This document shows, one piece after another, positions 1 through 64,000 of a stretch of DNA of 64,000 nucleotides. The stretch comes from a virus. Lineage: Duplodnaviria; Caudoviricetes. Under the pieces are notes generated by a model, which made no database searches, was not told where the DNA came from, and saw only the letters and a program-made list of their open reading frames with translations. Made by a program: the position numbers and the translations under genes. The first letter of the stretch is position 1. Each line of letters opens with the position of its first letter. The DNA is taken from IMG/VR virus record IMGVR_UViG_3300032093_000121, positions 62 to 64,061 of that record; one strand, written 5' to 3'.

Positions 1-114
1 CGATCGGGTGACCGAGTCCCTCGTGTCCTGCTCAGGCGGCCTGAGTGCTGACCTCGGTGGTCTTGCCCTTGGCCTCCCATGCCTTGACCGCTGCATCATA
101 CTCAGCGTCGGTCG
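1..114. repeat. Terminal overlap, identical to 63887-64000 (circular assembly)
   Basis: CGATCGGGTGACCGAGTCCC...CTCAGCGTCGGTCG occurs at both ends and cuts through the 3' end of the 32..529 gene. Confidence 0.95.
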
Positions 115-529
115 GCTCCCGGAGGGTGAGGTAGCCAAGCTCAGCGAAGAAGGTCACGTCGCTGACGATCAGTCCCTCGGTCACCTTGCAGTGGAGGAGA
201 GTCATCCCCTCCTTGTACAGGTGGAAGCGCTTGACACAGTTGCCCTTGCCCGGATGACCCTTGATGGAGTCAATGACCCGGAGCATCTTGCGCTGAGGGC
301 GAGCCACCACTGGCTCAGAGGACAGACCCTTGATGGCCTTGCCATTGGTGTGAAGGGTGACCCCGAGGCCGGACTCGGCCTTGGCAGCGACGTTCTGACG
401 GGCGACTTCAATCGGGGCCAGAGTGGCCGGAGCCTTGACGGCGGGAGCGGACTGGGTGACCGGAGCCTTGGCAGCGGGAGCCTTGGCAGCGCGGACAGTG
501 GACTTGGCAGTGGAAGCGAGCTTGGTCAT
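32..529 (-). CDS. Ala/Lys-rich candidate DNA-binding protein, paralog of 27509..28279
   Basis: GGAG SD, own promoter; AKAPAAKAP tail plus RPQRKML..RF..Y..GMT..D...AELGY.TL..PTD domain shared with 27509..28279. Confidence 0.8.
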   Translation of the reverse strand: MTKLASTAKSTVRAAKAPAAKAPVTQSAPAVKAPATLAPIEVARQNVAAKAESGLGVTLHTNGKAIKGLSSEPVVARPQRKMLRVIDSIKGHPGKGNCVKRFHLYKEGMTLLHCKVTEGLIVSDVTFFAELGYLTLREPTDAEYDAAVKAWEAKGKTTEVSTQAA

Positions 530-577
530 TTGAGTTCTCCGTTAAGCGGTGGGCGTCATTGCCTGTACCGTGATTTG

Positions 578-606
578 AGTATGCCATGTCCCAACGGGGA
601 ACGCAA
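578..606 (-). promoter_or_regulatory. Sigma70-like promoter
   Basis: TTGCGT-N17-CATACT upstream of 32..529. Confidence 0.55.
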
Positions 607-958
607 GCACTATTTTTCAGTTGGACACATTATTTTTGGGACTCCCTTCTGGCAGGCGATCGGGCGCGCGATTAGCACAGACCGTGATCGGTTGCAAGGA
701 CTTTCTGTCTGCTGAGACAGATTGATACTGACTGATGCAGATCGGCAACACCAGATAGGACAGGGTTGCTGTCCTATGTCTGAGATCTCCGTCGAGAGGC
801 GTTCCGTCGCAGACGTGGTCACCTACCGACCCACCGACAGACGGACGTCTCTGAGGGACGTGAGGCCGAGAGAGGGACGATCGAGGACGGATCGAGACCG
901 ACCGAGGACGGACGAGAGACCGGAGGACTCCGTCGGTTACCGACCTGGAGCTCTGCCG

Positions 959-1067
959 AGAATGTCTAGATGACAGGTGAATCTTATCATGTGACGATCG
1001 CATCTTGTCAGGCAACCGAGCCCAAGAGAAGGAGCTGCCGAGGTCTCGGGAGAATGTCCAGATGACA
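959..1067. repeat. 18-bp direct repeat pair GAGAATGTC(T/C)AGATGACA
   Basis: Copies at 959-976 and 1050-1067 with one mismatch, in non-coding DNA downstream of terS. Confidence 0.7.
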
Positions 1068-1069
1068 TA

Positions 1070-1609
1070 TCAATCTTGCCCTTCTACCTCTTGGGCTTCA
1101 CCCTCAATCGTCTGTCCAGTGTAGCGAGCTTCCCAGTCGTCGATGCTTGTCACATCGGCCGGAGCGACCAGAACACCGCCGGAGACTTTGACGTCCACTT
1201 CTCGCTTGTCGCGATACCCCTCGTCGTGCTTCTTGAGTTCCAGCTCGATGAGTCGGATGGGATAGATCTTTTCCTCGCTGACGACGTTACCCTGTCGATC
1301 GTAGGTGGTCTTGGTCTGGCCTTCGAATACGAGAGTTTGATGGTGCTCGATCAGGCGAGAGCGATAGGTCTCCTCGGCTTCAAGGCAGGCTTCGGCGAAC
1401 TCCGGATCGAGTTCGAGATGAGCTCGTACAGTCTTTCCTGTAACTCCAGCAGCGGAAGCCGATGTTCCCATCCGACCATGCTTCGCGTATTCCTCCAGGA
1501 ACCGTTGTTTCGCGGCTTCGTCGAATGTCCCACGCTGAGCGACGATCTTGACTCGCCATTCTCCGTCGGGGCCTTGATATTGGACGGGAGCGAATTTAGA
1601 CGTGGTCAT
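1070..1609 (-). CDS. terS: Terminase small subunit
   Basis: HTH-type KQRFLEEYAKHGRMGTSASAAGV..DPEFAEACLEAEE; upstream of terL on the circle; start moved to MTTSKF, which has an AGGAG SD. Confidence 0.7.
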   Translation of the reverse strand: MTTSKFAPVQYQGPDGEWRVKIVAQRGTFDEAAKQRFLEEYAKHGRMGTSASAAGVTGKTVRAHLELDPEFAEACLEAEETYRSRLIEHHQTLVFEGQTKTTYDRQGNVVSEEKIYPIRLIELELKKHDEGYRDKREVDVKVSGGVLVAPADVTSIDDWEARYTGQTIEGEAQEVEGQD

Positions 1610-1664
1610 GGGAGATTTTCTCCTGTTCGCGGGGGAGTAAGAAAACGACAGAAGCCGCAGTGTC

Positions 1665-1694
1665 ACTATAGCCCAGCGAGGAGGCACCTGACAA
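1665..1694 (-). promoter_or_regulatory. Sigma70-like promoter of terS
   Basis: TTGTCA-N18-TATAGT. Confidence 0.55.
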
Positions 1695-2069
1695 GTCAAG
1701 ATTGAGTAGAGTCAACCAATGATCAGACTGACATCCAAATTGATAAGCAATAACAACAGCTTATCTCTATTTATTTCACTTACTTAATTAATCAATAACT
1801 GACACTACTAACTTCTAGCCAGCTTACGCCACAGCCCTCCCTTCCTCTGGGCATACCCACGGTCCACCTGCGAATGTCATACTGTCCCACGCAAATTGCC
1901 CCATGCCGCCAGCCCTCCGAACTTGCGCCGCCTGTAGTGCCACCAACTGACAGGCGGAGGAAGTAACATTCACCGGAGAAACTCCAATGTTTACAAGGTC
2001 GTGTCAGAGCCATATACTGTCAGTCAGCCGCCTCCCTGGCTCCACTTACGTCGCAGAAAGGGCACTCGA

Positions 2070-2675
2070 ATGTCAATCAAGTTAACTCGACCCATTGCAG
2101 CAGACGGAGTTCGTCTGTACTACCGAACAAAATACGATATCCGCGAGGGCATGGTGGGAGGCCATTATCGAGGTCACATGTTTATTCCACCAAAGAACAA
2201 CAGTGAGAAGGGATTGTTCAGACTGATGGACCCAGACAACGTCATGACCTGCATTCGTTTATACCGATGGTTCCTGAAAGAATACGAGCGAGTCAAATTG
2301 AGAGCCGATGGCAACTGGTCGGGGTTGATACAGAAAGACGATCTGATGAACCAGTGTTTCCAAGATTGGCCGAGTGTGGGGAAACACCGAGTCGGGCGTT
2401 TGCTAAGGCTGATCGTGCAGTACGAGACAAACTTCCAGCGCAATCGTACCGACAAGATGGCGACACAGATGTTCTGGCGATGGACTCATCCACTTGACAT
2501 TGTGTATGGGTTGGAACACCTGATGCTGACTTGGCTTCCCAAAGTGGTAAAGGCAGACGACGGCTCATGTGAAACGATTGATGATCTGATGGAAGAGTTC
2601 GAGATCCTCAGAGACCAGACAAAGGAAGAGGACCATGCTCTTATTGAGATGATCCTCGAAAAGAACCTTAGATAA
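2070..2675 (+). CDS. Hypothetical protein, the only plus-strand gene
   Basis: No competing minus-strand gene; protein-like composition; AAAGGG before MSIKLTRP. Confidence 0.65.
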   Translation: MSIKLTRPIAADGVRLYYRTKYDIREGMVGGHYRGHMFIPPKNNSEKGLFRLMDPDNVMTCIRLYRWFLKEYERVKLRADGNWSGLIQKDDLMNQCFQDWPSVGKHRVGRLLRLIVQYETNFQRNRTDKMATQMFWRWTHPLDIVYGLEHLMLTWLPKVVKADDGSCETIDDLMEEFEILRDQTKEEDHALIEMILEKNLR

Positions 2676-2694
2676 TTTTTGACGAACCGATTGC

Positions 2695-2729
2695 GCCCAG
2701 AGGTGAGACTGACGGCCTCCTCTCTGGGC
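2695..2729. terminator. Hairpin between convergent genes
   Basis: GCCCAGAG...CTCTGGGC stem. Confidence 0.45.
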
Positions 2730-2737
2730 TTCTCGGA

Positions 2738-4153
2738 CTAGTTCAGATTGGAGCGCCTCTCGGAAGTCTGCTGTTGCTGAACCTCGGTGAGGAACTCCGC
2801 CTTCCACTCGTTCAGAGCGAACTCATGCTGCAAGGAGCGGTTCTCATCAAAGAGGTCATTGACCGCACGGAGAACGTCCTGCACTGTGACGCCGCGAGGT
2901 ATTCCGTCGAGTTTGTCACGATTGAATGCAAGTCGTTTTGCTCGCATTGGAACGCTCGCCGCCATTGCTCCGGATACGATATGCTCGAGGGTGAAAGCCT
3001 TCGCCTTCATGTCCTTCAGTTTGCCCTCTTCGATACCGATGGCGTGAGCCTCCAGGATGATCTTGTGAGGATCAGTGAACGACTCGAGCGCAGCGAACAC
3101 GAGGTCCTCTATGGAGACCTTGTCGTCCTTCAGTATGCCGTGGAAGTTCTTCTGGAGGATCACTCGGAGAGCTTCCTTGTTCGGACGTTTGACGACGATT
3201 TTGAAGTCACAGCGGCCATCACGCAAGACGGCTTGATCGATCACCTCCGGACGGTTCGTTGCCAAGAGGACGAACGCTCCAGACTCTTGCATCCCGTCCA
3301 TTTCAGCGAGGAAGGTTGCCACTTGGCTTTCTTCCCACGGTGCGACACGACGCACTCTTCCGGTCCTATCGGGCAGAAGGACTTCGGCCTCGTCCATGAA
3401 CACGAGCAGAGGGTGACCGTAATGATTGCGGTATTCGCGAGCATACGTGAAGATCGCTTTGATGCGCTCCTCTGTTTCGCCGACATACATCGACTGGAGC
3501 TCACTGCCAGAGATCGACAAGAACTCAGTTGTCGATCCGTACAGCCGCTTCATCTCGGAGGCAGCGGCCTTCGCGAACATTGTCTTGCCACATCCTGGAG
3601 GCCCAGAGAGGAGAGCGCCCTTCGGCATTTTCATGCCATAGGCTTCATAGAGAGCCTTGTGCTTGATGGGAGCCTCGATCGCATCGCGAAGCAAGCCGAG
3701 CGCTGCATCGTTACCGACGATATCATCGAAAGACTGTTGAGGAGCCTCGCAGATATATTCCGCAACGGCTTTGCGAGCTTCCTTCAGTGATTCAGGCTTG
3801 TCATCGGATGCTTCGCGAAGGATGCTGTCACGAATACCAGCCTTATCACGAAGAGCACCGAGGATCATCTCTTCCATCATAATGAAAGGAATTTCACGCC
3901 CATTCATTGTCGCCATATTCTCGGTCCTTCCTGACCTTCTGCCACCACCGAAGGAACCGCGTCCTCCGAGACGAGCTGTTTCTGGATTGCAACTCGCGCA
4001 GTTGGGATCACCACAACCACGCAGTTGATATTGACGAGGCTCTTCAATACGAGGAGCTTCTTGTTCTTTCGGCCGCTCGATCTTGTTCGGCCCTCTGTAG
4101 TTCGGATCAAAGGGAGAGCCGAACTTCTTGTCCTTGTCATTGCGTCTCGACAT
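2738..4153 (-). CDS. AAA+ ATPase of the ARC/Mpa (proteasomal ATPase) type
   Basis: Walker A GPPGCGKT, pore loop MYVGETE, Walker B VFMDEAE, SRH ATNRPEVIDQAVLRDGR, C-terminal SGAM..RAK. Confidence 0.85.
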   Translation of the reverse strand: MSRRNDKDKKFGSPFDPNYRGPNKIERPKEQEAPRIEEPRQYQLRGCGDPNCASCNPETARLGGRGSFGGGRRSGRTENMATMNGREIPFIMMEEMILGALRDKAGIRDSILREASDDKPESLKEARKAVAEYICEAPQQSFDDIVGNDAALGLLRDAIEAPIKHKALYEAYGMKMPKGALLSGPPGCGKTMFAKAAASEMKRLYGSTTEFLSISGSELQSMYVGETEERIKAIFTYAREYRNHYGHPLLVFMDEAEVLLPDRTGRVRRVAPWEESQVATFLAEMDGMQESGAFVLLATNRPEVIDQAVLRDGRCDFKIVVKRPNKEALRVILQKNFHGILKDDKVSIEDLVFAALESFTDPHKIILEAHAIGIEEGKLKDMKAKAFTLEHIVSGAMAASVPMRAKRLAFNRDKLDGIPRGVTVQDVLRAVNDLFDENRSLQHEFALNEWKAEFLTEVQQQQTSERRSNLN

Positions 4154-4155
4154 CT

Positions 4156-4386
4156 TCAGCCCTCTACCTTGTGGAGTTCACCGTTTTCCTGGCGAACGTA
4201 TTTCTGTCCTTTGCCAAGGCCGAGACCTCCGGGACGACCGAAGAGATCGTAGCTGGCCTGAGTCATGGTCGCCCATGGACCGCTCATCGTGGCAGCGTCA
4301 TAGATGACCTCTCCCGGCTCATTTGTGAAAGGTTGGCCGAAATCGTCTTCTGACATCCGTTCGGCGCTGAGGTATCTGTCTGCCAT
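4156..4386 (-). CDS. Hypothetical protein
   Basis: AGGAG SD, follows a promoter, abuts the next gene. Confidence 0.65.
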   Translation of the reverse strand: MADRYLSAERMSEDDFGQPFTNEPGEVIYDAATMSGPWATMTQASYDLFGRPGGLGLGKGQKYVRQENGELHKVEG

Positions 4387-4411
4387 GAGTAACTCCTATT
4401 GCTATGAACTC

Positions 4412-4440
4412 ACCATACCATCCAGGAGTTCAATTGACAA
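4412..4440 (-). promoter_or_regulatory. Motif-family promoter 1
   Basis: TTGTCA-attgaac..(N17)-TATGGT. Confidence 0.7.
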
Positions 4441-4478
4441 GTGCTTTGTTTCTACCAGAGAACGTTTATACCGAGACG

Positions 4479-4561
4479 CTCAGACAGCCGCTCAGAGCCG
4501 CCACCTGCTAGGCTACCATTGCCCGGACCCATGCCTGAACGCCTCTGAGGCCGCTCTGAGG
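4479..4561. repeat. TCWGAG-box island A
   Basis: CTCAGA..CTCAGAG, then a spacer, then CTCTGAG..CTCTGAG 11 bp apart. Confidence 0.65.
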
Positions 4562-4617
4562 GCTGGCGAATGGGCCATTGCACGGTCAACCTGCCTTGCG
4601 CTGCTCCAGCAGTTCCT

Positions 4618-4833
4618 TCATCCTCTGAAGAGCTGAATGATCGGCAAGATGACAGGTGACCAGCCCAAGAGAAGCAGCAGGATGAAGAGAGGAACGGAGA
4701 GAACCCTCTTTACCACGGCCAGTCCAGGATGCTGACGATCCCATTCGGCGTAATACTCGTTCCACTGGCGAGTAGTCTTCACACCGTATGCGTCCATTTC
4801 CTGGAGGCGCTTCTTCTCTTGGGCCAGATCCAT
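4618..4833 (-). CDS. Small membrane protein
   Basis: GAGGAG SD before MDLAQEKK; hydrophobic C-terminus. Confidence 0.6.
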   Translation of the reverse strand: MDLAQEKKRLQEMDAYGVKTTRQWNEYYAEWDRQHPGLAVVKRVLSVPLFILLLLLGWSPVILPIIQLFRG

Positions 4834-4835
4834 GG

Positions 4836-5186
4836 TCAAAGCTCCTCTTGGAACTTGACTGATTTGAAAAGGTCGATCACTGCGGAACGAGGAGCAGTCC
4901 ACTCGTTGCCTTCGCCTGTGACTTCGATGTCGTTGACGATGAGTCCCTTGCCAAGGAACCATCCCTGACCAGCGAACTGGAACCTGCCCTTCGGCTTGTC
5001 CCGCTTGACGAGAGCTTCCTCGTCCACGTAGACGACGTCGCCGTTGGCAAGACGAACAGCGGCCTCGATCATATCGCACTGGATATGTTCGTAGGCCGAC
5101 TTGAGATCATCGGAGCCGAGCTCAACGATGGAGACCTTGCGCTCGGCAGGGTCGATGAGAATTGCGTGACGGACCCGCTTGTCCAT
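4836..5186 (-). CDS. DUF3846-like hypothetical protein
   Basis: AILIDP..I.CDMIE....YVDEEAL..G.GLIV pattern; GGAGG SD. Confidence 0.6.
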   Translation of the reverse strand: MDKRVRHAILIDPAERKVSIVELGSDDLKSAYEHIQCDMIEAAVRLANGDVVYVDEEALVKRDKPKGRFQFAGQGWFLGKGLIVNDIEVTGEGNEWTAPRSAVIDLFKSVKFQEEL

Positions 5187-5212
5187 GATAACCTCCTCCC
5201 CCGTGAATGGAA

Positions 5213-5243
5213 CTGGCCGACCTCGGGGGTGGAGGTCGGCCAG
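5213..5243 (-). terminator. Perfect 12-bp GC hairpin
   Basis: CTGGCCGACCTC-N7-GAGGTCGGCCAG. Confidence 0.6.
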
Positions 5244-5265
5244 CGCTCAGAAGTCGACCAGGACC

Positions 5266-5421
5266 TTAGTCCTCGCCGCCCTCGTCGCCTTCGCCGTCGC
5301 CGGCATCGTCGCCCGAATCGTCGCCGCCATTGTCTTCGCCGGTGCCTTCGCCGCCGTTGTCGTCGACCTGCTGTTCGGTATCGTCGGGGCCAGTGCCGCC
5401 TTCGTTGTCCAAGTTGCTCAT
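5266..5421 (-). CDS. Very acidic 51-aa Gly/Asp/Glu peptide
   Basis: AAGGAGG SD before MSNLDNEGG; followed by a hairpin. Confidence 0.6.
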   Translation of the reverse strand: MSNLDNEGGTGPDDTEQQVDDNGGEGTGEDNGGDDSGDDAGDGEGDEGGED

Positions 5422-5486
5422 CTTGAGCCTCCTTCCGTTGTTGAGCTGTCTCATCAGTGACACTTGCTCAGGGTGCCAGACGATCG

Positions 5487-5797
5487 CTATGCGACCGTTT
5501 CGACCGGGAAACCTTCGTCGTCAGTTTCCACGCCGGGTTGACCGTCGACTTCCTGACGCATCCATTCACGGTACTTGTCCAGGAGATAGGTGCGACAGAA
5601 GGCGTGGAAGGATAGCCCTCGATACCGGCGAACGCCATGCCCATGTTCACGTGATGGATGGTGCAAGCCGGATCGGTCGGCATTGCTTCGAGGATCTTCC
5701 AGGCTTTCGGCCCGAGATAGTCCTTGATATCCTTGATGGCAGCGGCGTCGTTGGCTTTACGATCGGGACCGTTGTAGCGGATGTTGGTCTTCATCAT
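5487..5797 (-). pseudogene. Hypothetical gene with an apparent 1-nt deletion near 5608
   Basis: AAGGAGG SD and promoter; after GIEGYP the protein-like frame continues HAFCRTYLLDKYREW..VETVA* in another frame; span is 311 nt. Confidence 0.5.
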
Positions 5798-5819
5798 TGC
5801 CTCCTTGGTTAATGACATC

Positions 5820-5848
5820 ACTATGCCACGCCGATGTTCAAATGACAA
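5820..5848 (-). promoter_or_regulatory. Motif-family promoter 2
   Basis: TTGTCA-tttgaac..(N17)-CATAGT. Confidence 0.7.
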
Positions 5849-5850
5849 GC

Positions 5851-6100
5851 CTATTGTTTCCTTTAGGAAAGTCAGACCGGCTCCCGTGATGAAGACCCTC
5901 TCTCCGTCGGAAACGATCAATCCCCGGCGGAGCAGCGTGTAAGGAGTGGTGGAGTGACCCGAGGTCGCAGGGACACCGTCGATGCAGAGGCGAACCCACC
6001 GATCGAATGTCCCGACCTTCCCATTGGCCAGAGCCATGAGAATGTGAGCCTGGAGGGCGTTCCAGGTATTGGGATTGACCATCGGCTCCTTGAGTTCCAT
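5851..6100 (-). CDS. Small winged-helix-like protein whose stop is apparently lost by a 1-nt insertion
   Basis: TGATG-coupled start MELKEP; LLRRGLI...ITGAG pattern; TAG at 5851-5853 is one base out of frame. Confidence 0.45.
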
Positions 6101-6699
6101 CAGAATGTCCTCACCCCACCGACACGGAGAAGGCGACGAGCCCATCGGTCGATTGCCCAAGCAGACTGGATCTTCGCTGCCTTCCGGAACTTGATCATCA
6201 GATCGAAGTGCATCCGTGCGAGACCGTTGTTGCCATCGCAGTAGATGTCGTGCCAAGCGAGGTTCCACTTCTGGTCGCCGATGACAAAGTCGAACGCGTC
6301 CTGCACGTGGATCGTGACCCGAGGATTATCGCGGAATTGCCTACCGAAGTGAGAAGCGATTTCCGGATCCTTTTCGATGACATCAATGTGCTCGACATTG
6401 GAGTTCCCCAGCGCCATGCGGACGAAGCAGCCAAAGCCGAGACCAGTCTTCAGGATGCGACCCTCAGCCAGCCAGACAGCCTGGAGATGGCGAGACAGCT
6501 CGCTGTCGCTGTCGTCCATGATTGTGAAGCCGCCGAAGCCCTCGTCGCTGACGGTGTGGAACGAACCGCCCGAGTGAGCGTCGAACAGGAACGCGTCTCC
6601 GTTGTAGAGCATCGCATTCATGTGACCACTCTTGGACTTCCAAGGCAGAAGGTCGCGAGGCAGCTTCCCCGCATTCAGTAGAGAACCTGTGTCCATCAT
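6100..6699 (-). CDS. Class I SAM-dependent methyltransferase / spermidine-synthase-like protein
   Basis: ILKTGLGFG, IDVIEKDPEI, VQDAF, WHDIY motifs. Confidence 0.75.
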   Translation of the reverse strand: MMDTGSLLNAGKLPRDLLPWKSKSGHMNAMLYNGDAFLFDAHSGGSFHTVSDEGFGGFTIMDDSDSELSRHLQAVWLAEGRILKTGLGFGCFVRMALGNSNVEHIDVIEKDPEIASHFGRQFRDNPRVTIHVQDAFDFVIGDQKWNLAWHDIYCDGNNGLARMHFDLMIKFRKAAKIQSAWAIDRWARRLLRVGGVRTF

Positions 6700-6944
6700 G
6701 CAACCACCCTTGGTTCCCGTGTGAAGTTGTGCAACTTCTCCGGATTCTTTGGAGCTGGCTTCGGAGTGAAGTCAACCTCATTCTTTGTCTTCATGACCAA
6801 GACTGAGTGATCATGGTTGAGAGCCCACGACATATGACGAAAGAGCCAGCGACGGCTCTCCTGGTCTTCAAAGTCGATGGTGACAATCTTCGGTGGCTCG
6901 TCAAGAGCATGACGATCTCGAGTTTGAACTTTCACGGGTTTCAC
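6696..6944 (-). CDS. Hypothetical protein
   Basis: 4-nt overlaps with both neighbours. Confidence 0.6.
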   Translation of the reverse strand: MKPVKVQTRDRHALDEPPKIVTIDFEDQESRRWLFRHMSWALNHDHSVLVMKTKNEVDFTPKPAPKNPEKLHNFTREPRVVA

Positions 6945-7147
6945 GGCAGTCCCACCCTTTCGTAATCCATGTCCATGCGATGGTAATCGTAGTCCGTCGC
7001 ATTGGGGTCTTCACGGAGGGCTCTGTTGCGAGCCTTCCACTGCGCCATCTCCATGGAGTAGCGCAAACGGTTGAGGAGCCGACCGAGATCCTTCGGTTGG
7101 CCCTCACTGAGGTCCTCGTGGAACCTGATCTCGATTATCGTCCCCAT
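6941..7147 (-). CDS. Hypothetical protein
   Basis: Translationally coupled in the operon. Confidence 0.6.
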   Translation of the reverse strand: MGTIIEIRFHEDLSEGQPKDLGRLLNRLRYSMEMAQWKARNRALREDPNATDYDYHRMDMDYERVGLP

Positions 7148-7323
7148 TACTCGCCGATCTCCAAAGTGATGGTGAGGCTATGGGGAGGCTTCTCTCCCAA
7201 AACCGCCCGAGGAACATAGAGCGACATTTCCTTCAGGGAAGAGGTGTTGCTCTGGCTGCGATAACGAACAGAATGCTTCTTGTCTTCATCTTTGACAAAG
7301 ACCTCCGTGATTTTCTTGCCCAT
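7147..7323 (-). CDS. Hypothetical 58-aa protein, not in the ORF track
   Basis: MGKKITEVFVKDEDKKHSVRY..LEIGE*; GGGAG SD; fills the gap exactly with TAATG coupling. Confidence 0.65.
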   Translation of the reverse strand: MGKKITEVFVKDEDKKHSVRYRSQSNTSSLKEMSLYVPRAVLGEKPPHSLTITLEIGE

Positions 7324-7324
7324 G

Positions 7325-7528
7325 CTACTCCCCTTCGACGTAGTCTGAATATCCGTTATCGTGGATCAGGACTACGAACTGATCCCAATTCTCATGAACG
7401 ACGAGGGCCTCATACGAGTCACCCTCACCAGTTGCAAGAATCCACTGACCGTCGGCAAAACCGATACGCATATCGGATTGAGGATCACCGAGGCAGCCGA
7501 GCAGGATCTTTCTCTGGGCTTCTGTCAT
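7325..7528 (-). CDS. Hypothetical protein
   Basis: ATGA overlap with the upstream gene. Confidence 0.6.
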   Translation of the reverse strand: MTEAQRKILLGCLGDPQSDMRIGFADGQWILATGEGDSYEALVVHENWDQFVVLIHDNGYSDYVEGE

Positions 7529-7734
7529 GACTGACGAGCCTCCTCGCGGAACTTACCACGGATGAACTCGTTGAAATAGCGACCGACAGAGCTCGCGTTG
7601 ACGAATTCATTGATCGTGTCCAACGGAACATCGAAGAATTCATACTTGCCACGATTGTGGAATTCCACAATCATCGAGCCGCGACCTGTTTCCTCGATGC
7701 TCTTGATCGAGGTGCTGTGAACTTCATGCTTCAT
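7525..7734 (-). CDS. KTSC domain protein
   Basis: STSIKSI..VEFHN.GKYEFFDVP...EFVNASSVGRYFNEFIRGKF. Confidence 0.8.
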   Translation of the reverse strand: MKHEVHSTSIKSIEETGRGSMIVEFHNRGKYEFFDVPLDTINEFVNASSVGRYFNEFIRGKFREEARQS

Positions 7735-7942
7735 CGGACTTCTCCTTTTCCACTGAGTAACGACCGTCCTTGTCACGAACGATCCAATCGCCAGGAAGAC
7801 CGAGTTCCTCGGTCCCATCATTGTGGATGAGCGCAATGCCACACTCATCACCGGACCAGTCCTCGATGTTCTCATGGAGCCACTCGATCATTTCTTCCGA
7901 GGGCATCTCATCGTGAGCGGGTATCCTGTAACGGTCAGCCAT
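7724..7942 (-). CDS. Hypothetical protein
   Basis: AAGGAGG SD; PGDWIVRDKDG motif. Confidence 0.65.
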   Translation of the reverse strand: MADRYRIPAHDEMPSEEMIEWLHENIEDWSGDECGIALIHNDGTEELGLPGDWIVRDKDGRYSVEKEKSDEA

Positions 7943-7967
7943 TGTGAACCTCCTTGACTATACCCTC

Positions 7968-7996
7968 ATGATGGCACGGCAAAAGTCAAATGACAA
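7968..7996 (-). promoter_or_regulatory. Motif-family promoter 3
   Basis: TTGTCA-tttgac..(N17)-CATCAT. Confidence 0.65.
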
Positions 7997-8019
7997 GTGC
8001 AAATATTCAGCGTTTGAAA

Positions 8020-8223
8020 CTATCTTATGATGAGCCAGATAACAAAGGCGATCACAGCCCAGAGGAGAAGACCTGGAATGATCGCGTTGCGAAGACCCTT
8101 CCAGAACTTGCCATCCACATGAGGACGATATCCCATTTGGAACTCCTTTATTATGATTGAAGGATCTAACGAAGGAGGAAGAACGACGAGAGCGATAACC
8201 ATCGCAATTAGAATTTTATCCAT
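8020..8223 (-). CDS. Small membrane protein
   Basis: Two hydrophobic segments. Confidence 0.55.
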   Translation of the reverse strand: MDKILIAMVIALVVLPPSLDPSIIIKEFQMGYRPHVDGKFWKGLRNAIIPGLLLWAVIAFVIWLIIR

Positions 8224-8611
8224 AGGAGATCACCGTGAGTTGGATGCCAGCTTTCTCTGATTGCTGGATCATGTTGAGAGTTCCTCTGCCGCCTGGAAAG
8301 GCGACCACATGCTCAACTTTCGTGAATTTGAGCATCCATTGATTTCGAAGAATTCCCGCAGATTTTCCGAATCCTCCCCACTGAGCAGGAACAATAATCT
8401 CAGGTATCTTGTGAGCGATCGCCCATTCTCCGGCTAGACGATCTGCACCATCTGCTCCTCCCTGCACTATGCAGGATATATGAAGATCATCTAGAGTACG
8501 AAACAGAAGATCTTTATCACGGAAATCTCTGCCTCCACAAACGAGAGTAACCTTCGGCTCTTCTCGTTTGTTCTGAAGATAGAAGCCCATTGCCATCTGT
8601 TCGCTATCCAC
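8216..8611 (-). CDS. SLOG-superfamily YspA/DUF2493 protein
   Basis: VCGGRDF, VQGGADGAD, AG.LRN..ML, VAFPGGRGT. Confidence 0.85.
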   Translation of the reverse strand: MDSEQMAMGFYLQNKREEPKVTLVCGGRDFRDKDLLFRTLDDLHISCIVQGGADGADRLAGEWAIAHKIPEIIVPAQWGGFGKSAGILRNQWMLKFTKVEHVVAFPGGRGTLNMIQQSEKAGIQLTVISYG

Positions 8612-9023
8612 GAAGCGCCTCCCTGATCTTCATCAGCAGTTTGCCGAGGTTGTTCTGACCTTTGCCCTTGCACTGTCCCCAGAAGGTGTCGTTCCAGGTA
8701 TTGATCTCCACTATCGGAATGTCGCCGGTCGCGAGTAACTTCCCTCGCAACTCTGGCTCTTGGAACTTCTGCCACAGGAGATCTTCCATCACCTGGAGCT
8801 TGATGTCATCCCAATCATCGCGGAGATCGAACTGACGACCGAGCCTCTTCACTTCTCCAGGACTGGTAGTTGTCTGTATCACTGAACGAATGAGAGGATC
8901 AGTCGTCTTCGCTGCGACATAGGCATGTTCGACAGTAGGATATAGTTCTCCATCCAGCTTTACCATAGCCGGATGGAAGTTGGAGAGCCAGCGAAGCTCT
9001 CCAGTGAAAGGACCTATCGTCAT
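8604..9023 (-). CDS. NADAR (YbiA-like) family protein
   Basis: LSNFHP, YPTVEHAY.AAK, W....VM..L..KF, L..TG..IVE.N.W.D.FWG, G.N.LG.LLM. Confidence 0.9.
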   Translation of the reverse strand: MTIGPFTGELRWLSNFHPAMVKLDGELYPTVEHAYVAAKTTDPLIRSVIQTTTSPGEVKRLGRQFDLRDDWDDIKLQVMEDLLWQKFQEPELRGKLLATGDIPIVEINTWNDTFWGQCKGKGQNNLGKLLMKIREALRG

Positions 9024-9553
9024 CTCATCGCTCTCAGCATATGGAAAAGAGTCTCGGTCTGTTGCTGAGCATCTCGTTCAGCGTTGTGGCTCACCTTTTC
9101 GTCAGCGACCTCTGGCATTTCACGGCCGAGGAGATCTCTGTGGACCCAGCGAACTGTCCTGAAATCGAGCTCTTGCTTGTAGGACCATCCAGGTTTCTTG
9201 CCGATAGCCTGATAGTGCTGCTCCAGGATCACCATGTCAAAGGAAGGAGAATTTCCCCAGACGTTCTTGACGTCAGCCTCAGCCAAGCGAAGGTCGAGCT
9301 TGTTGAGAGATCTTGCTAGTGACATCCGATTCTTGCCGTCTGTCGGATCGTAAGTCTGCTTTCTCCACCAATCAACAGTGTCTTGCTGAGGAGCAAAGCC
9401 TGTCTTGAAAACAACGTCGAGAAGATCAACATTGATCTGATGGCTGCTGATGATTTCCAGCTTTTCGAAATCGAAGATACAAACTCCAATTTCAAACAGC
9501 GGAGCACGAACTCCCAGACCGAGAGTTTCAATATCAATCATTGCATGGTTCAT
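9020..9553 (-). CDS. DEDD 3'-5' exonuclease (Rv2179c/DUF5051-like)
   Basis: MIDIETLG, WGNSPSFD, DFRT, HNA.RDA. Confidence 0.85.
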   Translation of the reverse strand: MNHAMIDIETLGLGVRAPLFEIGVCIFDFEKLEIISSHQINVDLLDVVFKTGFAPQQDTVDWWRKQTYDPTDGKNRMSLARSLNKLDLRLAEADVKNVWGNSPSFDMVILEQHYQAIGKKPGWSYKQELDFRTVRWVHRDLLGREMPEVADEKVSHNAERDAQQQTETLFHMLRAMR

Positions 9554-10470
9554 TGCGATCTCCACTTGACCAGCGTGGCAATCCGCATCACGATATCCGT
9601 GATATAGTTCTGTTCGATCGCTGGCTTCTCGAACGCGGAGAGGACGAGCAGCGCCCACCGATTTGTCGGTGCGCGAAGCAGGAATGTCGTGAAATATGCT
9701 CGGACGACTTGACGAATTGCTTCCGGTGATTCGTCTTTCATCAGCGTGAGAAGGTTCATGGCAGACTTGGCGTCGAACTGTTGATCGCTCAACAGCTTGG
9801 CAAGGTCATACCCTCCTGGAAGCCCCTGATCAACGCTCAGAAGCCCCTCAAGCTCGTCCTCGGACAAGGTGTCAGCTTGCTGGAGGCGTAGCAGCGCCGC
9901 CCTTGGAGAACCCTCCACAGAGCCTGCAATTCGGCTGATAGACTCGTCGTCAACAGCGATAGCTTCAATATCGCGAATTTCCATAAGAAGCTCAGCGATA
10001 GAGTTCGGCGACACAGGCTTCAGCTTGTACTCCATTGACCGAGTACGAATGGTCTTCGGCACCTTACTGATCTCAGTCGTGCAGAAAAACCAATAATTGT
10101 TCTTTGGAGGAGACTCAGTAGCCTTCAGCAAAGCATCCCAAGCATTCTTGCTGAGACGTTGGCATTCGTCAACGATGAATGCTCGTGATCCACCCATCAT
10201 GGGCGAAAGATGTTGTCGCTCAACGAGCAGACGCATCTCATCCACGCCAGAGTTTGAGGCAGCGTCGAACTCCTCAATATCGAAGCCACTCGCACCTAGC
10301 ATGTCAGCGCAGATCCTGGCGAGAGTAGTCTTGCCAGTTCCACTCGGACCTTCAAAGAGAAAGGTTGAATGCTTCCGCTCCTCAATGATCTTTGTCAGAC
10401 CTTTGGTGATGTGGGACTGACCAAGAACTTTGTCCAGAGTCTTCGGTCTGTAAGTTTCAGTGATATTCAT
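9550..10470 (-). CDS. DnaX (Pol III gamma/tau)-like clamp-loader AAA+ ATPase
   Basis: YRPKTL..VLGQ, GPSGTGKTT, DAASNSGVD, DECQRLS..A..ALLK..E.PP, TIRTR. Confidence 0.85.
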   Translation of the reverse strand: MNITETYRPKTLDKVLGQSHITKGLTKIIEERKHSTFLFEGPSGTGKTTLARICADMLGASGFDIEEFDAASNSGVDEMRLLVERQHLSPMMGGSRAFIVDECQRLSKNAWDALLKATESPPKNNYWFFCTTEISKVPKTIRTRSMEYKLKPVSPNSIAELLMEIRDIEAIAVDDESISRIAGSVEGSPRAALLRLQQADTLSEDELEGLLSVDQGLPGGYDLAKLLSDQQFDAKSAMNLLTLMKDESPEAIRQVVRAYFTTFLLRAPTNRWALLVLSAFEKPAIEQNYITDIVMRIATLVKWRSQ

Positions 10471-10727
10471 GCTGCGACCCTTTCCTTATTCTTGATGAAG
10501 TGGTAAACATCACCACGACGAATCTTCCCACGGTATTGGAACTTCTTCCGTGAAGGCCAGAAATCGAGCTTGAAGCCAGCCACCATTCGGGACCAGTGGA
10601 ACTCGGTATGCTTCGTCCAACCGCCGTCATCTGTTTCAATGGCCTGAGCCATAAACAATCGACGATCATTGTCGAACTTCTGCTTCGAATGTTCCTTCAT
10701 AGCATCATAAATTTCATCGCGGCTCAA
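10467..10727 (-). CDS. Hypothetical protein
   Basis: Coupled to both neighbours; LDFWPS..KF motif. Confidence 0.65.
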   Translation of the reverse strand: MSRDEIYDAMKEHSKQKFDNDRRLFMAQAIETDDGGWTKHTEFHWSRMVAGFKLDFWPSRKKFQYRGKIRRGDVYHFIKNKERVAA

Positions 10728-11023
10728 AACGGAAACTCCTCTTGTTTTGGTTGCTGAGTTACTTTCTTCACTTCAGCTTTGGTTGCACCACCAGTCCAGA
10801 ATCCAGGACCGATTTCTCCTCTGGGCTCCAGGAGCATCACCAAGGTATGACGCTTGGGATTGCTAGGAACATAAGAAACGTTGACAACGAAAGGGGCTCC
10901 CTTCACTATGACAGTTGTCCCAATGAGCAAATCCTCCGCCAGACCGTGGCCTGACAGAGTGCCCAAGACGGCGGGTTCGCCTCTCGCAGGATAACCGATG
11001 ATGACAGGATCACCTATTTTCAT
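10724..11023 (-). CDS. Hypothetical protein
   Basis: First gene after promoter 4. Confidence 0.6.
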   Translation of the reverse strand: MKIGDPVIIGYPARGEPAVLGTLSGHGLAEDLLIGTTVIVKGAPFVVNVSYVPSNPKRHTLVMLLEPRGEIGPGFWTGGATKAEVKKVTQQPKQEEFPF

Positions 11024-11053
11024 TGTTCACCAGCCCTCTTCATTGACCATCAT

Positions 11054-11082
11054 ATGATAGCCTGCCAATGTTCAAATGACAA
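11054..11082 (-). promoter_or_regulatory. Motif-family promoter 4
   Basis: TTGTCA-tttgaac..(N17)-TATCAT. Confidence 0.7.
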
Positions 11083-11084
11083 GC

Positions 11085-11294
11085 CTAACCTTTCATTTTC
11101 ACGGTCACGACACCATATTTCCTCGGCATCCAAGAGCCATTCTCTTTGCCGAAAGCCCATCCAGCGTCCATATCATAAGCGACACAGTTCGGGATATGAA
11201 CATCATCGACAAAGACTTTGTCAACCATCTTCACAGCCTCTTTGTCGTAGCTTGGAGAGATGGGGTGAATCGAGAGTTTTCTCGGAGCTATCAT
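11085..11294 (-). CDS. Hypothetical protein
   Basis: ATGA overlap with the upstream stop. Confidence 0.6.
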   Translation of the reverse strand: MIAPRKLSIHPISPSYDKEAVKMVDKVFVDDVHIPNCVAYDMDAGWAFGKENGSWMPRKYGVVTVKMKG

Positions 11295-11827
11295 GCCCAT
11301 GAAGGTCTTCCTCTGTTTGTCCACTTAGGAGCGTGAGTGTCGTTAGGCCACCGAGCCAGCAGATATTGACGATATGCCTCGGTGACAGGATCAATCCAGC
11401 TGAAGTCAATTCCAAGACTTGCGTTACGAGCAGAGTTCTGGAACGGTAGAAGTTCTCCATCTGGTAGATTGCTGGCAAATTGAGTGATGAAGTCTGTGCG
11501 ACATGCAGAAGCATGTTCTTTGCCGAAACGATGCTCGAACTCAGAGGCGAGAGCTCTGGCATGTTGAACGGTCCAACTGAAATTTCCTCGTGTCTGTCTG
11601 ACCCAGATGGACACAGGGTGATTCTTATGAGCGAATCCATCGCAGACTTTTCCGGGGCCGATCTCATTTGTCATGCAGATCAATTTCGGAAGTCCTCTGC
11701 TTGGAGTTGAGAGCTTCACTGCGAGTGAAAGCATTTGGTTTGCTTCCATGAGGAGCTTACCAACTCGTTTGTCATCGAGAGCCTGAGCAGAGAGAACAGG
11801 ATCATCGTCTGTGGCGAAAATATTCAT
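11291..11827 (-). CDS. Pyrimidine-dimer DNA glycosylase (DenV/endonuclease V-like) family protein
   Basis: MNIF..D.DP..SAQ.LDDKRV.K..E..QMLS, H.NHP...W, R.GK.H, AYRQY, KWT.R..P.W. Confidence 0.75.
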   Translation of the reverse strand: MNIFATDDDPVLSAQALDDKRVGKLLMEANQMLSLAVKLSTPSRGLPKLICMTNEIGPGKVCDGFAHKNHPVSIWVRQTRGNFSWTVQHARALASEFEHRFGKEHASACRTDFITQFASNLPDGELLPFQNSARNASLGIDFSWIDPVTEAYRQYLLARWPNDTHAPKWTNRGRPSWA

Positions 11828-11828
11828 A

Positions 11829-11888
11829 TCAACCTGCCAAGAGTTTGAGGGCGATAGCGAACCCGATTACGAAGAGGAGAATTCCCAT
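11829..11888 (-). CDS. 19-aa hydrophobic micropeptide, not in the ORF track
   Basis: MGILLFVIGFAIALKLLAG*; TAATG-coupled start; stop 1 nt before the next ATG. Confidence 0.55.
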   Translation of the reverse strand: MGILLFVIGFAIALKLLAG

Positions 11889-12193
11889 TATGCCGCTTTT
11901 ATCCTTCTGTCTTTGAACTCTGAGAATCTATTCAACCTGTCATAGATTTCAGGATATTCTGATTTAAGTTTGTCAGTCACAGATGAACACTCAAGGTGTC
12001 CACGATGACGAGACAGTTCACCATGCTCAATTCTATCAGGATAAGACTGACGCATCTTTTCTTGCCAGTATTGAGAATTGGAATTGATGAGTTCCACTTT
12101 GTCACCGTCTACGATGAGATAGTAGAAATCACAATCCCAATCTTCTGAGCGGTTCATGAACCAATCTGTGAAATCAAATACGTGGACTGACAT
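11888..12193 (-). CDS. Hypothetical protein
   Basis: AAGGAGG SD after promoter 5. Confidence 0.65.
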   Translation of the reverse strand: MSVHVFDFTDWFMNRSEDWDCDFYYLIVDGDKVELINSNSQYWQEKMRQSYPDRIEHGELSRHRGHLECSSVTDKLKSEYPEIYDRLNRFSEFKDRRIKAA

Positions 12194-12217
12194 CGTGGCC
12201 TCCTTGACTGTTGAGAC

Positions 12218-12246
12218 AAGGTAGCACCATGAAGTTCAAATGACAA
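12218..12246 (-). promoter_or_regulatory. Motif-family promoter 5
   Basis: TTGTCA-tttgaac..(N17)-TACCTT. Confidence 0.65.
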
Positions 12247-12249
12247 GTG

Positions 12250-12558
12250 CTAATTTTCATTACGGCATAATCTCAGAAGGCTTGTTAAGACATCTACCTC
12301 TGTTACGAGACTTGTGTGTCTCCAGAATGTTAGAGTGACGCCAGATAGGACATACCAATCCCACCGATACTCTTCATAGGAGATTGTTGACATCTCAAGT
12401 GAGATCAACTCATCTCCAATGATAGGAACTTCCCATGGAAGTTCAGAGGCAATGTATTCACGATAGAAGTTGCCAGCGAAACGAACGAACTTCCCATGAT
12501 TCACCCCTCCAAGGAGATATCCTTCATTCATTTCCAACCCTTCGGTAAACTGAGCCAT
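12250..12558 (-). CDS. Hypothetical protein
   Basis: Fills the operon; start could be 12531. Confidence 0.55.
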   Translation of the reverse strand: MAQFTEGLEMNEGYLLGGVNHGKFVRFAGNFYREYIASELPWEVPIIGDELISLEMSTISYEEYRWDWYVLSGVTLTFWRHTSLVTEVDVLTSLLRLCRNEN

Positions 12559-12818
12559 TTCGTTTTAGGGACTGGAGCTTTCTCCTGGGCTTCGCCAGTC
12601 TCCTTGATTCGTCCGACAATTGAACCGTTCCTATCTCTGACAATCAGATTGCCTGTGATAGTTCGTTCGGTGTAGAATTGAATCTTGCCAGTTGCATCAC
12701 GAACTTCGAGACGGTTACTGGAGGTGAGCCCAGGAGAGATTGTGAGTCTCTCCTCGGCAATCGCTTGATTAGAAAGGAATATCGTCGTCACCATCAGCAA
12801 CGACAGGCGGGTCAACAT
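12528..12818 (-). CDS. Putative exported protein
   Basis: Signal-peptide-like MLTRLSLLMVTTIFLSNQAIA; AAGGAG SD. Confidence 0.6.
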   Translation of the reverse strand: MLTRLSLLMVTTIFLSNQAIAEERLTISPGLTSSNRLEVRDATGKIQFYTERTITGNLIVRDRNGSIVGRIKETGEAQEKAPVPKTKWLSLPKGWK

Positions 12819-13962
12819 CGTCAGGCTCCTTGGCCGGAGGTTCAGGGGTGAAGTCTACAGCTTCGACGTCCATCGGGGCTTTCTGGAAAAACTGTTCGCG
12901 AAGGGCAACGAAACTGTCAAAGCGATCGTCTTCTTCGGCCCATCCGAGCTTTGGAGCAAGATCATATGTATCAACTTCGCTGAGCACCTGATGAATGCGC
13001 TTCCATTCGGACTGTTTGAACGTGATAGTGACATCTGGGTCGGTAGGCTCCGGAACATAGTAGCGATCGTAGAATGTGGAGACTCGCGACATGATGTGAC
13101 CGCCAGAATTCTTGCGGCGACGAATAACCTTGCGGAAAGTTTCGCTGGAGATCGCGTTGACATCGTCGAACTCGATCTTGGCTTCCCAGAACTTCTCCTC
13201 GTCCAGCTGAACGATCTGATCGACGAAGTCCTCGTCCGTGGACTCCATGATCAGCTGGCGAGCTTCCCAGGACGCGTACCACGAGTAGAGAGTACGGTCT
13301 TCAGTAAGACGCTGCTCGGCCGTGATGTTGTATGTGAAAGCTGACGGAACTGCCAGCTCGACGACACGCATACCACGATAGAAGAGATACTTGGAGCCGA
13401 CGTTGTATGCTTCGCAGCGGTTGCCCTTGGAGCGAAGCTCGAGATCTTTCGGCAGGAAAATCGTGTCCCGCTCGTCGTAAGCCTTGATCACCGATGGTTC
13501 GTCGATGATGATCACCGTCTTGCCGCGATGGTCGTCGTTCAGGAACGACATACCGTGAGGATCTTCGTCATCAACGACGATTGTGTAACCGTTCTCATCG
13601 CGAGTGTTAGATTCGAGCTCGCGGAAAACCTGCCACGCTTCCCAATTCTTGCCGAGTTCGGTCGTGTAGGGCATTTCCTGGTACGACCACTTCGATAGCA
13701 TTCCCTTTCGCTTCCGCATACGGATCATGTCGAACTTCTTGCCACGGAAGTCAGCTTCCTTGGTATAGAACTCGTGCTGGACGCCGTCGATCATGACAGT
13801 CATCCGGCAACCCATGCGAGCGATGACCGCAGTTGCGATCTTCAGCCCTGTTCCGAAGAATCCGATAGGGCTGGTCGTGTTTGGCTTCGAGTTGAACCCG
13901 AAGGTGGTGAATGCGCGAAGGTCGATTAGACCGTCCGTCACGAATGCGAGATGTTTGGTCAC
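12769..13962 (-). CDS. GHKL/HATPase-fold protein with permuted motif order
   Basis: G.NSK..IGFFGTGLK lid precedes W...Q.FRELESNTRDE; acidic DDDIPF C-terminus. Confidence 0.7.
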   Translation of the reverse strand: MTKHLAFVTDGLIDLRAFTTFGFNSKPNTTSPIGFFGTGLKIATAVIARMGCRMTVMIDGVQHEFYTKEADFRGKKFDMIRMRKRKGMLSKWSYQEMPYTTELGKNWEAWQVFRELESNTRDENGYTIVVDDEDPHGMSFLNDDHRGKTVIIIDEPSVIKAYDERDTIFLPKDLELRSKGNRCEAYNVGSKYLFYRGMRVVELAVPSAFTYNITAEQRLTEDRTLYSWYASWEARQLIMESTDEDFVDQIVQLDEEKFWEAKIEFDDVNAISSETFRKVIRRRKNSGGHIMSRVSTFYDRYYVPEPTDPDVTITFKQSEWKRIHQVLSEVDTYDLAPKLGWAEEDDRFDSFVALREQFFQKAPMDVEAVDFTPEPPAKEPDDVDPPVVADGDDDIPF

Positions 13963-13993
13963 TCATGGCCTCCATGTTTTATGGTACGAGTGC

Positions 13994-14022
13994 ATCATGC
14001 CATGCCGAAGTTCAATTGACAA
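13994..14022 (-). promoter_or_regulatory. Motif-family promoter 6
   Basis: TTGTCA-attgaac..(N17)-CATGAT. Confidence 0.7.
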
Positions 14023-14032
14023 GTGCCAACTT

Positions 14033-14974
14033 TCACAGGTCGAACAAATTGCCCTGAACAGCTTCCTTCTCCTTGGGCTTGACAGGAGACAAATCGTCAG
14101 CGTCCCGAAGCCCAAGGAAGACAGGGAACCTCGGGGCTTCTTTGGCACCAGACGGGAAGTGCTTGAACTTGGCCAGCTTGCCGAGATACTCGATCTGATT
14201 GTCCCAGATCTCTTTACGGAGTGCCATGTCGAACCCTGTTCCTATCCGAACCTTGTATTTCACTCCATTGTCGTAGACGCCTTCGCAGAGCAGAGCTCCG
14301 AGCGTGTCCATCGGGACAAGACCATCTTTATGCGAAGAGCGCTCTGCATAACCGTTCGCATCGACACCGAGTTCGTTCGCATTGTGCATGAGTTCAGCGA
14401 AGCCGACGATGCGAGCTTCGGCATCAGCGAACTGTTTCAATTTGATGAGCTCTCCACCTGTCGGGCTTGCTCTTCCTTGCTTGTAGTATCCACGAGGATT
14501 TCTGAGGATAACTCCTTCATGCCCTTCAGCGAGGAGATTAGCTTCATACTCCAGGATTTCTTCCATCGTACGAAGTAGCTTGGTCGGTACGATGGTGCAG
14601 AATGATGGCAGTTTGAGACCGTGTATGAAGTCGAGTCTCTCTTCGAAATTGCCCTCGTGCTGCCAATTGTCAAACACGTGAAGAGTCACGTCGTCTGGCT
14701 TCGCATAGGACATGACCGAGGAATTCGTCCGTCGGTAAGCGTCCTCAGCTGTCGGATCGCCAGCGATGATTTCTCCATCTTGCCCATTCATGATCGGGCC
14801 AGCTTCAGCGAATATCTTCTGAACCCACTCGGACCGAACGAGCTTTTGCGACCTCGTGAAAGCCTGCTCGTCCTCGCCGTAAACGCGAATTCCGTCCAGT
14901 TTCGGCTGACCATACATTGGGAGCATGGCTTGAATCTTCTCGGCAACGAACTGCCCTGCGAGCATGACCTTCAT
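14033..14974 (-). CDS. lig: ATP-dependent DNA ligase
   Basis: PKLDGIR, DGEI, VFD, EGVILR, KLK.F.D.E, IGTGF, PRFPVF. Confidence 0.92.
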   Translation of the reverse strand: MKVMLAGQFVAEKIQAMLPMYGQPKLDGIRVYGEDEQAFTRSQKLVRSEWVQKIFAEAGPIMNGQDGEIIAGDPTAEDAYRRTNSSVMSYAKPDDVTLHVFDNWQHEGNFEERLDFIHGLKLPSFCTIVPTKLLRTMEEILEYEANLLAEGHEGVILRNPRGYYKQGRASPTGGELIKLKQFADAEARIVGFAELMHNANELGVDANGYAERSSHKDGLVPMDTLGALLCEGVYDNGVKYKVRIGTGFDMALRKEIWDNQIEYLGKLAKFKHFPSGAKEAPRFPVFLGLRDADDLSPVKPKEKEAVQGNLFDL

Positions 14975-14980
14975 GCGGCA

Positions 14981-15110
14981 CCGCCAGCGGCCAAAGGCCA
15001 ATCTTTGCCATTCAGAGCGGCCTCAGAGGGGCTCTGAGCGCCCGCTTTGCCCCTTGCCGCCACCATAGGCCAGCACCACGCCAGCCGCGCCCTACGGCCA
15101 TCTGACAGTC
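14981..15110. repeat. TCWGAG-box island B
   Basis: TCAGAG/CTCAGAG/CTCTGAG at 10-11 bp spacing, about 60 nt free of TC/GA, then TCTGACAGTC. Confidence 0.7.
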
Positions 15111-15302
15111 TCATTTTGGTTCCTTTCTCATCACAGCTCGTACGATAATTATCAGCAATCCTACCGATGGCCCAAGGAGAAGGGCGATCAGATAGTGACC
15201 AAGGCTGGTCTGCTTCTTTGCTTTCCGATCATGATACATCAGACCCTCGGCGAGTAGGATTCCTACTATAAGATATACGATGAGCGCCCATCTCCATTCC
15301 AT
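15111..15302 (-). CDS. Small two-TM membrane protein
   Basis: TAATG coupling to the primase stop; two hydrophobic helices. Confidence 0.6.
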   Translation of the reverse strand: MEWRWALIVYLIVGILLAEGLMYHDRKAKKQTSLGHYLIALLLGPSVGLLIIIVRAVMRKEPK

Positions 15303-17692
15303 TAGAACGGCTCCTTCAGTATTTCATCGCTCTGGTCATTTTCATCAGTCTCCCAATGAACTTTACCATGGAGCTTTTCCCACGCTTCTCTGCACTTCTT
15401 TAATGACCCAAAGTCATAGAAATACATGCGCTTCTTCTTTTGGAATGTTCTTCCTGCCTGTTCGTCATAGACATCAGCAGTGACCCGTTTCTGGGTTCGT
15501 TCGATGTGAGGACATACCCTCGACAGAAACCTGCCAAGAGCGGTCTCGTTACCACGACGGTTGAACTTCCACTTCTCAGCGTATGCAGTGAAGTCACTGA
15601 TCATAGAGTCGCATGGAGCATCTTTTGTCCATTCGCTGTCAGTATCAAGCAGACGACCATTCTGCAACTTGCGGAACCACCACTCTTCGTCAATGCTGAG
15701 AGATAGCAGCTTCTGTTCTTGAAGTGCATCGGTCTGTGGAACATCGCGAACCTGAAAGCCATCAAGATCAATATTCTGCAAATGAAACAGCAAAGCCTCG
15801 AGACCACCGTTCTCGATCTGCTTCATCATCTCGCCGAAGTACTTCTTGTTCTGTTTGGCACCCTCCAGAACTTCTAGAACGAAGTAACGTCGCTCGTCGC
15901 CTGAGGCGCGAATAATGTGAGGATCGTTCGCAGCCATGATCAGGTGAACATAGTTCGGATACGTCTCAACGTCGACGCCCTTTTGTTCGATAGGAATGCT
16001 ATCTTCCGTAACCAGCATCTTGAGGACGGACTCATGACGCTTGTCACCTGCAAAGAATGCTTCATCAGCGAACAGGCAGATAACGTCACGAAGGTGAGCA
16101 TTGAAGTTACCGACAAGATGCGAGGGATTGGCAACGTGTAAAAAGTGACGACCGAACAACTTACCGAAGATCTTCGCTACGATCGATTTACCGACGCCTT
16201 TACCGCCTCGCATCACGATTGCGACTTCACCAGGACTTGCAGGATTCTGAACTGCTCGTGCCATCCACTTCATGAAATAATCGAAGTACTCGTCGTTTCC
16301 TCCGCAGACATTGTCATGAAGATGCTTCAGATAAAGAGAGCAATCTCCAGGCCTCGGCTCTACAGCGAAACCTCTCCACAGATTATAGACTCCTGGACGA
16401 TCTCCCTGAGGCATGAAACGCATGTAGTCGAACTGACGACGACGAGGATGGGACAACCAGTATTTCCCCAGAGGGATACGGATCGCCTTGCCTTCTTTGT
16501 CTTGACCGACCTCGACCATCATGTGCGAATATCTATTCCGAAGGTCTTCAAACGACGAGATCGTGAGACGCGACCGGTTCATGATTTCATCTTCGACTTC
16601 TTCGATCACACGGCATTTGCCACCGATATTCCCGATAATTGCATGTCGCTCGTTCATGACGCGCAGGTTCGGATCGTCGACGTGTTCCTTTGCCCTTGTC
16701 ATCTGCCTGATGGCATAGCGCTCAGAGTTCTTTGATTCACGAACACTGTCTGCAATTCCCCACTCAGGGTCTGTTATGATAGCGTAGACAACCTCATCAG
16801 GAACTCCGCAGCGGAACAACTGGCAGATGCAATCGAACAGCCATGCAGACCGACTGTTGTCGCCCTCTTTCGGTTGATCAGGGTGTCTCCCTTGGGCAAT
16901 GATCACCTTCACTCTGTCAGGGACATTCCACTCGTCGAGCTCACTTAGATCTGTAATTCGCTGGACATTCCCAGGAACATTGATCGTGTATCCAGCAGTG
17001 TCTTTTCCACCTTGATTGCCGATACCGCCTTCAATCTGGACTGCCTGAGCTTTCTTAAACTCACTGAGGTCATACGAATTCTTGTTGAACTCGAATTGGA
17101 CTGCCAACTCTTCAGTACGACCAGCTTTCTTCTTCTTTGCATCTGGAATGTTCACTGTTCCAGGAAGTCGCATAATGCGATCGACGTTGTGACAATGGTC
17201 ACCACCGAATACCTGCTCCAGCCTCTTGTTATAGAGTTCGAAGTCCTCGGCTTTCTTGACGTCGCCATCAATGTTCACAGACTGGTTGAGTTTCCAGAAG
17301 CCTTGATATCCACCACCACTGAAGATGATGACAGTCGGCTTGGGGATACCCTTCGGAATGTTGTCAGTCAGAAGCCCAAGAGCGCGATCACGTTCAGCTT
17401 TGATATCTTCACCTGCTTGAGGATCAATATCAATGTGAAGCCAGTCAGCGGACTTGATGTCTTCTTTAAGAGCTTTACTGTTGAGATCTCGGCTGACAGA
17501 GTTCACATGGAAATAGATATTTCTCTGTCCGTTGTATTTCTCAAGCCACTCGAAAAGCTCTGTTTCCTGATTGGCGTGAAATGTCGTGGTATTGATGGCT
17601 TTCTTGTCGGTCTGAATAGCAGTCAGGACCCAAGGTCCGTTCTTGTTCCATTTCTGCAAGAAGTCAATCGAGGCTCTGCTGTTTCCCTTCAT
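15302..17692 (-). CDS. Primase-helicase (RepB-like primase plus SF3/DUF5906 helicase)
   Basis: WLHIDID, SGGGYQ.FW, RIMRLPGT.N; GGKGVGKS, FADEAF, IE.KGVD. Confidence 0.88.
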   Translation of the reverse strand: MKGNSRASIDFLQKWNKNGPWVLTAIQTDKKAINTTTFHANQETELFEWLEKYNGQRNIYFHVNSVSRDLNSKALKEDIKSADWLHIDIDPQAGEDIKAERDRALGLLTDNIPKGIPKPTVIIFSGGGYQGFWKLNQSVNIDGDVKKAEDFELYNKRLEQVFGGDHCHNVDRIMRLPGTVNIPDAKKKKAGRTEELAVQFEFNKNSYDLSEFKKAQAVQIEGGIGNQGGKDTAGYTINVPGNVQRITDLSELDEWNVPDRVKVIIAQGRHPDQPKEGDNSRSAWLFDCICQLFRCGVPDEVVYAIITDPEWGIADSVRESKNSERYAIRQMTRAKEHVDDPNLRVMNERHAIIGNIGGKCRVIEEVEDEIMNRSRLTISSFEDLRNRYSHMMVEVGQDKEGKAIRIPLGKYWLSHPRRRQFDYMRFMPQGDRPGVYNLWRGFAVEPRPGDCSLYLKHLHDNVCGGNDEYFDYFMKWMARAVQNPASPGEVAIVMRGGKGVGKSIVAKIFGKLFGRHFLHVANPSHLVGNFNAHLRDVICLFADEAFFAGDKRHESVLKMLVTEDSIPIEQKGVDVETYPNYVHLIMAANDPHIIRASGDERRYFVLEVLEGAKQNKKYFGEMMKQIENGGLEALLFHLQNIDLDGFQVRDVPQTDALQEQKLLSLSIDEEWWFRKLQNGRLLDTDSEWTKDAPCDSMISDFTAYAEKWKFNRRGNETALGRFLSRVCPHIERTQKRVTADVYDEQAGRTFQKKKRMYFYDFGSLKKCREAWEKLHGKVHWETDENDQSDEILKEPF

Positions 17693-18033
17693 ACTCGAGA
17701 CTCCCAGAACTTGACGAGATCAGAGCAAGAAACCTTGCCAGTCTCCATCTGGTTGAACCAGAAGCGAGTGATGCCGATTTCCTCGGCGCATTCCTCCTGA
17801 GTTCTACCAGCACGTCGACGCAGGATAAGACAAATCTCATCCTGAGTCAACTCGCCGAGTTCCGGGAGCGTGATACCAGACCGAATATCTTCATCATCGC
17901 GCTCCAACCGACCGTAGCAGTTGCGCGTCATGCCGAACCTCTTGGCGATCACTTCCTGGGACTCGCCGGAACGCCGACGGGAAATCAGGAGAGTTTCGCC
18001 GACGGTCAGCCCCTTGTGATCGAACGTAGCCAC
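17689..18033 (-). CDS. Tandem XRE-type HTH protein
   Basis: Two units: RRRSGESQEVIAKRFGMTR..YGRLE and RRRAGRTQEECAEEIGITR.W.NQMETG; start approximate. Confidence 0.75.
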   Translation of the reverse strand: MATFDHKGLTVGETLLISRRRSGESQEVIAKRFGMTRNCYGRLERDDEDIRSGITLPELGELTQDEICLILRRRAGRTQEECAEEIGITRFWFNQMETGKVSCSDLVKFWESRV

Positions 18034-18422
18034 GACAGAAGCCTTTCGTGATCCAAGCCCGCTGGGAAGTGCAGCAGAGCTTCTTTCCGCATTTCGAGGC
18101 GAGTCATATTGCCGAAACGGTCCTTCGCGGTTTCCCCGCTGAAGAAGAACCATTCCCGCGCCACCTGAGCGCAGACCAGAGTCGTTCCCCCTCTCATCCA
18201 ACGACGAGCCAACCATATCCCCTGCTCCTTGGTGAGGGGATGAGGAAAGCGCACCGGGTTCTTGTCGGCGTTGACCGGCCAAACTTTGAGCCACTTGCAC
18301 TCTATCCATCCCCCTATGAAATTCACGTCTGGTGTACCAGCGCGCATATGATTTTCGATTGGAACCGCGTCAAGGGGTTTCATCGCCTTGACGAGATTCT
18401 GACGCATCCCAGACTCACTCAT
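18006..18422 (-). CDS. PD-(D/E)XK nuclease (VRR-NUC / Holliday junction resolvase-like)
   Basis: IEN...GTPDV....WIECK, Q.IW. Confidence 0.8.
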   Translation of the reverse strand: MSESGMRQNLVKAMKPLDAVPIENHMRAGTPDVNFIGGWIECKWLKVWPVNADKNPVRFPHPLTKEQGIWLARRWMRGGTTLVCAQVAREWFFFSGETAKDRFGNMTRLEMRKEALLHFPAGLDHERLLSWLRSITRG

Positions 18423-18431
18423 TATGTGCTC

Positions 18432-18460
18432 ACCTTAGCATCCGGCCGTTCATTTGACAA
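18432..18460 (-). promoter_or_regulatory. Motif-family promoter 7
   Basis: TTGTCA-aatgaac..(N17)-TAAGGT; near-leaderless transcript. Confidence 0.65.
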
Positions 18461-18470
18461 GTGCCGAGTT

Positions 18471-18932
18471 TCAATTCGCAGCGTAACTTACGACCTCGAG
18501 GCCAGCCTGCTTCATCATCTCGAGCCCAAGGAGGCAGGAGGATTTCCAGCGCTCCTCGTCCCAGCCGCCAGCCGACTTCTGGAAGTAGACGACGCGCTTG
18601 ATCCCGGCGTTGATGATGACGCCAGCGCACCGTTCGCAGGAAGGACCGTGTCCAGGAGGCCACGAGTATAGCGTCGCACCGCGAAGATCGTCGTGAGCGT
18701 TGAGGATCGCATTGACCTCGCCGTGAACGACTCGCCGGTACTTCTCCTCGCGGTTGTTCCAGATTTCGAGGGACTGGTCTGTTCCTCTTGGGAAATCGTT
18801 GCAGCCTTGGGAGACGAGGCGACCGTCCTTTACGACGACTGCCCCGCACTTCGTCGAGGGATCAGGAGAGTCCAGAGAGGCCACTCGGGCCATCTCCAGA
18901 AACTGACGATCAGCTTTCTCGATAACGTCCAT
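18471..18932 (-). CDS. dCMP deaminase
   Basis: S.DPSTKCGAV, G.N.FPRG, VVHGEVNAI, PSCERC, AGIKRVV; start MDVIEK coupled by TAATG. Confidence 0.92.
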   Translation of the reverse strand: MDVIEKADRQFLEMARVASLDSPDPSTKCGAVVVKDGRLVSQGCNDFPRGTDQSLEIWNNREEKYRRVVHGEVNAILNAHDDLRGATLYSWPPGHGPSCERCAGVIINAGIKRVVYFQKSAGGWDEERWKSSCLLGLEMMKQAGLEVVSYAAN

Positions 18933-19654
18933 TAGACGATCCCCTCGTCCCGCTGGTGGAGCATCATCGCGAGATTGGCGACGTCGACCGGATCGCCCTT
19001 CTGCACGTGATTGCGGAGCATGTGAGACAGCTCTGCCTGAGAGCAGGCTTCCTTGTCTTCCCAGCCGCCGCGACCCTCGGCCCGCTTCTGCGCCAGCTTG
19101 TCCTTCATGGCCTCGGCGAATGCGTCGACCGCATCGTTGTCCGAGTGAGGAAGGATCGGCAGTTGCAGAACACGGTCCAGCTTCGGAGGCGAGTAGTTCG
19201 GCCCCTTCACGACGCGACCGGCGCTGCTCGTCACCGGCTTGCCGTTCTCGTCCAGCTTGCTCATGTTCGAGCGATGGACTTCGCGCAGACCGAGGTTCTT
19301 GTACTCGGAGAGCCCAAGAGTGATGTAGGTCCCGTCGACGACGTAGCTGAGATCCACCAGCGCGTCGAAGCACTCGACGATATCGCGATTGATCATGCCC
19401 TCCGAGAGCTCGGCCAGTTCTTCCTGGATAAGCTGAAGACGGATAAGGACGAGCGCCCCGGCCTCGTCTCCCTGCTCGCGAGCAGCCTGAGCATTCTGCT
19501 TCAGACGCTCACCGAGTTCGGCAGCGGCGACATGGTAGCTGGCGAGAGCTCCGGTCGCGTAGCTGGCGTAGACAGGGACTTCTGGCTTCGTCCCGATGAA
19601 TGCGCCGAAGACAGCCTGGAACTGTCGAACGAGCGTGATGCCAAGATCTTTCAT
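18932..19654 (-). CDS. MazG-like NTP pyrophosphohydrolase with an extra C-terminal helical domain
   Basis: LIQEELAEL, DALVDLSYV, EVHRSNMSKL, G.V.KGP.Y.PP. Confidence 0.85.
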   Translation of the reverse strand: MKDLGITLVRQFQAVFGAFIGTKPEVPVYASYATGALASYHVAAAELGERLKQNAQAAREQGDEAGALVLIRLQLIQEELAELSEGMINRDIVECFDALVDLSYVVDGTYITLGLSEYKNLGLREVHRSNMSKLDENGKPVTSSAGRVVKGPNYSPPKLDRVLQLPILPHSDNDAVDAFAEAMKDKLAQKRAEGRGGWEDKEACSQAELSHMLRNHVQKGDPVDVANLAMMLHQRDEGIV

Positions 19655-19669
19655 ATCATTTCTCCTTTT

Positions 19670-19885
19670 CTACGATTGTTTCTCGAAGCGGTCGTTGAAT
19701 TCTTCCACAGGGCGGACCCAGATCAGGCCGTCCTGCAGACTGCGATAGACCACGACATCTCGCATATCTACGTCTGCCCCGTTGTCATCGAGGAAGTCGA
19801 TCCAGTCTTTGGCCTGCATCTTCGCCTCGTGGAGACGCTCGTACAGACCACCAGATTTCTTATGCACCCAGACTTCAGGTTCCAT
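19670..19885 (-). CDS. DUF1653-like protein
   Basis: H.K.GG.Y, VVYRS..DG.IWVRP..EF..RF. Confidence 0.7.
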   Translation of the reverse strand: MEPEVWVHKKSGGLYERLHEAKMQAKDWIDFLDDNGADVDMRDVVVYRSLQDGLIWVRPVEEFNDRFEKQS

Positions 19886-21955
19886 TTAATGGATATCTCC
19901 CCAATTAGGGCCGACTTCAGTGTCGACCTTGAACGGGACCATTGGCGACGCGACCTCCAGGATAGAGGTCCTCATGATATCGCCAGCGGCCACTGCCTCT
20001 GCGACGGAGCCGAAGCTGCCGTCGATTTCGTCGTGGACCTGAAGCTGGATATAGTACCCAGCCCGATCCAGATCGATAACTGCCTTCTTGGTCTGGTCGG
20101 CAGACGATCCCTGAATGACTCGGTTCAGCGCCTTATGTGTCCAGTCGTACGAGCCATCCGGACGCTGAGTGAAGTGCAGGCGGCGACCCATGATGGTTCG
20201 CACGAAACCGACACTCTCGGCCCTCTTGCTCGCTTTCTGGGCAATGCCACGGACATATGGAACTTCGGTATCGAAGTTGTCCAGGATCGCCTGACCTTCC
20301 AGACCGGCGACTTCACGAATGATGCCGTCACCTGCCGCTGCTCGAGCCGACCATGCCTCGTGGCGGTTCTCAAAATACTGAGTTTCCTTCTTGGAACCGT
20401 AGCCTCGGTGGAGAGCCCAGCGAGTGGGAAGACCGATGTCTTCGCAGAGCTTGGCACCGCCTTCACCGTAGCAGAGGCCGAGGAAGATCTGCTTGGAGTA
20501 GCCGCGATTGACCTTGTACGACTTCTTGTCGTTCTCGAACCAGTCCTCGACCTGAGCGTCGCCGTGGATCAGCCGGGTCATCATATCGTGGTTGTCAGTG
20601 TCCGGATTGTCACGGTAGCGACGAGCGGCTTCCTCGGCTTTCGGCAAACCCATCACCGCAGCGAAGTGAGTCGTCCAGCGTGGCTCCTGCTGACTGTAGT
20701 CGTTGACGCCCCAGATCGCTCCCTCCTCAGGGATGAAAATCTTTCGCCACTCCAGGATGATCTGCGGGTCGTCCGGTTGAACGCGATCTGGAGAATACTG
20801 CTGCTGAAGGTTCGGGTCGGTCGCTGACAGACGTCCGTAGCGAACTCCCTTCTGCTCGCCGCCTTCGTCCTCTCGTGCGATCTGGTGGAAAGTGCAGTGA
20901 ATTCGCCCATTGGTCGCATACCGATGAATGGAGGCCGCGAAGGTCGTGCGGATCTTGTTCACCTTGCGAGCGTTGGATATCGCTTTCGCAACCGGATGCT
21001 TCAGACCTTCCAGCATTTCTGCGTCGATCTGCGGAGCGCCAGTGCTCGTCTTTCCGAGCTTCACTCCCAGCGACTCAAGGGCCGGTGCGAGAGCTCCAGC
21101 CTTCCAGACATCGCCGACAGCGACATTGACCCCGGTTTGATCGCGAACGAAACGAAGAGCCTCGATCTCCTCGTTCAGCGCTCTCTCCTCGATCTCCCGC
21201 AATTTCTCAAAGTCGATCCGGACACCTCGCTGTCGCATCTTGACCAGCACCGGGAGAAGGGCTGTCTCCAGATCGAACACCTGCCACAGATCGTCTTTGT
21301 CGATGACCTCGCGCTGCTTCTCGTAGATGAGCAGGGGAGCGTCCACGTCGTTCTCTGCGTACTCGCCAACGTAGCGAGCGGGAAGCCTCCACATTCCGGC
21401 ACCGGGGTCCAGCCCCATGGAGCGGGCAGCTTCGAAGAGAACGTCAGTCTCCTTACCCTTGACTCCCCACCGCTCGCCGATGTTCTTCAGGCTATACGAA
21501 TGGTGAAGTTCGTAGATCAGCGGATCGGCGATTTGAATGTCACGGAACTTAACGTCCTGATGAAACTCGATACCGTCCGTGGCAGCGTAGTCGATATCAT
21601 ACGACAAGTTCGCGCCAACGATTTCGCCATCGAAGTTCTTCAGCTGCTCACGGAGATACCCGAGGACTGCCTCCACTGGCAGATTGTCCCCGCCCTCGTG
21701 GCGAATGGGAAGATAGTGTTTCGGCCCTCCCTCGATCTTGAAGCCCCATCCAGTGGTGTAGCCTCCTCTCCTTGGGCCAGGTCCGAGATCACGGAGCTGA
21801 CTGTCCTTGGTTTCGCAGTCAAGTGCAACCCGCTTCGCTCCAGCCCAAGAAGGGAGGGAGCTCATCTCGGGTGCGCGCCAGGAACTGTCAGGCATCAAGA
21901 AACTCATCTGGACTGCGCCTCCTAGATTGGGGTTATGCTTTTTCTTGGTTGCCAT
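19886..21955 (-). CDS. polA: Family A DNA polymerase with 3'-5' exonuclease
   Basis: ALDCET, GRLS..PNLQQ, DYSQQEPR, K.IFLGLCYG, IQGSSAD, LQVHDEI. Confidence 0.95.
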   Translation of the reverse strand: MATKKKHNPNLGGAVQMSFLMPDSSWRAPEMSSLPSWAGAKRVALDCETKDSQLRDLGPGPRRGGYTTGWGFKIEGGPKHYLPIRHEGGDNLPVEAVLGYLREQLKNFDGEIVGANLSYDIDYAATDGIEFHQDVKFRDIQIADPLIYELHHSYSLKNIGERWGVKGKETDVLFEAARSMGLDPGAGMWRLPARYVGEYAENDVDAPLLIYEKQREVIDKDDLWQVFDLETALLPVLVKMRQRGVRIDFEKLREIEERALNEEIEALRFVRDQTGVNVAVGDVWKAGALAPALESLGVKLGKTSTGAPQIDAEMLEGLKHPVAKAISNARKVNKIRTTFAASIHRYATNGRIHCTFHQIAREDEGGEQKGVRYGRLSATDPNLQQQYSPDRVQPDDPQIILEWRKIFIPEEGAIWGVNDYSQQEPRWTTHFAAVMGLPKAEEAARRYRDNPDTDNHDMMTRLIHGDAQVEDWFENDKKSYKVNRGYSKQIFLGLCYGEGGAKLCEDIGLPTRWALHRGYGSKKETQYFENRHEAWSARAAAGDGIIREVAGLEGQAILDNFDTEVPYVRGIAQKASKRAESVGFVRTIMGRRLHFTQRPDGSYDWTHKALNRVIQGSSADQTKKAVIDLDRAGYYIQLQVHDEIDGSFGSVAEAVAAGDIMRTSILEVASPMVPFKVDTEVGPNWGDIH

Positions 21956-22112
21956 TCTTTTCCTCGTACCTTCTCCACGCCAGAGCGGCATTCATTAGAG
22001 CTTCAGCCTCGGTGGCCCCGGTTCCGTGATGACCCGGACCCTGCTTGATGTCGCAGCGCCACGAATGACCCTGTATCGGAGAGGCTTGCGGATAGATAAC
22101 GATTGTAACCAC
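21933..22112 (-). CDS. 59-aa HicB-N-terminal-like protein, not in the ORF track
   Basis: Manual translation MVTIVIYPQASPIQGHSWRCDIKQGPGHHGTGATEAEALMNAALAWRRYEEKNGNQEKA; AAGGGG SD. Confidence 0.55.
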   Translation of the reverse strand: MVTIVIYPQASPIQGHSWRCDIKQGPGHHGTGATEAEALMNAALAWRRYEEKNGNQEKA

Positions 22113-22131
22113 GAATGAACCCCTTTATTGC

Positions 22132-22272
22132 GACTGTCAGACGGCGCTGGCCTTTGGTTGCCGTGCTAGGCTAGGCCAGCGCCGCGCTCGGAGGGCCTCT
22201 GAGGGCCTCGCCGTGCTAGGGTGGCATATACCCTAAGCCGTTGCGCCCCGCCCGCCAGCGGCCTTCTGAGCG
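22132..22272. repeat. TCWGAG-box island C (inverted relative of B)
   Basis: GACTGTCAGA, CTCGGAG/CTCTGAG pair, GCCAGCGGCCTTCTGAG; TC/GA-free spacers. Confidence 0.7.
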
Positions 22273-22763
22273 GTCTGGAGCAGGTCGTTTAACCGCCCCA
22301 TCGTGGCCGCTCGTTCAGACTCTGACTCATCGTACTGGAAGAGGTTCAAGATGCCCCAGAGAGCCATCTCGTCTTCCCGCTCAATGTTGTTGGCGGCGAT
22401 GAAACGATGTGTCGCAGCGCAGCCATCACGGAGGAAGAAATCGTGGTTGAAGAAGTTCTTGCACCCACTTGCGATATACTTCTCGACATAGTGGATCGCC
22501 TTCTGAACGTCCTCAGCCCCGTTCTTCTTGCGCCACCGGATGATGTATTTCGTCGCACACCCGATGACATAGGGAATGTCATGATCGATGACCCAGTCCC
22601 AATGCTGATAGGGAGAGCGATAGTGCTCTCCCCCGACTTGACGGTCGTTGACTTGCTCTGTGTTGAATTGCTCCATGCGGTTCCCTCTGTCACAAGTTGG
22701 ATCGCGGCAGTCGTCGTACTCGTAGCGTTCCCTGCCGCAAGGACAGCCCCGGTCGTGGCTCAT
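22233..22763 (-). CDS. DUF3310 protein (family of T7 gp1.7 nucleotide kinase)
   Basis: QVGGEHY, GCATKYIIRWRKKNG.EDVQKAIHY. Confidence 0.8.
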   Translation of the reverse strand: MSHDRGCPCGRERYEYDDCRDPTCDRGNRMEQFNTEQVNDRQVGGEHYRSPYQHWDWVIDHDIPYVIGCATKYIIRWRKKNGAEDVQKAIHYVEKYIASGCKNFFNHDFFLRDGCAATHRFIAANNIEREDEMALWGILNLFQYDESESERAATMGRLNDLLQTAQKAAGGRGATA

Positions 22764-23353
22764 GCCAGCAACCTCTGAATGATGTGGCCTGTCCGCTCCG
22801 GACGAAGGTCGACCTCGTCCAGCCGCTTCCGGAGAGCCTCCGCTTCCTTGGGCAGAGGCCGGGTCACCCAAGCCTCCTCGAGAGCCAAGATGCATTCCTC
22901 AGCGAACCGATTGCCGAGGAACAACTGCTCCTTGCTCCAGAGCCAGAGTTCCAGATGATCGCAGGCTTTCAGCTTGCGGTGATCGTCCTCCGACAGGTCG
23001 CTCTCATTCGGCAGCCCGAGGGAGTGGCTGATGAGAGTTTCCATGCCAGCGATGCCTTCCCGGAGCCCAGGAATGTGACGCAGCGGAGGAGCGGGAATGT
23101 CGCCGACGACCCGCTCGGGAACGTCGTGTGCCAGACAGGCGAGAGCCAGCCGGGGGAAGTCCTCCGGCCAGAGATAGTGCATCAGCATGGCGACGCCCCA
23201 CGAGTGAGCAGCGTTGCTGTAGGAGCCGAGATGAACGACGCCGTGGCACCGCTCGACCTTCCCGCCAGCCCTGCTCTCGATCACGTTGCGAGCGGTCCTG
23301 GCGACCTCGGAGATCGTGGCCGGTTCGTCCCGGCAGTCATCATAGTGACCCAT
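22760..23353 (-). CDS. HD-domain 5'-deoxynucleotidase (YfbR-like)
   Basis: R.H, SNAAHSW, LAHDVPE..VGDIPAP, LKACD.LE. Confidence 0.85.
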   Translation of the reverse strand: MGHYDDCRDEPATISEVARTARNVIESRAGGKVERCHGVVHLGSYSNAAHSWGVAMLMHYLWPEDFPRLALACLAHDVPERVVGDIPAPPLRHIPGLREGIAGMETLISHSLGLPNESDLSEDDHRKLKACDHLELWLWSKEQLFLGNRFAEECILALEEAWVTRPLPKEAEALRKRLDEVDLRPERTGHIIQRLLA

Positions 23354-24414
23354 CAGCTTGCACTCCGCTTGCGACGCTCGAGCCACTCGGTCGCGGCCAG
23401 CTTCCAGTCGCTGGCTTCGCACGACTCCAAATGACGGAGAGCGTCGGTGAAACGGTTCTTGTTGTCACGGTCCTTGTAGGAGAACCATGCGTTCCACATG
23501 GGGCTGACGACCTTGCGGAAGAAGCGATCCTGGAACCCTGGGATCGGTCCGCTTTCCATGAACATCAGCAGATCGCCGATCCACGCTTCGATGGGACCGT
23601 TAACCATCGGGAACGGCTGAACGACTGGCTGGTTCTTGCGACCGTACTGATACGGATCGATCTCGAACTTGCCGAACTCGCCGCGCTCGATCAAGCTCTT
23701 ATGCTTGTCGAAGACATTGACGTAGGCGTGCCAGTCATTGCTGACTTGCCAGTAGCGACCGACCGGAACACCGATCCACCCTGCCATGAATTCCTGGAGC
23801 ATGGACATGTGAACTGCGTTCGCGCCGTATGCACCCCAGATGATATCATTGGAGCGATTGAGGACGGTCATGTTGAGGCGACCGTCGGTGCCGATCTTGA
23901 AGTAGATCTGCGTATTGCAGGGAACGTCCTTGCCGACGCGACCGAGATCGGACTCGGCATCCCACATTTGGAGGACGCAGCGTCGCTCCTTGGGATTCTT
24001 CTTCAACATTTCGGCGATCTGCTGAAGCTGGTTGAACGGGACATATTCGGGGCTGTCCTCGTCTGGGCCGATGTCAGTCACGAAATGGTTGATCCAGCGA
24101 TAGCCGTAGGCTCCGTGGAAGGTTTCGCCATCGTCGCTGAACTGACTGATGTTCGCGCTGAACTGCGAAATCCAGCCGACGTCGTTCCGTCCAGCCAGCA
24201 TCCACAGACCTTCCATGAAGTGGAAGAATGGGTTGGCGTCCCGATCAGCCCAGAAGAGAACCCGTTCGGTCGGTTTCTCGTAGAGCGTGGTGACAGGGGT
24301 CTTCGCAACCAGAACATCGCCAGCGCGACTCTCGTTGCGAACCCCGTCGCTTGCCAGAGTGGCCATCCCCTTGTAGAGAGCCTCCTGGACGTTTCGTACT
24401 TCTAGGACTTTCAA
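23353..24414 (-). CDS. dUMP hydroxymethylase (thymidylate synthase fold)
   Basis: RDANPFFH..E.LW, GAYGYRW, KDVPCN, RSNDIIWGAYGAN (Asn indicates dUMP specificity), WHAY; TTG start with GGAGG SD. Confidence 0.85.
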   Translation of the reverse strand: MKVLEVRNVQEALYKGMATLASDGVRNESRAGDVLVAKTPVTTLYEKPTERVLFWADRDANPFFHFMEGLWMLAGRNDVGWISQFSANISQFSDDGETFHGAYGYRWINHFVTDIGPDEDSPEYVPFNQLQQIAEMLKKNPKERRCVLQMWDAESDLGRVGKDVPCNTQIYFKIGTDGRLNMTVLNRSNDIIWGAYGANAVHMSMLQEFMAGWIGVPVGRYWQVSNDWHAYVNVFDKHKSLIERGEFGKFEIDPYQYGRKNQPVVQPFPMVNGPIEAWIGDLLMFMESGPIPGFQDRFFRKVVSPMWNAWFSYKDRDNKNRFTDALRHLESCEASDWKLAATEWLERRKRSAS

Positions 24415-24415
24415 C

Positions 24416-24622
24416 TCAGCCTCCTGTGATCTCTTTAATGATGAGATCGGCGGGACCGTCGACCTCGGCGATTTTCGCAGCGATCTCAGCAGGTGTGAGA
24501 TCGATGAACTTCCCGGCGATGACTGCCGCCGTGAGAAGATTGACGAATGTGAGGCGAGGATCACCGGAGGCGTTGTTCGCCATCGTGAGAACTGCCGCTA
24601 TCGTGTGAGTGGGATTCAACAT
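24416..24622 (-). CDS. Hypothetical protein
   Basis: TGATG coupling inside the modification operon. Confidence 0.6.
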   Translation of the reverse strand: MLNPTHTIAAVLTMANNASGDPRLTFVNLLTAAVIAGKFIDLTPAEIAAKIAEVDGPADLIIKEITGG

Positions 24623-24828
24623 CAGTTCAGGTTCCTCAGAGGTATGAAGCCAGTGGACCAGAACCATTTCTCGTCACTGACTTCTTCGAACGAGTAGAAG
24701 AGCTGGCCGAAGATGTTCTTCCGGTCCAGGACTGTCAGCCGCATTCCCTGATGGAGCGCCTCGAACTTATCTCCGTAGGCGTTCCACCAATCGTCATGCT
24801 GACAGATGCACTTCTCGCCGCGCTCCAT
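24622..24828 (-). CDS. Hypothetical protein
   Basis: AGGAG SD, 1 nt after the GT stop. Confidence 0.6.
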   Translation of the reverse strand: MERGEKCICQHDDWWNAYGDKFEALHQGMRLTVLDRKNIFGQLFYSFEEVSDEKWFWSTGFIPLRNLN

Positions 24829-24829
24829 G

Positions 24830-25609
24830 TCAGGCTCCTGCCGATGCCCGAGCCTTCTTCCAGAAGACTGTCACTTCGGTGCGGTTGCCGAACTCGCCGC
24901 CAGTCTTGTTTTCCTTCTGGCGAATGTTCACGAAGCCGGGGTGGAGCTCGGCCAGCCGGTGAGCCGAGACCGCTTGGGTCTCCAGGGTGCGATAGTCGGA
25001 CGATCCGCCTGGAGCGTTGGTCCCGCCCTGATTGTAGCAGAACTCGGACAGCAGATGGTTGTCGAAGCCCAACCGGAGAAGCTGGAGGTTCACGTCGAAG
25101 TCGTTCATCGGATTCATGCGATCGTGGATCACACGCTCGTCGAGGAACATGCTGCGACGGTAGATGATGCAGCCGTTGAGACGCGTATTCGCGTTGCCCT
25201 CGGGCTCGAGCCGATTGTTGCCCTGACGCATGGAGACGCCGACACCGTAGAGGTTGCTGTTCTTGGCGAACAGACCCTCGATGGCCTCGACCATGTCGTC
25301 CCAGTCGTCATCTTCCATCTTGCGGAGCTGAGGCTCGAACGGATCGCTGCGACGGAAGAACACGAAGTCGTCGTCGCAGAGCATCACGAGTTCATCGGTG
25401 GCGTCCTTGGCCATCTGCTCCAGCTTGCGACCGAGCAGGTCGTTCAGCGTGGTCACCGACTTGATGGTCAGGCTTGGATTGGCGGCTTGGTAGTCGCCCT
25501 TCTGCTCGACTGCGACATAGACCGTCGTGTTCGCGAGGTACTTCTCGGGAATGTTCGACGGGGTGACCATCGTCTTGGGACGAGAGCGGGACGGGATCAG
25601 AATCTGCAT
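24830..25609 (-). CDS. GT-A DNA glycosyltransferase (T-even glucosyl-hmC glucosyltransferase / TAGT-like)
   Basis: ILIPSRSR, LCDDD, NDFDVNLQLL..G, GTNAPGGSS.YR, L...HP.FV. Confidence 0.8.
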   Translation of the reverse strand: MQILIPSRSRPKTMVTPSNIPEKYLANTTVYVAVEQKGDYQAANPSLTIKSVTTLNDLLGRKLEQMAKDATDELVMLCDDDFVFFRRSDPFEPQLRKMEDDDWDDMVEAIEGLFAKNSNLYGVGVSMRQGNNRLEPEGNANTRLNGCIIYRRSMFLDERVIHDRMNPMNDFDVNLQLLRLGFDNHLLSEFCYNQGGTNAPGGSSDYRTLETQAVSAHRLAELHPGFVNIRQKENKTGGEFGNRTEVTVFWKKARASAGA

Positions 25610-25632
25610 ATTAACCTCCAATGGATAGGCTC

Positions 25633-25661
25633 AGTATAGCCTCTTACTGTTCAGATGACAA
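25633..25661 (-). promoter_or_regulatory. Motif-family promoter 8, driving GT-TS-HD-DUF3310
   Basis: TTGTCA-tctgaac..(N17)-TATACT, overlapping the galE 3' end. Confidence 0.75.
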
Positions 25662-26594
25662 GCGCAGTGTTTCAGCTTCCCACGCGTCCCGGCACATTTG
25701 ATCCATGGTGCGACGCGCCTCCCAGCCGGTCGCAGCCTTGATCGCCCCGGAGTTCGACACGCTGTATTCCAGATCGCCGGTTCGCTTGAGATCGACCATC
25801 GTCTTGGGAATGTCGCGGTTGATCACCTTCTCCATATACTCGACGATCGTGCCGATCTTGTATCCCTTGCCACTGCCGACATTGAAGACATGATGACCGG
25901 TGAGGCCTTCCAGACGGAAGTGGACTTCGGCCAGATCGGAGACGTGAATGAAGTCTCGGACGTTCTCGCCGTTGTTGAAGATCGGCAGAGAGCGGACCCG
26001 GCCAGCCGCCGCTCCGGTGAGCATCGACATGAAGGTATTGGAGCGATACTGCGGAAGCAGAAGATGCGCCGCGATCGGATTGAAGTAGCGAAGAGTGATC
26101 GCTGTCTTCCCTCTCTGGGCAAAGTCGGCGACCATTTCCTCAGCCATCATCTTGCTCCGGCCGTATGCCGAAGTCGGCTTCACCGGAGAATTCTCCGACA
26201 CAGGGAAGCGGCTCTCACCGTAGACTGCGGCCGAGGATGAAAAGACCAGTCGGTCCATTCCGCTGTCCAGCATCGCCTGAAGAACGGTCACGGTTCCGTT
26301 CACGTTCCTCTCGTAATACTGGAGAGGGATCTCCTCCGACTCGCTGGCGTCTTTCAGTCCGGCAGCATGAATGGTGAGGTCCGGACGGAACTTCCGCATG
26401 GAGTCCGTGAGAAGGGCGCGATCGAGAATGTCGCCCTTGACGATCCAAGCCCCTCGGGAGCCCAGGAAGGAGACAAGTCCTGGTCCGGAGTTCGACAGAT
26501 CGTCGAAGATCATGACCTTGTGTCCCTGGACGAGCGCTTGCAGTGCGATATGGGAGCCGATGTATCCGGCTCCCCCGGTGATGAGTATCCGCAT
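25644..26594 (-). CDS. galE: UDP-glucose 4-epimerase-like SDR
   Basis: ITGGAGYIGSH, AGLK..ES...PL.YY..NV.GT, FSSSAAVYG, YGRSK, LRYFNP, RDFIHV.DLA. Confidence 0.9.
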   Translation of the reverse strand: MRILITGGAGYIGSHIALQALVQGHKVMIFDDLSNSGPGLVSFLGSRGAWIVKGDILDRALLTDSMRKFRPDLTIHAAGLKDASESEEIPLQYYERNVNGTVTVLQAMLDSGMDRLVFSSSAAVYGESRFPVSENSPVKPTSAYGRSKMMAEEMVADFAQRGKTAITLRYFNPIAAHLLLPQYRSNTFMSMLTGAAAGRVRSLPIFNNGENVRDFIHVSDLAEVHFRLEGLTGHHVFNVGSGKGYKIGTIVEYMEKVINRDIPKTMVDLKRTGDLEYSVSNSGAIKAATGWEARRTMDQMCRDAWEAETLRLSSEQ

Positions 26595-26600
26595 GGTGTT

Positions 26601-27509
26601 CTACCTCGGTTTGTATCTGGAGCGGGGACGACCCTGCCCGAGCCTGACTCGCTCGTACTTGTCGAACTCGCAGAGTTGGAATTGGATGTCCGTCGGGTAG
26701 AGATGACCATATTCCGACGGCCAGTATTCTCCCTGGATTTCGGTGAGCTTGAGGATCACCTCCAGAGCTTGGGACGGACGGAGAGTGTTGTGCTCCGGCC
26801 AGTCGTGTCCACACAGTCGAGCGGCTCCCTTGAGGCCTCCAGGGCCGATCGGAGTCCACTTGCTGTAGTCGGCGGGGAACATGACGTCGTAGTCGCCCTG
26901 CTTCACCTTCGTCGTGTCCCAGAAGTCCGTCATCATGGTGTCAAGGAGGATCTCCTTGGTCATGAAGCCGGTGCCTCCAAAGCCGCCGATCACGGACATT
27001 GCACGAGCGACTTTCTCCCAGCTCCTTGTCATTTGAACGACTTGAAGCAACTCAGGAACCGCTGCGTGAAGATCCTTCATGAAATAGTTGACGACGACAT
27101 CCTGCTTCGGGGCACTGATGCCCTGATTGGTGACGACGTAGGCTCCGGTGAAGACCCTCTGCCCAGAGGCGAGGCGACGTCTCGCAGTGTCTGCGATCTC
27201 CTCGAAGTCGAAGGTGTCGTAGTCCTGCCAGCCGACGGCATCGGCGAACTCGTATGTCCCGAAGTAACGGAACAGAGCGCAGTTCATCAGGATCGAGCGA
27301 CGATCGTCATCGCGGTGTTCCGCATAGAAGTTCTCGCGGAGCATGGTCGTGGTCCAGTCGTAGTGACGACGGACGTTGGTGAACTTGAAATCCTGGAGGA
27401 TTTGATCGCTCGTCCAGGGACGAGGCAGGCCCGCCTCCTTACGGAGACGGACCTGCTCGCGCTCTGCCATAAAGGCGAAGAACGCGCCGGTGTTGACCGG
27501 CGCTTCCAT
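26601..27509 (-). CDS. 5-hmdU DNA kinase (aGPT-Pplase1 family)
   Basis: FF.FM.ERE.VR.RK.AG.P.PWT.D.IL..FKFTNVRR..D..T, FTGAY, GF...E, GPG, Q..LCEFDKY.R. Confidence 0.88.
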   Translation of the reverse strand: MEAPVNTGAFFAFMAEREQVRLRKEAGLPRPWTSDQILQDFKFTNVRRHYDWTTTMLRENFYAEHRDDDRRSILMNCALFRYFGTYEFADAVGWQDYDTFDFEEIADTARRRLASGQRVFTGAYVVTNQGISAPKQDVVVNYFMKDLHAAVPELLQVVQMTRSWEKVARAMSVIGGFGGTGFMTKEILLDTMMTDFWDTTKVKQGDYDVMFPADYSKWTPIGPGGLKGAARLCGHDWPEHNTLRPSQALEVILKLTEIQGEYWPSEYGHLYPTDIQFQLCEFDKYERVRLGQGRPRSRYKPR

Positions 27510-28279
27510 TACGCGGTCTTCGCAGCGGCGGCGTCGGCCTTGGCCTTGTCGTCGGCGGCCTTCTTGTCGGCCTTGGCCTTGTCAGCCGCAGCCTTGGCTT
27601 CGGCCTTCTCGGCATCCTTCTTGGCCTTGGCGTCGGCCTTGGCCTTGGCGTCGGCTTCCTTCTTGGCCTTGGCCTCTTCGGCCTTCTTGGCGCGCTCTTC
27701 TTCGCGCTTCTTCTTGGCCGCGTTGGGGTTCTCGAGGCCGTTGCGCTGATACCACGCGTCGACACCGGCCTGGAATTCTTCGTCGGTCGGGTCGTGCAGC
27801 TTGACGAAGCCGTTCTCGGCGTACCAGTAGATGTCGAGCGGCGTCATGTTCGCGCCCTCGATGGTCTCGAGAACGGTCATGCCGTCAGTGTAGTTGTTCC
27901 AGCGTTCCTTGACGCGATCGGGTTCCTTGATCTTTTCGATCTTGCGGAACATGCCGCGAGTCGGCCGCTTGACGGTGGCCGGTTCGGCGCCCTTGACGTG
28001 ACGGGGCTCCTTCGGCTCCTTGGGAGCAGCAGGCTTCTTGCCCGCCTTGGTGTCGGTCGAATTGGCCAGATCGGCCTCGGCAGTGCCGGCGAACTTCTGC
28101 AGGGCCTTCCAGGTCGCGTCCTTGGCCTGAGCGTGGTCCTTGAAGTTCTTGATGCGAGCGACGCCGAGGTTTTCGGCAACGAGGTTGCGAAGCTGAAGCA
28201 GGTCGGCTTCGCTCATGTTGTTCACCGACTCCTGCGTGTAGGCAGTCGAGTTGAACTGGACAGTTTCGGTATCAGCCAT
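27509..28279 (-). CDS. Candidate DNA-binding protein with a long Ala/Lys tail, paralog of 32..529
   Basis: AAGGAG SD, strongly C/G-ending codons, TAATG coupling to the kinase. Confidence 0.8.
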   Translation of the reverse strand: MADTETVQFNSTAYTQESVNNMSEADLLQLRNLVAENLGVARIKNFKDHAQAKDATWKALQKFAGTAEADLANSTDTKAGKKPAAPKEPKEPRHVKGAEPATVKRPTRGMFRKIEKIKEPDRVKERWNNYTDGMTVLETIEGANMTPLDIYWYAENGFVKLHDPTDEEFQAGVDAWYQRNGLENPNAAKKKREEERAKKAEEAKAKKEADAKAKADAKAKKDAEKAEAKAAADKAKADKKAADDKAKADAAAAKTA

Positions 28280-28339
28280 TTGATCGGTCTCCTTTTCTGA
28301 GGTCTGAGAGGACTGGTGTTGCTCCTCACTGGCTCAATA

Positions 28340-28368
28340 ACAATGGCACATCGCCACGCTCAGAGCAA
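28340..28368 (-). promoter_or_regulatory. Sigma70-like promoter heading the modification operon
   Basis: TTGCTC-N17-CATTGT. Confidence 0.45.
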
Positions 28369-28394
28369 CACCAAACATTCTGCCGCCGACGATC

Positions 28395-30251
28395 CTAGTC
28401 GGCGCAGTCCCCGGTACGAGCTCCCGTAACGGGATCGAACGAGCAGGCTTCACCCTCGACGACAGCCTGGAGTTCCACTCGCTGGATCTCTTCGGCGTTC
28501 ACCTTGGGTTCGTCCTTCTCGTCGTTCGACTTGACGACCTCGTCGTAGTTCCCATTGGGCCGATAAGTCGTGCAGCCCTTGGCTCCACCCTCGTAGGCCA
28601 TGAGATACAGGTTCTTGAAGTCGTTGTAGGGAAGGTTCGTCGGCACGTTGCAGGTCTTGCTGACGGCAGAGTCTGTGTGACGCTGAGCCATCGTGAGAAC
28701 TGCGACATGCTCCTCGGCGGTGACGTCTACCATGCGGCGACCGTGAACACCGAGCTTGTTGACGCCGAAGTCAGGGACATCGACGATGATTGGTCCTTCA
28801 GGCATGATGATCCGGCGCTGCTGGCTGTAGCCGAAGATTGGCTCGATGCCAGAGGACACGTTGTCAGCGCAGAACGAGATCGTGCCGGTGGGAGCGATCG
28901 ATGTCAGATGCGAGTTGCGGATGCCCTGCCGCTGAATCAGCTCCTGGACATCTTCGTCGAGCGACTGGATGAACTTGGACTGACCGTACTTCTCGGCGTC
29001 GAACAGAGCGAACGAACCCTTGGCAGCGGCGAGATTGGAACTCGCGATATAGCAGTGACGAGTGATGAAAGCGAGGATCTTCCCCTCGATCTCCACGAAC
29101 CCCGGCGAGCCGTAAGGATGACCCATTGCCTCGATAGCGTTGGCGAGACCGGTCACGCCGAGACCCATCCTTCGCTTCGATTGGGCTTCCTGGCGCTGCT
29201 GAGGAAGAGGATAGCGAGCGCGATCGACGATGTTGTCCATCGCACGAACAACTTGCGGAATGTCCTCTTCCAGGAGATCGTAGTCGAACTCCCAGGAGTC
29301 ACCGTTTTTGACGAGATATTGCGGCAGGTTGAACGAGCCCAAGAGGCAGGCTCCGTAGGGAGGCAGAGGCTGCTCGCCGCAGGGATTGGTCGCAGCGATC
29401 GTCTCGCAGTACCAGAGATTGTTCATCTTGTTGATCGTGTCGATGAACAGCACTCCGGGCTCCGCCCAGTCGTACGTCCCGCGCATGATCATTTCCCAGA
29501 GCGCCTGAGCGTCGACCTCGCGGTAGACTTCACCACCGAACCGGAGCGGGAACGGCTTCCCGCTGGCGAGGCACTCCATGAACTCGTCCGTAATGGCGAC
29601 GCTCATGTTGAAGCCGGACAGAGGACGAAGATCGTAGCGGTGGTGCTTCTTGATGAACTCCGCCAGATCGGGGTCCACCTGCTTCGAGCGAATGAACAGC
29701 TCGATATCCGGATGGTCCACCCGCATGACCATCATCTGCGCCCCGCGACGATTGCCAGCCGACGAGGTCGCTTTGCAGTAGTCGTTGAAGATAGGGGCGA
29801 AGGCCAGAGGACCGTCTGTGGTGGACTGGACACCACGGATGAGATCACCGCGAGGGCGAAGGGTGCTGAAGTCGTAGCCGACACCGCCGCCCTGACGCAT
29901 GGTGATCGCAGCCAGCTTGCCCATATCCGCGATACTGACAGGAGGGAACTGGCCGGGAAGGAGGGCCTTGATTTCCTCGTCGGTTGGACCGTCGGTGAAA
30001 CTGTCGTGGAAAGCTGGCATCACGAAGCAGTTGTAGGGAGTCACGTTCTTGAGACTTCCCATCGCCGACTGGACACGCCCAGGAGGCATGAAGCGCATCG
30101 TCAGAAGGATCTGCCGGAACGCCATATAGTGATCGTGATCGTCTTGGAGGGAAGCAGCGATGCGGTTCATCGCCTCACGAAAGTTCTCCCCCTTGCCGCG
30201 ATACTTCTCCGCGTGAGTAGCATCGCATTCAGGAACGCTTGGTCCAATCAT
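28395..30251 (-). CDS. nrdJ: Class II (adenosylcobalamin) ribonucleotide reductase
   Basis: NCFV, GGGVGYDFS.LRP, RRGAQM, NPCGEQ, APTGTIS, C-terminal Cys pair; no beta subunit gene seen. Confidence 0.92.
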   Translation of the reverse strand: MIGPSVPECDATHAEKYRGKGENFREAMNRIAASLQDDHDHYMAFRQILLTMRFMPPGRVQSAMGSLKNVTPYNCFVMPAFHDSFTDGPTDEEIKALLPGQFPPVSIADMGKLAAITMRQGGGVGYDFSTLRPRGDLIRGVQSTTDGPLAFAPIFNDYCKATSSAGNRRGAQMMVMRVDHPDIELFIRSKQVDPDLAEFIKKHHRYDLRPLSGFNMSVAITDEFMECLASGKPFPLRFGGEVYREVDAQALWEMIMRGTYDWAEPGVLFIDTINKMNNLWYCETIAATNPCGEQPLPPYGACLLGSFNLPQYLVKNGDSWEFDYDLLEEDIPQVVRAMDNIVDRARYPLPQQRQEAQSKRRMGLGVTGLANAIEAMGHPYGSPGFVEIEGKILAFITRHCYIASSNLAAAKGSFALFDAEKYGQSKFIQSLDEDVQELIQRQGIRNSHLTSIAPTGTISFCADNVSSGIEPIFGYSQQRRIIMPEGPIIVDVPDFGVNKLGVHGRRMVDVTAEEHVAVLTMAQRHTDSAVSKTCNVPTNLPYNDFKNLYLMAYEGGAKGCTTYRPNGNYDEVVKSNDEKDEPKVNAEEIQRVELQAVVEGEACSFDPVTGARTGDCAD

Positions 30252-30507
30252 CGAGTTCTCCTAACTTCTCCTGGGCCTTCGCCAGATGATATTGTGCCTC
30301 TTCAATCCACGACTTTCGTACCGTCCGCTTCACGATGGAAGTGACGATCAGAAAGCCTGCTCGGCATATGTGAACATGCGCCGAGTCTAGTATCTTCGCT
30401 ATCCCAGGACGATCAGTCGATGACCGCTCGTCAGTTCTCTCATCATAATTGGTTCGCTCCTCAGGAGCGGAACCGTGTCGACCTCTGGAGCTACGATCAG
30501 TATCCAT
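30229..30507 (-). CDS. Hypothetical protein
   Basis: Fills the gap; start uncertain. Confidence 0.35.
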   Translation of the reverse strand: MDTDRSSRGRHGSAPEERTNYDERTDERSSTDRPGIAKILDSAHVHICRAGFLIVTSIVKRTVRKSWIEEAQYHLAKAQEKLGELDDWTKRS

Positions 30508-30773
30508 CCTGCCTCCAGGAGTTTGTCCTCCGGGATCAGCTGCCTGATCTGTTCCGGATAATTACCACGAGGCCAGCCGGAGATACCCGGTTGACCGTGA
30601 CCTGATGTCGCTTCGTTCAGGATGGCGACGACAGCAGCGGCCATCTGCTTTGCCATGTCATCACCGGCCTTGACATAGGCCTCCTGAAGCTGCTCCGTGA
30701 GCTGAGCGATCGGGTTCACATTCGCACCACGGTCAGGCGCTCGGCCGCTCTCGTTATTCCCGTGTAGAGCCAT
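30399..30773 (-). CDS. Hypothetical protein
   Basis: Protein-like ORF from MALHGN. Confidence 0.5.
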   Translation of the reverse strand: MALHGNNESGRAPDRGANVNPIAQLTEQLQEAYVKAGDDMAKQMAAAVVAILNEATSGHGQPGISGWPRGNYPEQIRQLIPEDKLLEAGWILIVAPEVDTVPLLRSEPIMMRELTSGHRLIVLG

Positions 30774-31942
30774 CTCCAGCGATCCTTTCTGAATGAGAAG
30801 GACTCGTCGAACAGTAGGATGCTGTTCCACTGCGAGCCCTGAGACTTGTGAACTGTGAGAGCGTATCCGTAGTCAAACTCTTGCGCTTCCTTGCGCTCGA
30901 ACCACGGAAGGTCATCGCCCTTGCCGAGGAAGTAGTGCTCGTGAGCGAGAACGCTCTGAGCGAAGTTTCCTTCCTCTGGGTAGATGTCCATGACGACCTT
31001 GTTGTCCATAACGCCGCCGACGCTGGAGACATTGAAGATGGCTCCGTTCAGGAGGCCAGCGTCGTGGTCATTGCGAAGGCAGACCAGTCGGTCACCGATG
31101 ACTGGATAGGGATCGTCAATTCCCTTGAGAGTGCGGACCCGACGATTGGTGGCGAACCGAGTCTTGTTGCGACCGACCAGAATTTGATCAAAGGCGAGTG
31201 CCTCTTGGGGATCGATCTTTTCACCTGCGATGACGCGGCAATTGTCACCGAACTCGCCCAAGGAGAGAGGCTGCTCGTTCCGGACTTGGGTCGCCATCCG
31301 GATAATCGGGGAGTCCTCAGCCTGACGGTGGATCTCGTCCAACATGACATCTGGCTTGACGTTCTCGGTGAAGTACCCGGCTCCACCGACAGGAGGCAGC
31401 TGAGCAGGATCGCCCAAGACAAGGACTTTGACACCGAACGAAAGTAAGTCTGCTCCCATTCGTGCGTCAACCATAGAGCACTCATCAATGATGACGAGTT
31501 TGGCTTGTCGAACATCACTGTCAGGATTGAGAACAAAGAAGGGCTGTTTCAAGCTCTCCCTCTCTTGCTCAATCATTTTCCTGAGATCTTTCACACGAGG
31601 GCTTTTCTCAGGATCCTCTTTCTCATCAATTAGCTCATTGATAAGAGTTTGTAATTGTCTTTCCATGTCTACCAGAGAGGCTTTACCCTTTTCCCGTGAA
31701 TGATAGATCAAGGAATGAATTGTTGTTGCTCCAGGACATCCTTTTGATTGAAGGACATAGGCCGCTTTCCCAGTGAAGGCCGCGAACAAGACTGTTCCAT
31801 TTACGCCTTCTGCAAGGTGTTTCGCAAGAGTTGTTTTCCCTGTTCCGGCGTATCCAAACAGATGAAAAACCTGTTCGTCGCCGTTGAGGAGCCAGTCCCG
31901 GACCTGTGATAGTGCATCATTCTGTTGAGGCGACCAACGCAT
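30716..31942 (-). CDS. RecD/Dda-like SF1B helicase
   Basis: GYAGTGKT, TIHS, DECSMV, GDPAQLPPV, RQ, YALTVHKSQGS, YTGITRA. Confidence 0.92.
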   Translation of the reverse strand: MRWSPQQNDALSQVRDWLLNGDEQVFHLFGYAGTGKTTLAKHLAEGVNGTVLFAAFTGKAAYVLQSKGCPGATTIHSLIYHSREKGKASLVDMERQLQTLINELIDEKEDPEKSPRVKDLRKMIEQERESLKQPFFVLNPDSDVRQAKLVIIDECSMVDARMGADLLSFGVKVLVLGDPAQLPPVGGAGYFTENVKPDVMLDEIHRQAEDSPIIRMATQVRNEQPLSLGEFGDNCRVIAGEKIDPQEALAFDQILVGRNKTRFATNRRVRTLKGIDDPYPVIGDRLVCLRNDHDAGLLNGAIFNVSSVGGVMDNKVVMDIYPEEGNFAQSVLAHEHYFLGKGDDLPWFERKEAQEFDYGYALTVHKSQGSQWNSILLFDESFSFRKDRWRWLYTGITRAAERLTVVRM

Positions 31943-31969
31943 GGATATTCTTTCTATGAGAAGGTGCGA

Positions 31970-31999
31970 CCGGAGAGTAGGGAGGAGGAAACTCTCCGG
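31970..31999 (-). terminator. Hairpin after the SSB-like gene
   Basis: CCGGAGAGT...ACTCTCCGG. Confidence 0.5.
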
Positions 32000-32024
32000 T
32001 CGCAGGCTTCGTTCCGGGAGGAGG

Positions 32025-32876
32025 TTAGAACGGAGCCTTTTCGGGATCGTTGCCGCCAGCCGAGCCGCCACCACCTTCGGCAGTCGCAGACTGCTGTTGG
32101 TTGAAGTCAGCACGAGCGACACCCGAGAGTACCATGTCGCGGAAGTTCATCGCTTCCTGGAGGAGGTTTCCCTCAACCGAAGGATCGATCAGAGACTTGG
32201 CCCAAGTTTCCTTCAACGGACTGATGTTGAAGTTGAAGAAGGAGCCAGCCTCATTCTTCTGCTTGATGGTGCGGAGCCGAGCACGATTCGCGAACATCGG
32301 AGGCTTGCCCTTGATGAGATACATCGAGGTCAGCCAGTCGCGATACGGCTTGATCTTCGTGGAGCTGAAGGAAATCACCGCGAACGATTCGACCTCGGTT
32401 CCTTCCTCGTTCAGGATCAGCCCGTAGACGTAGTAGGTCTCAATGACCTCGTTGTCGCCGTGCTTGAACGAAATTCGCTTCCCATCAGTTCCCTTCGGCG
32501 GAATACGAGTTCCACCATTGTTCTTGATGAGATCCTTCACCAGCTCGCCGTTCGGGTCATGCAGAGTGACAAAGCCACCACCCTTGATGCGAGGAACCCA
32601 TTCGACCCACGCTTCCTCCTTATGAACAGGAAGGAAGATGACCTGCTCCGTCAGTTCGCCGGTCACGGTGTTGAGCATGAGTCCTGGCTTCGCGCCCTCA
32701 ATCGCACCTTCCTCGACTTCCGGCGAGTTTGACTGAAGGAGGTTGATGAACGGAATGGAAAGGTCAGTGCCTTTCGTATCCTCGAAGCCGACTCCGGCCA
32801 TTTCACCGTAATTGAAGTTTCCGACAGAAACTGCCGTTCCCTTTTCTTCGGCCTTTGCTACGTCTTTTCCAGCCAT
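32025..32876 (-). CDS. Putative ssDNA-binding / annealing protein
   Basis: G.E....DLSIPFI.LLQ.NSPE; flexible tail ending APF; lies between helicases. Confidence 0.6.
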   Translation of the reverse strand: MAGKDVAKAEEKGTAVSVGNFNYGEMAGVGFEDTKGTDLSIPFINLLQSNSPEVEEGAIEGAKPGLMLNTVTGELTEQVIFLPVHKEEAWVEWVPRIKGGGFVTLHDPNGELVKDLIKNNGGTRIPPKGTDGKRISFKHGDNEVIETYYVYGLILNEEGTEVESFAVISFSSTKIKPYRDWLTSMYLIKGKPPMFANRARLRTIKQKNEAGSFFNFNISPLKETWAKSLIDPSVEGNLLQEAMNFRDMVLSGVARADFNQQQSATAEGGGGSAGGNDPEKAPF

Positions 32877-32894
32877 GACTGGTATCCTTTCGTT

Positions 32895-33080
32895 GTTGAA
32901 CGTTGATGCCTCTACTTTAAGACAGCTGACCCGAGGCTCCGGTCAACCGAATTAGGATTGGAGGTTCAGGACACATCCTGCGTTTAGCTCAGCGGCAGAA
33001 CGGGCGAGACGTTCACTTGGGCGAATCCACTTGTTCCGAGCATTTCGTCCTCTGGGCCTTTCGATCCAGATCCTCCAATG
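32895..33080 (-). ncRNA. Candidate structured RNA leader
   Basis: ATTGGAGG/CCTCCAAT closing stem enclosing several hairpins. Confidence 0.4.
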
Positions 33081-33082
33081 TG

Positions 33083-33652
33083 TTAATTCGCTCCTTTGAT
33101 TTTCGAGAAGCGCTGACGGAATACGCCGAAGAGATCCAGCGGAAGATCGGAGCCTTCGCCAAGCTGTTCACGAACAAAGGCGTCCAGCGTCTGCCAATGA
33201 ACGTTTTCTTCCTTCTTGACGTTGAGCGGAGTCTTGGACTGTCCGAGTTGCTTTTCGAACTCTTTCGCCCATTCTTCTTGGTCACGACCAAATTCAATAA
33301 TGAAGCGCCGCTTGATGAGCGCACCATGACCGTTTTCGTTGAGCCACCCGAAAGCGAGAGGTTTCTTGTCGCTCGTGATGCTGGCTCGGATCTTCTCAGA
33401 GATCGTGATGGTACGACCATCGGGCAGATTGAGCTTGCCCTCGATACCATCCATCAGCTTGGGAATTTCGTGCTCGGTGATTCGCTGGAGGTTCTTCTTG
33501 GCCTCATCCAGCAGGAGCTCGAGTCGCTCCACTTCGGCCTGAGCGGCCTCTTGTTCGTCGGCAAGAGCGACGAGTGCTCCCATAAGATTTCCACCAGGAG
33601 CGATGGTAGATTGCTCTTTGAAAGCTGAATAGTCCGGAATATCTTCGCTCAT
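33083..33652 (-). CDS. Conserved phage replication-region protein (coiled coil)
   Basis: AAGGA SD before MSEDIP; AF.WL..NGHG.LIK, VH.QTL.AFVRE. Confidence 0.7.
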   Translation of the reverse strand: MSEDIPDYSAFKEQSTIAPGGNLMGALVALADEQEAAQAEVERLELLLDEAKKNLQRITEHEIPKLMDGIEGKLNLPDGRTITISEKIRASITSDKKPLAFGWLNENGHGALIKRRFIIEFGRDQEEWAKEFEKQLGQSKTPLNVKKEENVHWQTLDAFVREQLGEGSDLPLDLFGVFRQRFSKIKGAN

Positions 33653-33709
33653 GTCATGTCCTTTGTTATCCGTCACCGAGGGCCAGCACCGCGCCACCCC
33701 TCAGCCTAT

Positions 33710-33738
33710 GTCATAGCACCGCCCCGTTCATCTGACAA
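33710..33738 (-). promoter_or_regulatory. Motif-family promoter 9
   Basis: TTGTCA-gatgaac..(N17)-TATGAC. Confidence 0.6.
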
Positions 33739-33739
33739 G

Positions 33740-34084
33740 TTAAAACATTCGTACAGATATTTCAGCGTAGTCACCTTGACGACCAGACCACTGAAGGAGC
33801 TTGAGTTTTCCTCCGTTGTAATGCCCAGCGACAGCAGTGGCCATTCCAATGAGAGCAGGATTTCCAATCAGTAGCAAATAATCTTCATCACTGTAAGTCT
33901 TCAATTTATCATGAAGATCTCCAATGATGTTTTCGGGATTGAATGGGTGTGCGCTAGGACTCAAGAGATACTGAATTTGACCGAACTTCTCAGCTTTCTC
34001 AAGAGTACGGAATCTGGGAACCAAGTCCCCAGATCCTTCGTCGAAGCGCATTTGTTTCTGGACGACGAATACAGTCATATCCAC
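33740..34084 (-). CDS. Hypothetical protein
   Basis: VFVVQ, A.KFG, DYLLLIGNP, LQW. Confidence 0.7.
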   Translation of the reverse strand: MDMTVFVVQKQMRFDEGSGDLVPRFRTLEKAEKFGQIQYLLSPSAHPFNPENIIGDLHDKLKTYSDEDYLLLIGNPALIGMATAVAGHYNGGKLKLLQWSGRQGDYAEISVRMF

Positions 34085-35547
34085 TCCTTCAGCTCATCAC
34101 CGAGGATAGTGCTGGCGATGTCTCGTTTGTTGCGAAGGTTGTCCACGATGCGTTCGTCAACCGTTCCGGGGCAGACGATGTCAATGTAGAGAACCGGATT
34201 ATCGTCCATGCCTGCTCGGTGAGCACGATCCTCGGACTGAAGGCGATCGATCAGACGGAAACTGTTGGAATAGTAGACCATTGTTTTGGCCTGATGCAGA
34301 GTGAGGCCAGGACCTCCCTTTTGGGCTGTGCCGACGAACCACTGAACATCTCCAGCTTGGAACGCCAGCTTGTTCCGTTCAGCCTGATCATCGTCAACAG
34401 AGCCGTCGTAGCGAACAGCTTTCTTTCCAAGAAGATCCATGATCTGGTCAACGTCATGACGAAAACGAGCCCATACAATTCCTGGATGGAAAGTCTCATC
34501 ACGAATCTCTTCCATTGCTTCGAGGCGAGGGTTCTGATTGCCCAAGATGCGAACAGGCTCATCGTCACCAGTCGGAACGTAGTTGCAGAGAATCTGTTGC
34601 ATACGAAGAAGGCGCACGATCGGGAGCTCACCATCCAGAACTTCGCCATCATCAAATTTGTAGAGAAACTCGTCTTTCAACTCGTTGTAGATTGCTCTCT
34701 GCGTGGAAGTCATTTCCACATATTTCTTGGAATACAGTTTCGGAGGAAGATCCAGAACATCGTCTTTCAAGACACGATCCGTGATCTCTTTCAGCCATTC
34801 TTCAAGAAGATCCATATTCTTGTAGCCGAGAAGTTTGTCGAAGCCAGGATCATACCCGAGCTCACGTTTACACTGCTCAGCAGTAAACCACTCACCAAAG
34901 AATTGACGGAACTCAACTGCTCCACCGATACCCTTACGTTTCCAGAAGTTTTCATCAAGAAACTTGACTTGTGAATATACGTCGAAGGGTCCAACTGCGA
35001 TTGGAGTTCCTGTGAGGATTCTTCGGTGACTCGCGTAACGCCCAGAGGCGATGATCGACTTCGTACGCTTCGCTCCTGGAGACTTGATGTTGTGAGCTTC
35101 ATCAAGAATATAGAGTGCTTTACGCCGACGAAGGAATTTCCAGACTGTGTCCTTGCCCTTCTGAGTCATGAAAGCATTGTAAGAGATGAGCATGACCGCG
35201 AGGCCCTTGTGCTTCATCAACATTTCCATTGCTCGAATGTTATCTTTGGTGTCTTTCTTTGCCGTTAGAAAGACTTGCACCATCGTGTCAAGAGCGACTT
35301 CAGCTGGCATGTGTTTCGGGATTTCATCAGTGTTCCAGTTTCGCTCAACTCCGGGAGGAGCGACGACGAGCAGACCATCTATCTCACCGTTGAGATATAG
35401 GAATGACGCTGTGTCGATGACTGGTTTTGTCTTTGCCGTTCCCTGCTCCCAGAACAGACCCCACGACGTCGAGCGAACGTGTTTCTCAAGGTGTTCTTTC
35501 TGATGGTTGAAGGGGTCAATGACGTGAGGGTATTGTGACAGATCCAT
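34075..35547 (-). CDS. SNF2-like SF2 helicase
   Basis: EQGTAKT, DEAH, LTGTP, GLTL, QSEDRAHRAG. Confidence 0.9.
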   Translation of the reverse strand: MDLSQYPHVIDPFNHQKEHLEKHVRSTSWGLFWEQGTAKTKPVIDTASFLYLNGEIDGLLVVAPPGVERNWNTDEIPKHMPAEVALDTMVQVFLTAKKDTKDNIRAMEMLMKHKGLAVMLISYNAFMTQKGKDTVWKFLRRRKALYILDEAHNIKSPGAKRTKSIIASGRYASHRRILTGTPIAVGPFDVYSQVKFLDENFWKRKGIGGAVEFRQFFGEWFTAEQCKRELGYDPGFDKLLGYKNMDLLEEWLKEITDRVLKDDVLDLPPKLYSKKYVEMTSTQRAIYNELKDEFLYKFDDGEVLDGELPIVRLLRMQQILCNYVPTGDDEPVRILGNQNPRLEAMEEIRDETFHPGIVWARFRHDVDQIMDLLGKKAVRYDGSVDDDQAERNKLAFQAGDVQWFVGTAQKGGPGLTLHQAKTMVYYSNSFRLIDRLQSEDRAHRAGMDDNPVLYIDIVCPGTVDERIVDNLRNKRDIASTILGDELKEWI

Positions 35548-35571
35548 ATGGTTTCTCCTTTTCTGAGTATC

Positions 35572-35600
35572 ATCATAGCCCAAGGAGGGCTCTCTTGCAA
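35572..35600 (-). promoter_or_regulatory. Sigma70-like promoter
   Basis: TTGCAA-N17-TATGAT. Confidence 0.6.
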
Positions 35601-35614
35601 TCTCGGTGTTTCAA

Positions 35615-35900
35615 CCTCCTGACTCCACCTGCCTTTACTTAACTTCGGGTGAAAGAAATAAGTGGAGGCAGAGGAAGTCCAATGTTTGCAACAGCTTAAC
35701 CCCTTCTGACTCTACTTACTCTACTTACTTTACTAAATAATAAGTGGAGCCTCAGAGGCCGCTCCGACCACCGTGGGCCATTTACCCCACGGTTGCCAGC
35801 TAGGGGGAGGCAGTAAAGCAAGTAAAGTCAGCCATTACATTTGCCAATGCTTCCAAGCACTTAGCGAGTTTCCTCTGACTCCACCTGCCTCCACTTACTT
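35615..35900. other. Non-coding iterated region, candidate replication origin, containing island D
   Basis: CTGACTCCACCTGCCT x2, AAGTGGAG x2, ACTTACT repeats, CAA-N4-TTA motifs, CTCAGAGGCCGCTCCGA. Confidence 0.5.
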
Positions 35901-36133
35901 CACTTCGGACAGCCCCACGCTAATCGCGCGGCGTTGTTCTGTTTTGCCTGAAGGATCGAGTCATCAGGCCACGAAGACTTCCAGTATATCGGTTTCCAAG
36001 CATCACAGACAGCGAGCTGATTAGCCTCGCCAGTCTCAATCTTTCCGATACCCGTCATCGTCGTGCAGCTTGCCAGCATCAGCGTCACGAGCAACAGCGT
36101 CACGCGCTGCAAGAGCTTTCTTGACCCGACCAT
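35900..36133 (-). CDS. o-spanin (Rz1-like lipoprotein)
   Basis: Lipobox MLASC; overlaps the i-spanin. Confidence 0.75.
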   Translation of the reverse strand: MVGSRKLLQRVTLLLVTLMLASCTTMTGIGKIETGEANQLAVCDAWKPIYWKSSWPDDSILQAKQNNAARLAWGCPK

Positions 36134-36260
36134 TGAGTTCCTCCATCTGTTCCTGGATAGCTCTCGCTCCTCCAGCATCCAATAGCTTATTCCGTTCAAC
36201 ATAGTCGAACAGAGATTGAGCCATCTTTAGAAGTGCTAAAAGAAGCGAGAGCCAAGACAC
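36036..36260 (-). CDS. i-spanin (Rz-like)
   Basis: N-terminal TM plus coiled coil, ends DDGYRKD. Confidence 0.7.
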   Translation of the reverse strand: MSWLSLLLALLKMAQSLFDYVERNKLLDAGGARAIQEQMEELNGRVKKALAARDAVARDADAGKLHDDDGYRKD

Positions 36261-36272
36261 AGGATCACCTCC

Positions 36273-36518
36273 TCACTTGACAGGTGGTTGCTGTTTCGCC
36301 AGACCAGAGAACCCGTCACGAACGATGTTGACCAGCGTCTTGAGAACTCCAAGAGCCGCAACGGCCAAAGAAGTCCATTCAGGCGAGATCCACGAACCTG
36401 AGCATTCAAGGTTTCCGGTAGGGAGAGCAGAGCACCCCGTAGCGATCAAGAACGCAGTGAAGGCTGCGAGCAGCGCAATCACAACGTTCAAGATATTGTG
36501 AAACAAATTGGAATTCAT
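36273..36518 (-). CDS. Holin-like membrane protein
   Basis: Two TM segments, next to the endolysin. Confidence 0.55.
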   Translation of the reverse strand: MNSNLFHNILNVVIALLAAFTAFLIATGCSALPTGNLECSGSWISPEWTSLAVAALGVLKTLVNIVRDGFSGLAKQQPPVK

Positions 36519-36564
36519 ATCTACTCCTTTTCTCCTCATACCTACCTGCCGGATAGGCTCGGTC

Positions 36565-37290
36565 TCAGACGATCGCTCCGAGTGGATCTTTGCGAACGTC
36601 GAAGGACGGACACGCCTTGTTGGCGTATTGATTGTGACCAGTGATTTTCTTCACCTTGAATTTCTTCGCCAGGAAGCGATTCAGCCATAGCATCGAACTT
36701 CTCTGGGCTTCCGTGCGAGTGTCCTCGGCTCGCTTGCCATCAGCGCTGATGCCACCGAAATAACTCACGCCGATTGTGCCAGTGTTGTGATCCTGAACGT
36801 GGGCACCGACCTGACCGATGGGACGCCCAAGAGAGATGCGACCATCAGGATGAATGAGGTAGTGATAGCCAACGTCCGAGAAACCGCGAGCCTTGTGCCA
36901 CGAGCGAACGTCTTCGACGGTGTAGTCTTTACCAGCCGGAGTCGCCGTGCAGTGATTGATGATCTCGTCGATTGGACGCTTTGTGTCGAGTAGCTTCAGA
37001 GACGAGAGATTCGGAGGCGGAAGACCTTCTGACGAAGTGAAAACCAGCTCAGGAGCTGGATTCTGCATCGGTGTCTTGTCAGGCTCTGGCTTTTTCGATT
37101 TCGGAGGAGTGATTGCCTCAAGCAGAACTTTCTTTGTCTGAGGTCCAGCTTTGCCATCAACGACAAGACCGTACTTTTCCTGAAATGCTTCGACAGCTTT
37201 CTTTGTGATCTTACCAGCCTTGCCGTCGATCACTCCAGGATTGAAGCCGAGCTTTTTCAGTGCCTCTTGGATTTGAAGAATGTTCATCAC
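36565..37290 (-). CDS. Endolysin: PG-binding domain plus T7-type N-acetylmuramoyl-L-alanine amidase
   Basis: Q..L..LGF.PG.IDG..G..T..AV..FQ; HCTAT, GYHY, GAH, GH, ACPSF. Confidence 0.92.
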   Translation of the reverse strand: MMNILQIQEALKKLGFNPGVIDGKAGKITKKAVEAFQEKYGLVVDGKAGPQTKKVLLEAITPPKSKKPEPDKTPMQNPAPELVFTSSEGLPPPNLSSLKLLDTKRPIDEIINHCTATPAGKDYTVEDVRSWHKARGFSDVGYHYLIHPDGRISLGRPIGQVGAHVQDHNTGTIGVSYFGGISADGKRAEDTRTEAQRSSMLWLNRFLAKKFKVKKITGHNQYANKACPSFDVRKDPLGAIV

Positions 37291-37754
37291 TGCTCTCCTT
37301 TCTTCACCACATTCGGTGTCACATCGAGAGATGGAATAGAATCAGGGTTGATCACGAAGTTGAAGACTGCTGGACGAAGTGGGATGAATCCGAACAGCCA
37401 AACTCGACGACTGTATGTGATAGAGATCGGAGGTCCCTGCTCAAGACATGGGAAAGCCCAGTCGAGTATCACATACTGCGATAGATCTCCTGGAAGCTGT
37501 CTGTAAGTAGCGATACCTCTCTCACTGCAAACCAGCGAATCGTCCTTTGCAAGAAGACGGTATTCGGCCCACCAGTCAGCTTCGACAGTTCCAAATGGGG
37601 TCTCTCGTACAGAGGACATCACCCATTGATTGTTTGAATCTTTGACGATCGTCATCGTCTTCTGATTTATGAAAAAGTTTGTTGAAAATATAAGCCAGGA
37701 AACAATGGCGATCTTCAACACCAAAAGAGTGGTGAAAATGATTCGAAGTTTCAT
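37287..37754 (-). CDS. Membrane-anchored protein in the lysis cassette
   Basis: N-terminal TM from MKLRII; TGATG coupling. Confidence 0.6.
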   Translation of the reverse strand: MKLRIIFTTLLVLKIAIVSWLIFSTNFFINQKTMTIVKDSNNQWVMSSVRETPFGTVEADWWAEYRLLAKDDSLVCSERGIATYRQLPGDLSQYVILDWAFPCLEQGPPISITYSRRVWLFGFIPLRPAVFNFVINPDSIPSLDVTPNVVKKGEQ

Positions 37755-37990
37755 CACGGGGCACCTCCAACGATGACCTTCCTGAAGGTCCAAATAATTC
37801 CAAGAAGAGTGGTCACCACTGTTCCCAGAGTTGCGATCCCCCATTTCAATCTGTTGGCCTCTTCTCTGGCCCGCTCTTTTTCCCGCTCGTTCATTTCCTT
37901 CCGGAGCGCTTCGATTTCCTCATGCTGTTCCTCGAGTTTCTTCTCAAGGGCAGCTATTCTCCAATCCGAAAGGTCATTCTGAGTTGTCAT
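37754..37990 (-). CDS. Coiled-coil plus C-terminal TM protein (holin/antiholin-like)
   Basis: GGGAG SD; topology and position. Confidence 0.6.
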   Translation of the reverse strand: MTTQNDLSDWRIAALEKKLEEQHEEIEALRKEMNEREKERAREEANRLKWGIATLGTVVTTLLGIIWTFRKVIVGGAP

Positions 37991-38055
37991 CGAGCGCTCC
38001 CTCTATTCAGCAACTGGATGTTTATGTTGAGCTAGTCTCCAGTTTGGTTGCACGA

Positions 38056-38190
38056 GGGCAACGCTAAGGCCAGCCAGTTTATTGCGCCCTTCAGAGCCGC
38101 CATCAGAGCCGCTCTGAACCCCTTGGCTGGCATTGGTGGCACAACATACAGGCCAGCCCTTGCCGCTTGCCAGCGGCCTTCTGAGGCGTC
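38056..38190. repeat. TCWGAG-box island E
   Basis: TCAGAGCCGC x2, CTCTGAA, about 60 nt free of TC/GA, GCCAGCGGCCTTCTGAG identical to island C. Confidence 0.7.
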
Positions 38191-38217
38191 CTGTTTTATG
38201 TTCCACCAACCCCATTC

Positions 38218-38436
38218 TTAAGCCTCCGGTAACTCAGGACGAGCAGCGAGTTGCTCTTGGAGATTACGAACTGCACCGCGCTCCAGTTCGAGTTCCTGCA
38301 TCACCTGTTGAAGCTGAGCCTGAACTCCAGCTTTCTCGCCAGCCATCGCAGCGCACCGTTCAGAGAGCTGCGAAACCTGCTGACGAAGTTCAGCCATGAA
38401 GGCTTCAACCTCGACAGGAATTGTGAAAGTTGCCAT
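38218..38436 (-). CDS. Coiled-coil hypothetical protein
   Basis: GGAG SD; promoter TTGCTA-N17-TATGAT at 38472-38500. Confidence 0.6.
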   Translation of the reverse strand: MATFTIPVEVEAFMAELRQQVSQLSERCAAMAGEKAGVQAQLQQVMQELELERGAVRNLQEQLAARPELPEA

Positions 38437-38506
38437 GATCGTATCTCCGTGATATCTATGATTATTTGGTGATCATACTTCCAAAAAGCCGTTCTAGCAA
38501 TCGAAA

Positions 38507-38788
38507 TTACTTTACGGCTTTTGTGGAAGCAGGTTCTTCTTGGGCTTCTCCGGCAGCGGCTTTTTCGTCCGCTTTTCTCTTGGCGACGGCTTCAGCAGCG
38601 GCCTTGTTTTCAGCGGCAATTTCAGTGAGGAGACGAGCTTTGACTGAACCACTTTTCGTCTCCTGTGTTCCATCAGAAAGATTCACAAGCACTGTTCCAG
38701 CTTCCTCGTCCCATTCAACGACCCCGTCAAGAGGATATCCGTTGATTGTGACTCGGTAATTGTCAGGATTTTTCTTTGCCATATTCAT
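38507..38788 (-). CDS. Hypothetical protein
   Basis: AAGGAG SD after the fibre gene. Confidence 0.6.
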   Translation of the reverse strand: MNMAKKNPDNYRVTINGYPLDGVVEWDEEAGTVLVNLSDGTQETKSGSVKARLLTEIAAENKAAAEAVAKRKADEKAAAGEAQEEPASTKAVK

Positions 38789-38794
38789 ATCTCC

Positions 38795-40294
38795 TTATAG
38801 AGCTCCGTAGGCTGCAAGATACCAAGCTGCTCCATCATAAACAGCCTCAGCCCATGTATTTGTCGCCATAGCTTTTCCAGCGAATGTGATATTGAAAGCC
38901 CCGCCGCCAGTTCTCGTGAGGCGCTTCTTCATTCCAGTGAGAGCACCAGATGTTCCAAGCGTACAGGCTCTCGCAGCAGTAAGAGTTCCTGTGTGACGAG
39001 TTTCAAAAGGATCCGCAGGGTTGATAGTGAAAGCTGCATCAGTCGCAATTGCCTGATAGCCTTCAGTCATTGTCACTCGGCCAGTTGTGGCATTGATTGT
39101 GAAAGCTGTGATGAACGAACTTCCGTTCGGCGAGACTTTGATGGTGAAATTGTCATCAGCCAGAAGCCCAAAGAGAGCGCGAGTGGAGAAGTTCGTTTGG
39201 AACGTGAAGGACGCATCGTCACCAGCAGCTTGTTTGTTTAGAGTCGCTCCGACACTCGCTGTTTTACGATTCAGCAGAAGATTTCCGCTTACGGACAAAC
39301 CATTATTCGCATCAGCAGAAGCGCCACCGACACCGACGTTTCCATCAGCATTTCGGATATTCAAACCGGTGAAGAATGAAGATCCATTCGGTGATACTTT
39401 GATTGTGAAATGATCGTCAGCGAGAAGTCCAAACAATGCTCGAGTGCTGAAAGCAGTTTGAAATGTGAACGAAGCATCATTGCCAGCGGCATTCTTATTG
39501 AGAGTGGTGTTTACGCTTGTTCCAGCGTTATTCACAAGAACAGATGGCGTATTCAACGAGAGGCGATTTGTCGCATCCGGAGTTGCACCACCGAGACCGA
39601 GATACAATAGAGTCGCAGTTGTAGCTGTCCCTGCGAGAGTCGTCGTTCCAACCAAATTGATTGTCGTATTGATAGAACTGAAATTCACAGTTGGTGAATT
39701 GATCGTCGTGGTTCCGAGTGAACCAGCTACAGCGGAACCGATATTGATCGTCGTTGTAGAAGTGGAAACACCACCAGTTCCGATGTTCACGGTCTTTGAA
39801 GTAGCAGTAAGCGTCGCTCCGCTACCTACGTTGATAGTCGAAGCAGCGGTGCTTGTCCCAAGAGAGGCACTGGCAGCAGAGACAACAAAAGTTCCTGAGA
39901 AAGTCTTTGCACCAGAAGCTGTCTGAGTTGTGGAGAGAGTCATCCCTCCAGCGCCAGTGATGATATCAGTCCAGGAAGTTCCATTCCATGCTACGAGAAC
40001 ATCTTCATCCTGAATGTAGCAGAGCCAGCCTTCCACTTGGGAATAGAATTTCCAAGCTGCATCAACCCAAGCTGCGATCTTGTTGGCTTGACCAGTCCAA
40101 GCTCCAGTCGCTCCGGCAGCGACAATATATCTGTCACCTTGATTGGGAGTTGCTGGAGGAGTTGTCAAGTTCCTATCAAGAACAGTCAGTTGAACAAGAA
40201 TGTCAAGATCACGAAACGAGGCGTTCACAGGAACGTGTTTCTGGGCCTGATTCGACCCGATCATTGGAAGTCCGAGGACTGGAGTGTTTGCCAT
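38795..40294 (-). CDS. Tail fibre protein (DUF2793 N-terminus)
   Basis: TP.LGLP...QAQKHV.VN...LD, PP..P..GDRYIV..GATGAW.G; internal duplication. Confidence 0.85.
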   Translation of the reverse strand: MANTPVLGLPMIGSNQAQKHVPVNASFRDLDILVQLTVLDRNLTTPPATPNQGDRYIVAAGATGAWTGQANKIAAWVDAAWKFYSQVEGWLCYIQDEDVLVAWNGTSWTDIITGAGGMTLSTTQTASGAKTFSGTFVVSAASASLGTSTAASTINVGSGATLTATSKTVNIGTGGVSTSTTTINIGSAVAGSLGTTTINSPTVNFSSINTTINLVGTTTLAGTATTATLLYLGLGGATPDATNRLSLNTPSVLVNNAGTSVNTTLNKNAAGNDASFTFQTAFSTRALFGLLADDHFTIKVSPNGSSFFTGLNIRNADGNVGVGGASADANNGLSVSGNLLLNRKTASVGATLNKQAAGDDASFTFQTNFSTRALFGLLADDNFTIKVSPNGSSFITAFTINATTGRVTMTEGYQAIATDAAFTINPADPFETRHTGTLTAARACTLGTSGALTGMKKRLTRTGGGAFNITFAGKAMATNTWAEAVYDGAAWYLAAYGAL

Positions 40295-40307
40295 TGCTAT
40301 CCCTTCC

Positions 40308-43300
40308 TCACGGTGCGACCGCGTCGACTATGAGCGTTTCATCGGCAGCATGGCCTCTTCCGATAGAAGAGCTCAGCTGATAAATTCTAACGTGAACCGA
40401 CGTCTGAAGACTCCCGAAATCGGTAACCTGATCGGCCGCCGAGTAAGTATAATCCGTAGACGTCAATCCTGCAAGTGATCTTACAACCGAAGCTCCATTG
40501 AGGATTTCAAGGTCGTATTTCTCATATTCTTCATTCAACGGAGGCTCAACTGTGCTGTCCCAATCGTCTCCACCGAAACGTGTACGACGAGCCCATGAGA
40601 TTTGAATCCTCCCATCTGGGTTTGTCTCGACGGCTTGCAATGAAGTTGGAGCATAGGGCATGAGCCCGACTGCCCTAAATGTCAGAGTCTGATCTTGATA
40701 GGTGTCTTCTGAAGGATCATCAGCAGAAGGACCATACCGATAAGTCAGAGTAAACGTCTTCTGGGAATTTGTAATTCCGAGAGGAACAAGAATACTCGTC
40801 TGCAAGAAAACAACTCTTGCATCGATGGAGATCGTTGCCATATCAGCTTCAGTTCCGAGCTGACCTCTAATGAGACCGTTAAGATCATAGGTTGTCCCGC
40901 TGACAAGAGTCGCGTTGACGAACTGAATGATCTCCCAGAGACCGTTATCATTCTTGACAGCTATGGCGTTCAATCCACTGTAGATCGCATCCTCAGTGTT
41001 GCTCGTTGGCTGAAATATGGGGTTGCTGATGTTGACACGAAGAGTTTGTCCATAATTGATGACCCATGGAGAAGCTGGCTCAAGAGCAGTCATAGTTCTG
41101 GCAAAGACAGAACGATTTTCAATCTGGTTGATCAGAGTCAATCCAGAAGTCACAGGATCTTTGATATAGATATCAACACTCGGCGGGAAGGGATCCTGAT
41201 AGGCTACTACTCGAGGAGCCCAAGGAGAACTTTCGGAACCAGTGAGAAGAGGAATATCCAGGAACTCGACAATGGACTTTCCATAGACGTTCGGTGCAGT
41301 TGAGATTGGGGGACGTCCAGAGAACGCCATGCCACCATAGATCGAAGGTTCGTGAGTTGAGAATTCAATCTTACGATTAAGACCATCCTCGACACCATTG
41401 ATTCTTGTCGAGAAGAATCTGCTACCAATCGTGAAAGTCAAACCGTCTCCTGGCTCGAATTTCATTTTAGAAATTGGGAACAGGAACTCACCAACTTCAC
41501 GAGCAGCCCAACTTTCTTGAACAATTTGATCAGCAAGAGATCGTGCATATTTCTGATCCAAGACAACAGGGAATTGGACTCTAGCGACGTTCTGACTTTC
41601 TCCAACAATCTTTGTTCCAGACACAGAGGCTGACTGGTACGAATTCTCTGGATCCATAAAGTCGACTCTTGCAGCAGCAATGAGCTCAGTCTCTTGCTGG
41701 CGAGTTATTGAGAAACCTCCTGGGTTGCCTTTCTCAGTTACAAGATCATTGATATCAATGTTGTTGAAAACTGTGTCGATGCGAAGAGAGAACTTCAATT
41801 TCCCACCGCTTTCATAACCATCGAACATGAAAGCAGAGAAAAGAGAAGTCAGCATTTCTCGCGGCGACATGATGTTGTCAACAACATATCCAGGAACGAT
41901 TGTGTTCTGTCCAACGAGTTCGGAAACGTCGACATCATTCTCGAGCCCAACGAGGCTCATGAATTCAGTGACGAGGGCTCCAAGAGTTACCGAGCCAGCA
42001 CGTCCATTCAGCCAATGACCGAGAGTCCAGTTTGCTCCATCGCTCCAGACTTCGTTTAGATACGGGAATTGAGGATATGGGCGAGCGTCCCAAGTCCAGG
42101 CCCACATATCTTCATGAGCAACCATCGAACCGCCATTGTCACGCCAGTATTTGACGAAGACTTCGATGTAAGTTCTCTGGATGACATCGTCTCGTTGTCC
42201 AGTCGAATAATGCGGATACTCTGACTCAGATGACTTAGGATCAACGAAAACGTTCGGTTGATTGGTTCCTTTATCGACAGCTGGACACCCGAATTCAGTG
42301 AAGATCACTCGTTTACTTCCGGGAGTCCATCCAGTTGGAGAACCGCTTTGAACTCCAGCCGGACGATTGAAGTGCTGATTGTTCCACCAATTGCGAATGT
42401 CTTTCTGACGGAAGACCCACGGTTTTCCATAAGCGCCATCAGTGATAGCAGTGCGAATTTGGTTATCACGATTGGATTCATTCGCATAGAACCAATCGTA
42501 GTATTCGCCTCCTTCGATGTTCGAAGTCAGATAATTTCGATCATAGATCTTTCTCGGCCCGTTCACACCGTCATAATCAGTGTGAAGAATTCCATCACGC
42601 CAATCAGAAAGAGGCATGTAGTTGTCGATACCGATGAAATCAGCAGCTTGCCAAATAGGATCCATGTTGAAGTAGACATCATTCGTCCCATCTCCAGGAC
42701 GATGAGAATGGTATTCACTCCAATCAGCAGCGTATCCAACTTCTGTGGCAACACCACCGATTGCTTTCACATCATTAATGAGGCTGGCGTATTTCGTGAC
42801 AGCAGGATAGTTTGAAGCAGAAGAGCGGATGCTCGTCACTCCAACCATTTCGGTCCCGACACAGAAGTAATCAACTCCACCAGCCGCTTTGCAGAGCAGA
42901 GCGTAGTGGAGAATCATTCTGCGAATGCCCCAATCGGACCCACCAGTCCAGTCAACCTGAGTTCCAGAGACGCTGAAGTTACCAGTAGTCGCGCTTCCAA
43001 AAAGACTGTCGACCTGAGTTGAAGCAGTTGCAGTCTTGTCAACCGTTCCAGCGAAACCAGGAGCTGGATGACAAGTGATACGTCCTCTCCACGGGAAAGC
43101 AGCCTGACCTACTCCAGCACCATTCGCAGAGTAAGGGTTCGGCTTTGTGTTTCCAGAAGGGATATCCATAAGAGTGAACGGGTAGAAGCAGACCTTATGA
43201 CCTCGAGACTTCAACTCCTGGATAGCTTGAACAATAGAATGATCTGATGGAGTTCCACCATAGATAGGACGACCCTGACTGTCCACTGAGACGAGAGTAG

Positions 43301-44243
43301 CTCCAGAACGAACTATGCCGTTCACTCTCCATGGAACTGAGTTGCTCTTGTTTGCCACTTCCACTCTGGGCTTGAACTGGCAGTTACCAGCACGAAGATC
43401 ATCACCAAACCAACCGACAACGAGATTGACAGTTTCGATATTTGGAAGAGCACAGTTCATCTGATCAAGAGAGATTTCGATGTCAGTGACATTCTTCTTG
43501 TAGTGAGAATTCTCAGCCTGAGAGTTACCCTCACCATCACTTTTCGTTGTGACTACATTAGAGTAGATGAACTCTCCAGAAGAAGGAATGAGAGAAATAC
43601 CCTGAAGGATGTTCTCCATGACGTCAGGGTCATTGACTGCCACCTGATGATTGATTTCAGCAGTTACCTGAGGAATACGATTTCCAAAATCTGCAAGAGG
43701 AAGATCTTCAAAAACAAGATAAGCAGTTCCACGAAAAGCTGGAACTTTGTCTGCACCCTCAACTTGTTGAATCAAACTGTCAGGAGACTGAGTACTTGTT
43801 CCCTCGTACCAGCGCCAATTGAATTTAGAAATATCGACGAGAGATCCGTCAAACCAAACACGACCGAGTTCAGTGCAGGGACCTCCTTCACAGAAAGCAA
43901 CTGCGAATGAAATCGAATAAGTGTAACTCGTGACTGTCTGTCCGCCGCCTCCACCTTTGCCGCCACCGACTTCTTCTTCGGTCTTAGTTTCTTTGAAATG
44001 GGTCGCCCAGATTAACGTCCCACCAATTCTGCAACGTCCGTAGAGGCGTTTGATTGGAGACCCTTCTGTAGAGTTTGATACAGCGATTTCTTGAAGACGA
44101 GGACCCTCAGTGTTCTGGTGAGTTGCAAAGAGTCGATTGTCAATGAACGTACCGATAGCAGTCGCAGCGAGAGACGCAGCGAACAATCCCCAACCGGAAA
44201 GCCCAAGAGAAGCGACAGCAGAAGTCAGGATGAGAGTAGCCAT
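40308..44243 (-). CDS. GTA-type megatron / central tail-tip protein (TIM-barrel plus phage-tail domain)
   Basis: EGPRL, PAFRGTAY.VFE.LPL..FGNRIPQ, YAADWSEY, GIDNYMPLSDWRDG, WTWDARPYP. Confidence 0.9.
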   Translation of the reverse strand: MATLILTSAVASLGLSGWGLFAASLAATAIGTFIDNRLFATHQNTEGPRLQEIAVSNSTEGSPIKRLYGRCRIGGTLIWATHFKETKTEEEVGGGKGGGGGQTVTSYTYSISFAVAFCEGGPCTELGRVWFDGSLVDISKFNWRWYEGTSTQSPDSLIQQVEGADKVPAFRGTAYLVFEDLPLADFGNRIPQVTAEINHQVAVNDPDVMENILQGISLIPSSGEFIYSNVVTTKSDGEGNSQAENSHYKKNVTDIEISLDQMNCALPNIETVNLVVGWFGDDLRAGNCQFKPRVEVANKSNSVPWRVNGIVRSGATLVSVDSQGRPIYGGTPSDHSIVQAIQELKSRGHKVCFYPFTLMDIPSGNTKPNPYSANGAGVGQAAFPWRGRITCHPAPGFAGTVDKTATASTQVDSLFGSATTGNFSVSGTQVDWTGGSDWGIRRMILHYALLCKAAGGVDYFCVGTEMVGVTSIRSSASNYPAVTKYASLINDVKAIGGVATEVGYAADWSEYHSHRPGDGTNDVYFNMDPIWQAADFIGIDNYMPLSDWRDGILHTDYDGVNGPRKIYDRNYLTSNIEGGEYYDWFYANESNRDNQIRTAITDGAYGKPWVFRQKDIRNWWNNQHFNRPAGVQSGSPTGWTPGSKRVIFTEFGCPAVDKGTNQPNVFVDPKSSESEYPHYSTGQRDDVIQRTYIEVFVKYWRDNGGSMVAHEDMWAWTWDARPYPQFPYLNEVWSDGANWTLGHWLNGRAGSVTLGALVTEFMSLVGLENDVDVSELVGQNTIVPGYVVDNIMSPREMLTSLFSAFMFDGYESGGKLKFSLRIDTVFNNIDINDLVTEKGNPGGFSITRQQETELIAAARVDFMDPENSYQSASVSGTKIVGESQNVARVQFPVVLDQKYARSLADQIVQESWAAREVGEFLFPISKMKFEPGDGLTFTIGSRFFSTRINGVEDGLNRKIEFSTHEPSIYGGMAFSGRPPISTAPNVYGKSIVEFLDIPLLTGSESSPWAPRVVAYQDPFPPSVDIYIKDPVTSGLTLINQIENRSVFARTMTALEPASPWVINYGQTLRVNISNPIFQPTSNTEDAIYSGLNAIAVKNDNGLWEIIQFVNATLVSGTTYDLNGLIRGQLGTEADMATISIDARVVFLQTSILVPLGITNSQKTFTLTYRYGPSADDPSEDTYQDQTLTFRAVGLMPYAPTSLQAVETNPDGRIQISWARRTRFGGDDWDSTVEPPLNEEYEKYDLEILNGASVVRSLAGLTSTDYTYSAADQVTDFGSLQTSVHVRIYQLSSSIGRGHAADETLIVDAVAP

Positions 44244-44704
44244 TAAACCTCATCCTCCGGGCAAGGGAAACGCAGGACAGCAGCGACTTTGCGAAGCCAC
44301 TGATCTCCCAAGCTCACTTCGTAAACTTTCTGCTTGCTATAAGCATGAACCATCGTATCAGTAGAGGTGATGATGCCACAGTGTTTTGCGGAAACACCTC
44401 TCTTCATACGAAAGACAAGTATATCGCTCGGCATCATTTCTTCAAAAGGAACTTCTTCCAAATGGCGGCGGCCGAACAAGAGAAGAGGATCTTTTTGATC
44501 CACTTCATACCAGTTCGGTTGATAAGGAGGCATATTCTCTGGGTCATTCTCAACACCAAAGAATTCGCGATAAACACCACGAACCATTCCAACACAGTCG
44601 CATCCTTCGCCCTTGATAGACGATTGATGACGATACGGAGTTCCGATCCATGTGCGAGCGATATCGATGATCTTCTGGCGGTTCTCAGGAAGAACACCAG
44701 TCAT
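44243..44704 (-). CDS. NlpC/P60 tail-associated peptidase
   Basis: AR.WIGTPYRHQ, GCDCVG, AKHCGI, HAYS. Confidence 0.9.
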   Translation of the reverse strand: MTGVLPENRQKIIDIARTWIGTPYRHQSSIKGEGCDCVGMVRGVYREFFGVENDPENMPPYQPNWYEVDQKDPLLLFGRRHLEEVPFEEMMPSDILVFRMKRGVSAKHCGIITSTDTMVHAYSKQKVYEVSLGDQWLRKVAAVLRFPCPEDEV

Positions 44705-44735
44705 GCGATATTCCTCTCCGCAGCAGGAGATTTTC

Positions 44736-45635
44736 TTAGTTACCGAAGAGACTGCGTCCATCTTGGCTCGCCCCTCCCTTTGTTGGATATTTTGCTACGG
44801 CATCATTTCCAGGAATGAACTCATAGCCTTGAAAGTTCAGAATGTTATTGAACTTGGAAACACAGGTTTCACGATCTTTCTTGCATCCAGGATACATTGT
44901 GAAAGTGTCACCAGGAGAAATAGCGAAAGGAACAGCTGACCAGAGTTCAATGGAATGAACTCCACTCGTATATTGAATGTGCTGTTTGATCTCGAACTGC
45001 AAACCGGAGCAAAGCCCAGAGGTGAACTGAACATGACCGAGCGTGAAGGTGTCACTGGAGCCTGAAATAGTGGTAGTTGAGAACGCTCGACTGTCCAAAA
45101 CCGTGGCGACCGTGCCATTGTCCGCCAGCGCCGCCAAATTGACCTTGCAGCGGTTATCCCCAAGCACCGCATCACAATATCGCTGATAAGTCCGTCCAGT
45201 CTTCTGCTGTGCCTTCTGAGTCAGCGAACGCAACTCAGCGCTGAACGAGGTTTCCATCCTCTTGACTTCGCCGATGGTCCCCTTAGCGATTTTGTATCGC
45301 ATGTTTGCATTTGAGATATCATTCCAGTTGACCCACCAAAGTTCAATCTCAGCTGCATCATATCTTCCAGCAGAAAGATCAACCTCATTGATCGTATCTG
45401 CGCTCAGGGCGCTATCAACATTTAGATTGTCAACGCTCAAGCCTAGTGAGCTCTGGATTGCAGAAGCAGTGAAACCAGTTGAGGCTTTGTATGTGAGAGA
45501 ACTGAAAGTGAGATCACGGTCATGCTCTGTGAATCCCTGGACTTGTCCATCACGACGCGTGACTTTCCAGCAGTAGCACATAGTCGTCGTGCCGCCGTCA
45601 AGATGAGCCTGCAAAGTTGAATGGAATTGTCTCAC
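44736..45635 (-). CDS. Baseplate hub (DUF2163/BR0599)
   Basis: CW...R.DG...GFT.HD.DL, C.A.LGD.RC, GC.K....C..KF.N..NF.G. Confidence 0.9.
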   Translation of the reverse strand: MRQFHSTLQAHLDGGTTTMCYCWKVTRRDGQVQGFTEHDRDLTFSSLTYKASTGFTASAIQSSLGLSVDNLNVDSALSADTINEVDLSAGRYDAAEIELWWVNWNDISNANMRYKIAKGTIGEVKRMETSFSAELRSLTQKAQQKTGRTYQRYCDAVLGDNRCKVNLAALADNGTVATVLDSRAFSTTTISGSSDTFTLGHVQFTSGLCSGLQFEIKQHIQYTSGVHSIELWSAVPFAISPGDTFTMYPGCKKDRETCVSKFNNILNFQGYEFIPGNDAVAKYPTKGGASQDGRSLFGN

Positions 45636-46264
45636 ACCCTGATCTCCAAAATATCAATCTGGGGAAGGCTCCCTGCTTCGAAGATTTCAACGCTGACATT
45701 CATGAAGTCAGTGTCAAAACGAACCGGAACATCGAATTCAAACCCCGCTGTAATCACGTGACCATTGGCCGGAGGTGTTACGAAGGTCACGATACCAGTT
45801 GTCGTGTCAACTGTAAAGTGGGTTGTGATAGTCTGTTGAACACCGTTCTTGCCAATCAGCACGGTTCCGGCGACTGGCTTTTTGATTTCACGAGTCCAAG
45901 GATTCGAGCTGAGGCTATAGGTCTTGCTCAATTGAAACTGAGTTGCAACACCATTCCCAGTTCCAATCTGTTGATCGTTGAAGGCTGGCACCTTCTTGGG
46001 CTTTCCTGAACGATAATCGCTCCAGTCCCTCCAGCGAAATCCATGAAGACGTCCACGACGGGCCTCAAAGAATTCGATAGTTTCATATAGTTTGTCAATA
46101 CTGCGAATTCCCTGTGAAGCGTCATAACGACGACGAGAGTTCGCCCATATACTGTTTCGCTCTTCAAAACCAGATCGAAGAGTCACGATGTCAGTGATAC
46201 GTTCAGGCCCACCGGAAGATCCAGCAGAGATATCAGTTGGGAACTGAATTTCGTGAAAAGCCAT
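45632..46264 (-). CDS. Distal tail protein (DUF2460)
   Basis: FHE..FP..IS.GS.GGPER.T, FFEARRG.L.GFR, AGFEFDVPVRFD. Confidence 0.92.
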   Translation of the reverse strand: MAFHEIQFPTDISAGSSGGPERITDIVTLRSGFEERNSIWANSRRRYDASQGIRSIDKLYETIEFFEARRGRLHGFRWRDWSDYRSGKPKKVPAFNDQQIGTGNGVATQFQLSKTYSLSSNPWTREIKKPVAGTVLIGKNGVQQTITTHFTVDTTTGIVTFVTPPANGHVITAGFEFDVPVRFDTDFMNVSVEIFEAGSLPQIDILEIRV

Positions 46265-49200
46265 TAAGAGTTCCTCCCTGCTCTGCTGATCATGCGAGCG
46301 GCTCTGGCAGACAGCTGACCTTCACTACGACGGAAGCCCTCGACATCAGGAGTTGAGACATTGAAGTTCACAGTGATATTCTGCTGACCGCCTCCAGGAG
46401 TTTGCCCTTTTGGAGTGACAGTGACATTCTCGCCGTCTTTACCACGGAAGGCGACAAGACGATTGTCAACACCAGGAAGGGGAGCAATCCCACTTTGAGA
46501 ACCAACTTGGAAAGAGCCACCTGACACAAGCCCAGGAAGGGACGAGAACAGTGACTTGAAAAGATTCCCGAAGATGTTCCCTCCACCAGTTCCAGTCCCT
46601 CCAGTAAAACCGCCGAAGAGTTGCTGGAAAGCCTGAGACACAACGAGCTGAACGATCTGCTTGTTGATGCTCTTGATAAGACTTGAGAAGTCGGCTTCAC
46701 CATCAACCACGAGATCAGCAATCGCAGATGCCATACCATCAAAGGCATTCGTGATGATGTCTTCCATTTGCTTCGCGTAGTCACCAGTTTTCTCAAGAAT
46801 ACGCAGCAGACCTCTTTCAAGGCCGGAAGCCATGTCAGTCTGTGAACTCAAGAATTCAATTCTTGCTGCACGAGTTGCAGTGACAAATTGATCCTGAGAG
46901 ATACGACCATCTGCAAGAAGACGCTTGATGGCTTCCAGATTTGTCTTGTACTTCTCCATCGGGCCATTGATTTCTTCATAGATATCAGAGGCCGCTTTAA
47001 GGATTTGGTTCTCATTCAGAAGCTCCATGACGAGGCCACGTTCAGCTTCCGTAAGACTACGCTTCATCTGCTCTTCAATCTGAAGAACCGCCTGGAGCTT
47101 TTCACGCTCGGCAGTATTCACTTTGAGGAGCTCATTCTGCAAAGTCAACTCACGAACAACTTCAGCGAAAGATTTCGCTTTCGAGTCAGCGCCACCTGCT
47201 CCAGTCCCAGCAGGATTGGCAGGATCACTCTTTGTGTCGAGATTTGCAAGTCGTTCTGCGGCAACTGCTCTTGCTCGCTCGAGGATTGCTCCCCATGCGT
47301 TTCCAATATAGTCGGTGCTGAGAGCCTTACCGAATTCATCATTGAAGATCTGGCCAACCTGCTGAGCAGCACCAGTCACTTCGGGTTTGAATTCTTCGAG
47401 ATTGACATCAAAGTTGTCGAACATCGTTGCGAAAGGATTCTCAAGGCCAACAGCAGTGAAAGCTCCTCCGAGCCACTCGAGGAAGTCTCCGATGCCCTTG
47501 ACGAGTCCTTCCAGACCAGCCTCAACCACGGTGATCAGACCAGTGATAGCAAGAGCTCCGAGATCTTTCAGAGCGGCTGGGAACAAGCCCCATGCTTTCA
47601 TCACACTGTTGAACAGACCGACCCAAAGACCGATCTGGAAGTTGATGTAGCTCTTGACAACGTTCAAGATGATACCCATCACCTGTCCAACGAAGTCTTT
47701 CAGTTTGTTCCAGAGACCAGATACAAAATCAATTGCTGCTGAGAAACCGTCACTGATGAGAGTGATGACAGGAGCAATCGCCTCGCCGATCAACTGGAAG
47801 GTTGCGATACCAACATCACGAAGAGTGACGAAGCCGTCATCTGCAACTCCAATCTTATCAGAGAAATAGACAAGAGCCGCGACTATTGCGACGATCGCAG
47901 CTATGACAGCTCCAATGGGATTGGCAACCATTATCGCCCACAGACCCATCATCGCAGTTCTGACAATATTGATAAGACCAGCCAGCACTGGGAAAGTCGC
48001 ACTCAATCTTGCGAATACACCTGATGAGGCAGCGATAGCGGCTGTAGATCTTGCCTGAGCTGCACTGAGAGCATTTGTCGCAGCAGTTTGAGCAGTCGTC
48101 GCAGCGGCAAGCTCAGCGCTCGTTCCAACAAGAAGTTGCTCAGTACGAGCAAGAGCGATATTGGTGCGAATGTTATTCGCGACAGCAGCATTGAGAGCAA
48201 CGAAACGGCCAGTCAGAGCAGAACGAGCTCGACCATTCGTCACAACGATCGCACCCTCAGCAGCTTGCTGTTGAAGGAGAGTGATGTTCTGAGCGATCTG
48301 TGCCGCTCCAACTTGAAGTTCACGAACTTTGGCAGTCGCAGCGGCATTGGTCGCAGCGGCAGAAGCAAGAGCACTTGCAGCTTTGGCTTTCTCAATTCCC
48401 TCAGCAGTCAGCAAAGTTGCGTTCCCAGCAGCGACAGCAGCAGCAACTTCTCTGTTGTATTTGATCACCTGAATGAGAGCTGAGATATATCCAACAGCTT
48501 TGAAAGCAGCGAAAGCCGCACTTGCAGAAACAATACCAGCGACAAGAAACTCAAGAGAGTCAGCGATGGTGATGATTGCATTCGCCACGGAAGCACTTGC
48601 ACCTGTCATATCGTCGAATTGATCAACGACACGAAGAGCCTGATTGCGAAGAACTTCAAAAGCCTGACCAATCGTAGGAACAGTTGTCCCGAAACGAACT
48701 GCCAGTTCTTCTCGAGCGTCAGCGAACGCTTTCACGATTTGGGCTGATGTGATCTTGCCATCAGATCCCAACTTCCTCAACTGCCCTCGTGTCACACCAA
48801 GAGAGTTTGCGATGATGTCAGCGACATAAGGAAGCTGTTCAAGAACAGAACGAAGTTCATCACCATTCAATCGACCAGAAGCCAAGCCCTGTGACAGCTG
48901 GATAAGAGCAGCATTTGCTTCACGAGTGCTTGCACCAGAAAGGATCGTTGCCTGATTGAGTGATTCAGTGAATTGGAGAACATCGCGCTGCGACAGTCCA
49001 AGCTCACGAGCAGCGAGCGCCATACGAGTATAAAGTTCACTCGTCGTCTCGAAACTGCTACGAGTTCGGTTAGCGATATTGAAAAGTTCATTCTGGACAG
49101 CGTTGAGCTCTGCCGTGCTATTCGTCACAAGACGAAGACGGTTTTCAAAGTTCGTCAGAGTATCCAGCATTTTGGTGAGACCAGCGACAGCGCCAGCGCC

Positions 49201-49341
49201 ACCTAGAACAAAGAGTGAGTTCTGAAGCAAACGAAGACCGCGAACAGATCTGGTCGCGACGTCGCCAATCTCTTCCAATGAACGCTTGACAACTCGAGCG
49301 CCATTCTCTCTTACAATGATGTCAATGGTTTCAGTTGTCAT
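46264..49341 (-). CDS. Tape measure protein
   Basis: QL.QGLASG.L.GDELRSV.EQ.P; long Ala-rich helical protein. Confidence 0.92.
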   Translation of the reverse strand: MTTETIDIIVRENGARVVKRSLEEIGDVATRSVRGLRLLQNSLFVLGGAGAVAGLTKMLDTLTNFENRLRLVTNSTAELNAVQNELFNIANRTRSSFETTSELYTRMALAARELGLSQRDVLQFTESLNQATILSGASTREANAALIQLSQGLASGRLNGDELRSVLEQLPYVADIIANSLGVTRGQLRKLGSDGKITSAQIVKAFADAREELAVRFGTTVPTIGQAFEVLRNQALRVVDQFDDMTGASASVANAIITIADSLEFLVAGIVSASAAFAAFKAVGYISALIQVIKYNREVAAAVAAGNATLLTAEGIEKAKAASALASAAATNAAATAKVRELQVGAAQIAQNITLLQQQAAEGAIVVTNGRARSALTGRFVALNAAVANNIRTNIALARTEQLLVGTSAELAAATTAQTAATNALSAAQARSTAAIAASSGVFARLSATFPVLAGLINIVRTAMMGLWAIMVANPIGAVIAAIVAIVAALVYFSDKIGVADDGFVTLRDVGIATFQLIGEAIAPVITLISDGFSAAIDFVSGLWNKLKDFVGQVMGIILNVVKSYINFQIGLWVGLFNSVMKAWGLFPAALKDLGALAITGLITVVEAGLEGLVKGIGDFLEWLGGAFTAVGLENPFATMFDNFDVNLEEFKPEVTGAAQQVGQIFNDEFGKALSTDYIGNAWGAILERARAVAAERLANLDTKSDPANPAGTGAGGADSKAKSFAEVVRELTLQNELLKVNTAEREKLQAVLQIEEQMKRSLTEAERGLVMELLNENQILKAASDIYEEINGPMEKYKTNLEAIKRLLADGRISQDQFVTATRAARIEFLSSQTDMASGLERGLLRILEKTGDYAKQMEDIITNAFDGMASAIADLVVDGEADFSSLIKSINKQIVQLVVSQAFQQLFGGFTGGTGTGGGNIFGNLFKSLFSSLPGLVSGGSFQVGSQSGIAPLPGVDNRLVAFRGKDGENVTVTPKGQTPGGGQQNITVNFNVSTPDVEGFRRSEGQLSARAARMISRAGRNS

Positions 49342-49820
49342 TCTCCATCACCCACATTTCTTGAGAGGAGCCGAACTCCTGCGATCTCATTCCGGGCTTC
49401 CATCATAGCAATCTGAACCCAATCATTCGGCTGTTGTTTGGAAGAGCCAGAACGAAGACGATCAAGATACGGAATTGCATTGGTGATGAAGACAGCAGTC
49501 CCTGCCTGACCAGTTCCTCTCTTCGCACCGACTTTCAAACGATTGATGACAGCGAAGCCAGCAGCGATTGTCGCTCTGGCGTTCGCTCGTTCACCGATCC
49601 CGAGCTTTTTGCCCGGAGAGTATGCTGGGATGACAGACCTCGTCGGGTTGCCCAAGGAGACACGCCAGTTCGAACGAGCATCACCTTCGTCAACAGGAGT
49701 TCCCTCGACCAGTCCAGTAAGAGCCTTCTTCGCAACACGCTTGGTCAACGCAACCGAGTTATTCTCGATGCGACTTCCGAGCTTACGAATGTTGCGGGAA
49801 AACTGGAGGAGGGTTGCCAC
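49338..49820 (-). CDS. Tail completion / neck protein (HK97 gp10-like)
   Basis: TPVD.G.ARSNW.VS, ITN..PY..RL..GSS.Q. Confidence 0.75.
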   Translation of the reverse strand: MATLLQFSRNIRKLGSRIENNSVALTKRVAKKALTGLVEGTPVDEGDARSNWRVSLGNPTRSVIPAYSPGKKLGIGERANARATIAAGFAVINRLKVGAKRGTGQAGTAVFITNAIPYLDRLRSGSSKQQPNDWVQIAMMEARNEIAGVRLLSRNVGDGE

Positions 49821-49822
49821 GA

Positions 49823-50152
49823 CTATTTCTTTCTCCTGTGAAACTCAAGATACACTGCATCCATTTCTCGGATATGGTGGTGCATCTCTTCAGTTTGGTC
49901 TTCGTCTAGATGATGAGCCTCGCAGTAATCGTGAATCACCTTCCATGGTATTGGACCCATAGCCATCCCTATTTGCCTACTGTCGGAAAGCTCCACAAAC
50001 CCGAGATAGTAGAGCTCTAGACCAGTGAGAAGATCAGGGGCGTTTTGTATTTTCTCAGGGAAGGGAAGACCCTCCCTGAGACATTGTTCCATGATCTTCT
50101 TTTCGACAGCGCCCTGCTCCAGGAAATAGAGCAGGACTTCGGCTAGTTTTTT
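49823..50152 (-). CDS. Tail assembly chaperone, -1 frameshift extension (gpGT-like)
   Basis: -1 frame is open from the slippery site into MEQCLREG; R..GM..GPIPW. Confidence 0.75.
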   Translation of the reverse strand, partial: KKLAEVLLYFLEQGAVEKKIMEQCLREGLPFPEKIQNAPDLLTGLELYYLGFVELSDSRQIGMAMGPIPWKVIHDYCEAHHLDEDQTEEMHHHIREMDAVYLEFHRRKK

Positions 50153-50592
50153 CCGTCAGCCTCCATCTCTTCTTTGCGGAACAGGGCGACGCCTTCCGCC
50201 GCCGACTGAAGATCAACAAAGAGAGCAGGCAGAGCGCGGAACGTCGCAATGATGTTCTCGGGCGTAACAGGGAGAGGAGCACCAGTCTTCGCGTGGATGC
50301 CATTCTTCCACTTGGTGGTTCCGTCCTTCTCTTCGCCGTCAGCGATCTGCCAGTTCAGAATGACAGTCTTGGCATAGATATCGTAGAGCAGAGCACGAGA
50401 ACGATCTTCCGGCATTGTCCCAGCCTGGATCGCCCGACGGAACGGTTTCGTCTTCGCTTCAGCGTAAGACAGATACTTCTTGTTCGAACCACCGGCACGA
50501 GCGATCTGCACACGGAAATCACCGTAATCGATCCAAATGCCACCAGTTTCGAGATTGGTATCTGTCTCAAACTGTTCATACATGCTGCTCAT
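50143..50592 (-). CDS. Tail assembly chaperone (gpG-like)
   Basis: IARAGG.N; ends GGA AAA AAC TAG. Confidence 0.8.
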   Translation of the reverse strand: MSSMYEQFETDTNLETGGIWIDYGDFRVQIARAGGSNKKYLSYAEAKTKPFRRAIQAGTMPEDRSRALLYDIYAKTVILNWQIADGEEKDGTTKWKNGIHAKTGAPLPVTPENIIATFRALPALFVDLQSAAEGVALFRKEEMEADGKN

Positions 50593-50628
50593 ATTGATAC
50601 TCCTTTTCTGAGGGTTTAACGGCTGACC

Positions 50629-52161
50629 TTAGTCAGCCGCCGTAGGAAGATAATAGAAGAAGGTGAAGAGCAGGGTGTGATCGAACCCTGTCGCAATATC
50701 TTCACCAGTGGCGGCGTCCATATTGAGAGGAAGCGTGATCGGCTGATCCTGTTCAATATTCAGACGTCCATCACCAAGAGCAATCAAAGGAATGTCAATG
50801 ACGATACCCTGATTGTTCTTGACGATCGCCATGTCCAAGGTCACGTCCGAATTGTTTCGAACAGCTTGGATCGCAGCGACGTTTGCGAAATAGGCGGTGA
50901 TGTTGCCGCTGACTGTGAAAGTACCTGCGGTCACATCGAACGCACCGAGGACCGAAACGGCCTTGTTCGGTGAGACGTTGTTGTTGATGCTGATCGTCGC
51001 TTCCGTGATGAAAGCGAACAGCGAGCTCGGAGCTTCGTTTGCAATATCAAGAACGGACATCTTGATGCGAGAGAAGTCACTCGAGGTATTGAAGGTCTTG
51101 GCCGGAAGAGGAGTCTTCACCGAAGTCTGGAGAGGACCCTGAGCGCCTGTCCGCTGTTGATTGTTGATCGCCATGAAGGAGAAGTCAACGTTCACGAGAT
51201 CAGCGGTCGGAATATTCAGCGTGAACTCATTCGGCACAGCGCCGCTGAGATATTCAGACTGAATCTGTGACGGCTGAGCATCATCAGGAGCGCCGAGCGT
51301 CCGTTCCAGAGTGTAGGAGCGACGCTTGATCAGCGAGCCAGTTTCATTCCGGAGAACGTCACCGAAGAAAAGCTGAACAGTGCTGGTCGTGTTCGCTTCA
51401 GTGATCATCGGAAGTACCGATTTATCAAGAACGAGAGCATTCGCCGAGATCGAACGAATTCGCTTGAAGCCATTGTTCGCAGCATTGGTGAACTGAGTTC
51501 CACCGCTGTCACCACCGACGAAGATCCACTGACCAACGACAAGGCCGAGAGTAGTGAAGTTCAGAGTGGTAGACGTGATAGTCGCGAAGTCACCAGTGAC
51601 GTTGACGTCAAGATCACCAACAGTTGCCTGATGACCGACGCACTGAATGAATGCTCCAGCCGGAGGTGCTTCAGTCACAAGAAGACCAGTGGCAACTTCA
51701 ACGCTGACGTTTGCAGTGATGGCGGTCACCACGTTGAGAGCGTTGTTTGCAGAGTTGGTGAAACCGAAACCCTTGATGATCGATCCAACGAGGAAGCCAG
51801 CCGTAGAAGCCACTTCGTATTCGTCAGGGTTTGCAAGATCGATATCAACCGCCGTAACGACTTCGTAGCCTTTCTGACGGATATCAGCAAACATGAGACC
51901 CTGAAAGAGATCGATCATGTTGTGGAAAGTCAGATCATGGTTGAAACCACCAGAGGCGTCGAGATCGACAACAGATCCCTTCTTTCGCTGGCGAGACGGG
52001 TTGATCGGGTTCGATGCTTTCGTGGTGAGCTCACCGCCGAAATCATTGTAGCTATTTGGTTCGAGGCGACGCCAAACAGGGGAGCTGAGAACGCCGAGCG
52101 ACGATTCTTCGGCATAGGCCAGTCCCGTGATGTTGGAGTCGATCTTATTGACCTGTGCCAT
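50629..52161 (-). CDS. Major tail tube protein with an inserted domain
   Basis: DSN.TGL.YAEE, L.PNSY.DFGG, PI..SRQ.KKG, G.F.V.G..TAYF. Confidence 0.85.
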   Translation of the reverse strand: MAQVNKIDSNITGLAYAEESSLGVLSSPVWRRLEPNSYNDFGGELTTKASNPINPSRQRKKGSVVDLDASGGFNHDLTFHNMIDLFQGLMFADIRQKGYEVVTAVDIDLANPDEYEVASTAGFLVGSIIKGFGFTNSANNALNVVTAITANVSVEVATGLLVTEAPPAGAFIQCVGHQATVGDLDVNVTGDFATITSTTLNFTTLGLVVGQWIFVGGDSGGTQFTNAANNGFKRIRSISANALVLDKSVLPMITEANTTSTVQLFFGDVLRNETGSLIKRRSYTLERTLGAPDDAQPSQIQSEYLSGAVPNEFTLNIPTADLVNVDFSFMAINNQQRTGAQGPLQTSVKTPLPAKTFNTSSDFSRIKMSVLDIANEAPSSLFAFITEATISINNNVSPNKAVSVLGAFDVTAGTFTVSGNITAYFANVAAIQAVRNNSDVTLDMAIVKNNQGIVIDIPLIALGDGRLNIEQDQPITLPLNMDAATGEDIATGFDHTLLFTFFYYLPTAAD

Positions 52162-52172
52162 ATCTGGCCTCC

Positions 52173-52589
52173 TTATTTGATCTCATCGTAGACGAACTCT
52201 ACGACAACGTTCAGTTGAAAGAACTCTCCGTCACGACCGACCTCGTTCAACCTCACGTTACGGAACCACACTCCCCCTGGAGTTGCGATACCTTCGAAGG
52301 CGTCGGACACCACCTTAGCCAAATCGTAAGCCTCTTGCAAGCCTTTTCCACTTGGCGTAAACAACTGAACAGTAATAAATCCTGTTCTGTTGAATGTGCG
52401 TTGATTGTTGCCTCCGAAGGCTCTTTGGCCACCAGAAGCATGATTGATGAAAACATTCGCCCACGGATCATCTTCCCTGGGCCTCTGTTTGCGAACATCT
52501 TGGTAGGATACTGGATATCCAGTAAGATCCCACTTCGCCTTGAACTTGTCGAGCATCTCATCTTTGGCTTGTTTATATGTGAGGCTCAT
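52173..52589 (-). CDS. Tail terminator
   Basis: Position; G..TVQ.FTP.G.G, V.FRNV. Confidence 0.7.
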   Translation of the reverse strand: MSLTYKQAKDEMLDKFKAKWDLTGYPVSYQDVRKQRPREDDPWANVFINHASGGQRAFGGNNQRTFNRTGFITVQLFTPSGKGLQEAYDLAKVVSDAFEGIATPGGVWFRNVRLNEVGRDGEFFQLNVVVEFVYDEIK

Positions 52590-52978
52590 CGACGAACTCC
52601 CACAAAAGCCAAAAGAGTGACATCACCAGGACGAAGAACCTGCATCCCGATGATACCCCATCTTTCAGTTCGATCAACGACTTTGGTGTATTCTCGGAGG
52701 TCAACCTCTCCTTGGGCAACGATGATGATTTCCTCACTGAAAGTGACGAGATCTTTCCATTCAGTTCCTTCACCGAGTGCTGTCAAACCAAATTGGCGAA
52801 CTGTATTGGGAGGAACGAAAACACCTTTGAGGTCGATCGTAGTTTCACCAGCGACAGGGCCATTCCAAGGACGATCAGAATCTGCCGGAGTCTCATTCAA
52901 TTTGACGAACGAAATCGACCGACCATTCTTGTTGATCAGTCGAAGAGCAGTCGCTGCGAGACGATTATAGTCAACCAC
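52586..52978 (-). CDS. Head-tail joining protein
   Basis: DY...AATA.RLI.K.GR; position. Confidence 0.7.
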   Translation of the reverse strand: MVDYNRLAATALRLINKNGRSISFVKLNETPADSDRPWNGPVAGETTIDLKGVFVPPNTVRQFGLTALGEGTEWKDLVTFSEEIIIVAQGEVDLREYTKVVDRTERWGIIGMQVLRPGDVTLLAFVGVRR

Positions 52979-53858
52979 GAATAACGCCTCCTTGCCCTGA
53001 GCCCAAGAGAAGAGAGGTAAGGATTCGGTCAGCAGCAGGATAAACCGGAATTTTCACTGAAGAAGAGAATTTGTAGGATTCAGTGATAGGACCGACAACC
53101 TCTGTCTTAGAGGTGACGTTCACAACAGTCGAGTCGGGATCAGCCATCAAAGGCAATGATACTGAACGAACAGCGTACTCCGCGACAGCTTGTTTCAGCT
53201 TGTCTGGGATGCCGAGGATCTCGTTGCCCTGTTGATCATAGGCATAGGCTCTCGGCCAGCACAGAGGCTGAAGGCCACCATCAGACCCGCCGCTAAATCC
53301 TGTAACTGTGACGTTTGTGGCCGGACCCTGGAGGACCGTCAGAGCGCCGCTGGAGCCTTGCGCCTTGGCGGTTAGGGTAAGCACCGCCCCTGCCAGCGTT
53401 GCCCCACCGTGGCGGCTCTGAGGCGTTCCGAGGCCATAGGCAACGCCAGCGCCAGCCGCCCCATTTATGGCCGCTCCGAGGTTCGCAGCAGTCAGCGCTC
53501 CTGAAGCACCACGAAGGACTTCATAGGCAGCTCCACTCAGAGACGTGACGAATTTGTAAGTGTCGTCACCAAGAACCAGAGTTTCGTTGGCACCGGGAAT
53601 TCCCGTAAAGTTCAGACTCGCAGTGGCATAAGTTTCATCAAAGACCACTGATGGAAGACCTTTGAAACGAGGACCGAACCTCTTGTCAATATAGTCTGTC
53701 GCAGCGATAACAGCACCTTCTTTTGCAGAAGATGAAGATGCTGTCCAGCCGTTCTCATCAGCTCTGTTACGAGCAGAGAGATAGGCTGTCACATACGAGA
53801 CTGGGACATAGGAATTCGCCCCACGGACCCCGACTCCAGTTTCGATGATGACAGCCAT
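52971..53858 (-). CDS. Head-tail adaptor (DnaT-like) with an insertion of about 120 aa
   Basis: ETG.G..GANSY, ATDYID, Q.L.WPR, IP..LK.A..EYA, VGPI...Y. Confidence 0.75.
   Translation of the reverse strand: MAVIIETGVGVRGANSYVPVSYVTAYLSARNRADENGWTASSSSAKEGAVIAATDYIDKRFGPRFKGLPSVVFDETYATASLNFTGIPGANETLVLGDDTYKFVTSLSGAAYEVLRGASGALTAANLGAAINGAAGAGVAYGLGTPQSRHGGATLAGAVLTLTAKAQGSSGALTVLQGPATNVTVTGFSGGSDGGLQPLCWPRAYAYDQQGNEILGIPDKLKQAVAEYAVRSVSLPLMADPDSTVVNVTSKTEVVGPITESYKFSSSVKIPVYPAADRILTSLLLGSGQGGVIRG
53339..53482. repeat. TCWGAG-box island G, inside coding sequence
   Basis: TCAGAG, about 60 nt free of TC/GA, CTCTGAGG/TCCGAGG 11 bp apart, about 40 nt free, TCCGAGG. Confidence 0.6.
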
Positions 53859-53893
53859 GTATCCCTCTCAAGCCATATGGCCTTCTTTGCTGA

Positions 53894-56002
53894 TTACGGA
53901 GCGACGTAGCCCTGAGCGTTGACACGGACAGTACCAGCCACAGAAAGGTTGACGTTCAGGGCAGTCGCAGCCGTCGTGACAAGTTCTGTCGGGAACTCGA
54001 AAGTCACCGGAACGTTCACTGGAAGTGTCAAACGCCAGCGTTCAGTCGCACCGTCAAGAATGATCAGCTCTGTGGTAGCCGCTCCAGTGTTGATTGCCTG
54101 AAGAGCAGTGATGTGGTTCTTGAGACCAGCAGCAGCAGCGGCCTTGATAGCGACAGCGGTCGTCGTCGTGAGGGCAGCTGATCCATTCCACCCTGCTTCA
54201 GGAAGAGCATACGGCTTCATGATCGCTGCGCCGATCATTGTCATCAGCTGGGCAACAAGATCGCCAGTTGCTGACATAGCAGCGATGTTGGCGTTCGAAG
54301 CTCGGCCACCGACAGCGACAGGGTTCGGCATGGCAGCATCAACAGCAACAGTTCCACTGACACCAGTAGAAGTCATTGTGACAGCTGGAGTTCCCTGAAT
54401 ACGGACAGGAGCAGCACCAGCTTCATCACCGTTCGGACGCTGAAGGAATTCAACACGCTCACGAGCGAAATTGAAAATACGAATGAACGAGATGCGAAGA
54501 TCAGTTCGTTTGATGATCGCGCCACCACCATTCGTCGGACCGAAGTTTGCTGGAGCGACAGTCGTTCCAATCGGTTCGAGTTCGAGCGAAGTGGTAACGA
54601 TATTGCGAACTCGCCAAGCTCCATCAATACCGAGCGAAACGCCAGTGCCATCGACGGCTGCACCGTGAACGTTCACATAGTCGCCAATCAGGAGACCAGA
54701 CCATGCCGCGCTGCCGACGAGAGTCAGAATTCCAGAAGCGACAGTCGCAGTGGAAATGGCCTGAGCAATTGCGCCCAGAGCGGAGTTGAGGTTGTTACCC
54801 TGAACTCGAGAAACGAAGCCACCGTAGGATGTCGCTGTGACAGCAGAACCCCAGATCACAGTGAAAGTGGTCGCATCGACAATAGAAGCAACAGCAGTCG
54901 CAGCAGTGAGGTTTGCAAAGTTCGTTTGGTCACGAACACCATAAGCAGTGATTACATCACCAGTCGTGAAGCCATGAGGAACATCAGTCACAACTGTAGC
55001 AGTGGTCGTACCACTTTTCGTGACGCTGACGATCCGTGCATTCGGGACAGTGAGACCCTTGTTGTTCGTAGCACGAACTCGCAACTTGTATTTCTTCTCA
55101 GGATCAGGAATAACCTGAGTACGGGTGACACGAGCGTTCGCAGCAGCAAGAGTGTCGACAGGAGCGTCAGACCACTGAATACGATCGGCCATCATCGCCA
55201 GACGATATTCATCAGTTGGCTGGAAGGCATAGGTGTTCGCAGCGTTGATTGCTTGAATAGAAGCAGTCGTTAGAAGAGTTACAGAATGGTTTCCGCCAAC
55301 TGTACCACCACCGACATGATTGTCACCACCCTTTGATTTCACATAGAAGCTGGCCTGAGCAGCATTCGCTTGCTCGAAGATCATGCTCGTTCCGTTCGGA
55401 GCATAGCCCATTGCCGAACGAAGATATACGAAACCAGAGGTGAGAGGACCAGCAGTGACAGAAGGAATCGTTCCACCAGGACCAGCAGTCGCCGTGAACT
55501 GATTCGCTGTCGGGATCGTTGCGACAACCAGAGAAGGATAATTGAAACGACTGTCGCTCACTCCGAAGATGCCAATTCGCATCCCAGGTTTCAAACCATG
55601 AGGATTCGTTGTGTTGACAGTCAGCGTCGTAGTCGCTTGGGAAATTGACGAGATCGCAAGATCTGTGAAAGCTGTCAAAGGAGCCTCAGTCGACACAAGT
55701 TCGAAAGAGAATTCCTGGCCAAGAGTTCGCTGCGACATGTGAAGTCCAGCAGCGAGATCAAACGACATATCGAAAGCAGATACTGTCTCAACTTGCGACA
55801 CAGAGCCAGCGGAGAGCGGATCTTTCGAAATGACGAGGTACGACGCTCCGAGAGAGTTACCATCAAGAGCGATGATATCGCCGGAAGCCTCGGTCTCAGT
55901 CCAGATCGCTCCTGGGGTGAAATCTTCAAACGCTTCACGGAACTTTCCATAGACATTGAAAGATTTGACCGGAAGCGGATTGGTATCAGTGATGACTGTC
56001 AT
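53894..56002 (-). CDS. Virion fibre/decoration protein with three beta-barrel repeats
   Basis: T..PHGL.PG..I.I.GV-type repeats; Thr/Ala/Gly-rich. Confidence 0.7.
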   Translation of the reverse strand: MTVITDTNPLPVKSFNVYGKFREAFEDFTPGAIWTETEASGDIIALDGNSLGASYLVISKDPLSAGSVSQVETVSAFDMSFDLAAGLHMSQRTLGQEFSFELVSTEAPLTAFTDLAISSISQATTTLTVNTTNPHGLKPGMRIGIFGVSDSRFNYPSLVVATIPTANQFTATAGPGGTIPSVTAGPLTSGFVYLRSAMGYAPNGTSMIFEQANAAQASFYVKSKGGDNHVGGGTVGGNHSVTLLTTASIQAINAANTYAFQPTDEYRLAMMADRIQWSDAPVDTLAAANARVTRTQVIPDPEKKYKLRVRATNNKGLTVPNARIVSVTKSGTTTATVVTDVPHGFTTGDVITAYGVRDQTNFANLTAATAVASIVDATTFTVIWGSAVTATSYGGFVSRVQGNNLNSALGAIAQAISTATVASGILTLVGSAAWSGLLIGDYVNVHGAAVDGTGVSLGIDGAWRVRNIVTTSLELEPIGTTVAPANFGPTNGGGAIIKRTDLRISFIRIFNFARERVEFLQRPNGDEAGAAPVRIQGTPAVTMTSTGVSGTVAVDAAMPNPVAVGGRASNANIAAMSATGDLVAQLMTMIGAAIMKPYALPEAGWNGSAALTTTTAVAIKAAAAAGLKNHITALQAINTGAATTELIILDGATERWRLTLPVNVPVTFEFPTELVTTAATALNVNLSVAGTVRVNAQGYVAP

Positions 56003-56208
56003 GGCGCCCTCATATAGAGTTTTTGCGACGACAGCAGATCATCAAGATAAGCATCTTGGAATTTGATGCGCTCGTAGACAACGCCGTCGATGATTTTCTG
56101 AGAAAGCTCGCGAACGACTCTTTTCTCACGATTAGCATAGAGCGCAGCTTGAAGACGCGCTCTTACCCGAGGATCAGGATCATTCAATCGTGCGTAACGG
56201 GCCATCAC
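55999..56208 (-). CDS. Hypothetical protein
   Basis: ATGA coupling to the next gene. Confidence 0.5.
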   Translation of the reverse strand: MMARYARLNDPDPRVRARLQAALYANREKRVVRELSQKIIDGVVYERIKFQDAYLDDLLSSQKLYMRAP

Positions 56209-56225
56209 CCTGATCCTCGGTTAAG

Positions 56226-56942
56226 TTACTTCATAAGAGGGCGATTCGGCCGATTCACGCCGCGAGTGGTCTTACGAGCCATCGCTGCATCAAGAGGAGA
56301 ACGACCTTCCAGTTCGCTGGGCTTGAGACCCTTCAAGACGGACTGACGAATACCCATACGTTCTGCACGAGCACGAGTCTGCGCTTCAATGTAAGCACGA
56401 GTCGCATCAGCATCCGAAGTGTTCGGGTACTCTGCTTTGATCCGCAACTTCACATAAGCAGAAGCAGTCTTGAGAGCAGCAGCCTGCTCCTTCAGTTCGT
56501 CCTGCTTTGTGGAATTGCGAGAAAGCTCTTCCTTGAGGCTGGCCTCGATATCTTCGAGGTCTTCCTTGTCCTGACCGTTCAGCCAAGCCAGGAATTCAGC
56601 AGCATTGAACTTCGTGGGAACAGAGACAGGCTCAGATTCAGGTTCAGGTTGAAGATCAACTTCTTCCTTGCCATCGTCACCCTCAGTCTCACCCTCGTTG
56701 AGCTCAGGATCGCTGAGATCCTGTTCCTGCTCCTGATCGGTGTCATCTTCATCGTCGACACCCTTTTCGGCCTTCTCACGATTGAAGTCCGGTGCCGCGT
56801 TGACGATATCTTGACGAGTGATCTTTTCGCCCAAGAGAGCAGAAACACTCTCAACCTTCGGAGCGCCATCAGCAGTCCACTGATCATCGTCCAGCGGATC
56901 GAGCTGAGCCAGCACTGCCTTGATCTTGTCGTTGTCAGCCAT
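56226..56942 (-). CDS. Head-region protein with an acidic linker
   Basis: LDP..D.QWT.DG.P N-domain; AAGGAG SD. Confidence 0.7.
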   Translation of the reverse strand: MADNDKIKAVLAQLDPLDDDQWTADGAPKVESVSALLGEKITRQDIVNAAPDFNREKAEKGVDDEDDTDQEQEQDLSDPELNEGETEGDDGKEEVDLQPEPESEPVSVPTKFNAAEFLAWLNGQDKEDLEDIEASLKEELSRNSTKQDELKEQAAALKTASAYVKLRIKAEYPNTSDADATRAYIEAQTRARAERMGIRQSVLKGLKPSELEGRSPLDAAMARKTTRGVNRPNRPLMK

Positions 56943-56953
56943 GCTGGTTCTCC

Positions 56954-57475
56954 TTAGTCATCGCCGAGAATGACGTAGACCAGAGTGATCTCGCCGTTCG
57001 CAGTGAGGTTGACGGTCTGGGAGTCACCGATGTCAGCGGCGTCAATCAGAACGTTGAGGTTGACCTCGAGGGATCCGTCAGTGTTGTCGAAGATCGCCTG
57101 AGTCGCATTCGCTGCACGAGTGCGAGGAGAGACTTCTGCAACAGCGACAGTGGTCGCAGTCGAGGGGATGATGTCCACTTCGTTGCCTGTCAAGCTGACA
57201 TCAGCAGTCGGGTTCGTACCGACAGAGAAGTCACCGTTCCAGGTATCGATGAGGTTTGCGTCTGCACCAGAACCTGCAAGAGAGATGTAGGCGAGAGCGC
57301 CGAGGAACAGAATGTTACCTTCGGGGAAGTCACCGACAACGACAGTGCCGAAACCAGCAGCAGTCGTGACGGAAGTTACAGGAACAGTCTGATTTCGAAT
57401 CACGACTGTCTGCTTGATGATCTCCTGTGCCTGTGCAGCACCCCGAGACATCGAGCGGGGAAGACCCTTACCCAT
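56954..57475 (-). CDS. Capsid decoration / structural protein
   Basis: Directly after the MCP; beta-rich. Confidence 0.65.
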   Translation of the reverse strand: MGKGLPRSMSRGAAQAQEIIKQTVVIRNQTVPVTSVTTAAGFGTVVVGDFPEGNILFLGALAYISLAGSGADANLIDTWNGDFSVGTNPTADVSLTGNEVDIIPSTATTVAVAEVSPRTRAANATQAIFDNTDGSLEVNLNVLIDAADIGDSQTVNLTANGEITLVYVILGDD

Positions 57476-57498
57476 GATGTTGCTCCTTTCGTGAGCTT

Positions 57499-57527
57499 TG
57501 AGGGAGGATCGGGTAGAGCCTCCCTCA
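57499..57527 (-). terminator. Hairpin after the major capsid gene
   Basis: TGAGGGAGG...CCTCCCTCA. Confidence 0.55.
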
Positions 57528-57544
57528 GTTTCGGGATGCGAGGC

Positions 57545-58603
57545 TTACGCTTCGCGAGTCACGAGGCGAGCAAACTTGATCTGCTTGCGTTCGCTGTAGA
57601 CGCGGTTCCAAGAAGCCGCTTCGTCCAGGTCAGCGCCAGCCGTACCAGTGTTCGCAGGACCACCGTTCGGAGGAGTGCCGATGAAGGCGTGACCGACCGG
57701 ATGGACAGCCCATTCGACGCGAGAGTACAGGACTTCCTGACCGCCACCGTTGCCGCCACCAGCCTTGCGTTCGACTTCCGTCGGAACCTTGGGAGTGCCG
57801 ACACCGAGACGAGTGGAGCCACCACCGAAGAGCCACGTGTCGTAGACGTTGCCGACACGAGGAACGTTATCATCGACGATGACTTCGCGACCCAGGAACG
57901 TCGGAATGTTGACGCGACCCTCAGAGTCAGGAATGAAGTCGATGAGGTTGTTCTTCTGCATCCGGTTGTAGACGACCGAGTGGGCGACGACAGCGGTGAG
58001 ATCTTCCATCGAGTCGCCCATCGTGAGCGAAGCATCAAGGAAGGCCTCAGCAGAGAAGTTGGTCACACCATCGACGAACGCGCTGCCGGAGATGTTGTTC
58101 ACATAGTCACCAGCATCGTTGGCGACGTTGTCAGCGATGACACCGTTCCAGGTTGCGATGAAAGCGGCCTGAAGACGACGAGTCCAGTAGAAAGCGACGC
58201 GGTCAGCGATTGCTTCCATGGGATCCTTGCCAGCAAGCGAAGCAGCAAGGTCAGAGCTCGACCAGGAATTGTTGCGGCTCAGACGAACTGCGATTTCCTG
58301 GGCCGACTGGATCTTCAGCGGGTTCGGAGGACGAGCGACGCCGCCAGGAAGCGAAGCATCGGCATCTGCGAACGGCACCGAGGTATCCGTGGAGACGCGC
58401 TCAGCATCATTGTCCAGATCGCGGAACGACGGGACGTTGAAGGTGAGACCACCACCAGTCAGGAGGTTGTCCATCGCAGCGTCACGGACCGCGAGGCCCG
58501 ACTGGATGATACGAGCCTTCTGCTCGGTGAGTTGCTGGACGTAGGGAGTGAAAATCTGGGGGACGACGACGTCTGCCACCCGAGTCATGGGTCCGGTTGC
58601 CAT
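57545..58603 (-). CDS. Major capsid protein
   Basis: T...DV.VP..F.PY, P.F.DL, DL...LAG.DPM..I, HS..Y, HP.G..F, W.RV...K.I. Confidence 0.9.
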   Translation of the reverse strand: MATGPMTRVADVVVPQIFTPYVQQLTEQKARIIQSGLAVRDAAMDNLLTGGGLTFNVPSFRDLDNDAERVSTDTSVPFADADASLPGGVARPPNPLKIQSAQEIAVRLSRNNSWSSSDLAASLAGKDPMEAIADRVAFYWTRRLQAAFIATWNGVIADNVANDAGDYVNNISGSAFVDGVTNFSAEAFLDASLTMGDSMEDLTAVVAHSVVYNRMQKNNLIDFIPDSEGRVNIPTFLGREVIVDDNVPRVGNVYDTWLFGGGSTRLGVGTPKVPTEVERKAGGGNGGGQEVLYSRVEWAVHPVGHAFIGTPPNGGPANTGTAGADLDEAASWNRVYSERKQIKFARLVTREA

Positions 58604-58703
58604 TGAATTCTCCTTTCACATGGCTGGTTCAGGGAAAATCCGACAGCAGAACCCACGTTCATGGTCGGTGATGTGAAGCCCCTGCTCCACTGGGATTTGA
58701 ACA

Positions 58704-58738
58704 CTTGCACCATACGCTAAATCGGAGCATGGTGCAAG
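58704..58738 (-). promoter_or_regulatory. Capsid promoter overlapped by a 10-bp inverted repeat
   Basis: TTGCAC-N17-TATGGT within CTTGCACCAT-N15-ATGGTGCAAG. Confidence 0.55.
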
Positions 58739-58751
58739 CGATATTTTTACC

Positions 58752-59597
58752 TTACTTTTTGGGAGACGGCTTCTGTCCGCCAACCGTCGTGCCAGCAGCT
58801 TTCGCGAGCTTGGACACGAAATCGTGACCCTTCTCAGTCAGCAGCTTGCCTTGTTCAGTCAACGACCAGTGCTCAGCCGAGAACGGGTTGTTCCCGGAAT
58901 AGCCAGTCCCACCATTTCCGCCGCCAGCGCCACCGCCGACACTCTCCGGCCACCAATGGGGACGGAGCTTCTGCATTTCCTTGGTCCATTCCTTGACACT
59001 GAGCCCAGGAGTGAGACCGTCAATTCCGGCCTTCGTGACGAGCTTGCCATCGGCGTCTTTTTCAAGCATCACCGAAGCAGCCATCTCCATGTCGGGGATA
59101 GCAGTGACATGAACCTTGGATTCAGTCGCAGCAGCGCGAACAGCATCGTTGCGATCACGAGCTTCCAACTGGCCTTTGAGAGCGTCACGCTCTTTCTCGG
59201 CGTTGGTCTTCTCGCCTGTGAGAGTTTCAATCTGGCGCTGAAGAGGACCGGTCTTCTGGGACAGACGCCCTTCGACCATTTCGTTCAGCTTCGCTTCATC
59301 GAGCTTTCCGCCAGCAGCAGCCTCGAGCTCCTTGATCCGATCCAGTTGGGAGAGGACCTCATCGGCCTTCAGCTCGCCCCACGGTTTCAGTGCCTCACGC
59401 GCCTTGGCGTGATCTTCACGTTCCTTGCGGAGCGCTTCCTGCACCGTCGAGACATCCTTCTGGGTCTTCATGCCGGTAACACCTGACAAGATCACCTTGC
59501 CGTCCGAGCCGACTGTGAAGAGTTCGTTGAACACGGCGTCACTGCGAAATGCTTCAGGCAGTGCGTCGCGATTATCGTATTGGAGTTCGATTGCCAT
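58752..59597 (-). CDS. Scaffold protein
   Basis: Coiled coil, PHWWP.S.GGGAGG, NPF...WSLTEQG; between portal and MCP. Confidence 0.8.
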   Translation of the reverse strand: MAIELQYDNRDALPEAFRSDAVFNELFTVGSDGKVILSGVTGMKTQKDVSTVQEALRKEREDHAKAREALKPWGELKADEVLSQLDRIKELEAAAGGKLDEAKLNEMVEGRLSQKTGPLQRQIETLTGEKTNAEKERDALKGQLEARDRNDAVRAAATESKVHVTAIPDMEMAASVMLEKDADGKLVTKAGIDGLTPGLSVKEWTKEMQKLRPHWWPESVGGGAGGGNGGTGYSGNNPFSAEHWSLTEQGKLLTEKGHDFVSKLAKAAGTTVGGQKPSPKK

Positions 59598-61100
59598 CTA
59601 TTTGGTTTCCTTCTTTGTCGGGTCACCCGACTTTTTATCCGAGGGACCATTCCCTGGATCTTGTTGTGGAGCTCGGTCTCCGCTCTCGCTACGCTTGAAC
59701 GGACCTTTCTCCTCTTCCTTGGCTCGCTTCTCTTCTTCTTCGAAGGTGAGCTTGGTCAGGCCACGATCAACAGCAACCTGATGAAGCGAGCGGGCTGAAA
59801 TCGGGTAACCCAGATTCCGCGCCGTTTGCATTTCGACCATATTCTGGCCAGTGAGAGAGTGATCACCGAACTCGAGGTTAGGTTCAACCTGAACTTCTTC
59901 AGGATTGGCTCCAACCCATTCAGCACAGACACGCAAAATCTGCTGAAGACCAGCCGCCCCTGTCAGAGCAATCTGGTTCAAGTCAGCAGTACGAGCAGCG
60001 ATACGAATATTCAAGCTCGTGCCTGACTCGCGCTCGCGTGACACAGTGTCGAGTGACTGAGCGCCCATCGAACCAGCAATTTTGCGATCATTTTCGAGAG
60101 ATTCACGTTGCTCGGACAGACCATCGCTCTCAACACCGATATATTTCGCATCGCCACCCATCGGGACTTCAATGCGAGAGCCAGCTCCAGTGCGAATTGT
60201 CTCGCTCTCATCTTGGGCACCACCGACAATGACCAAAGTGTCCTGTCCCTGCATGAAAAGGTTCTGCCGATAGTCAGCCTCACCACGATAAATCGTCATG
60301 CAGAGGTTGCCGAGGTCCATCAACGGAGGTTCATCGGTATCAGAAACCAGATCAGAGGCATTGATGATGACAAAAGGAATCTTGCTGAGAGTTTTTCCAC
60401 GAATACTCGCGGCTGTCAACTTGTTCTCTTCAAAAGCTGGCGACTTTTCTTCAAAGACGCCGAATTTATATGCACCCTGAGGCTCATTCTCGTCAACAGT
60501 GCCAAGAATGAGCACACGATACTTCTCTTTGATCTGCCATCCGAACGAAAGATTGGAACGCTCGTACTCGCTCTCATCAAGAACGACGAAATTCAGAACC
60601 TGAGGAACCAGACCATTGACAGTTCCGTCATCCCAATTGATTAATCGCTCAGCTGAATAGGAGGCGATATATGGGAGAGGGTCAGAGGTCTTCGTTGCAA
60701 TGTCAGCGAGGAGACCTATACGACCAGTCAGGAGCTGTTCCTGATTGATCCGGCGAAGAAGCTGAGGCATTGTCTCGCCCTTGGACGAGCGGATATTCTC
60801 GAGTTCCTTCGGCAACTTGATCTTCGGTGGCTGCGAGTGCATCATACCGATAGCAGTCTGCACCGCCTCACGAACAAAGTTCGGGAAACGAGCTCTCTTC
60901 AGGTAGGCTTCATAAGCGAGCCATCCCGGCTGAGTGCTTTGCTGCATCCCATCGGCGATCTGACCAGAAGTCGCAGGAAGATAAATGGTCCGCTTGCTCT
61001 TGACCTGCCGCTCTCCTTGATACGCATCGCGCATCTGCACCCAATTATCCCATTGGATGGAATACTCCGGATGTTTTGAGGAAAGGTCAGTAGTGCTCAT
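59598..61100 (-). CDS. Portal protein (DUF4055-like)
   Basis: HPEY, W..MRD.Y.GE..VK, YL.RA.F.N, IPFV, PPL..L, Y...ADY. Confidence 0.9.
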   Translation of the reverse strand: MSTTDLSSKHPEYSIQWDNWVQMRDAYQGERQVKSKRTIYLPATSGQIADGMQQSTQPGWLAYEAYLKRARFPNFVREAVQTAIGMMHSQPPKIKLPKELENIRSSKGETMPQLLRRINQEQLLTGRIGLLADIATKTSDPLPYIASYSAERLINWDDGTVNGLVPQVLNFVVLDESEYERSNLSFGWQIKEKYRVLILGTVDENEPQGAYKFGVFEEKSPAFEENKLTAASIRGKTLSKIPFVIINASDLVSDTDEPPLMDLGNLCMTIYRGEADYRQNLFMQGQDTLVIVGGAQDESETIRTGAGSRIEVPMGGDAKYIGVESDGLSEQRESLENDRKIAGSMGAQSLDTVSRERESGTSLNIRIAARTADLNQIALTGAAGLQQILRVCAEWVGANPEEVQVEPNLEFGDHSLTGQNMVEMQTARNLGYPISARSLHQVAVDRGLTKLTFEEEEKRAKEEEKGPFKRSESGDRAPQQDPGNGPSDKKSGDPTKKETK

Positions 61101-61186
61101 ACCATGATTCCGAACCCTGAGGGATTATGAAAAACGACAATACAGTACCGACGGAACTTTGGCAAGGGTAAAGTTTCGTCGACACG

Positions 61187-62695
61187 TTAATAGTGACCAG
61201 TCGTCGACCCACTGCTCGTCATCATGCCAGAAAAGCGAACACGATACCGAGTTTCGTCAGCAGTGTGATCTTCAGTCTCTGTGTTGACATCATCCGGATC
61301 ATCCTCATCTCTGGGCAGCACTGGCACTGTCCTGATCCAGTTGTCACAGGTATCGAAGATGAACAATCCTGGTCGTTCACGAGGCCCAAGAGGAGAGGGA
61401 GACGCGTTCTTGAGCATCCGGCGCATTTGGTCCCAGCCAGTTACTCGAGAGCCAGCTCGTTTGTCGGCGGGAACCCATTTCACTCCCTTGTAGACGACAC
61501 CATCATCCATGCGGACACGGTTGATCATATCGGTCGCGATGCAGTTGCCATTTTCAGCACTGAAGATCTGGCTGTCGGCCACTCCGGGTTTCACTCTGCA
61601 CCAAGTCGGGTTCGTTGGATCTCGCCAGCCCCATTTGACCTCTCGTTCCACGATACCGCGAGCAATATCTGTCGCGAGGATGCGGAGCCCTTCATTGGGC
61701 TTCCCTGTCCAACCATACCACTCGGCCACTCGGAACAGATCTCCACGGACAGTCGAGCGGAAGCGACCATCCGGAAGGCGAACGTCCTCGCCGTTGCTGA
61801 CTGCCCACCATCCAACTGAGAATGGTTTGGATGAGCCCCAATCGAAGGATCTGTCGATCCTCCAATTTGGTGGAATAGCGAACGGCTTGACGATATTGTA
61901 GTCTGCATCCCAGACATCGTCGAACATGCCGCCGCTGACGATGTCCCACGAACCTTCGAGCCATGCCTTCTTCTCAGCTTGGTTACGAGCGGAAGCAGCC
62001 AGCTTGCTGATGTAATCAGGATCGCTCTCGAGCAGGATCTTGTTCTCGTCCAACCGACTGAAGATCGAGAGGCGAGCTGGCTGGAGCCGACCCTCCTCGT
62101 CAACGAGGTCCTTGCGGACCTTCATATTCAATCGGTCAGGCAGGAAGCGGGCCTTCACCCAATTGTGTCCAGGGCCATACGGGTTCGTCGTCGCCCGAAC
62201 CATACGAGGCATCCCAGGAGTGGAAGAACGGCAGCACGAGAACATTCGCTTGAAGCCCTCGTCAGTAGCCCAATTGCAGAGCTCTTCCCAGCCGATCCAG
62301 GGATACTCGTGACCGTGATAGTTCCAGTAGTCGTCAGCCTTCTTGAACTGACGGAGCAGAAGCTGTTCTCCAGTCGGCCAAGTCCACACATGCTCCGAGT
62401 GATTGAACTTCGCCTGAGGCCAGATCTGCGGGAACCATTTCTTCGTCTTCGTGATAACGTCCGTCAGCTGCTTGTATGTCTGCCGGAACAGAATGCCCTT
62501 CCAAGCCGAGCCAAATCCTCGCCCTGTGAACATGCCAAACGACATGAGCAGACAGTCCGTCTTGCCGCCGCCTCGGGTTCCCTGATACAAAACCTCAAAG
62601 ATAGGATGAGAGGCGAGGAAGGCTTCCTGACTCCCAGCCTGTGGTCGCCAAATGACATTTGTCGGATACGGGAGTGTCTGTGCGTGAATGCTCAT
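61187..62695 (-). CDS. terL: Terminase large subunit
   Basis: GTRGGGKT, IGWEEL, TTNPYGPGH.WVK, FDWG.SKPF, EDH.ADE.RY. Confidence 0.95.
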   Translation of the reverse strand: MSIHAQTLPYPTNVIWRPQAGSQEAFLASHPIFEVLYQGTRGGGKTDCLLMSFGMFTGRGFGSAWKGILFRQTYKQLTDVITKTKKWFPQIWPQAKFNHSEHVWTWPTGEQLLLRQFKKADDYWNYHGHEYPWIGWEELCNWATDEGFKRMFSCCRSSTPGMPRMVRATTNPYGPGHNWVKARFLPDRLNMKVRKDLVDEEGRLQPARLSIFSRLDENKILLESDPDYISKLAASARNQAEKKAWLEGSWDIVSGGMFDDVWDADYNIVKPFAIPPNWRIDRSFDWGSSKPFSVGWWAVSNGEDVRLPDGRFRSTVRGDLFRVAEWYGWTGKPNEGLRILATDIARGIVEREVKWGWRDPTNPTWCRVKPGVADSQIFSAENGNCIATDMINRVRMDDGVVYKGVKWVPADKRAGSRVTGWDQMRRMLKNASPSPLGPRERPGLFIFDTCDNWIRTVPVLPRDEDDPDDVNTETEDHTADETRYRVRFSGMMTSSGSTTGHY

Positions 62696-63090
62696 TCGTC
62701 TTTCCTAAATCCGAAGTACATGTGACGACGAGTTCTCATGAACCTCGCGTACGATACTTGTTTCTTGTTCGAAGAATCCAGAACTCGTCCAGCTTCAACG
62801 ACGATCGCGTGGTATCCTCCACGATTGTTCACACTTGGAACAGAGGCGATGAAAGGCTGCTTCACCGGAATAGGACGTCTCGTACGAAGACGACTGTAGA
62901 CCCTCATGTCAAACTCGTATCCGAGATCGTACAGAAGCTGAGCGACGTCCATGCCATACTTCCCGTTCGGCTTGAACCCTCTCTGCTTCGCAACCTTCAA
63001 TACTCGCGAGTATGGTATCCTCGTGACCATCGCAACCGAGGCGATAGAGCAGTCGTTTGTGAATCTCATCTTTACGAGGCGAGTCATCAC
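62692..63090 (-). CDS. C39-like cysteine peptidase
   Basis: NDCSIASVAMV, YHAIVV, VLDS (Cys-His-Asp). Confidence 0.65.
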   Translation of the reverse strand: MMTRLVKMRFTNDCSIASVAMVTRIPYSRVLKVAKQRGFKPNGKYGMDVAQLLYDLGYEFDMRVYSRLRTRRPIPVKQPFIASVPSVNNRGGYHAIVVEAGRVLDSSNKKQVSYARFMRTRRHMYFGFRKDE

Positions 63091-63317
63091 ACCTCGCGTC
63101 CAAGAATATGGTCTCGGGCTTTCTCAATCAACCAGAGGGAGTCTTTCCGCTCCATCCGAGAGGAGCGAAGAATGAAGTTCCCTTCGGCATCTTCAAACAC
63201 GATCAGCACCGAGGTTGGAGCCTCTCGAGCAACGAGTCCGAGGGCTTCCTGAACCGTCATTCTTTCATGACCACCAAGTTCAACCAACTCTGCTTCTGTC
63301 TGTCTTTGCCCCATAAT
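63087..63317 (-). CDS. Hypothetical protein
   Basis: GAGGG SD before MGQRQ. Confidence 0.55.
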   Translation of the reverse strand: MMGQRQTEAELVELGGHERMTVQEALGLVAREAPTSVLIVFEDAEGNFILRSSRMERKDSLWLIEKARDHILGREV

Positions 63318-63494
63318 CAAACCCTCTCGTTTGACTATGGATGATTTCACAGATCAGACGTTCTTGCAAGCACGAATATTCGGCTGTCCGAGCCCAAGAG
63401 AGGAGGAAGGATCCCTCCGAGGAAACTCCGGAAAGGACCGACCGCGCGCCTCTGGTTCTCAAAAAGGCTGGTAGCTCATCTTCTCATCTCATTT

Positions 63495-63776
63495 TTAGCT
63501 ATTCGCAATCCTAAGGAGCGTGTCCGCATGGCAACGGGAGGGGGAGCACCAGCAAACGAGATCTTTGCCTCTCAACTCTCGCTGGGCATCTCTGATCATC
63601 GCAGGGTCGGACATGATCATCTGCTCATGGAGCGCGATCACTTCGTCGCGTGAACCATCACGACCAATCTCGAACAAGTTTCCCCACTTACTCGGCCTTC
63701 CCACGTAGACACTGTTCGGTGGGAACTTGCCGACTTGCTTTGCGTTGAGTACGCGAGGAGGATTCTCATTCTGCAT
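63495..63776 (-). CDS. DUF4326 protein
   Basis: VYVGRPSKWGN.F, LRGKDL.CWC.P..CHAD.L. Confidence 0.88.
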   Translation of the reverse strand: MQNENPPRVLNAKQVGKFPPNSVYVGRPSKWGNLFEIGRDGSRDEVIALHEQMIMSDPAMIRDAQRELRGKDLVCWCSPSRCHADTLLRIANS

Positions 63777-63886
63777 TTTGCGAAGCCCTATCGTTCTTTA
63801 TTGCTGTCCAGGTTGATGGGCACGGGACCACTCCCGGTGGCCGTCCCTCGACGGCCGTTGATGGGGTGGGGTGGGGGGGAGGGACC

Positions 63887-64000
63887 CGATCGGGTGACCG
63901 AGTCCCTCGTGTCCTGCTCAGGCGGCCTGAGTGCTGACCTCGGTGGTCTTGCCCTTGGCCTCCCATGCCTTGACCGCTGCATCATACTCAGCGTCGGTCG
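63887..64000. repeat. Terminal overlap, identical to 1-114
   Basis: Exact match by inspection. Confidence 0.95.

What the first reader, a model, noticed from the sequence alone, without database searches (positions are those of the whole stretch)
24830..27509. 5-hmdU kinase + GalE + DNA glycosyltransferase: candidate new sugar-hypermodified thymidine (base-J-like, possibly galactosyl)
Seen: consecutive genes for an aGPT-Pplase1-type 5-hmdU DNA kinase, a GalE-like epimerase and a GT-A glycosyltransferase, two small ORFs upstream of a dUMP hydroxymethylase. Established: in M6, ViI and phiW-14-type phages this kinase activates hmdU in DNA for an aGPT-Pplase2 amino-acid/amine transferase. The GT motifs match T-even enzymes that add a second glucose to glucosyl-hmC and the TAGT/base-J GT group. 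I recognise no aGPT-Pplase2, PLP, radical-SAM or TET/JBP gene here. Inference: GalE supplies UDP-Gal or UDP-GalNAc, and the GT adds it either directly to hmdU or to the kinase-made phosphate (a sugar-phospho-hmdU). I know of no characterised phage base of this kind, but I cannot search to confirm that.
Basis: partly seen in the sequence, partly recalled or inferred. Interest (0 to 1): 0.92.

Follow-up and report, generated by a model that had tools for sequence, protein, structure and literature searches.

The report
Kinase-less sugar-on-hydroxymethyluracil phage DNA cassette
This uncultured phage most likely swaps thymine for hydroxymethyluracil and hangs a galactose-type sugar on it, but the gene read as a DNA kinase is not a kinase, so the proposed phospho-sugar base has no basis.

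Summary
The three genes are there, on the minus strand, and the window is a whole 64-kb IMG/VR phage genome.

**The "kinase" is not a kinase.**
- The 302-aa product of 26601-27509 is only the helical PF18723 domain (old aGPT-Pplase1).
- Its fold is that of a DNA glycosylase or amino-acid:DNA transferase, and it has no P-loop.
- It matches M6 gp55. The true M6 kinase is gp54 (PF18748).
- No gp54 relative was found in this genome.

**What stands.**
- The thymidylate-synthase homologue has the M6-type dUMP-hydroxymethylase active site.
- The glycosyltransferase is a GT-A fold enzyme at the edge of the TAGT family.
- The epimerase just passes the GalE model.

**Best reading (about 0.55).** hmU replaces T and is glycosylated directly, with the phage GalE supplying UDP-Gal or UDP-GalNAc. 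The sugar-phospho-hmdU idea falls.

**Distribution.**
- Helical gene, GT and hydroxymethylase travel together in 76 of 80 related viral loci. Most have no kinase or transferase.
- GalE is an extra of this small clade and is deleted in one close relative.

**Prior notice.** The gene partnership is in print for pelagiphages (PMC9599517), and this scan has flagged the class before on other DNA. I found no chemical report of the product. Moderate interest: a new variant of a known kind.

The parts
26601..27509 (-). Helical aGPT-Pplase1 / PF18723 'HMUDK_hel' protein (302 aa). It has an HhH-glycosylase-like fold and is a paralogue of amino-acid:DNA transferases. It is not a kinase.
   Evidence: PF18723 E 1e-33 over residues 9-290. 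No Walker A. Model pLDDT 93.1. Best structural match is PaMx11 gp46 (8z2m_A), Z 9.6, rmsd 4.4 over 225 residues, followed by HhH-GPD glycosylases. Profile-profile match to an AADT alignment: E 4.9e-4, probability 32%, with invariant C280 on the AADT Cys. M6 counterpart is L085:6971-7942, PF18723 8e-56.
25644..26594 (-). GalE-type UDP-hexose 4-epimerase (316 aa).
   Evidence: PF01370 1.8e-51. TIGR01179 262.6 bits against cut-off 262.3. E. coli GalE E 6e-58, with SSS and YGRSK aligned and Ser opposite E. coli Y299. Intact in 3 of 4 close-relative contigs and internally deleted in L006.
24830..25621 (-). GT-A fold glycosyltransferase at the edge of the TAGT family, with a DDD (DxD) motif (263 aa from TTG; 259 aa from the ATG at 25609).
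   Evidence: PF20691 26.7-26.8 bits against cut-off 27.5; all 28 of 28 aligned relatives match TAGT at E<=0.001. phrog_842 E 1e-27. Invariant D79 D80 D81. Model pLDDT 92.5. Foldseek hits to GT2-type GT-A enzymes (K4CP, TarS, RmlT) at E about 1e-6.
24622..24828 (-). Small ORF (68 aa), unknown function.
   Evidence: No Pfam or PHROG hit. Homologues only in close relatives L005 and L006.
24416..24667 (-). Small ORF (83 aa), unknown function. Its stop lies 1 base before the TS-homologue start.
   Evidence: No Pfam or PHROG hit. Homologues in L004, L005 and L006. Junction read.
23353..24414 (-). Thymidylate-synthase homologue of dUMP-hydroxymethylase type (353 aa).
   Evidence: phrog_5131 E 4e-127. 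PF00303 2.7e-22. Aligned to Mtb ThyA, the catalytic Cys is kept, the L143 position is Asp, D169 is kept and N177 is kept. The same residues occur in 83 of 83 homologues, including the M6 enzyme. Residue rules come from PMC13326640, sections 24 and 28.
22760..23422 (-). HD-domain hydrolase (YfbR-like 5'-deoxynucleotidase type). Probably clears competing dTMP/dTTP or dUTP.
   Evidence: PF12917 24.9 bits against cut-off 25.9; phrog_6047 5e-38. Found after the TS homologue in most related loci. The role is inferred.
22233..22895 (-). DUF3310 protein, a candidate mononucleotide kinase for hmdUMP.
   Evidence: PF11753 27.4 bits against cut-off 24; phrog_236 'nucleotide kinase' 6e-13. Also present in M6, which has gp54 as its DNA kinase. 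The role is inferred.
18471..19373 (-). dCMP deaminase, a source of dUMP.
   Evidence: PF00383 2.4e-16.
19886..21991 (-). Family-A DNA polymerase of the same replication module.
   Evidence: ORF. A phmmer match (E<1e-5) to this window protein lies downstream of the TS homologue in PhiJL001 (annotated DNA polymerase gp28), in phi_M6 (annotated DNA polymerase) and in most IMG/VR loci. I did not scan this ORF against Pfam.

Best explanation
The cassette belongs to a pre-replicative thymine-replacement pathway followed by direct DNA glycosylation. No DNA kinase step is involved.

1. dCMP deaminase supplies dUMP.
2. The thymidylate-synthase homologue makes 5-hydroxymethyl-dUMP.
3. A DUF3310-type nucleotide kinase and host enzymes raise it to the triphosphate, while the HD hydrolase removes competing nucleotides.
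4. The phage polymerase puts hmU into DNA in place of T.
5. The TAGT-like GT-A enzyme then transfers a hexose from a UDP-sugar onto the 5-hydroxymethyl oxygen of hmU in DNA. The product would be a base-J-like nucleotide.
6. In this small clade a phage GalE, inserted between the helical gene and the GT, converts host UDP-Glc or UDP-GlcNAc into the 4-epimer. The sugar is therefore probably galactose or GalNAc rather than glucose.

The 302-aa helical protein is a paralogue of the amino-acid:DNA transferases and keeps their invariant cysteine. I read it as a base-flipping protein that acts on, or presents, C5-substituted uracil in DNA. Its reaction is unknown and does not depend on a kinase.

Shown here: gene content, families, folds, active-site residues and conservation of the gene set. 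Inferred: every chemical step, the DNA acceptor and the identity of the sugar.
For: **hmU precursor**
- The TS homologue keeps the catalytic Cys, D169 and N177 and has Asp at the L143 position.
- The M6 enzyme and all 83 of 83 homologues compared share these residues.
- By the rules in PMC13326640 this means a dUMP substrate, a non-methyl product, and not a 5hoC synthase.
- A dCMP deaminase lies nearby.

**No kinase**
- PF18748: 0 hits in the complete genome at E<=1. The phi_M6 control scored 1e-19.
- phmmer with M6 gp54 and the L028 kinase, run against every frame of 40 aa or more in the window at E<=10, found nothing.
- The only Walker-A ORFs are an AAA ATPase, a clamp-loader-like protein, a primase-helicase, a RecD-like helicase and the terminase. 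The last two are my reading from ORF size and motif, without a Pfam scan.

**GT**
- GT-A fold with an invariant DDD motif.
- All 28 of 28 aligned relatives match TAGT.
- TAGT-type GT-A enzymes put sugars on 5hmC in DNA. Those paired with an adjacent epimerase depended on it, with one exception (bioRxiv 10.1101/2023.12.21.572611, passages).

**Linkage**
- In 80 distinct related IMG/VR loci the TS homologue lies within 2.7 kb of the GT in 79.
- The helical gene is adjacent (gap of 150 bp or less) in 49 loci and within 3 kb in 24 more.
- ADDT occurs in 1 of 50 whole records.

**GalE**
- Passes the galE equivalog cut-off, with the catalytic Ser and YxxxK aligned.
- Lies directly between the helical gene and the GT.
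Against: - No chemistry exists for this phage or any relative that I could find.
- The window's GT falls 0.7-0.8 bit under Pfam's TAGT cut-off. The acceptor of this clade has never been tested.
- GalE passes its cut-off by only 0.3 bit. It evolves faster than its neighbours: 51-71% identity against 79-84%.
- GalE is reduced to an internally deleted remnant in the close relative L006. It may be dispensable, or the sugar may vary.
- The helical protein stays next to the GT and keeps a transferase-type Cys. This hints at a step my simple model does not use.
- Two complete genomes (G022 and MW202897) have the GT and the TS homologue without the helical gene. This fits direct glycosylation but leaves the helical protein's role open.
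- The genome search PF18748 screen missed a divergent kinase in G019 (18.7 bits). A kinase of an unrelated family cannot be excluded.
Confidence: 0.55

Rival explanations
1. The 302-aa protein is a 5-hmdU DNA kinase, and the GT adds a sugar to the kinase-made phosphate (sugar-phospho-hmdU) or works downstream of phosphorylation.
For: Pfam names PF18723 '5-hmdU DNA kinase, helical domain'. The gene lies next to the kinase in M6, in L028 and in L084.
Against: - The whole protein is the helical domain. It has no P-loop, and its fold is HhH-glycosylase/AADT-like.
- The characterised kinases are separate P-loop proteins (PF18748; Table 1 of PMC8989533).
- M6 gp55 was left out without loss of the kinase-plus-AADT product.
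- No kinase homologue is found in the window at E<=10, and kinase homologues occur in only 2 of the 80 distinct related IMG/VR loci (L028, L084).
Confidence: 0.04
2. The helical protein is an active Cys-dependent transferase or lyase working with the GT in a two-step chemistry. It might exchange the C5 substituent of hmU or glycosyl-hmU through an exocyclic-methylene intermediate. The final base would then not be a plain O-glycoside of hmU.
For: - Invariant C280 aligns with the AADT Cys. PMC13458397 reports that Cys as catalytic (passages).
- Invariant D190 aligns with AADT D162.
- The closest solved fold is AADT.
- The helical gene is adjacent to or near the GT in 73 of 80 loci, in both gene orders.
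- The pairing also occurs in unrelated cultured phages such as LuckyBarnes and phiRSL1.
Against: - The profile match is modest (probability 32%).
- The AADT metal residues E243/T244 are Gln/Phe here, and there is no phosphate leaving group without a kinase.
- Two complete genomes keep the GT and the TS homologue without it.
- The adjacency may only reflect a shared slot between two conserved genes, since M6 has the same helical gene and TS homologue without a GT.
Confidence: 0.2
3. The GT and GalE do not act on DNA. They would modify a host or virion glycan (LPS, teichoic acid, capsid or tail protein), and the DNA would carry plain hmU.
For: - The closest solved folds are wall-teichoic-acid and polysaccharide GT2 enzymes.
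- About 65% of GT-containing contigs in Pyle et al. had no base-modification neighbour.
Against: - The GT lies within 2.7 kb of the dUMP-hydroxymethylase homologue in 79 of 80 loci, inside the replication module.
- The family is named for, and tested on, DNA 5hmC.
- The best PHROG is the T-even DNA glucosyltransferase family.
Confidence: 0.1
4. The acceptor is a cytosine derivative (5hmC or 5hoC), not hmU.
For: TS homologues can make 5hmdCMP or 5hodCMP, and GTs then glycosylate those bases (PMC13326640). The closest solved sequence match is MilA CMP hydroxymethylase.
Against: - The N177 position is Asn, not Asp.
- D169 is Asp, not Asn.
- The signature is identical to that of the M6 enzyme.
- A dCMP deaminase is present.
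Confidence: 0.04

Closest known systems
Thymidine hypermodification clusters of Pseudomonas phages M6/YuA and PaMx11 (Lee et al. 2018, 2021: PMC5889632, PMC8989533)
   Same: The replication-module backbone is shared: RNR, the helical PF18723 gene, the dUMP-hydroxymethylase homologue with identical active-site residues, HD hydrolase, DUF3310, PolA and dCMP deaminase.
   Different: M6 has a P-loop kinase (PF18748), an AADT (PF18724), a PLP enzyme and a radical-SAM enzyme upstream of the helical gene, and Nmad5 after it. The window has none of these. It carries GalE and a GT after the helical gene instead.
Phage TAGT-type GT-A glycosyltransferases with a partner sugar epimerase ('subclass II' pathways; Pyle et al., bioRxiv 10.1101/2023.12.21.572611)
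   Same: A GT-A fold DNA glycosyltransferase lies directly next to a sugar epimerase. In the paper's assays GT activity depended on the epimerase, with one exception.
   Different: Those pathways make 5hmC after replication with a C5-methyltransferase and a TET-like oxidase. Here the precursor is hmU, made before replication by a TS homologue, and no Tet_JBP is present. I could not compare sequences because the supplements are closed.
TS + aG/PT-PPlase1 'partner AMGs' of HTVC023P-type pelagiphages (PMC9599517)
   Same: [quoted passage not shown]
   Different: The passages I saw report no epimerase and propose no product. Those phages are podoviruses of SAR11.
Alphaproteobacteria phage PhiJL001 (AY576273), gp19-gp24
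   Same: It is the closest cultured relative for the GT (34%) and the helical protein (31%). Gene order is helical gene, GT, then TS homologue.
   Different: It has no GalE. It has Nmad5 (gp23) between the GT and the TS homologue. I found no report of its DNA base.
Base J of kinetoplastids (JBP1/2 + JGT)
   Same: The predicted product type is the same: a hexose O-linked to 5-hydroxymethyluracil in DNA.
   Different: hmU is made there by oxidation of T in DNA. No JBP/TET is present here. The sugar is glucose there, and probably a 4-epimer here. Replacement there is about 1% of T (abstract listing), while here it is probably genome-wide.

Membership tests
5-hmdU DNA kinase (5-HMUDK; PF18748 HMUDK_HMUD1) | P-loop (Walker A) kinase domain matching PF18748 or M6 gp54 | tested here: not met
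   No Walker A in 26601-27509. PF18748: 0 hits in the genome at E<=1, with phi_M6 control at 1e-19. phmmer with two kinases at E<=10 found nothing in the window.
5-hmdU DNA kinase (5-HMUDK; PF18748 HMUDK_HMUD1) | ATP-dependent phosphorylation of 5-hmdU in DNA | not testable with these tools
   Needs a biochemical assay.
aGPT-Pplase clade 1 / PF18723 HMUDK_hel | Full-length match to PF18723 | tested here: met
   117.4 bits against cut-off 25, residues 9-290 on model positions 6-276 of 281. Confirmed by the genome search at 1.8e-34.
aGPT-Pplase clade 1 / PF18723 HMUDK_hel | Helix-hairpin-helix DNA-glycosylase-like fold | tested here: met
   Model pLDDT 93.1. All 22 chains with Z>=5 are AADT, HhH-GPD glycosylases or DUF2419; the top is 8z2m_A, Z 9.6, rmsd 4.4, 225 aligned.
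Amino acid:DNA transferase (AADT; PF18724) | Match to PF18724 | tested here: not met
   0 hits in the genome at E<=1. M6 gp51 scores 1.4e-46.
Amino acid:DNA transferase (AADT; PF18724) | Catalytic Cys plus metal-binding Glu/Thr four and three residues before it | tested here: inconclusive
   The helical protein's invariant C280 aligns with the AADT Cys, but Q276/F277 stand where E243/T244 do. The profile match has E 4.9e-4 and probability 32%.
TAGT (PF20691) DNA glycosyltransferases | Match to PF20691 over the gathering score | tested here: inconclusive
   26.7-26.8 bits against 27.5 for the window's protein. All 28 of 28 aligned relatives match at E<=0.001, best 6e-23.
TAGT (PF20691) DNA glycosyltransferases | GT-A fold with a DxD motif | tested here: met
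   Invariant D79 D80 D81. Model pLDDT 92.5. 304 PDB matches at E<=0.001, led by GT2-type GT-A enzymes.
TAGT (PF20691) DNA glycosyltransferases | Association with a TET/JBP dioxygenase | tested here: not met
   No PF12851 match in the genome at E<=1. A TS homologue supplies the hydroxymethyl base instead.
TAGT (PF20691) DNA glycosyltransferases | Transfer of sugar to a hydroxymethylpyrimidine in DNA | not testable with these tools
   Needs an assay on hmU-DNA.
UDP-glucose 4-epimerase GalE (TIGR01179) | Score over the equivalog cut-off, with catalytic Ser and YxxxK | tested here: met
   262.6 bits against 262.3. SSS and YGRSK align with E. coli GalE at E 6e-58. The margin is very thin.
dUMP hydroxymethylase (TS homologue) | Catalytic Cys; Asn at N177 (uracil); Asp at D169 (not a 5hoC synthase); non-Leu at L143 (hydroxymethyl product) | tested here: met
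   Alignment to Mtb ThyA. 83 of 83 homologues including M6 agree. Rules from PMC13326640, sections 24 and 28.
Base J system (JBP + JGT) | Thymidine hydroxylase of the TET/JBP family | tested here: not met
   No PF12851 match.

The most novel reading that the evidence does not exclude
The helical AADT paralogue is a working Cys-dependent enzyme that needs no kinase. Together with the GT and GalE it would build a thymine derivative that is not a simple O-glycoside. It might do so by exchanging the C5 substituent of hmU or galactosyl-hmU through an exocyclic-methylene intermediate. That would be a third, so far unknown route of thymidine hypermodification, shared by dozens of uncultured phages and several cultured ones.
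Probability: 0.15. Interest if true: 0.8.

Novelty: new variant of a known kind. Interest (0 to 1): 0.45.

Why it matters
If the prediction holds, a sizeable group of phages coat their DNA with a sugar on hydroxymethyluracil. That base type is otherwise known from kinetoplastid base J.

- Cultured members include PhiJL001, Brevibacterium phage LuckyBarnes and Ralstonia phage phiRSL1.
- In this clade the sugar would be a galactose-type epimer.
- This would extend phage DNA glycosylation from cytosine to thymine positions and offer new enzymes for labelling hmU.
- It would also define a new target class for modification-dependent host nucleases.

The finding carries a practical warning as well. 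The Pfam name 'HMUDK_hel' invites the misannotation 'DNA kinase' for a protein that is not one and whose real function is still open.

Tried and rejected
**Dead ends**
- A megablast of 22000-30300 against 50,697 phage records found nothing. There is no close cultured relative.
- The GT has no sequence match in the PDB at E<=1.
- The helical-family profile has no meaningful PDB sequence match. Foldseek gave nothing for it at E<=0.001. Only VIA-align was informative.
- A single-sequence hhalign of the helical family against M6 gp51 was weak (E 0.059). I built an 8-member AADT alignment and repeated it.
- Complex prediction of the helical protein with the GT gave 'no answer' (score 0.00). I draw nothing from it.

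**Method limits**
- The PF18748 screen of 50 related records found nothing. It is not reliable alone, because it missed a divergent kinase in G019 that scores 18.7 bits. I therefore repeated the question with phmmer on all frames.
- The 50 records were the longest contigs among 80 kept loci, out of 254 relatives found. The 30 shorter ones were not searched as whole records.
- In one search I dropped L007, which is the same contig as L008.
- I Pfam-scanned 39 of about 83 window ORFs. The structural half of the genome was not scanned.

**Literature searches for a glycosylated hmU in phage DNA**
- 0 papers.
- 32 papers, 20 listed.
- 38 papers, 20 listed.
- ('HMUDK'): 20 papers.
- 97 papers, 25 listed, all of the listed ones on eukaryotes or methods.
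- PhiJL001.
- 'Pplase1', 5 papers.
- None reports the product.
- Supplements were closed, so tables of contigs in Pyle et al. and Lee et al. may hold relatives of this cluster.
- Iyer et al. 2013 (PMC3763556) is not held. What I say about it is taken from how PMC8989533 and PMC5889632 describe it.
- The Carin-5/SP-15 type (PMC12686479) is a different system.

**From recall, not from any call**
- The Y299 gatekeeper rule for GalE.
- The idea that DUF3310 proteins are T7 gp1.7-like nucleotide kinases.

Full report
**What is there.** The window is G000:C1:62-64061, a 64,061-base IMG/VR virus record that CheckV rates as 100% complete. Nearly all genes run on the minus strand. The finding's three ORFs exist as described.

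- 26601-27509 (302 aa) matches PF18723 'HMUDK_hel' at E 1e-33 over residues 9-290.
- 25644-26594 (316 aa) matches Epimerase PF01370 at 1.8e-51.
- 24830-25621 (263 aa) matches TAGT PF20691 at 26.7 bits against a cut-off of 27.5. It also matches phrog_842 'beta-glucosyl-HMC-alpha-glucosyltransferase' at 1e-27.

Two small ORFs with no family follow. Next comes a thymidylate-synthase (TS) homologue (phrog_5131, 4e-127). It starts at TTG 24414, seven bases after an AGGAGG and one base after the stop of the 83-aa ORF. Further downstream lie an HD hydrolase, a DUF3310 protein, PolA and a dCMP deaminase.

**The 'kinase' is not a kinase.** A note from an earlier agent of this scan (e1-6034280) suggested this, and I tested it.

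- In phi_M6 the gene order is ADDT (PF18724, 1.4e-46), a PLP enzyme, a radical-SAM enzyme, a 187-aa P-loop protein matching PF18748 'HMUDK_HMUD1' (7.7e-18), and then a 323-aa PF18723 protein (8.1e-56).
- By gene order, the PF18723 gene is therefore gp55. The paper states that reactions without gp52, gp53 and gp55 still gave the kinase-plus-transferase product.
- The window's protein is the gp55 homologue. The helical domain fills the whole 302 aa, and there is no Walker A.
- Its confident model (pLDDT 93.1) is closest to the PaMx11 amino-acid:DNA transferase gp46 (8z2m_A: Z 9.6, rmsd 4.4, 225 aligned). HhH-GPD DNA glycosylases follow.

PF18748 finds nothing in the genome at E<=1, while the phi_M6 control rings at 1e-19. 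That screen later proved to miss a divergent kinase in a relative (below). I therefore also ran phmmer with M6 gp54 and that divergent kinase against every frame of 40 aa or more in the window at E<=10, and again found nothing. The only Walker-A ORFs are an AAA ATPase, a clamp-loader-like protein, a DUF5906 primase-helicase, a RecD-like helicase and the terminase. I named the RecD-like helicase and the terminase from ORF size and motif, without a Pfam scan.

**The base is hmU.** Aligned to Mycobacterium ThyA, the TS homologue keeps the catalytic Cys, has Asp at the E. coli L143 position, and keeps D169 and N177. PMC13326640 (sections 24 and 28) gives the rules:

- N177D marks dCMP enzymes.
- D169N marks 5-hydroxy-dCMP synthases.
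- A non-Leu at position 143 goes with hydroxymethylation.

All 83 of 83 homologues from the window, the related loci, PhiJL001, MW202897 and M6 share the same residues. M6 is a phage whose modified base derives from 5-hmdU. A dCMP deaminase fits a dUMP supply.

**The glycosyltransferase and the epimerase.**

- The GT model is confident (pLDDT 92.5). It matches GT-A/GT2 enzymes such as K4CP, TarS and RmlT at about 1e-6.
- D79-D80-D81 are invariant in 28 homologues. All 28 match TAGT, although the window's own copy sits just under the cut-off.
- Pyle et al. showed that phage GT-A enzymes of this kind put sugars on 5hmC in DNA. Those with an adjacent epimerase needed it, with one exception.
- The window's epimerase passes the galE equivalog model by 0.3 bit.
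- It aligns end to end with E. coli GalE at 6e-58, with the catalytic Ser and YxxxK in place. A Ser stands opposite Y299. By a recalled rule, this would allow N-acetylated substrates.

**How the set is distributed.** A profile of the GT found 254 relatives in IMG/VR, and 80 loci were kept.

- Across the 80 distinct loci, a TS homologue lies within 2.7 kb of the GT in 79.
- The helical gene is adjacent (gap of 150 bp or less) in 49 loci, within 3 kb in 24, further away in 3 and absent from 4. Two of those 4 have the GT at the contig edge.
- Both gene orders occur.

In the 50 longest records:
- PF18723 is present in 48.
- ADDT is present in 1.
- An epimerase is present in 5.

Details of those exceptions:
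- The record with ADDT (G019/L028) carries a full M6-like cassette, including a divergent kinase, placed in front of the helical gene, GT and TS homologue. Another locus (L084) has a kinase before the helical gene.
- Two complete genomes (G022, with terminal repeats, and circular MW202897) have the GT and the TS homologue but no helical gene at E<=1.
- GalE next to the GT is confined to the window's close relatives (GT identity 80-84%).
- GalE is more diverged than its neighbours, at 51-71% identity.
- In L006, GalE is an internally deleted remnant that keeps only its two ends.
- One distant locus (L027) has a different SDR next to its GT.

**The helical protein may be catalytic.**
- PMC13458397 reports an invariant catalytic Cys in the AADT family, with Glu and Thr just before it binding the metal.
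- In my 8-member AADT alignment these are E243, T244 and C247 in M6 gp51 numbering.
- Profile-profile comparison with 36 helical proteins gives E 4.9e-4 (probability 32%). It puts their invariant C280 on that Cys and D190 on AADT D162.
- Gln and Phe stand at the two metal positions.
- This is modest evidence, and I keep it as a rival or novel reading.

**Compared with what is known.**
- The backbone is that of M6-like phages, but the kinase/AADT cassette is replaced by GalE and a GT.
- The epimerase-GT pair works like Pyle's subclass II, but on a TS-made uracil base.
- The TS + aG/PT-PPlase1 partnership, sometimes with this GT family and a 5'-deoxynucleotidase, was described for pelagiphages in 2022, without a product.
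- Earlier agents of this scan reached the same 'kinase-less sugar-on-thymine' reading on other genomes.
- Seven searches found no chemical report of a glycosylated hmU in phage DNA. Supplements and Iyer et al. 2013 could not be read.

**Verdict.** The interpretation survives only in its simpler half: direct glycosylation of hmU, probably with a galactose-type sugar. It is a new variant of a known kind and of moderate interest. The role of the helical protein is the real open question.

Noticed in passing
L028:4187-10705 (record G019, 70,898 bases, 100% complete): A hybrid cluster in one operon: ADDT, PLP enzyme, radical-SAM enzyme, a divergent P-loop kinase (PF18748, only 18.7 bits), the helical gene, a TAGT-type GT and the TS homologue. 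This phage may carry both an amino-acid-type and a sugar-type thymine modification. L084 also has a kinase directly before the helical gene and GT.
   Followed up: partly
L006:7214-7468: In a close relative (GT 80% identical) GalE is an internally deleted remnant. The first 32 residues and the last ~20 codons (in another frame) remain, about 700 bases are gone, and the helical gene and GT stay intact.
   Followed up: partly
window 8216-9023 (-): Adjacent YAcAr/SLOG (PF10686) and NADAR (PF08719) genes, next to an Rv2179c-like 3'-5' exoribonuclease gene (9020-9658). This could be a nucleotide- or ADP-ribose-related counter-defence pair.
   Followed up: no
window 11291-11827 (-): A weak match to the T4 endonuclease V-type pyrimidine-dimer DNA glycosylase (PF03013, 25.3 bits against cut-off 23).
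   Followed up: no
window 27509-28279 (-): A 256-aa protein with no family hit and a long Lys/Ala/Asp-rich tail, directly upstream of the helical gene. It is conserved in close relatives and matches PhiJL001 gp18.
   Followed up: no
L027:9033-9998: A distant member of the class has a different SDR overlapping the start of its GT. Its best matches are weak hits to dTDP-glucose 4,6-dehydratase and UDP-xylose-synthase models, not GalE. The sugar donor probably differs between lineages.
   Followed up: partly
window 32025-34084 (-): Three genes match Pam3 gp32, gp33 and gp34-like families (PF23992, PF23984, PF23977). Pam3 itself carries an aGPT-Pplase2. The window's phage shares modules with that cyanophage lineage.
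   Followed up: no
method: The genome search first look with PF18748 returned no candidate in G019, although a divergent kinase is there. Absence calls for this short P-loop family need a second method.
   Followed up: yes
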